Assembly (NCBI GenBank): GCA_030704615.1
Contig: CM060734.1
Span: forward strand, 7,316,001-7,380,000
Length of the DNA stretch: 64,000 nt
Source: Takakia lepidozioides
Lineage: Eukaryota > Plantae > Bryophyta
Reading direction: 5' to 3'
The position numbers were made by a program, and so were the translations under genes. The notes beneath the pieces were generated by a model that was not told where the DNA came from, made no database searches, and was given only the letters and a program-made list of their open reading frames with translations. Positions 1 to 64,000 of the stretch are shown here, in pieces (the first letter of the stretch is position 1; every line of letters starts with the position of its first letter).

Positions 1-179
1 CATTGCCCTTGCGTAACTAGTCTATTAGAGCTGATCGGGAGGGCTTTGACGCGGTTCTAGCGAGAGGGTAATGAAGAAGAGCTACCAAGTGGACGTTAGC
101 CTTCGTAGTACGATAAGAAGTCGTAGCTTCTGGTGGTAGTTCGTTTGAGGGAAAGGAGGAGGCAGGTAGTAATTAAACA

Positions 180-455
180 ACAACAACTGCCCTAGACAGA
201 TTGACAAAGGATAAGGCGGCCTCCATCCGCTTTCAAGCCAAATGCAAACAAATACATCTGCGCCAAACCCCCAACCAAAAAGTGGCTAATTGACAGCATT
301 GTTACCCCGGCTGCCACTTATGGTTGTGAATTATAGGCACATGGTGTCCCAGTTTCCTAGTGGGAAAAGAATGTGGAATGAGTCATCTTTCTCCAAACAA
401 TGCTTGGCGCCAGAGGCACAACTCCATCTCACATCCTAGGTGCAGAGTTCGCATG
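180..455 (+). mobile_element. Degraded non-LTR retrotransposon (LINE) fragment, post-RT region
   Basis: Manual translation around 280-345 gives KWLIDSIVTPAATYGCEL*, resembling the YGxExW segment downstream of LINE RT domains; broken frame. Confidence 0.4.
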
Positions 456-3266
456 TTGTTGAAAAAAAACGTAGATAGAACAACAAAGAGGATTGTATAG
501 AAGCTCTCCACCCAACCATAGAAGCATACAACATGAACAACTGATATGTGGCTTCACCCCCGAGCTTCTTATATAGTTCTAGCTAGGCTAAAAGCAATCG
601 CCATTTAGAATTACTTTTACTATATGTGTTAAGTAGTCCCATAATGGACTAAAGTACGACGCCTCCCCAAGGAAGCGTAACTTATGGAATCACTTCACTC
701 CCCAAGGGCTACAGCCTTCCGCTAGGAAGGTGGACACCTTCATGACACACCAGACCGTGGTGTGAACCCACAAAGAACAATTCTCGGAACATTAGGGGTG
801 TCAATTTCTGCTACGATTGTCGAATCTCTGCCACTTCAACTTTGACGACAATTTCAGTATCCCATGTACAGCCATTTTAGTTGGCATGTTATTGCTACCA
901 CACTAAAGTGCTGAAATTTCTATCACGCTTTGAATTTGCTCTCATTGCAAAGGCCAGTGAATTGATTAGTCAGCTAGTGTGAACAGGTTTGTGATCTGAA
1001 ATAGTCTAGCCAAGGACATGATCCCTCAGTCAAGTTCTTTAGCTTCATGTTATGTATTAGTACCTTCCAGCAGTCCAACTAGTCTTCTCACAATATCAGT
1101 CTCAAACTCTGATGCATAGAGAGACTTCATTAATATTCCTTGGGGAAAATTTCAGGAACTAGTAGAGAGACCTACTTAGCTTGCATTTCCTGATCCCTGG
1201 ACTCTGTGAGGGATGATTTGACATGAAATCTCAGATATTGAGTTCCAGCTAATCTGTTGCTGTCTAACTGAAGCCACCATGGACACTTATCAAATGTTTT
1301 CACCCCAATTCGAGCCTCTTGTTTGTCTCTATATTTGATACAACGCTTACAAGTTACTTGGCTTTCCAAAATAAGCTGTAGGGTGAATACACGAAGTGGC
1401 ACAATAATTTGTTGTTGTTTACCTGCAGTTCCAGGTGACCACACCAGTCCAATTGACGGATGGCCACTTGCCATCGACACTCCATTTGCAAGTGCGAGAA
1501 GTGCAAGTTCAGTCGTGGAGAGATGTCAAACTGCACTGACGGGCAGTAAGACGTGCAGCGCACGTGAATGCGATTATTCCCAGATACTCATCTACACAAC
1601 AGGATGCCCTGTCTACATAACTTTGGTAATGCATTTTGATATGGCTGACATGGACTTAGTGTAAGGTGCAGACGTTGGAAGTCAATTTTACATTCAACAT
1701 ATCATATGGTGAATCCTGAAGGGACACAACTCTTACACATTAAGTTGTGATCTGTGTGACTTAGACCTATTGGTTGTATGAATAGTCAATGCTCAATTAC
1801 TCTCTCTCTCTAATTTCTACAAGACTGAAGACTGCAGGCGCCAATATGCCAACGTCCAAGTCCAAGCCATGCTTACCAGAGTTCTCTGCAAATATGTGCG
1901 GTATGCTAGATGCCGGTGGTTCTGAGCGTGTTCGCAACTGATTCTTCACTATTGTAGGTGGGCAAGTCCACCTTCCCGCCGGAAGGCAGTAGTCCTCCTT
2001 CGGGGTCAAGAGACACCATAATTTACGCTTCCTTTGGGAGGCGTCATATTACATTATTACAGGTGGGCAAGAATCAGTTCTAACGCCCAAACGTGTATGT
2101 AACGGCTGAACGCACGTTTGGATGCTTCGCATTCTGACCTCTTCAGCATACTGTGAAAATTGTAAAATCAGACAATATACATACTGGTGGAGAAGGACTG
2201 TACTACTTTTAGGACGTTGTAACGCCTGGTTCTTGGGAAGATACAAAGTCCAAAGTTTACATAGCCGTCCCTGCCAGTCTGGAGACACTGCACTCGTTTG
2301 TTTGCAGCGTTTCTCTTTGGAGAGGATGATAGAGAAATTAGGCAGGAGGGTTTTGTGATAACAGCTACTCTAGGCATAAGTTTCCTGTGTCTTTGGCAGC
2401 GTCAGCTTGAAGGTGTGAAGGAACCTCGTTCTTCAGATCCCACGACACCCTTGTGAACCTAACGTCGTTGCAGCGATCGTATATAGGGCCACTTGTGAAC
2501 ATGCGACCTCGAGTACATATGAGTTCAAAATCTTTCATACCCGGTGGTCTAAAACAGCTTTGAGTGGTCAACAAGCTCCTTGTTCACCTATTCCAGTAGT
2601 TCCTCCTTATAACTGATGTCTGTCCTTGGATTAACTTCCCATTTTTATATAGATCTCGCAGTGTGATCTCGCCCTAGCCTTCACTTCAATTTCTACTTCT
2701 TACTTCAAAGCCCGAGCTGCCTTCATCAGTAGCTGACAGACTCTAAAACTCTGTTTCGATGATATGAAATCCAATGAACATCACGGAATAGTTCTCATGA
2801 AGTCCTATGAAATCTCCGTTCGTTTTATATCAGTTACTGAATTGCCCAGATCCTGTTTTACAGCCGTCATCTGCTAACTTGGCATGATGGCCTGCAGCAG
2901 CAATCTATCCCTCGAGATCTTCCAAGTTTCAGGTTTAAGAGATTATATTGAAAAATGCGAGATAATGTGAAACTTGCAAATCACTAATAGATCAGTACTT
3001 AACGCTAGGAAGCTTAAAACTCCATCGATTGGTCAGCGTCTTTTCAACGAAGAAGGATATAAATGTTCAAGACACATGCAATAATTGTTCTAGCTCAGTC
3101 TGCAAGGTAACCCTAAGCGCATTCAAAATCCTGGTTAAAAGCTCTCAATGAATATAAGCTGAATTGCTCATTACATTGACCATCAGCTAGATCTGATTCT
3201 GAGCTTTAAAGCCTGCGAGAGTGTAACATCACACGCTTTAGAACCTACTTCCGGTTCAAACTGAGA

Positions 3267-6200
3267 ATGGGCAGACCTAATCCGCTCGGTGGTGCCCGCA
3301 AACAATTCATGCGAGTTCTCATTCTTACCTCAACACTAACTTGCTGCCAAGGTTCAGAAGTATCGAAGCTTCCTGAATCACACGACATGCCACATATTTT
3401 TACGTTGAGCTATGGTTACACAACCACCTTAAATCACCTTGAAATTTCAAGAGATTCCATGAAGCAGAAAGGACAAAGTAGTATTAGAGTCTTCAATGTC
3501 ATGTCAGAAGGGGCGAAAGGAGATGGCAGGTTTGATGATACACAGGTACATATGTCTTCGAATTCTTATTTTTTTAAATCGTACATTGTAACATGTATAA
3601 AATTTAGATAGCGCAGAGCAAGCTAGGAATAACGCAATGATCTGAGATAGAACTGTTCCAGAAATGAACAAATAGCAAATGACAAATACATTAATTTTGT
3701 GTACAACTTGTCCAGAAACCCAGGTTTTCGAATGAGGAAATTCTGTGTAGCAGCTTCGGTCCTCAATCTAGTCTAAAGGTCAAGCATATATAGTAGTGCA
3801 GAAAAGTCGACCTTGAACACAGTTTTCAGTGTGACGGGAGGCCGTTTTCTTGTTTTTGAATGTTAAGACCATAAGAAGCTTGAATGAAAGCTGAAAGGCG
3901 GTTCAGGTGGGTACATTATTTTCTGAAAACTGAAAAAATCTTTCGAGCTACTGCAAAAATGGTGATCAGATCATGACTTCATAGTTAGGACTTGTTCTGA
4001 TAGCACTGGGAAGTAGAAGTGCAAGCTTCTGAAGGAGGACTTGCTTTAAAATTGGAATCTGATGGATCGAGCGATGCGGTTCTAGGCATTGCAAAAAGCA
4101 TGGAAGAAGGCCTGTAATTGGCATTCGGCAGCCACGGTGTATGTGCCATCCGGATCTAAGTTTCTCCTCAGGCCCTCCACATTTTCTGGGCCTTGTGCCT
4201 CCAATCTTCTTCTGAAGGTACGTAAAAGGATGCCATCTAGCGCGCAAAGGAGGGTGTGGTATACATCATGTGCCAGTGCCTCGCCTCCAAGTAGGAGGGT
4301 ACTTTCTAGCTCAGCAATTTACATGATGCCGTGGCATGGTTCTTTCGATCTTTGACGTAGGACGTCATATATCGATCTTTAATACCTCTGTACTGATGAA
4401 CAGGTGGAGGGAACAATAGTTGCATTGGACGAACCAAACGCGTGGCCTGCCACAGCAGGCTTCAACCGCATATGGCTCGAGTTCAAGGATCTCAACAATT
4501 TCTCACTAGTGGGTCCAGGAGTGATCAATGGGCGTGGGAAACGATGGTGGGCCCAAGCTTGCAAAGCAAGCATGAGCTCCGTAGGTGCTGCTTCCCTGTG
4601 ATTAAAAAGTTAAACAATAAACATGGCCTTAGGGTGTCATGGCGGAAACCCATGAGCCGTACATATATATATTGTTTGAAATCATACTGTAAAGATCAAC
4701 AGAAGTTGCAACAGATTCATGCCCAGAAGTCATTCTCTAAGTAAGATTCTTGTTCCGAGCTCTAGCACTGCAACTCTCATATAAACTCATGAATTTTATG
4801 CTCTACTTTTAGTGCTCCATGCAGTACAGCTCTGAAATAGCTTCTAAGTCAAATTACTGACAAACGATGGCTGGAGGTCTGTTTGGCCGTTGGTGCTGTG
4901 TCTACATTCTGGGGAGTATTATATATGCGCAGGATTGCCTGCAATCCGCCGAGCCTCCAAATGTGAGTTCTTAGCGACTTCTGAATTCTTGAGATCTTAA
5001 TCAAAGCTAGACTTTTAAACTTGACAAATTCTCTTCCAGAAGAAATACTTGTAGTCCAGAAGCTGATTTCTGTAAGAGCAATCTGTTAACTTATTCCGCA
5101 AGACCTAGATAAGGTTGCTTAGGGACACTTGCTCTCCAATTTTGACCCAACTTTGATCTCACTTGGTCGATCTTTGCTATATCCGCAGGCAGTGGTCTTC
5201 ACACGATGCACAAACATCCGGGTCAGCAATTTGAGGATAAAAGATAGCCAGAAGTTTCACCTCACGTTTGTGGACTGCAATGGTGTGCTAGCCACTGGTC
5301 TGCACATCACAGCCCCCGGGACCAGTCCCAATACAGATGGAATTCATATCAAAGGGTCTCGATATGTTTACATCCGAAACTGCAAAATTGCAACTGGTGA
5401 GTCTAGATTTACCAGTTGGCTTGTCTCTTTCATCTTGGTTGAATATTTCATTTTTGTACCGAAAAACCTTCAAGGTGACATCTGTTGTAATACTGGTAAC
5501 ATCAATGTAGGGGACGACTGCATTTCCATTCAGACTGGGTCATCGAGGTTGCTCATTCAGGACATCGAATGTGGACCCGGCCATGGCATCAGGTATCTCT
5601 CACAAATACTGAATGCAGTGTGGCACTCTTTCCCGGTAATTTGTAAGCGTTTCCCATTTTGGTGGGATAGACAGGAAGAGACAGACATAAAGAAGTTCGA
5701 GAAGTTTTGCAGATCGAGCGATGAGGGTGCATTCTACAATCGGAAGACAAAACGGTTCCCTCATTTCAAAATGGAGGGGACCTGAGAATGAAGAAGACTG
5801 GTACTATTACTCTGACGAAAGCCTCAAGTACAAATTCTAGATAGATCACACATTTTAACAGATAGCTGAAACATATCCAGACACATGCTCATACTTCTCT
5901 CTTATGCTCCTGACAGCATTGGTAGCCTTGGAAAGGGGAGAACTAAGGCTTGTGTATGGGGCGTGACGGTAAACCGTGTAACCTTTGATTACACCACCAA
6001 TGGCTTTCGCATCAAATCATGGCAGGTAGTTAGTTCCTGCGGCAACTATGAATTCAGTTTCATTTACTGCCCGAACCTTCTAGATCAAGTTCACAGTCTA
6101 TATCACTAGAATAATATCTCATGCAGACCAAAAGTTCTAAGTTGAAACTTCCCCGTACATTCTGTTCATCAAGCTATGGGAAATGAGAGGCGCTGCTGCT

Positions 6201-7217
6201 CCTTGTCATACCCTGCACCCATGCACAAATGGATGATGAAACAAGCCGAACACCTAATCATTGAAATCTAGTTCAGTCGCCGTGAGGTGAAGTGGCTCTT
6301 AGTTACTCAGGCTTCGACCGGAGTCTTCTTCTTTCGAAGTCTACTCATAGCTGAGTCAGTTCATTCATATCAGCAGCCAACACGATGTAGGTCCATGATC
6401 ACATCTGCAAATGTTCCGTAGGGTATGAATGTGTGCCAGATATATATCATCCGAGCGAAGAAAAGACAATCAAAAGCAGGATGAAAGTCTCCAGAAGAAG
6501 GTTGCTTTAGATTGAGATGGTAAGAGCTAAAAACTTTTATGTCTGATTGTCCATCGGAACACTCATCTTTCAGGGGGGCTCTGGCCATGCCCATGGCATG
6601 AAGTTTCTGAATGCAAAAATGAACGGTGTCCACACGCCGGTGTCTATCAACCAGTATTACTGTGACGCCCCCTCCCCCTGTGGTAACCAGGTACACCTTC
6701 AATTTTCCATACATCTGCTGTTGTGGTGCCTTGCCCTTGCAAATTGCAATACGTAATGCGGTTCAAGCAAATCACATATTGTTCAATACAAATAGATCTA
6801 GATTTTTGACTTGGAAATCTGAGTGCCCAGGACAGTAGTGAGGCACATGTATGTAAACAATATAATATCTTGGATGCTTGACAATCTGGAAATGAATCTG
6901 AGCCAACTGGTAACATTTTCAACCTGCAGACATCTGCGGTTGCAATCTCGGAGATTCTATTTGCAAACATCACAGGGACATCAGCAACAAGTCTGGCTGT
7001 AGATCTGCAATGCAGCGACCACGTGCCATGCAAAAATATTGTTCTACAGAACATTAGTTTGAGGCGCTCGGTAGACCGTCGAAAACGTGTGGAGTTCAGC
7101 TGCTGGAAAGCCTATGGCTTCGTCTCCGGTGTGAAGGATCCCATGAGCTGTGCGCTTGCAAGGAATCCGGGGTCCTCTACGAAGGAGACTACTCACAACA
7201 AACATCGCTGTCTCTAA
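3267..7217 (+). CDS. Polygalacturonase (glycoside hydrolase family 28), 9 exons
   Basis: GT-AG exons read from sequence: 3267-3545, 4086-4217, 4404-4580, 4933-4962 (30-nt micro-exon), 5189-5396, 5511-5592, 5917-6025, 6574-6690, 6930-7217. All four GH28 motifs present (SPNTDG, GDDC, CGPGHGISIGSLG, RIKSW), plus GAKGDG..DDTQA and a hydrophobic N-terminus. Confidence 0.93.
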
Positions 7218-7617
7218 TCTGTTGTAGAACGCTGTTCAAATAGTTTTGTTATGTCCAGTATTGCTTGTGCATCGACTAAAGATATGCATGCAGCTGCTTT
7301 ACTTCTATAATTTATCTAACACCAACACTTACAAAAACTTGAATTTCTCAAACTTGGAGGGTACCCTTAGGCTTCTGGACACTAGGGGCACCAGGGGCGA
7401 CTGGATTTTAGTGTCCAAATTGCAATTGATAGACCTTGGAAACTACTCGACAGCGCTGGTTTTTTTTAAATCGCATTCTACAATATGCATGCATCTAGAT
7501 GATAATTCAATTGTGGGATTGCTCTGTATATAACATGTTGCCCAACAGGACACTTTATTCGGATGGGTATAGGTGCACAAGGTGTAGGGGAAGGCCCTCA
7601 GTGGAGGGCCTTCCCCC

Positions 7618-7789
7618 AACGTGAAAACCTGACCTAATATTGAACAGCAGACGCTTACAAATTTGTAAGATTACCTGCCAGCGTGGGAGGACCTTACAAG
7701 CCCCGTAAGGTACCTCCAAATAGGAGGAAAGTTCTGGTCGGGAAGGTACCTCCAGATAGAAAGGAAAAATTAGGTCAGGTTTTTACGTT
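7618..7789. mobile_element. Small inverted-repeat (MITE-like) element
   Basis: AACGTGAAAACCTGACCTAAT at 7618 pairs with ATTAGGTCAGGTTTTTACGTT ending 7789; a GC hairpin (GGGGAAGGCCCTC-agtg-GAGGGCCTTCCCC) lies just upstream at 7587-7616. No TSD identified. Confidence 0.4.
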
Positions 7790-7794
7790 CAAAC

Positions 7795-8486
7795 CAGTGT
7801 TAGGAGGGTATTACTTTTTCTAATACCAGCCAGGTCATGGTATTGAAAAGAAATTAGTATGATTTTTGATTTGTGGACGGGTATCAATAGGATGGGTATT
7901 CCAATCTAATGCCAGCCGGTTATCAACCCGGATATAAATAATTAAAATTAAAATAACCACTAAATCATTTTTTAAATCATTAATATCTCTTTAATTAAAT
8001 TTAGAAGCATACTTGATTTCACAAGGAAATGAATTATTATGTTGCGAAATTCAGACTTTGCATTACATAATAACGTTGCAGATTTTAGTATGCAAAGTGA
8101 AGCAAGCTTAGTTAAAAAAAGACTCATTGCAACCCTCATCGTCAAATAAACCAGCATTTGCAATGAGGTCCTCATATTCATCAATCATGTGCCAAAAAAT
8201 GAAGAATAGTGGCGGGCAATTGGGGCTAGACGCACTCTGACATGTGCACCCGCCCAATTTCATATCTATACCATGGTATAGTCCTTGTTTTTGCCCATAA
8301 TACGGGTATTGGATGGGTATTGGCTTTGGCAATACCAGCCGTTTGTTATTAACCCTAGTATTGGAATTGCCAATACCAGCCGGTTCGGTTATTAACTCTA
8401 GTATTACAATAACCAATACCAGCCGGGTCAGTTATTCAATACCCTGGTTGATACCCGGCCAGACCCTATATACCAGTCCAACACTG
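7795..8486. mobile_element. Non-autonomous hAT element (692 bp)
   Basis: Termini CAGTGTTAGGA ... TCCAACACTG; perfect 8-bp TSD GTTCAAAC at 7787-7794 and 8487-8494; subterminal AATACCAGCC/GGTATT repeats. Confidence 0.85.
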
Positions 8487-9399
8487 GTTCAAACCTTCTT
8501 TTGGTGCAGTGTTTATTTGTGAAGACTGCAACGCCCTTCAACTTGCAAAAATGCTCCATATGAAGGGCAGAAAAATCAGGGCCCTTCAAAAGAAAGGCCA
8601 GATAAAATCTGAACCTTTCATCATGAATGGCTAAAAAAAATGAAACTTGCAAATGAAAGTCTAAGTTTAATAATGAAGGGTTCAGGGTACAAGTGCTTTT
8701 TGCATTGTGAGTCGTGTCAAGAACCTACACGGCCAGCCAAGTTGGAAGTTGCAATAGCCATTGGAATTTGAAAATTGGAGGTCCTAAATTCCAAAGGCTA
8801 TTGCAGTTTTGCCAATTTGCCAAATTCCATTCTCATTGCGTGGGCCCTTGCCCCCAAATGTGTGTACCGGGTATGTGTGGTGTACTCTAAGGCCCACTTG
8901 AGGCTTGGGGCTGTGGGAAATCGAGCAATCCTATTGGTCGAGAGCTTGGGGCCGGCCTTGAGAGCTTTAGACTAGGAGTCAAGGCCGAACAGCCTCTATG
9001 GCACCCATTTGGAGGTTATTTCTTCCTCCTCTTGTATCCCGGCCCGGCCGTGTTTTTTTAATATGATCTATAGGGCCTCTGTCCCCTTTTCTTAACTTAA
9101 AAAAAAAAAAAGGGCCGAAATCAAATAACATTTTTTATTCTACACAAGTTTGGCCTCAAGTCGGCCCCAAGGGGAGAAAAGGGACCCTCCTAACTTGGGA
9201 GGCCACCAACAAGGCCACCAACACTGCTTGGGGTCGTCCTCCCTCACACTGGAATACTATTTATTTCCTTCAATCTCCACCACACGATCCAATCCTCTCA
9301 TCTTTCCCTCTCCTCCTTCGGCCCCACTCCAACATTATATATAGCAAATTGTACACAATGAGAACCTATTCCATTTATAACAACAATTACATACTTTAT

Positions 9400-9626
9400 T
9401 GATCATACAGAAAGTCTCTCATATTAAATATATATCCATCTCTCTCTGTCTCTGTGTGTTCTTTTTGTGAGAGACACAGCTCTCCTTTATAGTTACACAA
9501 CTGAGTAGGTAGTCCAATGGTTACATAACCGATATATGTGACTTCTCGAATCACATCCGAAGAGTTGTGTCTGTCAGAATGTTGAAGCTGCAACTCTGTA
9601 TCGGCAACTTTCCAACACTCCCCCTG
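9400..9626 (-). mobile_element. LTR retrotransposon 3' remnant (PPT plus start of 3' LTR)
   Basis: Minus strand reads AGGGGGAG-TGTTGGAAAG at about 9626-9609, a typical polypurine tract/LTR junction; other end not located. Confidence 0.35.
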
Positions 9627-10347
9627 CAGCGAAACATTTAAGAATTTTTAAGTTTATCTTGTAAATTTGAATCTACTTGAAATTTTTCTAATTTCATGGT
9701 CCGAGTCCAATGAAGTTCATAGCGCAAGCGTGGTCCGTATCTCTCCTACCTTCACGAGGTCCAAACTTCATATCTTTATTCCTTGGCTCCTTCCAGAAAT
9801 TCTTAATTTCAATTCGTAGTCTTCAATACAACGCAGGACTTGCTTCTCCCCCTGGTTGCAGGTATGGACATGATGCTGCAATAACACGTCAGCGTCGGCG
9901 TCACATCAAGACGTGACGGTCGTCACGTCGAGTCCATAACAAGACATTCGTCGTGGTAATTTTTTTTTACTTTTTTTACTTTTTACTTTTTTCTACCACG
10001 TTGGCGACATCGAGGACGAAGGCGACCGGCCAGGTGACGGCTTGCCAAGGCGACCATCCAGGCGCCGGGCGCCGGGCAGGATGGGGCGCCGGCCCGGGCG
10101 ACCGCCACGTCAGCGGTCACCTGGCGGGATGGGCCGCCGGCCCAGGTGATCGCCACGTCAGCGGTCGCCACATTGCGCTGGTGGCCGCCACGTGGCGAAC
10201 ATCTTCCGGAAGGCGCTTGGGTGACCGCTTTTGAGCGGTCGCCCATATAAGGGGAAGGATGCCATTCTTGGCACTCACTTTCACTCTTCCCCTTTAGCTC
10301 TGTGGGTGTGGGATGCTTTGCATTCTGCCGAGCGGAGTTAGAGGAAG

Positions 10348-12170
10348 ATGGAAGCCATTGACACGGAGGGGGAGGTTTTGTCTCCGATTTTTATAAAATT
10401 GTGGGCTTTTCACCCCCGCATCCCATCTTTGGCTTCCAAACCCATTTTCTCAAAATTCATTAGGTGGAGACTAAATAGATCTTTGTGTGTTTCGGAGTTG
10501 GCCCCCCCTTGTGGTGTGTTATATTTTACTGTGACTTTGCTGAAATTGGTGAGTTTCGGTCAAACGATGTGACTGGAGCAGGTACACTAGGCCTTTACAT
10601 CATATAGAAATAAATGAGAGTTGTGTAAAGGCTATATAATATTATGAACGTTATAAAAATGACGGAGGAGGAGGGGCAACGGCGTAGGCACCGAGAGGAG
10701 GCGGTCGAACCAGGCCCCGCAGGGAAGAGAGGTGCCAAATGGAAGAAATAGGACCTCAATTGGGACGTTTACGATAGGCTGAAAATTCAAACGGCCGACA
10801 GATGGGATGCTATTCTGGAGGACAAACTGTAGACTATGGGGATGTGTAAAAAATTCGTGATAATGTGTCACATAAACCGTTTGTGGCCCAGGCCAAGACA
10901 TCAGATACACACTCGAAACAATTGCTGCGACGCCCCAACTTGCACAAATGCACATTTTCGCCAGAGAGCCGAAGATGTATACAAGACATTGTAGGGACAA
11001 CCAAAGTTGTACCGAAACTCCATACCATATACATTGGCAGCCATGGTGTATGTTGAGGTTGTTTTGCATAGGCGTGTGGATTGGCAAACAGCCACAAAAC
11101 GAAAAGGAGCGAAGCAGTACACCTTTAGCGACATCCCCGACCCATATGAGCCCCAGCCCCAAAGCCAGTTGAATGCAGCTGCAGCAACAGTAGCACTACC
11201 ATCACCCCAACGCGAGTTGAATGCACCTGCAGCAACAGTAGCACTGTCATCGTCCCAACCCGTATTGAATGCACCCGAAGCAACTGCAGCATAGCCTTTG
11301 TTGGAAAATGAATTGCAAGCCAAAGACCGACGTATCGCGGAGTTGGAGTACATGATGAATAGGCAAAGGCGTCAAATAGAGGAATTGGAGAGACAGTCCT
11401 CAATATTGGTCGACGATGTCATTGCACAAATAACTTATGATATTCCTAGCCCGCCCCGGTCGTCATTTGCTGTTGCACAGCATGCAAGGCTTGAATGTGA
11501 ACAGAGGACAAAAGACAATGAGCCTATGGTGGTGAGGGGTGAGTGTTCAGGAACAACTATTCAATCCGACACAACAATTGTTGTGGAAAATCTCATTAAG
11601 GAACGAGATACCGCAATGACGACTGCAAATCGGCTGGCCAGGGTAATAGACCTCAAAAGGTTTGTGCCATGTGAAGAGAGGTGGACGGAGTGGGTCATGT
11701 GGGCGAGAACTTTGGAATCAGAAGAAGTTTAGAAAGAACATGCACTATATCGACTACAACAAGTTGCACGGATGTCAGATCGTGTTGTGCAGAACATTTA
11801 TGCAAGCATGCAGCGCTATGAGGTATTTGTCACTAACGGAGAAAAACAAATGATGAAGAAAGAAAAAAACGTGAAGGCCAAGACGTGTCCGCCGCACTTG
11901 CCACCCATACATCCGAGTTTGAATCATTCACGGTGTGGGGTGATTTACATGGCATGTTTGACCTTTGTGAACATAGAGTTGGTGGAGGCAATGAGAGCAT
12001 AATTTGGGAATTTGAAATGGAGGAGGAATGGGATACTAGTGAGACACAAATGTCATCTCACTTGTTCAACAACAAGCGGGTGGAGTGCTCACGTCCTCCA
12101 ATACCATCATGGATCAAAGATGGCTCGTGTTGTCCGGTTTGCCTTAATCCATATGGTCCTGAGGGCCTAG
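10348..12170 (+). pseudogene. Unknown TE-associated gene 'X', copy 1 (IPYTLAAMVYVEV..DW block, coiled coil, truncated CPVC RING-like start)
   Basis: TATA-like ATATAAG near 10245; broken ORFs 11007-11294, 11298-11732, 11885-12199; clear homology to the minus-strand ORF 13648-13893. Confidence 0.45.
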
Positions 12171-12409
12171 TTATCATTCCTGACGTGACGTGGTGCTGAC
12201 ACGTCGGCCGTCACGTCACGTCGAATCCGGACGTTTACCCATGTAATTTTTTTTACATTTGACTTTTATGATTTACTTCTACCCTTTGTAATGACATGAC
12301 AGCCACGGTGTAAAACAGACGTGGCCAATTATTAATATTTATTAATTCTTTAAAAAAAAATGTGTCCGCTTATATTGGCGGTCACTAGTAATTTATTTAT
12401 TTTTAAATG

Positions 12410-12890
12410 AAGCGACCGCCCATATTGGCGGTCGCTTGTATTTTATTACATTTTAAAATAAGCGACCGCCTACATTGGCGGTCGGTTGAAGTTTATTATG
12501 TTTTAAATGAAGCGACCGCCCAGATTGGCAGTCGCTCGCACTTTATTATATTATTATTATTATATCTTTGATATATTCTGTAAAAATACAGCGACCGCCA
12601 TGTGGCGGTCGCTATATATATATTTTAAATTTAGCGACCGCCATTTAGCAGCGGTCGCTTATTTTTATTTTTATTCTTAAATAAAGCGACCGGTCGCTTA
12701 CTTAATATTTTTTTTTAAATGAAGCGACCGTCATTTAGCGGTGGTCGCTTATTTATATTTTGAATCTTGAATTAAGCGACCGCAAGTAGGCGGTCGCTTA
12801 TTTAATATATATATTTAAAAAGCAGCGACCGCTATGTGGCGGTCGCTCTTCTTGTTTTTATAAATATAGCGACCGCCATGCGGCGGTCGC
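12410..12890. repeat. Array of GCGACCGCC-N(3-6)-GGCGGTCGC hairpins with A/T-rich spacers
   Basis: About 10 units directly visible. Confidence 0.85.
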
Positions 12891-13299
12891 GTGTTTTTTT
12901 TTTTTTAGAAATCCAAGGACCCGCCGTGTGGCATTTTGTTTTTAATTTTTAATCATGAAGCGGCGCCTCAGCCAGCCACGTGGCGAGGTTGCCACGGGTC
13001 AAGAAAAACGAAACAAATGGGATGGGGGAGGTGGTTTTGAACCCTTGACTTCTCGCATGTGGGTGCGCGTGGCGAGGCGCCACTGGCCTGTCGCGCCTTT
13101 TCAAGCATAATGTCATTTTTTTATTTTTTTTTGGGGGGGCCTGGTGGGTGCCTATATAAACCATTCCCCCCTCATTTTCTGATCACTTTTGCCTATCTTG
13201 TGGTGCGGTTCCTTGGCATCCTGTAGTCCTTTCGGACTTCGTTGCTTGGCACTGCCAACGGGAGGTGCAAAGGTGATTATTTAGGGGGGGAGGTTTTGT

Positions 13300-14300
13300 C
13301 GGTTTTCTATTGGTCAGTCCCACACACTTGTTCACGGTACAATCATCGTATCACCATTTTGCCGTTTCCGGATCTCCGGCGGCCTGTTTAGCGGGCACTA
13401 TCAGGCTTGCAACGTGTCGCACGCATGTCGAACCATAGCGTGGATAGCATTTATGGCAACATGCAAAGGTATAACGATCTCCGCATCGCATCAAGCGTGT
13501 TCGCCAGATATACCAATTGGGCAGATGTGATCACTGGTCTCTTTCCGCCAATTGTTCCTCTAACGTTGCAGCCGGTTGTATTCCGAACGTATCCGTGATG
13601 TACTCCAAATCGTATAGCAACCTTGCATTCCTCCTACTAGCAGTTTGTCAATTCACTGGACGCAAGAGTATGACCTCCACGTACAACATGGCTGCCAAGG
13701 TGTACGGGATTTGACCCTTTAAGAGAGGTTGACCCCACAATGTGCAATGTATCTCATTCGCCCTATGCTGGAAATGCAAGTTCGTGCACGACCTAGACTC
13801 TGCGTAATTGTTTCGGGTTTGCACGTCATGCCTATCCAAAGGCCACAATCGATTGATGTGGTACAATTTCACGAATTTTTTGCATCTCGCCATTGGCCAC
13901 CGGAACTATTCTGGAACATTCTTCCAACCCTTTTCTGTTAGTATGCTAGGCTCACCATATACTTTCCAATTCAAGTCTTGCCTTGACCCTTTGATTTTCT
14001 TAGGGGGCGGTCCATGTTCATTGGGGTCATCTCTTCCATGACGATCATCGTCTTGGCCCTCTGCTATTCTGCAACAATCGAAGCAACACTACACGAGGTT
14101 TTCTAAAAAGACGTAACTCTAAACCCTTCCCCCGTTAAGTAGGTTTGAGTAGGTGTCAAAATAGTTCCTAAAAGCTAATTTTGTAGAATAAAATGATCCT
14201 GGAAGCCAGAGGAGGGCCTATGGGAGCATTCTGCAACGACCTCACAGAAATCGCGGCAAAAAATACCCCCTCACCCAACTAATGGCCTCCTTCTCCACGT
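13300..14300 (-). pseudogene. Unknown gene 'X', minus-strand copy
   Basis: ORF 13648-13893 contains GQIPYTLAAMLYVEVILLRPVN versus NSIPYTLAAMVYVEVVLHRRVDW in copy 1; a first-exon-like segment near 14250-14300 resembles 10340-10400; TATA-like GATATAAGCC near 14390 (-). Confidence 0.45.
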
Positions 14301-14439
14301 GACTACGTGTCGTGGAATAATGAAATGTCACGCACACAGAAGTTGTGTGGAGATGAAGTGAGGGGAGAACAAGCCTCCCTTGGCTTATATCCCCTTCCCC
14401 CCCAAAATTCCTCGGGCCACGTGCAGGGCGAATCTTCTA

Positions 14440-16225
14440 GAACGACCGCCAACTCGGCGGTTGCTTCATTTTCCGGAAAATAAAAAAATAAACGATTGCC
14501 AGAACTGGTGAACGTTCCATTTTCCGGCGAAGAAAAAAAAAAAAAAAAAAAAACGACAGCCAGAACAGGCGGTCGCTCCATTTTCCGGCCAACATAGGCG
14601 GTCGCTTCATTTTCAAAAAATTTAAAATAAATAAGCGACCGCCAACATGGCGGTCGCTTGATTTTCAAAACAATTAAAATAAAAGCGACTGCCAGTCATG
14701 GCGATCGCTCCATTTCCAACAACATATTAGTAAAAGCGACCGCCAGTAGTGGCGGTGGCTGGATTTACAAAAAACAAACAATTGCGGCGACCGCCCGTAA
14801 TGGTGGTCGCTCGATTTTCCTCCAAAATATAGAGAAGCGACCGCCTGTAATGGCGGTCGCTTCATTTTCAAAAACATTTAAACAAAAGCGACCGTTAGTA
14901 ATGGCGGTCGATTCATTTTTATTTTCAAAACAATTAAAATAAATGCGACCGCCACAAATGGCGGTCGCTCCATTTCCAACCAAATTTTTAAAAAAACGAC
15001 CGCCACTAATGGCGGTCGCTGCAATTACAAAAAACAACAATACCGACGACCGCCCCTAATGGCGGTCGCTCCATTTTCCTCCAAGAAACAAAAAAACAAC
15101 CGCCAGTAACGGCGGTCGCTTCATTTTCAAAATAATTAAAATAAAAGCGACCGCCAGTAATGGCGTTCGCTTCATTTCCAAAATAACTAAAATAAAATCG
15201 ACCGCCAGTAATGGTGGTCGCTTCATTTAAAATATGATTAAAATAAAAGCGACTGCCAGTAATGGCGGTCGCCCCAATTAAAAAAATAAAAGCGACCGCT
15301 AGTAATGGCGGTCGTTGCATTTTAAAAAATAACCATTACAGCAACCGCCAGAAATGGCGGTCGCTGCATTTTGTAGAAATAAAAACTGCCAGTAATGGAA
15401 GTGAGGGGAGAATGACTGGGGGCTTATATGCCCCCCCCCCCCATCCCTCGTTCCTCACTCCACGTGCAGGGCAGACCTCGTAGAAGCGACCGCCACCATG
15501 GCGGTCGCTCCATTTAAAAACAAAAAAAAACGACCGCCACAAATGGCGGTTGCTCCATTTCGCCCAAAAAAAAAAAAAACGACCGCCAGTAATGGCGGTC
15601 GCTGCATTTATAAAAACAAAAAAAAACTTCAAGCGACCGGAAGTGAGGGGAGAATGAGCCGGAGCTTATATGCCCCCCTCCCCCCGCCTCATTCCTCGCT
15701 CCATGCGCAGGGCACACTTCGTAGAAGCGACCGCCACCTTGGCGGTCGCTCCATTTTGCTCCAAAAAAAAAAAAAAAAAAAAACGACCGTAACCGCCAGT
15801 AACGGCGGTCGCTTCATTTCCAAAATAATTAAAATAAAAGCGACCGCCAGTAATGGCGGTCGCTTCATTTCCAAAATAATTAAACTAAAAGCGACCACCA
15901 GTAATGGCGGTCGCTTTATTTCCAAAATAATTAAAATAAAAGCGACCGCCATGTATATCCTCCCCCCCCCTCTCATTTCTCGCTCCACGCGCAGGACAAA
16001 CCTCGTAGAAGCGACCGCCACCTTCGCGGTCGCTCCATTTTTTTTTTAAAAACGACCGCCAGTAATGGCAGTTGCCCCATTTCCAAAAATAAAAAAATAA
16101 AGGCGACCGCCAGAAATGGCGGTCGGGGAGAATGACTGGGAGCTTATATGCCCCCCCCTCTCATTCCTCGCTCCACGCGAAGGGCAGACCTCGCAGAAGC
16201 GACCGCCACCTTGGCGGTCGCTCCA
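14440..16225. repeat. GCGACCGCC/GGCGGTCGC hairpin array with a repeated TATA-like module
   Basis: Tens of hairpin units; module (GAAGTGA)GGGGAGAA..GCTTATAT.CCCCCCC..CTCCACG recurs near 14355, 15400, 15640, 15950 (partial) and 16125. Confidence 0.85.
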
Positions 16226-16474
16226 TTTAAATAAAAATGATTGCACAGTTGGAAGCACGGCACAATTGTTCTCCATTCCACAAGCAAATCGCCAATGTTT
16301 CAGCAAGTGACGGTGCCTTTGGCTGACATTTTCGTTAGTATACACATGGGCAACATCTTTTATTTTCCAACAAATACACAACAGCAATACAAATACTCAT
16401 AGTGACAATGATCACATTGGTATTACTTCAGTATAGAAATATAAACATGTCCACTAAAAAGTGCTGATGCATGC

Positions 16475-16775
16475 CTACAACTGTTTTGCTTCAATTCCTT
16501 CTACTGCTTCGACGGCGGGAAAAGAAGGTCCTAATCCTAATGCTCCGATGGGTTGAAAATCCGGGTCACCCTCGACTTCACCACCGTTGTCATGATCAGT
16601 GGTGGAATCGTGCTCCCTATCCGAGCTCATATGTCCAGGCCTTTGAATGTGCAAGCGACCTCGAACCACATTTAGTTCTCTCTGAGGTTGACTCCCACTC
16701 CGGTCTTGAATACCATCCACGGTATCTGGCCTGTTTGTGGGCCGATCGCCTACAAAAGGTTGGACTGTTCTCTAT
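16475..16775 (-). pseudogene. Displaced C-terminal tail of the hAT transposase ORF at 34836-37338
   Basis: Removing 16785-34826 and one TSD copy joins ..PSIASQLHKR to *RTVQPFVGDRPTNRPDTVDGIQDRSG.. in the same frame (one TAG, probably from CAG). Confidence 0.7.
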
Positions 16776-17626
16776 CGTTTATGGGAGGTTAGCTATTTCA
16801 TGAGCATGAGCGGCATGAGCGGAGTAGTAAGACAATCGGTTTTCATGAGCAGAAGTACAAATTCTGCAAATAAAAAACATTAAAAAACATTATTTTAATT
16901 AGATGTGTCAGAAAAAAAACAAAAAAAACAAAAAAAACAATATAATATTCTTTGTTTGAAGTAGAAATTGTAGTTTTGAGAGCCGTGCTCATGATATTTC
17001 GTCTTCCACTCATGCGAATTCCGAGTGACATCTGCAAAAATGGCGCCGAATTTTGCGGTAATAGGTTCCGCGAGCAGAAAAATCGGCGACGTATTGCGCA
17101 GTAATAGGTGTCTCCGGCGAAAAATGGTGCCAAATTTCGCGGTTATAGGTCCCAACTTCATTGAAGTGTAAGCCCAAAATTTGGAAATATGGCGCCGAAT
17201 TTCATGGTGCCGGACATTGCACAAATGTTGGGCAGTTCTGGGCCATGTAACTGGAAATTCGGCGCCATTTTTCCAGACATCGTTTCCAGACAATGTTAGG
17301 ACTTAGCCAGTTTTCGGCCCAAGAAAAGGTAATTCGGCTTCATTTTTCCAGAAATGCCCCCCTCAACTGCAATTGTTGGAACTCAGTTTTCTGGAAGATT
17401 TGCAAATTTTTTCTGCCGCCATCTTTGTATTGATTCTGTTTCGACATTGAATTGCCACTGGACGTCAACGGATATCCAACAGTCCCTAGTGTTTAAAAGA
17501 CATCACTTTAATATTGTCTGTCTCATTTCCAGGAGTTTTGGGGTGCAATTCATTACACTGCAAAACAAAGTCTAATGCATCAAAATGCAATTGCAAATAT
17601 CCATATGGTGGATTCCATTTTCCCCA

Positions 17627-20600
17627 TCAATGATTTCTGGAATCTCGGCCGAGGAGTTTGTGCAGCTCATTCACGCTCAACGCTGGTGCATGAATAAAGT
17701 CATCAATAGTCAACTTCATCCTCAACCTCTTCAGGTAAATGTAATACAGATGCTTGCACGGATAATACTTTGACCCCTTCTTTGCTTCCATCAACGAGAA
17801 GTCCGTACAATTGCAAGTCGGCTCCACTCCAATCGTAATTGTGTATACGTTGTCGCGTACAGCTGAGCCGGCCATTGCCATCCGATAAATACGCCCAAGG
17901 CTGGGTGGGGGTACGTCCACGGATCTTTGAATAGTGCAAGCCATCCAAAGAGCATTGGCATTCCGAGTCTCATTCAACTTGTTGGGATGGTGTCGTCTCT
18001 TCACTCTTCCGAATCGCATTGTGGGATGTGCAGAATTGTCCAATCCGTCTCTACTGGACCGAGCAGTCTGCAATGGCTGGGTCTGAGGAACTGGAAACGA
18101 GTGGGCCGAGACGTCTGTGCGTTGTACCATTTGAAATCCTGCTGCAGAAATAGCATCCGCCTCATTCTGAAAGAGGTTGCAACCCGGTGCAACAGGCCAG
18201 ACGCCCGGAGGCTCCGGCATTCCCTGAATCTCGTACTTGGGCTTGCCAAATACACAGGTCATTATGTCGTGCCTACAGAACCAAAACGTCTGTGTTGTGG
18301 CTTGAGAGAATGTGGGAGTCAAAAATTTGCCGTTGAAACAAGGTGCATGTACAGCACCGTGTGGGTTCCTCTGAATCATCTCACCATAGCGTGCTCTCGT
18401 ATCCACCCGGATGGCGCAGCACTTCCCTCGAAATGCCGGCAATGTCCTTGCAATTCTCCACTGTGACTCCGACACTCTTGTCTCCACAATGGGTATGTTG
18501 TACTACGGTACTACAGATGGCTCGTTATGTTCCTCGGGCACGTGCCCTGTCAAAGGAGATGGCGATCTTGAACGTGCAGGACTTGCGGTGCTCGATGAGA
18601 CCTCCTCGGGCAACATCACGGGACCACGAGGGAGGGTGCGAATATTCTTGTCAGCTCGCCATGAATCCTCTTCTCCGCCAGGTGCCTCGTCAAGTCTTCG
18701 TCTCACTGGATGGGTGTGAACACCTCCTTCCAAGTGTTGGCCTCTTCAAAGCAATGGCGTGTCCCGAAGGCCCTCTCGCAAGGCTGTCGCCTACTTGCAA
18801 GGATTTTTCGATCTGGAGGCAGTCCGCATCAGCATTTCCTGCCTGTCCGGCCCCAAGCCCTATTGTTTCCCTTTCAAGAACTCATTGTACATGCATTGCT
18901 CCATAATTGACCTGACAATGTCTTCTGTTGTGGCAGTGAGGATGTCCACCAGATGCACCGCAGAGGAGGCACGCCAGGAATAATGTACTGATTCGGCCAT
19001 GTTTGTTGTCGGCATGTCGGTGTCGGAGTCCAGACACATTTCCTGCACATGCACATGTTGAGGTTACAAGCAAGTTACAAATAACGAGTAGCATAATATT
19101 CAACGGGACGCAAATTCGTCCAACTCACCTCCCGCATATAGTCGCCGAACTGGAGGAAACGATAATGCCACCATGCTAGCCAACTGACCATTGTTCCCTC
19201 GTCTGATTTCTTTACAGCACCTGACGTTGTCCACCAAGCCCGTATACATGCAAATTGTGTCTCTGCATCATCCAAGGTGGGAGCACGCTTCCACGCAAGA
19301 CACATGGAACGGTGCTCCTATCTGAAATCTGGCGCCACGAGCCGGGTTGTGTATTGCGACAAGCTCTGAAGAAAATGGAACCCACAAGATCTCTCATTGC
19401 CTTCCATTGGAACATTGGGATCTTCCCCATACACCCTTCGGATGGCAGCCCAATTTGCTTGTGCGTTGTCCGCCATGAAACCACGGAAATTGGGAGGGGG
19501 CAATCCCGCCCTGGCCATCTGTTCGTTTATTCCCTGCCAAAGAAGCATCTCCGATTGTGTGTCCTCTCCTTTCATCTCACAAATAGCAATGGTCATTAGC
19601 ATCCTGCAGTGGGTGTCGTAGACATGTGCAGCCATTGTCACCCACTGGTGATTTGTAATTCGCTTGATATGGTCGAACATGACCCAACTGTTTGACAAGT
19701 CCCCACTCGTCATCCGGTCGACCAGTTCGACGCTGCTGCCAGGCCCACACGTAGACATTTTGAATACGAAACAACGATCTGCCTCAGTCCCTTGTCCAGG
19801 AAACCTACTTCCATGAATGTAGTCATATCCACATCGTCGCTTCACCTCCAGAATAGAGTGCATATCCGAGCCACGCCCAATTTTCTGTTTGCAGGAGACA
19901 ATGTGGTTTCGGACATTCGGTGAACAGACGTGGGACACTGACTCCAGCAATGCCTCCATTTCCTTCTCATCGAGAGGAACTCTATCGGAGCCGTCTTCCG
20001 ACATAATTCTGGCCAATGTCATCTTATGGGCGGCCTGCAGCTGTATCTGTTTGGGTTTGGCACCAGGTCTCAACCTAATCTCCTCCTGAACGAGCTGCTT
20101 TGCCTCGTGGGCAGCCTCCCGCGAGTTCCCCCTTGCCAATTTGTGACAATGGGAACCAACGTGTATGCAAGCTCATGTGAGGTTAGGGAAACGGTGCAAC
20201 ACATAGAACTGCTTGGCATTACAAACAAACATGCAATGTGGTGGTTCTTTGCAATGCGCACACTTAAATGTGGAGTTTGGAACCTTCTCCTGAGCTCGAA
20301 ATGGTTGATGAGCTGTGCCTGTCCAATCCTCTCGTTCCTGTGATCTCTGGATTTAAAGTGGAAGCAAGTTGGGGAGAAACACCGCACCGCGCCCGCACAA
20401 ACAACGTAGCGCACCCGCATATCATTGAGCATCTTCATGCTGGTGGTTTTGGTGACGCACCAAGGATGACCATCATGTTTCCTATCCATATCTGTCAACA
20501 TTCCGGACGCCCTCGAATAGTCCGTTCGAGGAGGGAACTCAAAGAACATATTACCGTCGACGTCTGCGGGAAGGCATGTAACGGATTTAATTGCGAACTT

Positions 20601-21230
20601 GCTATAGTCCAGCCCAGCCAGCTCCGAGCGGTGTCCCTCCATGTGAAGCCCTCGCAGAATTTCAAGAATGGATCGAACTGCTGTGTTCGTGCTGGGAATA
20701 TGACTCCTTCGTCCGCTGATGTCCATTGAGGACTTGCCTGATCTCCAAGATGATCTCGGAACTTCCATGACCTCGTCGGAGTCGGACAGGTTGTGAACAA
20801 CCCGGTTCTCGCTCGTCTTCATTGATGGGTTCGGCTCTGGATTTACTTCGTTGCGGACTTCTCTCTTTGAGGTACCCACTCTCCGATTCGCAGATTGTTT
20901 CGTGGAAGGCGCCAGGAGAGAAGGCGCAAGGATAGAAGGCGCATTTGGCGGGCAAATGAAGTCCCCAACAGCCCTGTATATGACGTTGTCCGATGGTGGA
21001 ACTCGCCATTCCCTGCCGTCGCCGAAATCATCGTAGAGCACAACAATACTTTCGACTACAACTCCGTTTGAATCCTTCTTTTCCTCCTCCAAAAATACCG
21101 ACCCCGGTTTCAGGTGGTATCAAACGCAGAGATATTTCTCCATCACCCAGCAGATCTCCCCTCTGCACGGAAATGTAGCTCTATGCTCGTGAGGAGGGCA
21201 GTACACTATAGCGCTCGGGTTTTCTGCCAT
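17627..21230 (-). pseudogene. MULE-type DDE transposase with N-terminal GCM/WRKY-like Zn domain and C-terminal SWIM finger
   Basis: DGHPW..TTS..C.G...C....C then C..C...P.C...C..H.G.H.H (about 20480-20150); catalytic-like MFD, FMADNAQANW, CGFHFLQ, W..WW..R and TTNMAESVH; SWIM CNCTDF..PCKHLYY. One intron at about 19127-19045. Stops at about 21120, 20178, 19320 and 18860 plus a frameshift near 20330. Confidence 0.85.
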
Positions 21231-21618
21231 GGGAGTTGTGCACACAAGACTGCCAGAGGCGTTCGGACAAGCGCCCTGGGAGAAGGGGGGAGGCAGCGAG
21301 GGGAAGCAATGCAAGGCCGATTTTTGGAAGCGATGAAGCCTATTCACGAATCCGGGGAGCCCACTCTCCCGAAAATCCACTGTCAGAGAGTTAATGAACC
21401 TTGTCTGCGGAATGCGGCCCCTGGCCTTTGCGCAATAACTGCCAACGGTATGCAGTCAGAAGGTATATGACCTGTGCAGATGCGCTGGGCAAACCAATCA
21501 TTACGACGTCTGACAAAAAGCGTGGGGGGGCGAGCGTGCAAGCACCATCCCCATGGACTGAGGGAACTGACAGAGGTGGCATTCCAGTGGGTCTGATTAC
21601 AAGATTGAGTGCCAGAAC

Positions 21619-24600
21619 CGGCGCCGAATTTCCATCCGAGGCCCGTTGGATGAAGTCGTCTTGGGGGGAGAGGCCGACACCTGGCCCACATGAAACATCC
21701 CCTGGATGGGAATTCGGCGCCGAATTTCCATCCGAGGCCCGTTGGATGAAGTCGTCTCGGGGGGAGAGGCCGACACCTGGCCCACAGAGAACATCCCCCG
21801 GAAGGAAATTCGGCGCCGAATTTCCATCCGAGGCCCGTTGGATGAAGTCGTCTCGGGGGGAGAGGCCGACACCTGGCCGACTGAGATCATCCCCCGGATG
21901 GAAATTCGGCGCCGTTTTTCCATCCAACCCGGCCGGATGAAGTCGAATCGGGGGGAGAGGCCGACACCTGGCCGACAGAGAACATCCCCCGGATTGACAT
22001 TCGGCGCCAAATTTCCATCCGAGGCCCGTTGGATGAAGTCGTCTCAGGGGAAGAGGCCGACACCTCGCCCACTGAGATCATCCCCCGGATGGAAATTCGG
22101 CCGAATTTCCATCTGAGGCCCGTTGGATGAAGTCGTCTAGGGGGGAGAGGCCGACACTTAGCCGACTGAGATCATCCCCCGGATGGAAATTCGGCGACGT
22201 TTTTCCATCCGACCTGGCCGGATGAAGTCGTCTCGGGGGGAGAGGCCGACACTTGGCCGACAAAGAACATCCCCCGGATGGAAATTCGGCACCGAATTTC
22301 CATCCGAGGCCCGTTGGATGAACTTGTCTCGGGGGGAGCGGCCGATACTTGGCCGACTGAGATCATCCCCCGGATGGAAATTCGGCGCCGTTTTTCCATA
22401 CTACCCGGCCGGAAGAAGTCGTCTCGGGGGGAGAGGCCGACACATGGCCGCCAGAGAATATCCTTCGGATGGAAAAACGGCGCTGAATTTCCAGCCGAGG
22501 CCCGTTGGATGAAGTCGTCTCGGGGGGAGAGGCCGACACCTGGCCGACAGAGATCATCCCCCAGATGGAAATTCGGCGCCGTTTTTCCATCCGACCCGGC
22601 CGGATGAAGTCGACTCGGGGGGAGAGGCCAACACCTGGCCGACAGAGAACATCCCCCGGATTGAAATTCGGCGCCAAATTTCCATCCGAGGCCCGTTGGA
22701 TGAAGTCGTCTCGGGGGAAGAGGCCGACACCTCGCCCACTGAGATCATCCCCCGGATGGAAATTCGGCGCCGAATTTCCATCTGAGGCCCGTTGGATGAA
22801 GTCGTCTCGGAGGTAGAGGCCGACACTTAGCCGACTGAGATCATCCCCCGGATGGAAATTCGGCGCTTTTTTTCCATCCGACCCGGCCGGATGAAGTCGT
22901 CTCGGGGGGAGAGGCCGACACTTGGCCGACAAAGAACATCCCCCGGATGGAAATTCGGCGCCGAATTTCCATCCAAGGCCCGTTGGATGAACTTGTCTCG
23001 GGGGGAGCGGCCGACACTTGGCCGACTGAGATCATCCCCCGGATGGAAATTCGGCGCCGTTTTTCCATACTACCCAGCCGGATGAAGTCGTCTCGGGTGG
23101 AGAGGCCGACACCTGGCCGACAGAGAACATCCCCCGGATGGAAATTCGGCACCAAATTTCCATCCGAGGCTCGATGGATGAAGTCGTCTCGGGGGGAGAG
23201 GCCGACACATGGCCGCTAGAGAATATCCTCTGGATGGAAAAACGGCGCCGAATTTCCAGCCGAGGCCTGTTGGATGAAGTCGTATCGGGGGGAGAGGCCG
23301 ACACCTAGCCGACTGAGATCATCCCCCGGATGGAAATTCGGCGCCGTTTTTCCATCCGACCCGGCCGTATGAAGTCACCTCGGGGGGAGAGGCCGACACC
23401 TGGCCGACAGAGAACATCCCCCGGATTGAAATTCGGCGCCAAATTTCCATCCGAGGCCCGTTGCATGAAGTCGTCTCGGGGGGAGAGGCCGACACCTGGC
23501 CAACTGAGATCATCCCTCGGATGGAAATTCGGCGCCGAATTTCCATCTGAGGCCTGTTGGATGAAGTCGTATCGGGGGGTGAGAATGACACCTGGCCGAC
23601 TGAGATCATCCCCCGGATGGAAATTCGGCGCCGTTTTTCCATCCGACCCGGCCGGATGAAGTCGTCTCAGGGGGAGAGGCCGACACCTGGCCGACAGAGA
23701 ACATCCCCCGGATTGCAATTTGGCGCCAAATTTCCATCCGAGCCCCGTTGGATGAAGTCGTCACGGGGGGAGAGGCCAACACCTGGCCCACAGAGAATAT
23801 CCCCCGGATGGAAATTTGGCGCCGAATTCCCATCCGAGGCCCGTTGGATGAAGTCGTCTCGGGGGGAAAGGCCGACACCTCGCCCACAGAGAACAACCCC
23901 CGGATGGAAATTCGGCGCCTTGGATGAAGTCGTCTCGGGGGGAGAGGCCGACACCTTGCCCACTGAGATCATCCCCCGAATAGAAATTCGGCGCCATTTT
24001 TCCATCCGACTCGGCCGGATGAAGTCGACTCGGGGGGAGAGGCCGACACCTGGCCGACAGAGAACATCCCCCGGATTGAAATTCGGCGCCAAATTTCCAT
24101 CCGAGGCCCGTTGGCTGAAGTCGTCTCGGGGGAAGAGGCCGACACCTCGCCCACTGAGATCATCCCCCGGATGGAAATTCGGCGCCGAATTTCCATCCGA
24201 GGCCCGTTGGATGAAGTCGTCTCGGGGGGAGTGGCCGACACTTAGCCGACTGAGATCATCCCCCGGATGGAAATTCGGCACCGTTTTTCCATCCGACCCG
24301 GCCGGATGAAGTCGTCTCAGGGGGAGAGGCCGACACCTGGCCGACAGAGAACATCCCCCGGATTGCAATTTGGCACCAAATTTCCATCCGAGGCCCGTTC
24401 GATGAAGTCGTCTCGAGAGGAGAGGCCGACACCTGGCCCACAGAGAATATTACCCGGATGGAAATTCGGCGCCGAATTTCCATCCGAGGCCCGTTGGATG
24501 AAGTCGTCTCGGGGGCAGCGGCCGACACTTGGCCGACTGAGATCAACCCCTGGATGGAAATTCGGCGTCAATTTTCCATCCGACCCGGCCGGATGAAGTC

Positions 24601-27050
24601 GTCTCGGGGGGAGAGGCCGACACCTGGCCGACAGCGAACATCCAGCGAATGGAAATTCGGCGCTGAATTTCCATCCGAGGCTCGTTGGATGAAGTCGTCT
24701 CGGGGGGAGAGGCCGACACATGGCCGCCAGAGAATATCCCCCGGATGGAAAAACGGCGCCGAATTTCCATCCGAGGCCCGTTGGATGAAGTCGTCTCGGG
24801 GGGAGCAGCCGAACCCCTGGATGGAAATTCGGCGTCGTTTTTCCATCCGACCCGGCCGGATGAAGTCGTCTCGGGGGGAGAGGCCGACACCTGGCCGACA
24901 GCGAACATCCCCCGAATGGAAATTCGGCGCCGATTTTCCATCCGAGACTCGTTGGATGAAGTCGTCTCGGGGGGAGAGGCCGACACATCGCCGCCAGAGA
25001 ATATCCCCCGGATGGAAAAACGGCGCCAAATTTCCATCCGAGGCCCGTTGGATGAAGTCATCTCGGGGGGAGAGGCCGACACCTGGCCGACTCAGTTCAT
25101 CCTCCGGATGGAAATCCGTTTTTCCATCCGACCCGGCCGGATGAAGTCGACTCGGGGGGAGAGGCCGACACCTGGCCGACAGAGAACATCCCCCAGATGG
25201 AAATTCGGCGCCGAATTTCCATCCTAGGCCCATTGGATGAAGTCGTCTCGGGGGGAGAGGCTGACACCTGGCCGACAGAGAACATCCCCGGATGGAAATT
25301 CGGCGCCGAATTTCCATCCGAGGCCCGTTGGATGAAGTCGTCTCGAGGGGAGAGGCCGACACCTGGCCGACAGAGAACATCCCCCGGATGGAAATTCGGC
25401 GCCGAATTTCCATCCGAGGCCCGTTGGATGAAGTCGTCTCGGCGGGAGAGGCCAACACCTGGCCGACTGAGATTATCCCCCGGATGGAAATTCGGCGCCG
25501 TTTTTCCATCCGACCCGGCCGGATGAAGTCGTCTCGGGGGGGAGAGGCCGACACCTGGCCGACAGAGAACATCCCCCGGATTGAAATTCGGCTTTGAATT
25601 TCCATCCGAGGCCCGTTGGATGAAGTCGTCTTGGGGCAGAGGCCGACACCTGGCCGACAGAGAACATCCTCCGGACGGAAATTCGGCGCCGAATTTCCAT
25701 CCGAGGCCCGTCGGATGAAGTCGTCTCGGGGGGAGAGGCCGACACCTAGCCGACAGAGAATATCCTCCGGATGGAAATTCGGCGTCGAATTTCCATCCGA
25801 GGCCCGTTGGATGAAGTCGTCTCGGGGGGAGAGGCCGACACCTGGCTGACTGAGATCATCCCCCGGATGGACATTCGGCGCCGTTTTTCCATCCGACCCG
25901 GCCGGATGAAGTCGTCTCGGGGGGAGAGGCCGACACCTGGCCGACAGAGAACATCCCCCGGATGAAAATTCGACACCAAATTTCCATCCGAGGCTCGATG
26001 GATGAAGTCGTCTCGGGGGGAGAGGCCGACACATGGCCGCCAGAGAATATCCCCCGGATGGAAAAACGGCGCCGAATTTCCAGCCGAGGCCCGTTGGATG
26101 AAGTCGTCTCGGGGGAGAGGCCGACACCGGGCCGAATGAGATCATCCCCCGGATGGAAATTCGGCGCCGTTTTTCCAACCGACCCGGCAGGATGAAGTCG
26201 TCTCGGGGGGAGAGGCCGACACCTGGCCGACTGAGAACATCCCCCGGATTGAAATTCGGCGCCAAATTTCCATCCGAGGCCCGTTGGATGAAGTCGTCTC
26301 GGGGGGAGAGGCCGACACCTGGCGGACAGAGAACATCCCCCGGATGGAAATTCGGCGCCAAATTTCCATCCGAGGCTCGATGGATGAAGTCGTCTCGGGG
26401 GGAGAGGCGGACACATGGCCGCCAGAGAATATCCTCCGGATGGAAAAACGGCGCCGAATTTCCAGCCGAGGCCCGTTGGATGAAGTCGTCTCGGGGGGAG
26501 AGGCCGACACCTGGCCGACTGAGATCATCCCCCGGATGGAAATTTGGCGCCGTTTTTCCATCCGACCCGGCCGGATGAAGTCGTCTCAGGGGGAGAGGCC
26601 GACACCTGGCCGACAGAGAACATCCCCCGGATTGCAATTTGGCGCCAAATTTCCATCTGAGGCCCGTTCGATGAAGTCGTCTCGGGGGGAGAGGCCGACA
26701 CCTGGCCGACTGAGATCATCCCCCGGATGGAAATCCATTTTTCCATCCGACCCGGCCGGATGTAGTCGACTCGGGGGGAGAGGCCGACACCTGGCCGATA
26801 GAGAACATCCCCCGGATGGAAATTCGGCGCCGAATTTCCATCCTAGGCCCGTTGGATGAAGTCGTCTCGGGGGGAGAGGCCGACACCTGGCCGACAGAGA
26901 ACATCCCCCGGATGGAAATTCGGCGCCGAATTTCCATCCGAGGCCCGTTGGATGAAGTCGTCTCGGGGGGAGAGGCCGACACCTGGCCGACAGAGAACAT
27001 CCCCGGATGGAAATTTGGTGCCGAATTTGCATCCGAGGCCCGTTGAATGA
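21619..27050. repeat. Tandem array of about 56 units of 95-96 bp, each with a 30-bp palindrome
   Basis: Unit GGATGGAAATTCGGCGCCGAATTTCCATCC-GAGGCCCGTTGGATGAAGTCGTCTCGGGGGGAGAGGCCGACACCTGGCCGACAGAGAACATCCCCC; a 95-bp variant (..CGTTTTTCCATCCGACCCGGCCGGATG..) is interspersed. Confidence 0.97.
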
Positions 27051-27189
27051 AGCCCGTATCGGCACTTCTTCAACAATTTTTAGTCGTTGCATCAAGTTTT
27101 TCGCGTTTTTTTGTCTGGTTACACACTAAACTTGGAGTTTTTTTGCCTACAGGCCACATTTGGCACGTTATTCCCACCATTCGGGTCCG

Positions 27190-27790
27190 CTAAAGACAAA
27201 TTCGTTGCCGGTTTTCCATCGATGAGGTGGACTGAATTACCTGCAGGATGGAAATTCGGCGCCGGTTTCCCATCCGGCTTCTCTCCGTGTTACCTGTGGG
27301 ATGGAAATTCGGCGCCGGATTTCCATCCGGCCGCGCTCCGAATTACCTCTGGGATGGAAATTCGGCGCCGGATTTGCATCCGGCCACGCTCCGAATTACC
27401 TACAGGATGGAAATTCGGTGCCGTTTTTCCATCCGGCCGCGCTCCGAATTACCTGGCGGATGGAAATTTGGCGCCGGATTTCCATCCGGCCGCGCTCCGA
27501 ATTACTTGGTGGATGGAAATTCGGCGCCGTTTTTCCATCCAGCCGCGCTCCAAATTGACTGGCGGATGGAAATTCGGCGCTGGATTTCCATTCGGCCGCG
27601 CTCCGAATTACCTCTGGGATGGAAATTCGGCACCGGATTTGGCCGCACTCCGAATTACCTGCAAGATGGAAATGCGGTGCCGGTTTTCCATCCGGCGTCT
27701 CCTGGATGAGAACGGCTCGGGCGGAGGGATGGCCTCGTTGCGTCATTCTTCATCCGCTGGATGGAAATTCGGCGCCGATTTTTTCCATCC
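27190..27790. repeat. 53-bp tandem array with the same palindromic core
   Basis: GGATGGAAATT starts recur at 27246, 27299, 27352, 27405, 27458, 27511, 27564 and 27617; spacer GGCCGCGCTCCGAATTACCT differs from the 96-bp array. Confidence 0.92.
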
Positions 27791-28859
27791 AGCAGGCGAT
27801 TGACGAAGTCTCGGGGGGAGGGTGGGCGCCTGTGACCGACCTCCATACCTACGACATTTAATGGCGCAGTTGGGCATTAAATGTCCTCTGCCGTCGATTT
27901 TGAACCGGGCTGGCGACACAGGGATTCCGCGCTCGCTTCCCGGATACGCCTTGGAAACCTGATGCTTAACTTGGATGAACTTCTATTCGAGGCATGTACG
28001 CACACATACTGTGAGATCTTTTTTCTTTTGCTGGGACTTATGCCGCGTGGAGAAGGGCGTGGCTCTCCTAAGAGAAACCCCACATCCAGACTGCGGCGGA
28101 AGCTGAAGGCTTTGTACTACGGGCGACGTCCAACCTCTCGCATGGCCAAACTTAAGCTCCAGCAGGAAATTCCATTGTCTTGCTCAGAGCCCGCGCTAAC
28201 TGAAGCCGAGCACTCTCAAGTTCCACCCCTTCCTCTTTCGGTTTTCTTCGTTTTTTGTTTTTGTTTTCGCATCTTCCGTCTGGCAGTCCTGGAAGCGCAT
28301 GGTTGCATCGCAAAAGCACGAGTTGTTGAGAAGAATGATTAAGGTCAGAATGGTTAGAAAGGAGCCAGGTCGTTGCTGCATTCAGATTTGCAACAGGGTG
28401 CACACCTCGCTGTAGATAACAGGTTGCATCTCGGAATTAAGGAAATCCATGCTGAACTGAGAAGATTGTCTGAGCAGATGAAGTGCCTTCAAAACATTTG
28501 ACCCTGTTTTCCCGTCTCATGGAATTCGTGTTTCATGTTGATTTCTGCAAGATACTGGTTTAGTGAACCTTAGATAGTTTGCAATGCATGTGCAAAGCCG
28601 ACAGCTCTGGAGAAGGCTGCTTGTGCATGTCATTCTTAGGCATTGTTTGGATTTGTTTTTCATTGTTGTTCCATGCCACTCCATACTTGGTTTTGTTTTG
28701 TTTTCATTGTTGTTCCACGATTGTTGCGATGGTGGTTGCGCTGCTCGTTGCGATGGTGGTTTTCATTCCGATGTTGGTTCTCACGATTTTTGGGGATGAC
28801 AGAGTGACGACGAGCCCGACACGCTAGTGGTATCATCGACAGCTCCAACTGCTCGAGCA

Positions 28860-31800
28860 ATGACTCCAAAAGCCGCTACTCATCGCATGTTTGGATCTCA
28901 ACTTGGGGCGGGAGGGCAAACTAAAACCTTTGTTGGTGGACGGAAGGACCTGCAGCGAGAGTACGACAGAATAGGCATTGGGGAGGTTGGTGCAGGCGGC
29001 ATGGCAGGTGAAGGGCGTCGGATGAGGACAGCAAATCCGGTAATGGAAGATGTTCATGCACATGCAGTAGGGCCAGCCCACGCAAAGAAGAAGAAGAAAG
29101 CCAAGCACATGCAATCCCCGGCGAGAGAGCCGTCACGGGCTGCGGAGGGGGGAGTGAGCAGGGCGCGCGAGGGTGTCAGTTCGCCTCAATCAAAGGTGGT
29201 CGTCCTGGAGGCCTCCCCTGCTGCTACCCCTAGTAAGAAACAGAAGGCCCGTGAGAGGGCAAAAGAGAGGGCAAAAGAACAGGTGAGACAGAAGGCTAGC
29301 CAGGAGGCAAGAGAAAAGGCCACTGAAGAGGCCAGGGGTGTCGAAATGACAGATGCCCATGTAAGCGAGGGATGCACGGAGATGGTGGATCCCTCCAAGA
29401 CACCACAAAGAGGCAGTAACACACCGGTTACACCATCGCGGGCAGGAGCAGCCCCCGCAATTACCCATACGGTGGAAACTGGAGGAGGTGAAAGAACACC
29501 ACAAAGAACACGGATTGTGCAAGTTCGAGGTGAAGCCGGGGAGAGGGCAGTAGAGACGGAGAGAGTGCTCCAGGTGCTTCCGTCGGAGGATGACCATGTT
29601 GAGGATGACGAGAGGGAGCTTTCTGACTAGGATGACATCCTCCCGGAGATCCCCAGGCCCCAAACCCGGAGCATACAGGCTGGATTTGGTGGTCCAGGTG
29701 GGCTGCCGGAGAACCCCTCTACAGCAGAAGTCATGTCGGAGGTGGATATGAAGTTGGCCGCTGCCAAGATGTTGGAGGAAACCCACAGCAACATTGGCAG
29801 GGTCCTGGGGGGCATGGTGTACCTGGCCAAGCTTCGGATTCCCCTTTGCCGCTTGGTTTCATTGCAGGTGGTGAGACCTGCCCTCCCAGGCGATATCGAC
29901 AAGCTAAAATTCTCTTTCCGGGAGGGATATCGAATGGGGTCTGCCGCATTTTATGTTTCCATGGAGAACGACCACGGAGCTTCTCGTGCCCACACTTCCG
30001 ATGAGGTGGACAAATGGGGTCCCCATTGGCAAAGGCGAAATGAGGAGTTCGAGAGATTGATTGCTACTGATCCTCTTTTCCAGCACTTGTCTGGAAAGAT
30101 GTTTTATGTGTGGGACGGCAATCATCGCCTCATGGCATGGATGGAGTACATAGCCCAAGCCCACCCCAACGACCTGGATTGGCATTTCGCCGTGGAGTGT
30201 GTTGTGCTCAAGGTTGCGGGGCCCAAAGATCGCAGTCTTCTCAAAGCGGCAATGGCAGACATCAACTCGTAAGTTACAATGCTTCTTGCTTTGGAACTTT
30301 GAATTTGAAACAGTCATTTCATTGCCAATCGTCATATTTGTTGTAAATTCTCAATTCTGTATTGTTTAATGGAAATGTGGCATTGCAGGGTGACTGAGAA
30401 TGCCTTCATTGCCACCAACTTGTCCCATATGCTCTTCCGAGTGAAGGATGTCGGGAAGCAGGGGGTGCTAGAGTTTGCCAATTCGCTTAGTGCCGACCTC
30501 TTGCGCAAGTCGGAGGCAAGGGCAGACAGAACCTGGTATAGGCTAAGCATGGACGCCATGGTGGACTACATATTTCGGGTAAAGCTCCTCACTGTTTTGT
30601 TGAGCTAATCTGTCTCTCCTCCCCCAATAGAAGAAAAAGTGTTGAGCAGGATCTCTAATCTTATGTGCGCATTCTTGACAGACGAAAATTCAGCAGGATT
30701 TGGCACATGCGCGGAGGTTCTACATGGAGTCAGAGGAGAAGAAACTAACCCTCCCGGCACTGGAATCGTATCTCAAAGTTGCGGAGGTGAAGGCCCGCAT
30801 CAAGTACAAGTCGCGGATGGTAAAGTACGTGGCCATAGCTGATCCCGCCCTTGGTGCCGATTTTCTAGTGGAGGTGGGGAAGCACTACTCCCGCGCTCTG
30901 AAGCCCACGATGACATTGGAGAAGCTGCATCGTCTAGCCACATCCTGTGTGGATGCAACAGAAAAGGTTATACATTCTTAACCAAATTGTCGTGGCAGCA
31001 ATTCGTTTTTGTGGTGTTTGGCGCTTACTAATATGCTGGGTGGTTGGACAGACCCGGTGGCTCCAAATCTGGAATGGTTCCCAAAGTACAAGGGACATGT
31101 GGAGCTTCCCCAAACCCGACAAACTGCCTGACCCCACATTCGACATGTGGATGAACCGCATGACATGGTGGTTTCAGGTACTTTCCCACGCTTCATTTGG
31201 CGCTTCTACGCTTGTATCGGATGGATTTATTGTATTTTTTGAGGAAAGCGGTCTGATGGAGAATTTCCACAAGTGACGACGAATGCGCAAGAGCAGCTTG
31301 ATACACAAGCACATCAGTTCAAGCTGGAGATTTCTGGTGAAACAGAGAGCCTACGCGACTATGTGACGAGGTACTTTCTGCTCTACAAAACCGACCTATT
31401 CTTTCGAGAGATACCCCATGCCCGCCGGAGCCACGAGTTCACCGACCAGCCGAACGCGGACAAAGCGGCAATGCGCCTTCTGTACAGGTACATACGCTGT
31501 GCCTTTCTTTTTAGTCCCAACATTTCCAGGATGTAAGAGGCCTTATGTGGCGCATGAAAATTAGTTGTGGTCCTAGGAAAAATGGCGCCGAATTTCCGAA
31601 TTCGGGACCTGGGGGATGGCTGTCCAGGGGGTGGCTGGCACTCAATCCGGAAATTCGGCGCCATTTTTCCAGTTGCAAGCCCAGTCAGATCTGGGACTTA
31701 GCCATTCTCGGCCCCAACCTGGGAAAATGGCGCCGAATATCCAGTGCAGGGCCCCGAAAATGGCTAAGTCCCTATAGTGGCAGGCACCGAAACCGGAAAT

Positions 31801-34594
31801 TCGGCGCCATTTTTCTAGTTCCGGGCCCAGTCAGTTCTGGGACTTACCATTTTCGGGCCCAAACTGCGAAAATGGCGCCGAATATCCAGTGCAGGGCCCC
31901 GAAAATGGCTAAGTCCCTAGTGTGGCAGGCACCGAAATTGGAAATTCGGCGCCATTTTTCCAGTTCCGGGCCCAGTCAGTTGTGGGGCTTATCCATTTTC
32001 GGCCCCAATATGGGAAAATGGCGCCAAATTTCCAGTTGAGGGCCCCGAAAATGGCCAAGTCCCTGGGGTGGCTGGCACCGAAACTGGAAATTCGGCGCCA
32101 TTTTTCCAGTTCCAGGCCTAGTCATTTTCATTCCCTAAAATTTACCTCGTTCCCGGGACCTCATTCTGTGTGTTTCTTGAATGCAGGTACTGTAAGTTCT
32201 CCCTTTTGGAGAAAAGACATCTGTCCTTCGAGCCGCCATTCTTCCTCGCATGGAGGAACCCTGGGGCTGACTCCATGTACACTGACGTTATCGTGAAGGA
32301 GTGGCATTTGGAACATTTGCGCGACTGCCCTTGGTATGTGGACCTTCCGCCCGGCTTGCTCGACCCATCCGAGTTTCAATTGAAGCTGGATGCTGAGGCT
32401 CGACGAAACTGGGCTCCGCTGTCTCCGCTGGGTCCAAAGGAGGCGAGAGCGCTTGCCCAGTCCAGGAAAGCGGCAGAGCTTGCTCAGGCAGGTATTCAAG
32501 AGAAAAGGCTGTCTTTAGGGCATTCCAATCAGCAAAGCTGCCATGAGGTTGACGATCATACCAATGAATGAGAAGAATAAAGGACAAAAGAAAAGGACAC
32601 GGAAACAGGGGAGTACAGTAACCCCCAAAAAACAGAAAACCACCGGGGCACCAGAGGAGGCGCAGGCCCCAAGGGAGTGACTCCGACGACGACTTTGTGC
32701 AAGGTCCTGCGACTGCTACTGCTGGTACCAAGTCATCGGTTGTCCGGGTTCCCAAGTCAGTTCGGACTGGGACTGGCTCTGCCAAGAAGTTGGCATTTGA
32801 GGGCGAGCCTACACGGCGGTATTCGGCGGTGATGTTTCCGAAGAGGCCAAAGCTAAAACCCCCAACCATCATCCAATGTGTCAATGAGAGCTTCCTTGAC
32901 GCTCTGGCTGCCAGGGCGAAGAAGGTGGCACACAGCAAGTCTGTGGAGGAGCAGAAGGGGAAAGCCAAGAAGAGGGCTCCTAGTACAGAGCCTAAAGACA
33001 CCCCTGGTTTCGAATCCATGATGGAATTCTTCACGGTTGTGAGCACGGATTGCAAGAGCACTCGGGGGGGGGGGGGGGGGGTGAGGTGGAGAGAGCCTGC
33101 GATATGATTCTCCTCGATATTCCAGATGGGGAGCTGCTGGAGGGCGTGGATGGTGTGCCCACCTGGAACAGGTTTACTGAGGACTACTGGAGAGCCGGGT
33201 TTGGGCTGGCGGGGATGCTCCTGGATGACGGTGGATGTATGGTGGTCCTTGCCACAAGAGGGAAGACCACAGACAATGTTGTGGCAAGGTGGACACCAAA
33301 AAGTGTCACCCCGGTCCTCCTCAAAAAATAGTTCTGCATCAATACGCAAGGGTTGCGAACAGAGGGCCAGAGTGTAAGTTATCAATCTATTGCATTCACT
33401 TCATATTGTGGTGTATCTGAACTAGACCCTGGAGTTGATCCCTCTTTTGTTGGATGTGCAGACATTGGTGTTTGAGGCATATTGTTTTGTGAAGAGAGGG
33501 TCTACGTTCAAATTCCGCAACGACGGTCGTCTTGTTGATGCCGTTGTGGACCCTGTTACCTACGATGTCCTCTACAACTATGTGCCCCACTCCAGTATGC
33601 CGAAGGACACAAAGATAGGCAAACCATGGCGGTACAGCCGGACCCGGAGCCCTGCTTTCATCCAAACCCTCATGGAGACGTGCTCGGATGTCCAAGGGCA
33701 GATTCTTGACCTCACATGCGGCACGGGTAAGCCTTCACGTGCACATTTTGTCCCCTGGCTCGATTGCAATTGCATGCCGCATGCTACTAACCGCCCGCTT
33801 TGTCCCTCAGGTGCTTCAATGTGGGCAGGGACGTTGTCCGACAGGCATGTCTTCGCCTTCGAGCCAGATACTGCCCTCCACAACTCCGAACTTGCAGCGG
33901 CTGAACGTCTGCCGAAAGAGGAAGAGGCATCCTCGGAGGATGAGGAAGAATCCGACAAGGAGCAGGGGGAGGTACAAGTTGGGATCGAGGCCGAGGAGCC
34001 CCCGGTTTACGAGTGAGTGGTCGCATTGTAGGTTGCCTCCTGATTTCGTGAGGCACCTCCCTTTGCTCTCTTATTTCATTGAAAGACCCTTTTTTGCTTC
34101 TACTGATATTGACATTCTTAAAGTGGATTTGTTCTTACTGCAGGATGCCAAGTACTACAGGAGGGACGTCTACACCGCAATTCATGGGCAGGAAGAACGT
34201 GCTTTTTTTTGCCAGGGGGGATTTCATGGCTAGTCCAGAAAGGGACTACATCCTTCCTACTTATGCTGCCCGGCTTGCTTCGGTGTCCATTATGAGGTCT
34301 TCCGAACCTAGTCGTGTACAGCAGATTTTAGACGAGGCAAGCCTCAAGAAAAGGGAGGAGGCAGCAGCTATTAGAGCCCGTCAGGCTCGTAGATTTGTCT
34401 TGGATTCTGCTGAGGAAAGTGGGGGAGAGGAGGCAAAAGATTCCCAGGAGGTGAGGTGGACAGTCCCCCAAGGAGAGGACAGAATTTTTGAGAGGCATAG
34501 TGGAACTGATGCATCACAGAGCTCGGAGGATGGGGGGGATGAGGGGGATGAGGAGGAAGGCGGGGCAAGTTCCTCGGAGGGTGTAGGAGAGTAG
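28860..34594 (+). pseudogene. Multi-exon ParB/Srx-like domain plus beta-class amino (N4C/N6A) DNA methyltransferase-like protein
   Basis: Basic low-complexity N-terminus; ParB-like LQVVRP..DIDKLK.SF.EGY..FYVWDGNHRLMAW (DGNHR at 30114-30128); motif-IV-like DMILLDIPDG (33101-33130) then LLDDGGCMVV; RSPAFIQTLMETCS..GQILDLTCGTG(intron)ASMWAG....RHVFAFEPD (SAM-binding, from 33702). GT-AG introns at about 30269-30388, 30579-30696, 30967-31051, 31488-32187, 33728-33810 and 34015-34143. Stops at 29628 and 33329, plus frameshifts. Start codon uncertain. Confidence 0.75.
31575..32110. repeat. Intronic array (about 146-bp period) of GGAAATTCGGCGCCATTTT motifs in alternating orientation
   Basis: Eight motif copies about 73 bp apart, alternately reverse and forward, inside the long intron; similar copies at 17037-17350 near the left TIR. 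Confidence 0.85.
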
Positions 34595-34835
34595 TGCCCA
34601 TTCCGGCTATGACAGTTATGACACACTTGTATAGATGTGGCTTGCCACAAAATTTGCAATAAAATGTTGCATTTCATTGCTATGACGAGTCCACTGGTGC
34701 CAAATTCCAACTTGATATGACCCTATTTCGGTGCCTCCTAACCCTATTTCCGTGGACACACAATGGTCCGCTCATGTTTTTTTTTTTTTCCACTCATGCT
34801 CATGCCGCTCATGAAATAGCAACCCCCGTTTATGG

Positions 34836-37338
34836 AGTTGGGACGCAATCGAAGGTGGTCTCGAAGGAGGTACCGGAGGGGGGACTGCCCGAGATGGACC
34901 GACATTAGATGGTCCGACATGTGAGGAACCACGGGTCTGCTGCGCAGCACGTCGGTTAAGGTGGAATTGTAGTGGCAAGTTGTCATCATCCGAGGCTTCA
35001 ACTTCCGCCCGGTCCAATGCAGCAGAATGATGCATGCGTGTGGAAAACAGATCTACCCTGTTGCTCCTTAATGCCCGTTGTGTTGATGGAGAGCTGGATC
35101 AGTTTTGGCATTGTGGTGGAGCTGGTCGTATCGGTGAGGCATAATCTCGTCCCGTCGACTGTACCATGGGTTCAACACCATCGTTTGTATGAACAGGGTT
35201 GCGTACGTCGATCGGTCCTGGCAGTACATCACCCCTAAGCTCCATTGGGGCACTACCGGTGGCTTTAGCGTGTATTGGGGGGCGAGGGTCGACCCCAACT
35301 TCATTTTGAGGACCATGTTCTGGGGAAGATACAATTGCAGCTTCACCTTCATCTGCGATACGTACTTCTTCAAGAAGGTCATCAAAGGTCGGCTGGATAT
35401 AAGCATCCTCCTCTGTGAATGTAAACGGGTCATACGCATTTTCGGGAGCATCATCGGATCCATCTTCACTATCGGAGGCAGATGATTCCCTCTGAGATGA
35501 TTATCTTTGAGGCTTAGTATCGTCACTCATCGAATCAGCCTCAGAAGCAGAGTCTTCGGAATGCAAATTCCTCTCATACCATGCTGCAGCATCATCCGCT
35601 GCCCTCTCACGTAGCAGTCGGCAATTGATATACACATACACCAATTTGTCAGCCCTCGCGGGATTCAACCTGTTGCGAATCTTATTGTGAACAAATGAGT
35701 ACTGTTCCAATTGCGTTCGCAAAATGAGGCAGAGCACACTTGAGCAAGAATATTTCGCAATGGGAGCCAATGTTCTTGCTCCAGCTCCAATCAGATCTCA
35801 CCATTTATGTGGCAACATATTGAGCTCTTTTGGATCCGGCATGTCCTCAAAAGGGTCGCGGCGATCTGAGAAGCATTGGTACTTGGATATAGCTCTCTCT
35901 GCATGGTTCGGCGGAGCTAGATTGTACGTGCTTCTCATGATTTTGCATTAGTAACCATGTCTTGCCCATTACTGGTTGTTTTCCATCAAACTCCCGCAAG
36001 ACGATTAACACTGGCTCTACCATATAAACAAAGTTTTCACATTTCTTCTAAAAATCATCGCTGCGAATGCTATTTCGAACTTTTCGACTTTTGCCTCATG
36101 ACTTGGCTTTTCTGGAGTCCCGCAATGTCCGTGTGTACGCATCCCATTGAGGATCGATGATGGTGTGCTCCAGACTGCTCTTCACCGTCACCAACCGATC
36201 CACCATCAAGAAGTTAGTGGCAAAACGAGTTTCGCCTAGATTGCGGAGGCTGTATTTGGGTTCGTGCCTCATATATATTGCCAAATGGATGTGGTATGTG
36301 TGGATGAATGACACAACAGTCTTCGCTCGCTTGACAAGTTGTTTCACCCACTGTTCTTTTCCCTAATCTTCCAAAAGGAGGTCAAGGATATGAGCAGTAC
36401 AACCTTGATAGTACATATGGGGATAACGTGCCAACAACATGTCTGCAGTGTTTCTCATGTTAGCGGCATTGTCTGTGCATATTTGCACGATTTTATCACT
36501 TCCGACCTGATCGATGAAGTTCGTCAATAGTTGGCATTGATAACGTCTATCTTTTTTCTCGCCGCTAATGTCGACCGATCCCAAGAATTGTTCCCCAGCT
36601 GGACATACGAGCATGACATTGAACAACGGTCTGTTTGTGACAGAACTCCAACCATCGACACATATAGTGCTTCCATATTTTCTGATGCACTCGCCCGTCC
36701 TATCGTTGACCTTTTGGGTAAGCTCGGTCATGGCGTCTTCTAGCAATCATGTGCGGAGATTGTGATAAGTAAGAGGCACGTACGTGGATCTGGACTCCGA
36801 GGTTGCTCTAACGGCAGAAACAAATACCGGAAGCCTTGCCACATTAAATGGTATGTTGGCCTCGAAGAAAAACTGCGCCAATTTTTTATCCAACTGTCTT
36901 TTCGCAGACAGGTTAAGACCTTCTTGCATGGATTGTTGCCGTAATCCTCTATTCCGTTGAAGAAGAGGTGTTGAAGCAGGTGTTGCTCCGGCACAACCCA
37001 CTTGTCCAAGGACATCCGAAGCCTCACAAGAGTCGCCCTGGGTACTAATCGGGGCATCCTGACGGGCATGGAGTGTTCTGCTCAGAGGTCATGTCCAGAT
37101 CCAAAGACATTGGAATATTGCCTCCACACTGGGCAAAATGGTTTTTTACCCGCATAGATGCTTTGGGGCATAAACCCACCCCAGCGTTCTTCACACCTTT
37201 AAAGCCGAGGTGAGCGAGCAACCGATCCTCACGATAAGAAAGCTTTAATCCACATAGGTTGCACTCAACACTACCAGTGGCACTGACAGTGTTCGGGATT
37301 GTTGTATACCAAGGGCTCCATTCATCCCTTATCTTCAC
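34836..37338 (-). pseudogene. hAT transposase (BED-like finger, DUF659-type core, C-terminal dimerisation domain)
   Basis: VECNLC..RLLAHL; FFFEANIPFNVA; ICVDGWS; QICTDNAANM; CTAHILDLLLED; ETRFATNF; VHNKIRNRLNPARADKLVYVYIN; multiple stops and frameshifts. Confidence 0.88.
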
Positions 37339-37764
37339 CCAATATCCACTCCCCTAGGACCTAGCGATGCAAACAACAAAAAACAGTCACCTATAAATGA
37401 ACGTGTTGTGAATGTAGAGTGCAATGCGATAGCCCAACACTTCTACACCTGTCAGCAACCCAAGTGGGTCGATGTGGGTTGTAGTGTTGAACTTATACAC
37501 AATCTACTGAAGTGGCTTTGGTGGAAGCCACAACGGCAAAAGATGCGCACCATCCTCTTGGGCTACACTCTTGTTTAGTGGAAGAGAACATCCAAAGCAA
37601 CCTCAAGTGTTTGCGCCAAAAAAAATGAGGAGCTTGGTGACCCTCCTCCCTTACATATGATCCAAGAGGGATGAAAGTGAAATGAAAGTGAAATGAATAA
37701 ATGACTAACCAATAACGCCCACCCGAAAAAACTGTACAACCATATTTGTTATAATTTTGAAATT

Positions 37765-38960
37765 AAGCGACCGCTAATATTACAGTCGCTATTTTTATTT
37801 TTTATGAAAAACAAGCGATCGCCACTACTGTGGTCGCTTTTATTTCCTTTCATTTTGTGCAATATTGCGGTCATTTCTATTTTGTATATTTTTAAATTTA
37901 AGCGACCGCCCGTATGGCGGTCGCTATTGTTTTTTATTTCAAAATATAATGCGACTGCCGGTATGGCGTCGCTTCATTTGTTAATATATTTAAAATAAAG
38001 CAACCGCCAATATGGTGGTCGCTTTTATTTTTAGTATTTTTAATAAAACGCGACCGCCAGTAAGGTGGTCGCTTTTAATCTTTATATTTTCAAGTTTAAG
38101 CGACCTCCAGGTTGGCGGTTGCTTAAACTTAATAAATATTTTAAAATTGATGCAACCGCCGGTTTGGTGGTCGCAAATATTGTTTTAAAACAAGCGACCA
38201 CCGGTGTGGCGGTCGCTTTTATTTTCATATGTCGCTTGTTTTTTTTATATAATTTTAAATTTACCGACCGCCCAATGGCGGTCGCTGTTTTGTTTTTTAT
38301 ATTTTTGAAATTATCCGACCGGCATATGGTGGTCATTTGTTCTGTACATATTTACAAAATTGTGCGACCGCCAATACGGCAGTCGCTTGTTTTCTTTTTT
38401 AAATTAGGCGACCGCCAATGCGACCACCAATCTTGTTTTTTTTTTAAAATAAATTGAAGCGACCGCCAAGATAGCGGTCGCTAATTCTTTTTTTAATTCG
38501 AAAAATAAAGCGACTGCCAGTGCGACCGCCAATCTTGCTTTTTTTTTAAAAAAAATTGAAGCGACCGCCAATATGGTGGTCGCTATTTCTTTTTCTATTT
38601 CGAAAAATAAAGCGACCGCCAGTGCGACCGCCAATCTTGCTTTAAGAAAAATAAAAATTGAAGCGACCGCCAATACGGCGGTCGCTATTTCTTTTTTAAT
38701 TTTGAAAAACAAAGCGACCGCCATAATTGGCGGTCGCGTTCATTTTGTTAATTTTCAAAAATGTATTTGCCACCGTGCGACCGCCAATACGACAGTCGCT
38801 TGTTTTCTTTTTTAAATTAGGCGACCGCCAATACGACCGCCAATCTTGTTTTTTTTATAAAATAAATTGAAGCGACCGCCAACATAGCGGTCTCTATTTG
38901 TTTTTTTAATTCGAAAAATAAAGCGACCGCCAGTGCGACCGCCAATCTTGCTTTTTTTTT
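37765..38960. repeat. GCGACCGCC/GGCGGTCGC hairpin array upstream of the hAT gene
   Basis: Same unit as 12.4-12.9 and 14.4-16.2 kb; higher-order repeats of about 110 bp at 38410-38960. Confidence 0.85.
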
Positions 38961-38969
38961 TAAAACATT

Positions 38970-39971
38970 TGAAGGTCGAGGATATGAGCACAACATCCTT
39001 GATAATACATGTGAGGGTACTAAGCCAAAAGTAACTGGGCCATAATTCTCATGTTCGAGGTATTGTCCGTACAAATTTGCACAATTTTCTCCAGTCCAAT
39101 AGAGTCAATGGCTTTGGATAGCACCAGAAACTAGTAATGTGCATCCTTCCGTTCCCCGGTTGTGTCAATAGCTCCTATAAATTGTTCCCCCGCTGGACAT
39201 ACGAGCATGATGTTGAATAATGGTTGGTTTGTGACTGAGTTCCAACCATCGGCACATAATGTACTTCCATATTTTCGCAATGAATCCCCGGTTCGATCTG
39301 TTACTCGTTTTGAAAGGTCAGTCATGGCCTCTTCCAACAATCCCGTACGTAGAGCATTGTAAGGAGGTGGTGTGTACGTGCATTTTGACTCCGAAGTTGT
39401 TCTCACAGCTGAAACAAACAATCGGAGTCATGCCATGTTGAATGGTATGTTGGCCTCATAGAAAAACGTTGCCCACTTCTTATCTAACGCCATCTTCACT
39501 GTCACGTTCAATCCCTCCGAAATGGATTGTTGTCGCAGGATTGTACTTCTTTGAGATCCTCTTGTATCTTGTGGTGTGATTGCATCTCGACCCCCTGTCT
39601 CAATGTACCAGATACCTCGCAAGAGTCCCCTTGCATACAACGGAATGGTGCTTCCGGATGCAAACGTGCTGCTTCTGCATGAGGGGGATTAATCTCCTGA
39701 CCGCAATTTGGTGTGCTGCCTTCTACGAGGTTCCCTTCCTCCAATGGCTCTGGAACAACCCCTCCACACTGCGCAAAATGAGCTTTCACCCGCATGGATG
39801 CTTTTGAGCATAAACCCACCCCAGGGTTTCGACCATTGCAATCCCTGTACCCCAAATGAGCAAGCATCCGATCTTTGCGATAATGCAATTTATTCCAACA
39901 AAGCTTGCACTCAATACAGTCCCTTGTTTGCGGAACTCTTGTGTACCAAGGGGTCCACTCATTTTTCATTT
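38970..39971 (-). pseudogene. Second, truncated hAT transposase paralog
   Basis: NEWTPWY..ECKLC..RMLAHLG; FFYEANIPFNMA; LCADGWNSVTNQPLFNIMLVCPAGEQF; 5' end cut at the LTR at 39972. Confidence 0.82.
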
Positions 39972-40503
39972 TGTAGAGGGATCCTACGGTAATAATGAAG
40001 AAAAAGAATGGTGGAGCCAAGAGTGGATCACACACTTCAAGTGATCATGTGCGGTGTATGCCAATAGAATGGCATGAACAGGAAAGACCTCTCTTGTAGC
40101 CGCCTCTTGCGCACCACTCTCATACAAAAAACGGTGTACGTCCCAGCTCACAAAAGTGGATGCCACAAGTGAAATAAGAAGGTGTCTCCACGAAGAGCTT
40201 ATATACTGTCCCAGCGGCCTTGGCAGATAGGCAACAAACACATTCCAAACTGGAATGATGAACTGAAAGCCCTGGGGTATGAATCTCCGGACTGCCAACT
40301 ACCAAAGGGAATTTCCACTAGGCCCAAATTGGTGGAGGGTCTGTTGGGGGAAAAAAAAAGGGACCGTTATGTCCCGGTGAGCAGCCGAAGCTCCGAGTTG
40401 GCCCGGCGGCGAGGTTGGGAGTTAGGCGCGCGCATCAAAGCGAGTAACTATGACTTGAAGGGGAGCTTACCGAAGTGAGGTGCGCGACACTTGGTATCAG
40501 AGC
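39972..40503 (+). mobile_element. 5' LTR (TGT...ACA, about 39972-40489) and tRNA-iMet primer-binding site of gypsy element A
   Basis: ..GCGACA-ct-TGGTATCAGAGC (PBS 40492-40503); hAT homology stops at TGTAGAG 39972. No partner LTR found in the window. Confidence 0.65.
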
Positions 40504-40741
40504 TTAGAGTTCAGTACGCGATCGTCCTTGGGATCGGCCTCATCATGGGGTCGGGAAGCCAAAGCGAAAGCGGAACGGCCCGAAAGATGATGATCCTGGT
40601 GAGCTCGATGGGGGCGACGTGTCACCAAAGCGGTCGTTTGAGGAAGCGATGCATGCTTTTGAAAACGAGGCCGCTCAAGAACGGGAGGAATCTGAGGAGT
40701 CAAAGCCCGAGGAATTCTAAAGAGCTCCGACAGACCAACAG

Positions 40742-43128
40742 ATGCCTCTTTTGCCAGCAGCCTTTTGGGAAGGGTTGTTGGCGCAGTTTGGCGGGACGTT
40801 GAAAGACGTGATGAAGGCGGCTAATGCCACTTCCACTAAGGCAAAGTTTAAGGTGAAGCCTAAGGAACCCGACACCTTCGAGGGCATCCAAAATTGGAAG
40901 GCACTCAACACCTGGCTCTTGGAGCTTGAGCAGTACTTCCGGGCGGCCAAGTTGAGTGACGAGGATCGGGTGGAAGTGGCTCCCACCTATTAGAGACAGT
41001 TTGTGCCCCTCAACGCGTCCTGGCTCGCCCGGGACAAGATGAGGAATTTGAAGCAAACGGATGACATTCGGGGATATGTTCAGGCTTTCAATGTGCTGTT
41101 GCTCGAAGTCGCGGACATGGTAGAACCAGAAACGGTCTTCAACTTTGTGGCGGGACTGGCCCCATGGACCAGGCGGAAGTTGGAGGAGAAGCCATCTAAG
41201 ACTTTGAACGAGGCAATTGAGAGGGCTGAATGTTTCTCGGATGTCCCTAGGGGCGAAAGACAAGGCCGTATGGAGCTGAACCACAAGAAGACCCGGCGGG
41301 AGGGTGTCTCCTTTCGACCGGAAAAGAAGTGGGATAGGCCACGCGGCGACAATGGCACGTGGAAATCGAAGGGAGGGCCTTCACACGCCAAGATGACACC
41401 CGGTGCTCCGAAAGAAAAATCAGGTGCGACGCCTTATGGCGGACAAAAGGTGACCTTCGATGGAGTGTGCTTCAATTGTGGGGAGCCCGGGCACATGGCC
41501 AAGAAGTGCATGAAACCCCAAGAATTGAACATGACTCGGGCAACCACGGAGCTGTCCAAAGATTCCATCAGCCGCTTGGTGGAGGCGGTGGTCGCCAAGA
41601 CTTGCAAGGTAGGCAACTACTTTTGTGAGTTGTATCAGGAAACTGGCGCCTTGCGTAAAGGGAGTCAGTTAATGTTTGTGAGTGGGATAATCTCCGGAAC
41701 TAACGTGTCGTTGTTGGTGGACACAGGAGCGTCGCACTCCTTCATGACACCGACAACAACACGGAAGCTGGGACTCCCGACAAGTGATGTGGGGGCCTCT
41801 ATTGAGGTGCGTTCTGCCAAAGGAGAACCACAATTGGCGACGAGGTTGGCGTTCGATGTTCCTCTTCAACTGGGGAGTTGGGAGGGACGTGAGAACTTCA
41901 CCATTTGCGAGATCGATGGAGTGGATCTCATTTTGGGGATGACCTTTTTGAGCAAATCCGGAGCGGTCATAGATGGCCGCAAGAGAGTAGTCACGCTACC
42001 ATGTGGGAATGGTGGCGAAGTTTTACGAGTGTCAGAAACGCCCAACCCCGTGGGAGGGCAAATAAACCTTCTGTCAGCAAGGGAGTGGGCCGTGGAGGAG
42101 TCACACAAGCCCTAGTTTTTGCTTTACGTAAGACAAGTGAAGGGAGAAGGCAATAAGGAGCCGAGCCCAGATTGGATCAAAGGGATCTTGGAGAAATACT
42201 AGGATGTGATGTCAGAGGATTTACCAAGCGGCTTGCCACCGCGAGGGGAGTTGACCACAAGATTGAGGTGATACCGGGATCGGAGCCGCCTGCCAAGGCG
42301 TCCTACCGGTTGAGCCACAGAGAGTTGGTCGAGCTGAAGACTCAGCTCAAGGATCTAATGTCAAAGGGGTACATCCGGCCGAGTAAGTCACCTTCCGGAG
42401 CCCCGGTGCTATTCGCAGACAAGAAGGATGGGACGCTGCGGATGTGTGTCGACTATAGGGCTCTGAATAAGGTGACTATCAAGAACCGGTACCCTTTGCC
42501 AATGATCGACGACCTCTTCGATCGGTTGGCAGGAGCGAAGTATTTCAGCCGGATCGATTTGCGCTCCGGGTATCATCAGATCCGAGTGGCGGAAGGAGAT
42601 GAGGAGAAAACCGCGTGCAGGACAAGATATGGTTTGTATGAGTTCTTGGTGATGCCTTTTGGACTCACCAACGAACCCGCGACCTTTAGCACGTTAATGA
42701 ACAGCCTTTTCCAGGAGTGGTTGGATGACTTTGTGATCGTATACATCGACGACATACCGGTGTACTCGAAAACAAAGGAAGAGCACCTGGAGCACCTCAA
42801 AAGGGTGTTCCAAAAATTGCGGGAAAGGAAGTTGTATGCTAAAGCTTCAAAATGCAAATTCGGGGTCACAAAAGTGGAGTTCTTGGGGCATGTGATTACA
42901 CAGGATGGGATCAAAATGGATGACAGAAAGGTGGGGGCGATCTTGGACTGGGAGCCTCCAACTTCGGTCCCGGGAGTGCGATCCTTCCTAGGACTCGCCT
43001 CCTATTACCGGAAGTATGTGAGAAATTTCGCCAAGATCGCGGGACCGCTGTCAGACCTTCTGTGTAAATCCAAAGTCTGGGTATGGAACACCTTTTGTGG
43101 TCAAGCTTTTGCCGAGTTGAAGCAGCGG
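40742..43128 (+). mobile_element. Ty3/gypsy element A gag-protease-RT (truncated, pseudogenised)
   Basis: KPKEPDTFEG gag, CFNCGEPGHMAKKC knuckle, LLVDTGASHSF protease, [31 protein letters not shown]; ends at ELKQR before RNase H. Confidence 0.92.
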
Positions 43129-45510
43129 ATGGCACACCGGCAGCTTCAGCAAGCAGCAGTGGGACTAGTGGTACAGTAGCTACGTCGTCCACCCAAGCCA
43201 CTACCGCACCAGCACTAGTACCCGTGCCTGCCTTCAACCCTGTTGTGGAGTTCTTCGAAGAGTTGAGAGGGAACTACCAAGGGGTGAGGACAGAGAAGTT
43301 GCGGAGCTTGCAAGAGTTCCAACGGAAGCCTACTGAGAGCTTGAGGGAGGCTTTCACTCGCATGAGGCGCTTGATAAATGTAACCCAAGGGGTTACGGAA
43401 GCTCAGGCAGTCCAATTCTGGTATGGGATATTGGACAAGGAGCTAAGGAGAAGGGTGCGGGATGCAACTCTCCTACAAGCGGCCCAACCCACTTTAGCAA
43501 ATGTGTTTTTGCTGGCAGAGCGGATAGAGCTCAACATGGTGGAGGAACGAGTGGTCATGGTGGGATTTGCTAAGGAGCCACCACGGGGTAGTGGTGCTCC
43601 CAGCCAACCACTACCTCAACGTGCTCAAGGCAACAAGGGGGTCCAGGTAAAGCCCAGGGAAGGACAGAGAGGACCTCAGATGCAGGGGTCTCTCCCTTCA
43701 TTTGCAGGCCAACAACGGGCGGAGGTGGTGTGTTGGACATGTGGAGGACCCCATGTCAAGAAGGATTGCCTAGAGGGAGGCAAAGGGCCGGCATATGCAC
43801 AGCCTACACAATTGCAGTGTGGGCATTGTGGCAAGCACGGGCATGGAGAGGCCCAGTGTTATGGTTTGCATCCTGAGTTGCGCCCAGGCCAGTTCCAAGG
43901 GAACAATGGTGGCCGGGGGCGAGGTGGAGCAGCCCAGAGAGGATGAGGTGGCCAGGCACGGGATGCAAGCCAAGGGCAAGCTCAACATGGCCAAGGACGC
44001 GGAGGTCAGGGTGTTGACCAAGGCATGGCCAACCGGCTTCAGCAGCTAGAGCAGAGGCTCGCTACCATGGCTACAGCTCAGGTGGTACCGGCTCCAAGGT
44101 TGGATGGTCCACCTCTTGCTCCTGAGGGAGGAGATATGGGAGGCATGGGATTCATGTGCGGAGCAGCACTACCACTAGTGCAAGTGGAGTCTGCTGCAGC
44201 CGTGACTCGAGGAGCAGCACGAGTTCCTAAGCCACGAGGTGCAGAGGTGGAGTTGGATTCACAGCGTGGGGAGGCAAGCCGTCAGGCTAGGCTTCCTCAA
44301 TCATTCACATTGGCGGAGACAGTGTTGACGCCATCCATGGCACCTAGTTCTCGCCCGACTGTTACCGAGGCGGAGGTTACTATGCCATTGGGGAGAGCTA
44401 CACGGGCAACACCACTACCTAGTGTTTTCAAGGCTACGGCAGCTAGTGTGCTTCTAGGAGCGGCCACATCTGTGTGTCAGACTCCATTGTTCTCGGCTAC
44501 CATGATTGCGATGCGTGTTCAGGCTGGCAGCTACACTCTGTGAGAGTGGGGAGGTTACTTCATCTTCTGCGGAGATAGTGGGAGGTGTAGTGCTGGAGGG
44601 ATCCTCGGATTTGAGGGTCAAGACTGCCACGACGGCGCCATGGCAAGCTGCAGCTGCCAGGTTGATAGAGCTGCCAGCTAGGCCAGCCATTGAGCGCGCC
44701 ATGGTGACACCTGGAGTTGTTATGTTAGACAACCAAGATGGCATTTTCTGTTTGAGTGGACCGGCAGGCAAGAGGTACTGACCATTGCGGGTCTTGCTGG
44801 ACTCGGGAGCTCAGCCATTGATGCTGGGCAGAGCTGCTATTGCAGGCTTGGGCCTCACGGAGGCGGATATGGAGCCTTGTCCTTTCCAGATATAGACGTC
44901 TCTGGGAGGATCGGAGCAGGCTCGGGGCATGACATGGCGTGAGTTGGCTATCAGACTACGGCCGGATCACCCTACAGATGGCTCAGTGATGCAAGCCAAG
45001 GCCATTGTGACAGACGCGGTCTCGTACGATGTCCTGGTTGGTGGGGCAGTGTTGTACCCCATGGGCTTCACCCTGGATTTTTGGGAGGAGTCAGCTTCCT
45101 ATAGGCCTGGATGGCAGTCAAGGGAGGGCCGGCATGTGCAGCTCCCTGTGACGTTCATAGAAGGAGTTGCGGTTGCCCAGCGGGGCAAGATGCCGACACT
45201 AGCAGCATTCACAGCTGTAGTGACTTGGCCTGGAGAATTGTTGGATGGCAACACTCATTCAGAGGATGTGTCACCTCCGGGAGAGTAGGATGACATGCAT
45301 GGTATGGCGGAGTTGCCTGCCATGGTTGCTCATACTCCATTGTGGGGCTCGAGCAAGGATTTGCAGCGGGTTGCTGATCAACGGGTGCAACAAGCCTGGG
45401 TAGAGGCTTTTGTACCGTCAGGAGAGGAGGAGAGTGCGGGGATTGCACCAGGACCACCTCAGTTGTCACCATTGGACACCACACCAATCGTGTGGCAGTA
45501 TTCGGATGAA

Positions 45511-46440
45511 GGCATTTGTCTTCTGAACTTGTTTGGCGGGATCAGCACCGGATTGGCTGTTGTGTTACATGTAGGTGTATGAGTTCGGCGTTACCTGTAA
45601 GTGGAGAGCAATGACACTGCACGACACGTTTCACTTCGCCATGTTGCTCAGTTGGTACAGCAGTACCCTGAGTTGTTGCTGGTGTCTGCAATTCGTGGAT
45701 ATCAAGAGGCCTTGCCAGCAGACATTTCGTTGCTGGGGGCGCAAGATTTGGAGCGGGTTGGCTCCATTGATATGGTAGTGGCAGGTTGGCCCTTCCAAGG
45801 GCATTCATCAGCCGAGCATGGCAATGGATTGCGAGACTCAAGGTCGGGTCTGTTTTGGGAGACGGTGCGGGTTTTGCGCCACTTGCAGCTTCATCAAGTT
45901 GTATCTCCAGCATACATCTTGGAGAATGTGCCACTGATGGGCGATTCTTGAGCCAGGGTGATGGCCAGTGTGCATCAAGTCCGGTCGTGGCTTGGGTCAG
46001 CAGTGTTGCTAGATGCAGCTACAGTGGGGTCACGGGCTCATCGTCCACGGCTATGGTGGACTAACTTGATGCCACCCGCGCTGCTCAAGCGTGCATTTGA
46101 TGGGGCGCAGCGGCCAGCACACCTCACAGTGGATAGCATTTTGGACACATGGAGGCAGTCTCAGCATGTGAGACACGATGACCGTTTGCCTTTGGCAGTG
46201 GTCAACAAGGTGGGTCAACCACGAGCAGCATGACCTACACTGCTCAGCTTCCCAGGATCGCATGCTTTCCGGGATAGTGGACCTGGCCTCCTGTGGGATG
46301 CTCAGTTGTAGCAGTTAGTGGAGCCTAATGCTGATGAGCGTGAGTGGGGAATGGGTTTTACCACTGGTACCACGACGGTGCCGTCTCTTTCTGAGGCATC
46401 ACGTCGTCAGGTGTTGGGGCAAGCAATGGATCTCAATTGC
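45511..46440 (+). pseudogene. DNMT3/DRM-like cytosine-5 methyltransferase domain inside gypsy pol
   Basis: Motifs in canonical order: I LNLFGGISTG, II VESND, IV DMVVAGWP(F)QG (catalytic Cys codon reads TTC at 45793), VI YILENV (45922), VIII RAHRPRLWWTN, IX EPNADERE..MGF, X RRQVLGQAMD. Confidence 0.88.
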
Positions 46441-47699
46441 TTGAGCTGGATTATCAGTTTGGCTATGGCTGAGCAACGTAGAGTGCGGAATACACTTCCC
46501 TCGATGGTCTCTCTGCCTACCGAGACGGTACAGGCAGTGAGTGGGGGCGAGCATGAGAGGACCACGGGGTGCAGACATCCATGGCACACGTGGGAGGTGC
46601 TCGAGGTTCAGAGGGAGTTGGCAGCCAGGGCGGCGATGATGGATGAGGTTGGGGATTTTTCTCGGGTTGAGGAAGTCCTCGAGGATGAGATGATGGGGCA
46701 GGATGAGGCCTTGTCATTGACTAAGCAGGTAGGGAGTACTGCTCAAGAGGTTGCAACATAGCAACCACTGGACGCGTCCTCTACCTCTAATCCCACTGGA
46801 CTTAAGGTTGCAGTTACGGAGGACAATTGGGAGCCTGACATTGGACCCATTGTCACCGGAGGAGAGAGACGACGTAAACGGCAGTTCTTGAGGGCTTACA
46901 GGAATTGCTTTGCCTTCAGTTTGAAGGACTTGGGAGCACTGAAGGGTCAAGAGATTCGTATTGAGTTGGCCACTGACACACCAATCTTTCGGAGACCCTA
47001 TAGATACAGTGACATGAAGAGGTCTTTGATTCAGATGAGGACTCAAGATCTCTGGGAGGCTGGTTTGGTGGAGCTCTCTGGTGGAGAGTATGCTTCAGCC
47101 ACAATGATGCCAGCCAAGAAAGATGTCTATGGCAATTGGACGGAGAGACATATGTGCGGTGATTATCGGCCTGTAAATTGTCAGACCAAGTCCGATAAGT
47201 ATGCCATGTCAACACTAGAGGAGATCTTTGATGCCATCGGGCATGCTAAGGTCTTTAGCACTTTGGATTTACGATCCGGATATCACCAGTTGCCGATCAA
47301 GGAGGCGGACAAGCAGAAGACGGCATTCTAGGGGATCAATGAGCACGGCAAGGATTGCCTATATCAGTGGCGGTTCTTACCATTTGGGCTTAAGAATGCT
47401 CCTACAGAGTTTCAGAGAGTCATGGATAGGATTCTAGCAGGGGTTGACTTTGCTCAGTGCTACATAGATGACATCATCATCTTTAGTGCTACGGTGGAGG
47501 AACATGAGAGACATCTTCAGGTGGTATTGGAGCGCTTGAGAGCGCGCGGATTGAAGTTGCATCCGGGGAAGTGCAAGTTTTTCCACAACCAGATTGAGTA
47601 TCTGGGTCACATGATATATCCTGGAGGATTGGGGGTACAGCAGACTAAGGTAGAGTCCATTGCACAGGTTCCACGCCCCACGGATGTGAGCCGAGTTCG

Positions 47700-48380
47700 A
47701 GCTTTCATGGGGTTAGCAAACTATTATAGACGGTTTGTTAAGGAATTTAGTGCCATTGCAAAGGCTCTAACCAAGCTGACCAAGGTGGATCAGGAGTGGC
47801 AGTGGGAAGATGAGCAAGAACAAGCTTTTCAAGAGCTCAAGGCGAGGTTGACCTTGGCGCCCATCTTGAGACGGCCTATTAGGGGGCGTCCTTTTCAGTT
47901 GCATACAGATTGGAGCATGTTGGGGCTTGGAGCGGTGCTCACATGGGTGGATGATGAGGGAAGAGAGTTTGTAGTGGCTTATGCTAGCCGCTCGAACAAC
48001 GTTGCAGAGTCTAAGTATAGCTCATATGAGGGAGAATGCTTAGCTTTCATGGGGTTGGCAAACTATTATAGACGGTTTAAGGGATTTAGTGCCATTGCAA
48101 AGGCTCTAACCAAGTTGACCAAGGTGGACCAGGAGTGGCAGTGGGAAGATGAGCAGGAACGAGCTTTTCAAGAGCTCAAGGCGAGGTTGACCTCGGTGCC
48201 TATCCTGAGACGACCTATCAGGGGGCGTCCCTTTCAGCTGCATACGGATTGGAGCATGCTGGGGCTTGGAGCGGTGCCCACACAGGTGGATGATGAGGGA
48301 AGAGAGTTCGTAGTGGTTTATGCTAGCCGCTCGAACAACGTTGCAGAGGCTAAGTACAGCTCATATGAGGGAGAGTGCTT
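47700..48380 (+). repeat. In-frame tandem duplication (about 342 bp) of the RT-connection/RNase H start
   Basis: AFMGLANYYRRF...SSYEGECLA occurs twice (47700-48041 and 48042-48380). Confidence 0.92.
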
Positions 48381-48829
48381 AGCTGCAGTGTGGGCCGTGG
48401 CACACTTCAGGTGCTATCTATACGGCAATCTCTTCACCCTTGTCACGGATCACCAGCCACTCAAGTGGTTGATGGAGTCAGACAAGCTTACGGGGAAGCT
48501 TGCACGGTGGGCACTCATACTCCAGGAGTATGACTTTCAGGTTGTGCATCGACCGGATTTGGTCAATTGGGATGCGGATGGATTGAGTCGCAATCTATGC
48601 ACGAGCCAGCAGGATGACATTGGAGCTCGGTGGCATGGTGAGACGGACGAGGAGATGGTGTCGGGATGGCATGCATCTGCCTTTTTGTGTATCTTGGCAT
48701 GGGGAGGTCAGGTTGGACCTACAACAGGGATGACTGTAGACAGAGTGTCTGAGGACCCTGAGGCTAGTGATGAGCCAGGTGGTACCCGAAATATACATGA
48801 GGATTCGGCTGTGCTGGACTACCTCCGTA

Positions 48830-49215
48830 CTGGAGAAGTGATGCTTGTTTGCTGAACCTGTAGCCCATGGCTAACCAAGGTACCTGAAGATCCCAATCTC
48901 CTAGGTGTCTCTTCTGCAAGCCATACTTGCGCAAACCCCTCTTTACTGTCTGAACAACTCGCTCTGCCAAGCCATCGGCCTCAGGATGATCCCGAGAAGT
49001 GGTGCGGTGGTCTATCAAGGCTTTATCACACAAAGCCTGAAACTCCCCCAAGAACTCTCTCCCTTGGTCCATGAGTACCTCATCTGGAGCACCGAATCGG
49101 CTAAGCACACGATCCAAGAATGCATACGCAGCCCCCTCACTAGCCTTGACAGGCAATGGAACCAACTCAATCCACTTGGAGAAGTGCTCCACCATCACCA
49201 ACACATATCTGTGGT
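48830..49215 (-). mobile_element. Inverted retrotransposon integrase core (rve)
   Basis: YVLVMVEHFSKWIE..RFGAPDEVLMDQGREF..HPEADGLAERVVQTVK..WD..LAMGYR on the minus strand directly after RNase H. Confidence 0.88.
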
Positions 49216-49219
49216 GGCG

Positions 49220-51649
49220 CATAGTCAGTGATGCTGTCATTTTCGTGCAATTGTCTTTCTATTACGGACCTTTCCATTGGTCCCTCACCATTGTTTGTGT
49301 CCTTGTAGGAGCGGTGCTTGGATTCCGACACGGACATGCTGAACACGAATATGGCAGAATCAGTCCACTCCTCCTGGCGAGCGTCTTCTGCCGCACATCT
49401 GGTGGACGTAGTGACGGCCACAATGGAGGACATCGACAGAGCAATCATGCAGCAAGCCACGTACTACAAGTTCCTGAGCGGGAAACAATGGGGCTTTGGG
49501 CCGGACAGGGAGGAATTGTTGGTATGAACAGCTTCGAGGTCGAAGAATCCACTGAAATGGGTGACAACATTGCGAGAGAAGATCAAAGGGACGCCTCTGC
49601 ACCGCAGAGGTGAACACCTAGAGAAGGACGTCCGTACTCGCCCTGTGAGGCGGAGGATTGAAGAGGAACCCGGGTGCGAAGAGGATTCCTGGAGATCCGA
49701 CAGGAACATTTGGACAGCACCTCAAGGTCCCGTCATGTTGCCGCACAATGTGTCTTCCAGCAGTGGAAGCCCAAGAGTTTCAAGATCGCCATCGCCTTCA
49801 AGCGGGGATTCCGTGCGAGAAATTCCCACCGCTCGCTTGCCCCAGATTCCGCCCGCTGTTATGCAGTATGGCCAAGCCATTGTGGAGATGACTGTGTCTG
49901 CGTCACAGTGGAGAATTGCTCGCACAAAGCCGTCATTTCGAGGTAGGTGTTCCGCAATTTGAGTGGATACACGGCAACATTGTTTATAGATGATAAGGAG
50001 GAATCCAGATGGGGCTGTCCCTGCTCCTACTTTTACAGGAAGATTTGTCCATGCAAAGTTTGCAGAGGCGACAACCACCCAGTTCTGGTTCTGCAGGCAC
50101 GACATTATGACTTGCGTGTATGGAAAGCCCAAGTACGGCATACAAACAATGCTAGAGGCTCCCCCGGTGTGGCCGGTGGAACCAGGCTGCGATCTGAGTC
50201 AGGTCGAGGCCGACGCCCTTACTGCCGCAGGATTTCGGATGGTGCAGCGCACTGACGTCCCCAGACAACCATTTCCGCTTCCACAGCCTCCACCACCGAC
50301 CCTTGTGAGAGCAAGAACAATGGGACATGACAGCTCTAAGCATCCTACACACCGTTGGGGGAAACTGAAGAGGCGGCGACCTCCCTCAAAAGTGAACGAG
50401 ACAAGGATGGGGAATGCACTTCGGATGAACTGTACAATCCAAAGCTCGACAGAAGTGCCCCCACCAGGCTTCGGGCGTGTGTATCAGATGGCCACGACAG
50501 GCTCAGCTGTTCGCAATGAGGTGTACACCATCACCATTTCATAATTACCCACCTGCAATTGCACCGACTTCCAGATCATGGCGAACAAGGGGGCATCATA
50601 CTGCCCTTGCAAGCATCTGTACTACGTGTACCTAAAGAGTCTCCGGTGTAATTCCACAACTCATCACTTCATACATGCACCAGGGTTGAGCCCCCAAGAG
50701 GTGTACACTCTTCTGAATATGGATCCAGGGGACCAGTGAGCTTGGCTTGCGGTCCCCAACCATGGTACGCCCATCCTTTTTCGGAGTTTCAGTTATAGTA
50801 GAACTGTACTGCTGCAAGTACCTCTGAGTCTGGCACACAGAAAGGTCGGACTTATGTCTTGCCTATCAGTAACATGTTTTGCTCGAACTAAGATAATACT
50901 ATGTCATTCATTTCTGTTTCTACGTGCTTGTATTTTTGTTTGTTGGAGGGTTCCTATTTTTCTGCTCTCCCAAACTTTGCTTTCCTCATTCGACCCCCGG
51001 CAAGGAAATGCGGCGCCGCATTTCCAAGTAACGTCATAGGTACTGGTAGATGCGGCCTTCGTCATAGCAAGATAGTCGCACCCAGCCTTCAGGGAGCCGA
51101 CCGTCGCCAACACCAAACTCCCCAAAAATTTCACACGTGCAAGCCCTAATGCGGCACCGCATTTCCCAGTTGAGTCGCAAATCTTTCTCGCCGAATACCC
51201 GAAGATGACAGAATTGTGAAGTACTGCAGACTCTATTGGTACAGACTCTATTGGTTCAATCGCGGCATAAGGGTCAGCTTCATTCCAATGTTAAAGCATG
51301 TAAAACCGCGGAATACTCTATACAGGCCAGTATGCGACGTCATTTTGCCGTGGTATACTGGATTTCTCGTTGCACGGTCAATCATTTCCATGAGCGGATC
51401 TAAAAAACCATGAGCGGACTTGTTACTGACGACATATCTTCGCCGCATTACAGGATGTGGAACTTCCAAAAATGGTAAGGTCAAATAAAAAACTATTATT
51501 TTAATACTTGTTTAATCTGCCGCATTTCCAAATTTGGAGGAGTCCGCTCATGAAATCCGCGTGTCTTAGACTTCGGCTCACCGCTCATGCGGCTCATGCG
51601 GCTCATGGCTCATGGCTCATGGTTTCTGCTCATGAAATAGTAAACCTCC
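49220..51649 (+). mobile_element. Truncated sister MULE: 3' half of transposase with SWIM (to 50739) plus TIR
   Basis: NTNMAESVHSSW..FWFCRHDIMTCV..CNCTDF..PCKHLYY; CATGAGC/GCTCATG repeats; terminus GCTCATGAAATAGTAAACCTCC at 51628-51649, about 0.9 kb after the stop as in the 18-kb element. Confidence 0.85.
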
Positions 51650-52299
51650 ATCCAGGACCTTCAAATCTACCTGGCATGTACCGCTCCACTATCCCACAGA
51701 GTAGCCCTTGTATAGCAAACTTTGTCACCATAGTTTCTTGGATGCGTTTCAATGACAGAAGGACTTACTTCACAAGGATGTCGTAATAGTCAGGATTCAA
51801 GGTGGCCAGCAACGCATCCCCATCCTTGGATGCCATCAACACACGGTGCACCAAGATCCAGTTTGCTGACTGCACCCACCAAACCTAGCCTGCTAAGTGC
51901 CTCACCTACTTCATCTTAAGCCTCCAAAAACCATTCCAGCCTAAGACTTGCTCCCTTGTTACTATTCAAGTGTCAACCACAGTAAAGACCTCTCTTACAA
52001 AGTCTTAAAACATCAACACACCATCCTTGCAACAAGTAAGACCCAAAAGCTGTGGTTCTTGAGAGACTCGATAAAGATTTTACATGCCAACTTAAGCACT
52101 ATCGTTGAGCCACCAAGTCCAACCCTAAGAAGGAGCACACATACGAGCAGAAAGACCCTACTTTGCACCGCTCATCCCTGGTTCGCATGGGGGCATCTTG
52201 CAATGTTGTTTCCAATGCCTCTCCATACTGTGGTCTGCACAAATCATCAATAGGTTGAAGAAGAAGGTGCCCTCACCACATTGTCGACCAAATGTGTTT

Positions 52300-54940
52300 G
52301 ACCGCAGATCCTGATGCGGCGGAGGCACACAATGGCATATACGTCTTCTGGTGGTCTCCATTGGCATTCAGGACTACCCTTTGCATTTTGCAGACATATA
52401 TGCCACGACTGGGCAAATGTGGCAGACCTAAAAGCCAGGATCTGTTGTAGTGACTCTATTCTAGAGGTGAAACGACGGTGTGGATATGACTATATCCAAG
52501 ACATCATGAGGAGGCGCCGGTGCAAGCGGTGGCCGGCTGCAAGCTCGGCGACCAAATAATTGAAGGGCATAGGGTAAGCCCTAGCAGGTTTCCAAGGCAA
52601 GGCAGTGAAACCGACCGTTGTTTCATTTTCAAAATGTCAACATGTGGGTCTGGGAGTGGAGTCGACTTGGTCACTCGAATGACAAGTGAAAACTGGTCAA
52701 ATGCTTGGGTGATGTTTGACCACATCAAGCGAATTACAAAACATGCATGGGTGACCATGGATGCGCATGTTTATGACTATCACTCCAAAAGGCTATGACG
52801 ATTGCAATCTGCGAGATGAAAGGGGAGGACACACAATCCGGAGATGCATCTGTGGGAGGGCATAAACGAGTAGATAGCAAGGGCGGGTTTGCCTAAGCCA
52901 AATTTTGGGGGATTCATGGCAGACAACGCACAGGCCAATTGGGCAGTGGTGCGGCGTGTGTATAGTGAGGACCCAAATGTTCCGATGGAGGGGAAAGAGA
53001 GATCCTGTGGATTCCATTTTTTGCAGATTCTTTCTCATTATGTAAGCAAATTTGTTGCAAGCGCATTCCAAGCTGACCACCGTGCCCTGAGTATCTCTTG
53101 GAAGGATGCACCCACATTTGATGATGTCAAGACAGAGTTTGCATGCATTGAGGCTTGGTGGAACACGTCAGGTGCACTGGAGGAAATCAATGTAGGAGCC
53201 ATGCACAGTTGGTTGGGGTGGTGGCATTACCGGTTCGGACAGTTCGGACAGTACATGCTGGAGGTATGATGACAGACTTTTACCTTAGCAACAGTATTTT
53301 TACACACATTCCCATTTTCCCTCACCATTGTTTCTGTCCTTGTAGGACATGTGCCTGGATTTGGACACGGACATGCCGACCACAAATATGGCTGAATCAG
53401 TTCACTCCTCATGGCGAGTGTCTTCTGCTGCACATCTGGTCGACCTCCTGACGGCCACAATGGATGACATCGACAAATCAATCATCCAGCAAGCCAGGTA
53501 CTACAAATGGGGCTTTGGGCCGGATAGGAAAGAATTGTTGGTATGAACAGCTTCGAGGTCGAAGAATCCAGTGAAATGGGCGACGACATTGCGAGAGAAG
53601 ATCAAAGGGATGCCTTTGCACCTGGAGAGGGACGTCCGTACTCGTTGGTGGAGAATTGAAGACGAACCCGGCTGCAACGAGGATTCTTGGTTATCCGATA
53701 GGAACATTTGGACTGCACCTCGAGGTCCAGTCATGTTGCCGCACAATGTCTCTTCCAGCAGTGGAAGCCCAACAGTTTCAAGATCGCCACCGCCTTCAAG
53801 CGGGGATTCCATACCTGAAATTCCATTGCCACATCTGCCCAAGATTCCCTCCCAACAACAACCACTATGGGAACCCATTGTGGAGACAACAGTGTCTACG
53901 TCACAATGGAGAATTGCTCGCACATTGCCGGCATTTCGAGGTAGGTGTTCCGCAATTCAAGTGGATACACGGCAACGTTGTGGAGAGATGATAAGGAGGA
54001 ACCCAGTTGGAGCTGTCCCTGGTCCTACTTTCACGGAAAGATCTGTTTGTGCAAAGTTTGTGGAGGCGACGACGACCCAGTTCTGGTTTTGTAGGCACGC
54101 CATTATGACTTGTGTCTATGGAAAGCCCAAGTACGACATACAAGTAATGCCAGAGGTCCCACGGTGTGGCCGGTGGAACCGGGATGCAATCTGAGTCAGG
54201 TTGAGGCCAACGCCCTTACTGCAGTAGGATTTCGGACGGTGCAGCGCACAGACATCCCCACACAACCATTTCCGGTTCAACAATGTCAACCACCGACCAT
54301 TATGAGAGCAAGAACAGACCGATGCGATAACTCTGCGCATCCTACAATGCGTTTGGGGAAAGCAAAGAGACGGAGACCTGCCTCAAAAGTGAACGAGAGA
54401 AGGATGGGGAATGCACTTGGGATGAACTGTACAATCCAGAGCTCACGAGAAGTGCCCCCACCAGGCTTTGGGCGTGTGTATCAGATGGCCACGGCAGGCT
54501 CAGCTAACCGCAACGAGGTGTACACCATCACAATTTCAGAATTACTCACCTGCAATTGCCCCGACTTCCAGACCATGGCGGCGAAGGCGGGATCTTATTG
54601 CCCTTGCAAACATCTGTACTATGTGTATCTAAAGAGACTCAGGTGTAATTCCACAACTCATCACTTCATACATGCACCAACGTTGAGCCCCAATGAGGTG
54701 CACAGGCTTCTCAATATGGATCCAGGGCACCAGTGAGCTTGGTTTCCGGGGCACAAGACAATGTTACGCTCATCCTTTCCAAAGTTTCAGTTATAGTTGA
54801 ACTGTACTGCTGCAAGTACCTCTGACTTTGGCAACAGAACTGTTCGAGTTATGTCTTGTCTACCAGTACCTACTTTGGTTATACTAAGATACTAATATGT
54901 CATTGCCTTCTGTTTCCATGTGCCAAGATTTTTTTTTTTT
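52300..54940 (+). mobile_element. Third MULE transposase copy (DDE core to SWIM), pseudogenised, no TIR seen
   Basis: WVMFDHIKR, FMADNAQANW, CGFHFLQ, TTNMAESVH, CNCPDF..PCKHLYY (stop 54736); same intron position (about 53265-53345); 3' UTR matches 50740-50930. Confidence 0.88.
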
Positions 54941-55875
54941 ACAAGGAGAAGACGGGATCTTTGAGAGTTAGCTGACGATCAGTCCGGTGGGCATGAGGAT
55001 GAGGATGAGGGGGGGGGGGGGACTGCCGTGATCTAGTCCACTTGAGGATATTGATGAGGATGAGGATAGTGATGATTGTTGAACGGAGTTTATGCACCCA
55101 TCCCTTAGCCAATCTTGGTGGATATTCTAGATGGGAGGCATTGGAATACTCTAAGTATTTATGCCGCTCAGAATATGTAGACATGACTTGTTGCGGATGG
55201 AATCATGATGGATTAATGATGCACAATCTCTTCCGGTATCACAAGGCTTCGTGGCTTCAGTGAACTTGGGTATCCTTTACATAGATAGAGTGGTTCTCCT
55301 TAATGAAGATGGTTTGATGATTTCATGTAAGGGTCTTGACTGGCTTCTGCTACAATTCTCTACTTAGCTACTCCTTAGCTTATGAGTTCTTATATCAGGT
55401 ACAGTTCTAAGTGTGGGGATCTCGTTGAGGTCCTTTGATTATATTCCTATTTAAGTACATAAGCATTCTCATTTCCTAAGCATTCATATTACCAAGACAA
55501 GTACACAAGTCTCCAATAAGCATCATTCTCTTTATCAGCTCATAGCAACATAATACAATGTCCTATTCCCCTCATCACACTGTGTCTTTAAGTACATAAC
55601 ACTCTCTGGAACATATGCATAGGTTCTCACGTGCAAGCATAAGGCAGGGTCATAACTTAGGCTCCTAAATACAGAAGTGTGATCCCCTTTACAGCCTTGC
55701 CTCTGTCTTAAATACCCCCACGACTTCCTTAACCGCCATCATAGCCAATGGTTATAACTCCCCTACGGTGGAATAACCTATGGTAGAGTTGCTAACTCCA
55801 CTATCGCCAACTGCTGTCTATAGTCGGTCCATGGCTATTGTTACCATAGACGTACCATAGTGACTATTGTCTATG

Positions 55876-58800
55876 GGAGGTTTACTATTTCATGAGCCAG
55901 AAACCAAACTTCATTCTGCTGAAATTCGGCCCTCCTAGCACATGTGGTATCTGTTGCATGTACATCAAATTTGTCCTCATTGCGAGCGGGGCTCTTGCAA
56001 GGGAGCCCTCGTTTTTCCTTGCTTGGAGAGACTCCGGGCCCGGACTCTATGTACACAGTGGACATTGCCAAAGACTGGCATTCAAAGCATCTTCGTGACT
56101 GTCCGTGGTACTTGGATACAACGCCCGGAATGCTAGACCCAAGTGAGTTCCAGATGTAGGTGGAGGCCAATGAACGGCAGATTCGTGCCCCTCTTCGGCC
56201 AATGCAGCCAAGTGAGGCTGCTGCTCTTGCTCAATCATGGAAGGCAGCTGTTCTCGCATAGAAGACGCTGGATCAGGCCTTGCAAGAGAAACAGAAGGGA
56301 ACCAAGAAGAGGACCCGCATGCAAAACAATCCCGCTGGGACTCCAAAGAAGACGAAGAAGCAGAAACAACAGGAGCAGGAAGAGGCTGAAGAGGAGGGCG
56401 AAGACGGGGACTTTGCTACCAGCCCACCTCCCAATGCCCAGGCAAATTCCCCTGTGGTCCCCATTGTGAAAGCTGCCAGATCAAGTGGTGGCTCAACATA
56501 GAAGACACTCTTCAATCAAGTAGGGTGGCACCCGTATGCCGCAGTAGAGATTCCTCGCAAGCCTAAATTGGAGCCACCAACAATGATTGAGTGTTTCAAC
56601 GAGAGTTTTTTGGACGCATTGGATGGCAGGGCCGCTAAGTTGGCACGCATGAAGGTTGTTGAGGGCCTGAAAGGCAAAGCTTTGAAGAAGGCAACTGCAC
56701 AAGAGCTTGCAGACACTCCGGGATTTACTGCCATGATGGACTTCTTTGTGGCAACAAGTGAAAGGAAGAATAGTACAAGGGGTGGACAACAGATGGACTG
56801 GTCCTATGATTTGATCATTTTGGATATTCCAGATGGAGAATAGCTGGATGGACTGGATACTGCCCTCTTGGAACATGTACTCCGAGGACTTCTGGAAGAA
56901 AGGGTTTGGGCTAGCCCAGATGCTACTGGATGACATAGGCTGTGTTGTGGTCCTTGCAGGCAGAGGCAAGAACACTGAGACAGGAATTGCCAAGTAGACC
57001 CGTAAGAGTGGCGTTCCTATTCTGAAGAAGAGGTGGACCTGCATCAACACAATGGGCCTTTGTTCGAAGGGCAACCAGATAATTCACTCCCTCCCAAAAA
57101 CAATCGGTTGGCATTTCTAATTGTAGACTGGAATGCGGCGCCAAATTCTCCTTATCAATGTGGTCCATTCACTATTTATGTCCATTGTGTTTGCAGACTC
57201 TCTCATGTGTTTGATGCTTTCTATTTTGTGAAGGAGGGCTCCAACTTCAAATTCTGCCGAGATGGATTGCTCGTTGATTCCACCGTCAACCCCGTCGATT
57301 ACGACGTCATGTACAACAACGTTCCCAAGGATTGCCTCCCTTGTGATTTTGAAAACAAGCCTCTCTGTTACGCGCAGATTCGGAGCCCTGACTTCATGCA
57401 AACCATAGTGGAGACATGCAGCTTAGTGGAGGGCAGAGTGCTCAACCTCACTTGTGGAATAGGTACCACTACGAAGCACCGCTCTGATCTTTCAAGTTTC
57501 AGTTTGTACACATGGTATAGAGCAATCTGTTAATACTGACTGGAACTCGTTTCTCTCAGGTGCCTCATTGTGGGTTGGGCAATTTTTGGACAGGCACGTG
57601 TTTTCCTTCGAGGAGGACATTGGCCTCTATGATTCCCACCTGGCAGGGCTTCAACGACTGTCGGCGGAGGCTGCCAAGTCAGCCGATGACTCGGAGGAGG
57701 AAGAGGAAGAAGAGGAGGGGACGGTTGACATACCTGCAAAGGAAAACCTTGTTTACGAGTGAGTGCCACATTGTCAGTTTGCAAAGCCTTGATTGTCATT
57801 TCTTCAATTACCTTGCGTGTCCCTTTGTGGTAGACATTATTCTAAGTAATTACATATTATGCAGGATTCCAAGTTTTGCGTCCAAATCAATACCGCCTCA
57901 TTCCGTTGGCAAGGCTCATCTACTATTTTTGGTCAGGCCGAGCTTTTTGCAAAGCCCTGTCAAGGACTTTGCTCTTCCATCTTATGCAAATAGACTTGCA
58001 AGTCCGCAATTAGACACTACGAACAAAATAGAGTAGAGCAGGTTCTGGAGAGGTCAAGAGAGAATAAAAGGAGGATGAAAGAGTTGGCTGCCACCATGAG
58101 AGCCAGACGCGTGCGGGCCTTTGCATGCAATTCCGCATCAGAGGAACAGGGAATCCTTGAAGGCAATTCTAAATCGGTTCACATAATCTTCCATGCTTTA
58201 TGTTCCCTCCCAAGGTATGTATAGGTTGAATTGCGAGGTTTGGATGTTCAGTTGATCGTTTGCATTTGCATTATCTGCGTTCCCGTTGAAATGTTTGTTA
58301 TTGTCTTCTGCATTGAAGAAATGAATAGAGCGGAAAACAAAGGGAAGTTTCAGATTGGGACAATTACCTGGAACCACCAAGTCATCCGGTTGAGCCATGC
58401 ATTGAACCTGTCGATGGAGATGTCTTTTGGGAAAGACCACATGCTCCTTAGAGACTCAGATGCATTCCAAATTGAGAGCCACCTTGTCTGCCATTCCTAG
58501 CCAATGTCAGGAAGAGCGACTGTGCTCGCAATTGTGGAATATGAAGAAGTTCTACAAACGAACCTTACCTTCTCTTTTGCATCAACACAAGCCGTTGACA
58601 CGTGATGCAGTTTCTCCAATTGCATGGTTGGGTGAATGGCCCGAGAATAATGCTTTGCTATCTCGCACAAAAAGTCCTGTCCCAGAGCCAGATCTGCTAT
58701 CGCCACCAACTTCACAAGCTTGGATTTGTATTTGATTTTGGACTTCACCCCAATACTCTTTCAGTGCCTCCACTATTTTAGGCTTGGACATCATCACATT

Positions 58801-61500
58801 CCATGAACAAGCGTTTGGCGTGGGCCAAATCCAACTTGATGTTTGGCCCTGCAAACACCCAAATGCACCAACCAGTCATTCAAATCCTCTGCACAGAAGA
58901 GAGAAAAAATGAGAGGGACTCCTATGAAGGAAGAGGGAGTAGGACGTACTTCATAAACCACCTCTACCCTTGCATCCGGGTAGATGCAAGGTAAGGTGGA
59001 CCAAAATGGACGTCACCGATACAGTTTTCAGTGACTGTCGTGCATGATATCATGAATTGCTTTGAATAGAATCAATAATGTTGAGAAACATTTTCCATGC
59101 TGGATTCCTAACTTCAATATCTACCTATATCAACCGTTAAATTGTCAATTGATCAAATAAAATGTCCAAGAGGTATGGACTTTTTTTAACACGATAATGG
59201 TGGACTGCCACCGCTGCATATGAAAATACATGGACTCAAAATAAGCCATTGTGCCTTTGGTGTATTGCCTTGAACTTTTGATCTAAGGGGGCCAATTTAG
59301 AGAACACTATAGTTTTCAATTTAAAATGACAATATCAGTTGTCATTTACTACCTATGGATTAATATGAGTGTTATATATAGGGGATTTGTTCTAGTTTAG
59401 TACATCTTGTGTTTTGGGCTTTGGAGGTGTCAAATTTTATTGAAAAGGATACAAAAATATAATCTATAATGGCTTGGTTGTATATATACTACAAACTTTT
59501 TTTTTTAGTTCAAATTAAAGACTAAAATTTATAGTAAAAATTATCTTTGATGTTTGGGGTAAGACCCTTTACTAAAAATGTTAAATATACCATTGTCTAT
59601 CATCATTTGAATTATTTGGGGAAATATCGTCAACTTTAAATTTGGTCATGGACTTCCATGGAAGGCAACATCTGCCGTTTTTGGTCCACCTTACCCTGCA
59701 ACTACCCATCCATGCTAAGCCATGTCCAATCAGATTTCGCCTCTGATTTCTGGATAAGGTCCGTAGATCGAGGAAATCTGCATACTTTGACACATGAGTC
59801 TGACCCAGTGAGGAAACCCTGTACAACATGTGTGCCATATGGATGGAGACATATGCATTTTCAGTCACCCTACAAGGCCGACAGTCCAATTCAGTATATG
59901 AAAGTCGAGGAAGGACGTTTTCTGAAGACAAACATAGAGATTATGAAATTCGGCACCGCATTGTGGGATACACGAGGATGGGAAGAGGAATCGTACATGT
60001 TGATGTTTGCCAGGGCACTTTTCAGCAAGGTCCTATCTTTGGCTTCCATCTTCAGAACCACACTGTCCACCATGTAGTGCCAATTGATTTCGTCGGGGTG
60101 GTTCTGCTTGATGTACTCTCTCCAGGTAGAAGACGGTGATTCCCATCCCAGACAAAAAAAACATTTTCCCCTTCATGTGTGCAAACATAGGATCAGCTGC
60201 TAGCATCATTTTGAATTCCTTGTTGTGAGTATGCCAATGGGGACCCCAAGCTGCTTCTTCTTCCGCTGTTGGGCCACAAGATTCACCTTCGTCATTCTCA
60301 ATGGAATCGTAGAAGGCGGCTGACCCCACCGGGGTAGCCTTCTCGGAATGCAAACTTCATTTTGTCAACGTCCCATGGGATAGCAGGCCTCACTAGCGGG
60401 AGGAAATTCTGAGGGTGTGAGAATACACCATGCTCCCCAAAACTCTGTCAATGCTGGTGTGAGTCTCCTCCAACATTTTGGCAGCTGCCATCTGAAAGTC
60501 CTCATGCGATATTTCAGGTGGTGGGGGAAGGGGCTGCTCAGACGGAGCACCCATTGGTCTGCATGTACTCTTCTTCATGTAAGCCGACACTTCCTCTAGG
60601 AGAGTAGAGTCGTCAACCAGGTACGTCAACAAACGTCGTCATCCAGGTAATCGAACTGCCCGACATTGTCATTATCCTGTTTTTCAGCAAGTGCATTTGC
60701 AGGAGCCGCTGCAAGAGCAGCATGTTCGGGATTGTTGCCCAACGTTGCAGGACCAGCGGCTGGTCTGCTGTAGCTGATATATTGTCCCCGGTTTCTTTCT
60801 GAAACTCGACCAGCAACATCTTTTTTGCAAGCGGAAGAGGTTTTGTTGGAGACTCATCTGCCTTTCCTTTTAGAACCTTCTGCTTCTTGCGGTTTGCACC
60901 GGAAGGGGACTCCGGTGGGCGAGTTTTCTCCACCCTTGGACTGAGCTTTTTCATCACCGGTGTTTTTCCTCCTGATGCCATTGTGCTGTGGACATCAAAC
61001 CTCCACCTTGCCGAAGCACTTCCCACAACCGCACAATATCCAAGCTCGCAAATTCTGCTCTTGGTGAAACCCACTACCCAGCGGTTTGTCCTTGTGGTTG
61101 TTGTTGGGGAGTGGTGGTAGTGATCTGGGGTCGTTGGGAAGCCCTTGCAGTGCTTGAAGGTCGCGGGGGTGTCTGGGCTGCGGCAGCTTCCTCTGTTCGC
61201 TCCTACGGCTCTTCAATTTCATGTGATCCCTCCACCTGTGTTGGAATCAGGCATCTAAACATTTGCATGCATTCAAAAATGAACGTAGAAGAAGAAAGGC
61301 ATCGTAAGAAGAAAGACGAAGAAACAAGGAAGCACAAAAGAAAGTGTGTTTCGGTGCTCGATCAAGGGACCGCATCCTGAAAGCACCAAGCTCTCACTGG
61401 AGGCTGCGTCACCTGCGAGTTGGTGAGGATCATCTCCTCCGGAAGGCAAAGGTGCTTCTTCTTAGGCATTGGTCTCGGACCCAAATAGAGTGGGCAGAGT
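55876..61500. mobile_element. Sister MULE end with TIR and a second, internally inverted ParB-MTase gene copy
   Basis: TIR GGAGGTTTACTATTTCATGAGC at 55876. MTase half on + (about 55980-58150: FLAWR..HLRDCPWY, DLIILDIPDG, RVLNLTCGIG..RHVFSFEED). ParB half on - (about 61000-58160: AAAKMLEETH, GSAAFY, WGPHW, KSKIKYKSK..AIAD, NRMTWWFQ). Right boundary approximate. Confidence 0.8.
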
Positions 61501-63595
61501 TGCGTTGGCGTCTAGTTAGTAATTAGGAAGAGAGCCCCGCTTTCGTTTATAAACCCTCTCAGGGCGGTGGGACCCTTCTAGAAGGGTGGGACACATGTCA
61601 GGCCCTAATCAGGCCTACTCCCACCACTCGGCACCTGTATCCTAACTACCCAAATTGGCCTGAACCGTCCCCTATTTAATAGGTATCACCTTCTTGCCTT
61701 TTTTTTTTTGGACCCCTTCATTTCTTGAAATCCCTCTACATATGCCTTATTATGTAAGGCCCCCACTCTAATTCCTGGACCACTCTAGAATGAACATGGC
61801 CTCAAATTGGGGGGCTTATTGAGTTCAACCCTCCCCCCCCCCCACGTCCCCCCTTTAAATTTCTTTGTGGTCTTTTATTGACTCAATGGTAGAAAAATCC
61901 TCGTTTTTGGATAGCTTATAGCCCCGAGCAAGGGCTCGGGAACGCACTGCCCCCGGGCCATCCCGGAGTAGGGAGGAGCGAATACCGCCCCAAGACGGCG
62001 GGAAACTTGCATGAACAAGAAATACAGTAGCCTAAAAATTAGGCTACAGTAGGATGAATAGTGTATGAAGAGAGGTAGAAGATGACGGATTGCGCACTTA
62101 AAATATACCTCCCCCTACCTTTTCTTAGGAACAAGTGAGATTTGGGAGGGACTTGGAACGAAAGAGGGGTGGGCCCACCAATTCACTTATTTTAATAGTT
62201 TAGCCAAGCACGCTTTGCTAGTTTTGAATGATTTTCATTAACGAAGGAGTGATTTATCATCCAAAGGGGATAAACACCATTCATTAGTAGTAGAAGTTGG
62301 TCAACTCTGCGGGAACATGTTCCCTCTACGATAGTGAATAGTTCCCAGTGTAATCTTGTGTTCTCAAGTGGTACCCTTGATCCCCTGGAGGTAATTCTGG
62401 TATCCCTGGGATCTTTTGGAGATTCTCCACCCATAGGAATTTTCTTGTTTTTCTTCATTTTTATTAATTTTTATTTGATTTTCTGCTATTTTTTAATCCA
62501 GTAAATAACCATTGCAATTTAGGAGTTTCTAACGCCCCCCCCCTTTAAACTGAAAACTGAGTTTTAAAGGGATTTAGCCCTTCCTAAGGGTTGTCTTGAT
62601 CCTAAACACCCATGAATTGGAGGGGCAGTGGGAAGAGGTATCCCTCTTCCTCCCTAAACTCGGTAGGCGCTTTGTGAAGGGACCACAAGAGGATCCCGGC
62701 TATAAGCACCTCGGGGTTTAGGCCTGTAGGAAACTTAGAAAATAAGTAAGACTTGGAAGACAATCAATGTATAAAAAATCGTAAACAGACCGTAGGACGT
62801 AGGAACGCAACCTTGCCCTGTGAAGAAGATTGAACTTTTCTTTGCCGGTAGAATTAGAATTTTGTTCACTGATTTCACAACTAACACATCACGGATCCCC
62901 TACACTAACTGCAGTCGGGTGGGCGGTTCTCCGAGCCCAACCCATTCCGCTACACACCTCGACCCCTCCTAGCTAGTATGCCGGCACCCTGGCTGCGTGC
63001 ACCCATGGCTCATCAAAGACTCGGGTCTTTTGAAGATCACTCAGAGTTGTTCGGTTATCTTCAGAAAGAAATCTCAATTTGTGGCTTTGTTTGGAGATAA
63101 GAAGGGAAAAAAGAGGGGCAAAACTCCAGTTGGGATTGTTGTCATCTCATCCACTTTCCTCCCCCCCTGACTTCAGTTGGATTTCCTCCCGGCTGCTATC
63201 TTGAAACAACTGCATGCAAGCTGCAACATACACAACTGCAACTGTGGCAAGACAAAATTTGAACAGGATTTTGGTACAAGCGGGTGGTGGGCATTTCTGT
63301 CCTCAACATGGGACAGCTGCTGTCCAGTTGCCCAACTGAACACCTGGCACACCATCAAATGTAAGGCTACTTTTCCTGAAAGAATTCCAATTTTAAACCC
63401 TATTAACGTACAAGCTTGATGTTACTACAGCAGTACCCTTATTTTGCTTCCAAACTATTCCTGGTTAGGGAGGCTTCACCTGTCACTGAGGACTAGGTGA
63501 CCATAAGGGAAGTGAGAAAAGGGCCTGGAGGCAAATCTTCAATGTACAAGCAAGGGCAAAGCCATCATGCGTGAGGAGGGACTCTATGGTTGGAT

Positions 63596-64000
63596 TCACA
63601 TCATCATGTTTAGGTCAGACAAATCATCCATTGGAACGTCTAAACCCATGAGAAGCTCATCTGATGGTTGCAAGCTGGGGTCCTCGACCTCAAAGTCAAG
63701 CCATGCCCCCAAGGCTTGTGCACTCAAATCCGTACCCATATCTTCCATGCCAGGCAGGGGCAACTGTGAGAGGTCTACAACTGCCTCACTGTCAATCCCA
63801 CGCCTGGGCTCTTGAGAAGGAACAGGGGCCAGCAGTATTGGAGCAAGTTCCTGCTTTGCGTGTGCCAACCTCTGTATGGATGGTTGTTGTGCAGCTGGGG
63901 CCTGCCCCTTCGAGAATTGCTGCTGAATGGGAGGTTTCGGAAACAATCCATTCACAGGTTTTAAGAGAGGCACATTTTTAAGTCGTGGTTTCGTCTTGGT
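63596..64000 (-). CDS. Terminal exon of a conserved plant protein, probably the ADA3-like (At4g29790/At2g19390-type) family; continues beyond the window
   Basis: C-terminus DLSQLPLPGMED..WLDFE..LQ..MGLDVPMDDLSDLNMMM* matches my recollection of that family's conserved tail; not verified by search. Confidence 0.6.
   Translation of the reverse strand, partial: TKTKPRLKNVPLLKPVNGLFPKPPIQQQFSKGQAPAAQQPSIQRLAHAKQELAPILLAPVPSQEPRRGIDSEAVVDLSQLPLPGMEDMGTDLSAQALGAWLDFEVEDPSLQPSDELLMGLDVPMDDLSDLNMMM

Follow-up and report, generated by a model that had tools for sequence, protein, structure and literature searches.

A probable Mutator-like giant transposon of Takakia lepidozioides with palindrome arrays and a ParB-methyltransferase-like accessory gene

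Introduction

Transposon accessory genes combining a ParB-like domain with a DNA methyltransferase (MTase) domain, accompanied by inverted-repeat arrays, were reported in 2025 from brown, red and green algae, the green algae being cited by the Ectocarpus paper (PMC12477816). That paper describes the accessory protein of Ectocarpus Sola1-1_Ec32 as a 1,104-aa polypeptide with ParB-like and N4C/N6A DNA methyltransferase domains (PMC12477816). The red-algal accessory genes PAG2 and PAG3 of Plavaka, Mutator and Zisupton elements were described by Petroll et al. 2025 (10.1101/2025.02.11.637652), according to whom PAG genes pass from one transposon superfamily to another, Mutator elements of Chondrus among them. 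The authors of the algal studies propose self-binding and self-modification (PMC12477816; 10.1101/2025.02.11.637652). Outside eukaryotes, fusions of ParB-N (PF02195) with N6_N4_Mtase (PF01555) and ParB-Tls loci are known from prokaryotes and phages (Iyer et al., PMC4738411), and one phage ParB homologue, which has no DNA-binding domain, switches on a DNA-modifying enzyme specifically when the substrate is dsDNA (PMC13229309).

The locus described here is an 18-kb element in a 64-kb stretch of Takakia lepidozioides DNA, which is called the window below. Compared by description, it fits the algal account: ParB-like and amino-MTase domains encoded in a giant transposon, opposite the transposase, with inverted-repeat arrays. 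Like the Takakia element, Sola1-1_Ec32 is a giant DNA transposon (21.5 kb) that encodes, on the strand opposite the transposase, a single long protein whose N-terminus is ParB-like and which also has a DNA amino-MTase domain. It is a brown-algal Sola1 element, whereas the Takakia carrier is Mutator-like and its host a land plant, and the passage describing the Ectocarpus protein mentions no palindrome arrays. The red-algal PAG2 and PAG3 carriers are likewise giant DNA transposons (17–19 kb) with a PF01555 MTase and a ParB-like N-domain; the best PDB match of the latter, 7BNR, is shared with Takakia exon 1, and inverted-repeat tandem arrays adjoin the ParB-like gene in both. In red algae, however, the domains lie on separate proteins (MTase+SET and ParB+2OG-oxygenase) and a third gene, PAG1, is present, whereas in Takakia ParB and MTase are fused and no SET or oxygenase domain was found. 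The preliminary description of this DNA stated that no description of such an architecture was known; this does not hold, as ParB-like plus N4C/N6A MTase accessory proteins, with arrays of inverted repeats beside them, had already been published for giant DNA transposons of Ectocarpus (PMC12477816) and red algae (10.1101/2025.02.11.637652).

The prokaryotic fusions share with the plant proteins the domain pair and its order, a ParB N-domain followed by a beta-class MTase in which motif IV precedes motif I, and also occur on mobile elements. They keep DPPY and are recognised by Pfam, whereas the plant proteins have D-x-P-x-G, are 3–4 times longer with a middle region of ~500 aa, and are intron-rich; descent of the plant fusion from a prokaryotic ParB-MTase is plausible, with similarity to bacterial or phage MTases extending over only ~55–65 residues. 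The ParB activator associated with phage 5mYOX resembles the Takakia protein in having a ParB N-domain without an evident DNA-binding domain, but it is a separate polypeptide with a dioxygenase partner, and neither a transposon nor a palindrome array is involved. VANC, of the Arabidopsis MULE VANDAL, is an accessory protein proposed or shown to recognise short repeated motifs in its own element in a family-specific way and to bring about epigenetic change; it shares neither sequence nor fold with the Takakia protein, lacks ParB and MTase domains and causes loss of 5mC. The analogy is one of role alone. To our knowledge, nobody has shown the function of the ParB+MTase accessory genes of algal transposons.

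The overall explanation that we favour, with fair though far from complete confidence, is that the element belongs to a Mutator-like (MULE) lineage whose accessory fusion protein acts on the lineage's own arrays, and that the accessory gene of this particular copy has been inactivated.

Structure of the element and its transposase

The element comprises the following end features and transposase gene (window coordinates).

16776–16784 (no strand): left target-site duplication CGTTTATGG, identical to 34827–34835
16785–16822 (+): left terminal inverted repeat, made up of GAGGTTAGCTATTTCATGAGC and then short repeats of the CATGAGC type
17627–21119 (−): multi-exon transposase gene with six conserved open blocks (17630–21119)
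34790–34826 (−): right terminal inverted repeat
34827–34835 (no strand): right target-site duplication CGTTTATGG, identical to the left copy

The unit measures 18,042 bp (16785–34826 of the Takakia lepidozioides window) and carries a perfect 9-bp target-site duplication (TSD) on both flanks. Its right end, read as the reverse complement, starts GGGGTTGCTATTTCATGAGC and its left end GAGGTTAGCTATTTCATGAGC; the terminal inverted repeats (TIRs) pair over 21–22 nt with one mismatch and one indel, followed by similar CATGAGC repeats. Exact matches to the 14-mer GCTATTTCATGAGC were found only at the two ends of the element, and with up to two mismatches there were 4 matches in the 64 kb, where 0.34 were expected. 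Inside lie the multi-exon transposase on the minus strand and a spliced accessory gene on the plus strand, with ~6 kb of 96- and 53-bp repeats between them. Both the 18,042-bp unit with TIRs and a perfect TSD and the two divergent spliced genes parted by ~6 kb of palindromic repeats had been proposed in the preliminary description, and the coordinates, both TSD copies, the paired ends and the layout were all found as claimed. The element is a structurally complete copy that was inserted cleanly.

The translated transposase blocks contain D..D(FMAD)..CGFH..TNMAESVH, and we take their D..D..CxxH..N-x-x-E-S pattern to be the MURA-type DDE signature. A SWIM-like CxCx..CxH finger pattern is present at the C-terminus, where many MULEs have a SWIM-type zinc finger; the SWIM profile PF04434 matched with E=0.004 and 17 bits, below its cut-off of 19.6. 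No match to the MULE profile PF10551 was obtained at E≤0.1–1 with the transposase blocks of the window or five homologues, and the nearest language-model clusters of the transposase all carry PF10551 (score 0.90, to be read as a lead). Enumeration of GT/GC-AG introns gave no exact splice sites for this gene. Members of the Mutator/MULE superfamily have terminal inverted repeats and a TSD of 8–11 bp, typically 9. The earlier assignment to the Mutator type is supported by the 9-bp TSD, the TIRs, the D..D..CxxH..E motifs and the SWIM-like finger, and as part of the overall explanation the element probably belongs to a deep-branching MULE lineage of land plants.

The accessory gene

The second gene and its lesions were mapped as follows.

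28827–29630 (+): K/E/A-rich open frame that shares the reading frame of the ParB exon, with the TAG at 29628–29630 lying between the two
29733–30268 (+): exon 1, ParB/Srx N-terminal domain with the WDGNHRL motif
30389–30578, 30682–30966, 31052–31177 and 31273–31484 (+): exons 2–5, middle region
31485–32183 (+): intron 5, 699 nt, GT..AG (joint 31484>32184), hosting a 146-bp array
32184–34013 (+): exons 6–10, linker and MTase-like domain
32506–32567 (+): 62-nt stretch where other copies have 4 nt; frame change with a stop at 32569–32571
33064–33081 (+): run of 18 G shifting the frame; other copies are 7–8 nt shorter there
33329–33331 (+): in-frame TAG in exon 8; all other aligned copies have G at 33330 (TGG, Trp)

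The GT..AG joints 31484>32184, 33373>33462, 33725>33810 and 34027>34144 were observed in RNA-like contigs (the 'RNA' label of runs X8 and X9 being a guess by the tool), including those of introns 33374–33461 and 33726–33809, while DNA-like contigs read straight through the same introns. The fusion reading frame is unbroken through exons 1–6 (557 aa), and the read-through of the gene, its lesions written as X, aligns collinearly with Riccia sorocarpa proteins of 1,104–1,244 aa (E 1e-27 and 1e-10). Because an RNA-like joint links the halves, the frame is continuous and the Riccia proteins are collinear, the second gene is a single ParB-MTase-like fusion. Two separate genes had been suspected from the convergence of the ParB and MTase parts in a diverged copy at 55–61 kb, and were ruled out on these same three grounds. 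The K/E/A-rich frame upstream may be an N-terminal low-complexity region like that of the Riccia proteins. Across the family, the accessory protein probably has ~950–1,250 aa and consists of a ParB/Srx-type nucleotide-binding N-domain, a middle region and a divergent, SAM-dependent beta-class amino-MTase-like domain.

In the 18-kb copy, the accessory gene is a pseudogene, with the TAG stop, the poly-G frameshift and the indel; enumeration of GT/GC-AG introns found none that restores the frame at the poly-G run. Intron 4 of this copy ends in AA, not AG. The pseudogene state had been missed in the preliminary description.

A model of exon 1 has the ParB/Srx N-domain fold (pLDDT 91). The best 50 Foldseek matches of this model were all ParB, Noc, KorB, PadC, Srx or SbnI, and it superimposes on the ParB N-domain of 7bnr with Z 8.9 and an rmsd of 2.2 Å over 89 residues, upholding the ParB-like identity proposed earlier. 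In the WDGNHRL motif, which answers to the phosphate-binding G-x-H/R-R of this superfamily, residues G129, N130, H131 and R132 vary little or not at all across 44 sequences. Searches of Pfam, NCBIfam and PDB sequences with the ParB exon of the window gave no match; its only weak profile matches were to a PHROG ParB-like family (E=0.02) and to DndB, the latter in 2 of the 44 ParB-like members (E 0.066). An eL24 match, obtained when a profile of the 44 ParB-like domains was compared with the PDB, was rejected as spurious. In canonical partition ParB, a CTP clamp that binds parS, the N-domain is followed by an HTH and a C-terminal dimerisation domain, and the partner is ParA. Here the structural matches cover the N-domain alone (chain residues ~37–127), profile searches found no HTH or other DNA-binding domain in the middle region, and searches with that region gave no lead.

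For the C-terminal domain, the window's own MTase exons had no Pfam, NCBIfam or PDB sequence match; the domain calls rest on fold, homologue profiles and alignment. PF01555 matched Riccia homologues with E 9e-6 to 5e-5 (23.7–26.2 bits, against a cut-off of 26.7) and is precomputed on four paralogues; a PHROG DNA methyltransferase family matched with E 4e-9. All these matches are limited to the C-terminal ~55–65 residues, the SAM-binding end, and the window exons align onto the same motifs as the Riccia homologues. The order is permuted: LDIPDG (motif IV-like, within 33074–33328) lies upstream of FIQTLMETCSDVQGQILDLTCGTG (SAM-binding, FxGxG-like motif I, LDLTCGTG, within 33462–33725), the corresponding Riccia motif I region is FVQTLLENFTAQGDIVIDFAGGWGAT, and the motif X-I region aligns with the DpnA and CcrM motifs. 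The best fold matches of the domain model were CcrM, M.BceJIV, M1.HpyAVI, M.MboIIA and rotifer N4CMT; the model is poor (pLDDT 50, from a 16-row alignment), and these matches are supportive at most. Taken together, the C-terminus is best described as a putative divergent PF01555-type (beta-class) amino-MTase-like domain, and the fold of exon 1, the homologue profiles and the motif alignment agree with the earlier reading of the gene as a ParB plus amino-MTase-like fusion.

In every member examined, the catalytic (D/N/S)PP(Y/F/W) is replaced by D-[LIMFV]-P-x-G, with DLPTG, DMPSG, DIPDG, DFPIG and DVPFG among the variants in the liverwort, fern and Takakia genomes, so amino-methyl transfer may be lost or altered. 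This replacement in all three kinds of genome, together with profile matches that cover the SAM-binding end alone, agrees with a catalytically dead domain, for which METTL14 (EPPL) offers a known example of a non-catalytic MTase fold; the protein would then be a non-enzymatic SAM-sensing or DNA-clamping co-factor in anti-silencing or transposition, with a role like that of VANC or MURB. Yet motif I is intact, some members have an aromatic residue at position 4 (DVPFG), and the Asp, the second Pro and the following Gly have persisted through very deep divergence, a sign of constraint on an active-site loop. We regard complete loss of catalysis as a serious alternative, albeit one that falls short of probable.

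Palindrome arrays and a possible mechanism

The palindromic repeats of the element were mapped as follows.

17036–17274 (no strand): six palindrome half-sites (GGCGCCGAATTT / AAATTCGGCGCC) clustered in the left subterminal region, in part forming a 43-bp tandem repeat
21619–27052 (no strand): 96-bp tandem array of ~56 units, in which sets of three units form a 287-bp higher-order repeat
27234–27696 (no strand): 53-bp tandem array of 8.8 units, with the same palindrome core as the 96-bp array
31631–32124 (no strand): 146-bp array with nine palindrome half-sites, inside intron 5 of the accessory gene

The central repeats are centred on GGAAATTCGGCGCCGAATTTCC, and each 96-bp unit holds the 30-bp palindrome GGATGGAAATTCGGCGCCGAATTTCCATCC. 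The palindrome is 92% conserved among these units, whereas their remaining sequence is 73% conserved, and its 22-bp form, with up to 3 mismatches, has 61 matches against 0 expected. Within the element, the sites are confined to the left subterminal region, the central arrays and intron 5. Changes in the palindrome are symmetrical, examples being TTCGGCGCCGAA to TGCGGCGCCGCA and CCGGCG/CCAGCG variants in Riccia.

Under the explanation that we favour, each subfamily has its own palindrome, whose tandem arrays occupy the upstream region common to both genes, and the accessory protein would be made from the element and act on the element's own DNA, binding or methylating its arrays. The phage ParB homologue mentioned above (PMC13229309) and the proposals made for the algal elements (PMC12477816; 10.1101/2025.02.11.637652) are precedents for such a mechanism. 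The palindromes could serve as dimer-binding or loading sites, the ParB-type domain could help to engage double-stranded DNA, and the MTase-like domain could mark it at N6-adenine or N4-cytosine or, should catalysis be lost, shield it or recruit other factors; either way, silencing or transposition of the element would be tuned. As the gene is inactivated in the 18-kb copy, any such function would have to be supplied in trans by intact relatives, and such relatives appear to be transcribed and spliced, judging from the RNA-like contigs.

The arrays might instead be enhancers or binding sites of the transposase, or of host transcription factors that drive the bidirectional promoter, working like the subterminal repeats of En/Spm or MuDR, with the ParB-MTase-like protein acting elsewhere or non-specifically. 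Many DNA-transposon transposases bind subterminal repeats, and half-sites do lie beside the TIR in the left subterminal region (17042–17266), the central arrays sit exactly between the two divergent genes, and at Riccia locus L001 a second palindrome type (GTCCAGCGGA..TCCGCTGGAC) is found near both element ends. However, no palindrome sites were found in the right subterminal 800 bp, a further array lies inside an intron of the accessory gene, 56 copies far exceed the usual need of a promoter or transposase, and the red-algal arrays track the ParB-like gene across transposon superfamilies (10.1101/2025.02.11.637652). This use of the arrays is unlikely in our estimate.

A more specific form of self-recognition, in which an ancient MULE lineage of at least liverworts, ferns and the Takakia genome encodes a fusion that loads on subfamily-specific palindromes and writes 6mA/4mC or shields the element, with palindrome and protein co-evolving as the symmetrical changes suggest, is put forward tentatively and would be somewhat surprising if correct in every part.

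Copies, relatives and origin of the accessory gene

Two further stretches of the window hold related sequence.

49284–51648 (+): sister-subfamily remnant with a C-terminal transposase fragment and the right end ...GCTCATGAAATAGTAAACCTCC
52583–60512 (no strand): decayed sister-subfamily pieces, with transposase at 52583–54721 (+) and a TIR at 55876–55897 (+)

The remnant has its transposase fragment at 49284–50724 and a variant palindrome, GGAAATGCGGCGCCGCATTTCC, at 51004. TIR-like ends GGAGGTTTACTATTTCATGAGC occur at 51627–51648 (−) and 55876–55897 (+). The decayed pieces include an MTase part at 55908–58003 (+), with LDIPDG and stops, and a ParB part at 60512–58362 (−), with VWDGNHRLL and frameshifts, which converge rather than being collinear. 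The diverged copies with the same genes and similar TIRs that the preliminary description placed at 49–61 kb are present, but rearranged and decayed.

Beyond the window, Riccia locus L001 has a transposase at 5832–7632 (−), eight palindromes at 8506–9246 and an accessory gene at 10001–13843 (+), and the same head-to-head layout is found at Riccia locus L004 and in an environmental eukaryotic contig (L002), in which tandem repeats are present and no clear repeated palindrome was seen. Ends and a TSD were sought for the Riccia element and none was resolved. The two Riccia subfamilies, of 42–100% identity, carry the same transposase type. The family is multicopy: there are 499 cluster representatives, at least 24 long Riccia paralogues and many 90–99% identical contigs in sequencing runs of Takakia lepidozioides, and word-indexed protein searches matched solely Riccia paralogues or unnamed metagenome proteins. 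The Adiantum gene model of one relative spans 125 kb.

Because the layout of transposase, repeats and ParB-MTase gene recurs in two Riccia subfamilies and the environmental contig, the accessory gene is, by comparison of these loci, a conserved lineage component and no one-off capture, as the preliminary description had held in calling it a fixed family component. MULEs often capture host gene fragments, and 2 of the 4 sampled Riccia loci carry the gene with no transposase within 10 kb. A single, hitch-hiking Pack-MULE capture of a host gene is nevertheless very improbable and was rejected, as a full-length intron-bearing gene stands head-to-head with the same transposase type in Takakia, both Riccia subfamilies and the environmental contig, and all named matches are multicopy, with a single-copy host orthologue in 0 of the 499 representatives.

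Significance

The architecture exists and is ancient within land plants, and the Takakia/Riccia lineage extends the algal kind to Mutator-like land-plant elements. With many copies, spliced RNA-like relatives, large and cleanly defined arrays and a conserved non-canonical catalytic motif, the family offers concrete testable material. It bears on the persistence of giant transposons, on whether a transposon recognises or protects itself, and on the dispute over whether plants have non-5mC DNA methylation and where it came from. If the proposed activity is true, land plants would have their first known site-directed DNA amino-methylation system encoded by a transposon.

Element boundaries and transposase

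The two ends of the 18-kb element are directly flanked by the 9-bp target-site duplication CGTTTATGG. The left end reads GAGGTTAGCTATTTCATGAGC and the right end, in reverse complement, GGGGTTGCTATTTCATGAGC, with similar CATGAGC-type repeats following at both ends; the target-site duplication and terminal inverted repeats (TIRs) of the preliminary description are thus borne out. Within the window, the 14-mer GCTATTTCATGAGC matches exactly at these two ends only, and allowing up to two mismatches yields four matches (0.34 expected), the remaining two of which, at 51.6 and 55.9 kb, belong to the sister subfamily, the decayed and diverged copies at 49-61 kb. Between the ends, the transposase blocks and the spliced accessory gene were found on opposite strands with palindrome arrays between them, in agreement with the divergent gene pair described earlier.

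Features of the element and of a neighboring retrotransposon region
16776-16784 and 34827-34835: target-site duplication, directly outside both element ends
16785-34826: element, 18,042 bp
17630-21119, minus strand: transposase, six conserved open blocks
21619-27052: 96-bp tandem array, about 56 units with a 287-bp higher order, between the two genes
27234-27696: 53-bp array, between the two genes
29733-30268, 30389-30578, 30682-30966, 31052-31177, 31273-31484, and 32184-32505, plus strand: accessory gene exons
31631-32124: 146-bp palindrome array, inside the 699-nt intron 5 of the accessory gene
40994-42112, plus strand: Gag, zinc knuckle, and aspartyl protease
42157-43176, plus strand: reverse transcriptase (RT)
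45601-45948, plus strand: C5 cytosine DNA methylase fragment (PF00145, E 1.6e-8)
46762-48852, plus strand: second RT stretch and RNase H

The transposase blocks share 61-70% amino acid identity with two other fragments in the window and 31-36% with Riccia sorocarpa loci and an environmental contig (E down to 1e-46). The Pfam search did not recognize a MULE domain in these blocks or in five homologues; a SWIM finger matched slightly below threshold (E 0.004), and the nearest language-model clusters all have the MULE family PF10551, which serves as a lead only. Read directly, the blocks contain WVMFD, FMAD with CGFH 27 residues on, TNMAESVH, and CNC...CKH, a series that follows the D-D-[C/D]xxH-E plus SWIM pattern of MULE transposases. 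Because this pattern occurs together with a 9-bp target-site duplication, the element was filed as a putative Mutator-like member of a very divergent lineage.

Outside the element, the plus-strand coding blocks at 40994-48852 are those of LTR retrotransposons, and their two RT stretches imply either a nested pair or a single element with a DNA methylase insert. On the plus strand at 5123-5782, upstream of the element, lies an open block with a match to the polygalacturonases (glycosyl hydrolase family 28, E 6e-27); it is likely an exon of a host gene.

The accessory gene is a spliced fusion of ParB-like and MTase-like parts

Joining the six exons (29733-32505) gives an uninterrupted 557-aa frame. 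Contigs from four runs of the same organism, two of them RNA-like (a guessed label), were compared with 28800-34700. The RNA-like runs contain the joints 31177>31273, 31484>32184, 33373>33462, 33725>33810, and 34027>34144, the last four all GT..AG, and contigs of the other two runs continue unspliced through the introns. A 941-aa read-through, with X placed at three breaks, aligns collinearly to Riccia proteins 1,104-1,244 aa long (E 1e-27 to 1e-9), its residues 35-510 matching Riccia 113-661 and residues 686-916 matching 848-1154. The accessory gene is a single spliced fusion, ParB-like plus MTase-like.

An exhaustive HMMER search with exon 1 returned 499 cluster representatives at E<=1e-3, the named ones being from R. 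sorocarpa and two Adiantum ferns and the rest from unnamed metagenome or read-assembly contigs. The fold predicted for exon 1 from a 44-row alignment has a pLDDT of 91, and all of its best 50 Foldseek matches fall in the ParB/Srx superfamily, which upholds the ParB-like assignment. Re-alignment with the CTP-binding N-domain of Myxococcus ParB gave Z 8.9 and an rmsd of 2.2 Å over 89 residues. In these structural matches the resemblance is limited to the N-domain, and no HTH was found in the ParB-like protein. Among 44 relatives a G-N-H-R motif is close to invariant.

For the other half, Riccia homologues matched PF01555 (N6_N4_Mtase) slightly below cut-off (E 9e-6 to 5e-5), a PHROG DNA methyltransferase (E 4e-9), and, weakly, DpnA and CcrM; their MTase blocks also align with the window's exons. 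The best fold matches of a weak model were CcrM, M.BceJIV, M1.HpyAVI, M.MboIIA, and a rotifer N4C MTase. The motifs come in beta-class order, with motif I retained (LDLTCGTG). The DPPY position reads LDLPTG and LDMPSG in Riccia, IDFPIG and FDVPFG in Adiantum, and LDIPDG in both window subfamilies; since catalytic DPPY is replaced throughout, methyltransferase activity is putative only.

The accessory gene of the 18-kb copy is dead. It carries a TAG at 33329-33331 (all other copies read TGG, with G at 33330), a frameshifting 18-G run at 33064-33081 where other copies are 7-8 nt shorter, and a 62-nt stretch (32506-32567) in place of 4 nt that leads to a stop. No intron repairing the frameshift of the 18-G run was found. 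That run could be an assembly homopolymer error, which does not explain the TAG. Possible further lesions are an intron 4 ending in AA, a TAG at 29628-29630 upstream of the ParB exon, and a TGA at 34014.

Palindromes and the sister subfamily

The 22-bp palindrome GGAAATTCGGCGCCGAATTTCC, at up to three mismatches, has 61 matches in the window against 0 expected. Over 53 units, conservation is 92% at the 30 palindrome positions versus 73% in the rest of the unit, a gap somewhat inflated by indel drift. Half-sites occur in three places only: left subterminal (17042-17266), the central arrays, and 31584-32100. The sister subfamily has a symmetric variant, GGAAATGCGGCGCCGCATTTCC, at 51004-51025, in which TTCGGCGCCGAA has become TGCGGCGCCGCA on both sides, so palindromic symmetry is retained. 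Apart from a common core of CGGCG or CAGCG, the palindromes are subfamily-specific. A weaker half-site lies nearby at 51153.

Copies of both genes had been reported at 49-61 kb. Transposase fragments and accessory-gene halves are indeed present, but the 55-61 kb copy is rearranged, as its ParB and MTase halves converge. At 55876-58003, a sister-subfamily TIR (GGAGGTTTACTATTTCATGAGC) lies about 30 bp or less from where the MTase half begins, a region homologous to the sequence from 32158 onward; the arrangement resembles an internal-deletion derivative without transposase, arrays, and ParB half.

The accessory gene belongs to the transposon lineage

The proposal that the second gene is a family component held in three further loci sharing the layout of transposase and accessory gene. 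In Riccia locus L001, the transposase (5832-7632, minus strand) and accessory gene (10001-13843, plus strand) are separated by eight ATTCCGGCGAGnCTCGCCGGAAT copies at 8506-9246 (0 expected). L004, a 42%-identical paralogue, has a transposase at 4722-7801 (minus strand) and AGCCGGCGG palindromes at 9090 and 9408. The environmental eukaryotic contig L002, in which no clear palindrome was found, has the gene order of L001 and a tandem repeat. Two other Riccia loci with the accessory gene lack a transposase within 10 kb. Riccia encodes at least 24 long paralogues of the accessory protein, and the accessory gene belongs to the transposon lineage.

Another kind of palindrome, GTCCAGCGGA..TCCGCTGGAC, occurs in L001 at 2498, 4253, 14351, and 15076, near both presumed ends; it differs from the TTCCGGCGAG palindrome at the center, between the genes. 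The Riccia element may have two classes of site, possibly serving two proteins. UniRef names on Riccia transposon proteins (P0165, P0166, P0163, and others) include several 'Trimethylguanosine synthase' and one 'Profilin' or 'peroxidase', which appear to reflect automatic naming errors and chimeric gene models across transposon copies.

Relation to known transposon accessory systems

The structural reading of the element was right and the observation is confirmed; its architecture had also been called undescribed, which does not hold, as algal transposons with ParB-like or MTase accessory proteins are already published. A 21.5-kb Sola1 element of Ectocarpus encodes a 1,104-aa protein, ParB-like plus N4C/N6A MTase, whose gene and the transposase lie on opposite strands (PMC12477816). 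Giant Plavaka elements of Bostrychia encode a PF01555 plus SET protein and a ParB-like plus 2OG-oxygenase protein (best match 7BNR), the gene for the latter adjoining inverted-repeat tandem arrays, and Bostrychia accessory genes also occur in Mutator and Zisupton elements (10.1101/2025.02.11.637652). ParB-linked adenine MTases have been listed in chlorophytes and chytrids (Iyer et al., PMC4738411), and a ParB homologue from phage that lacks a DNA-binding domain activates a DNA dioxygenase on dsDNA (PMC13229309). In the literature covered, an incomplete set, no description of such elements from bryophytes or ferns turned up. The element is a land-plant, Mutator-borne new member of these recently recognized transposon accessory systems, represented here by a copy with a decayed accessory gene. 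In the best working model the accessory protein would bind and mark its own element.
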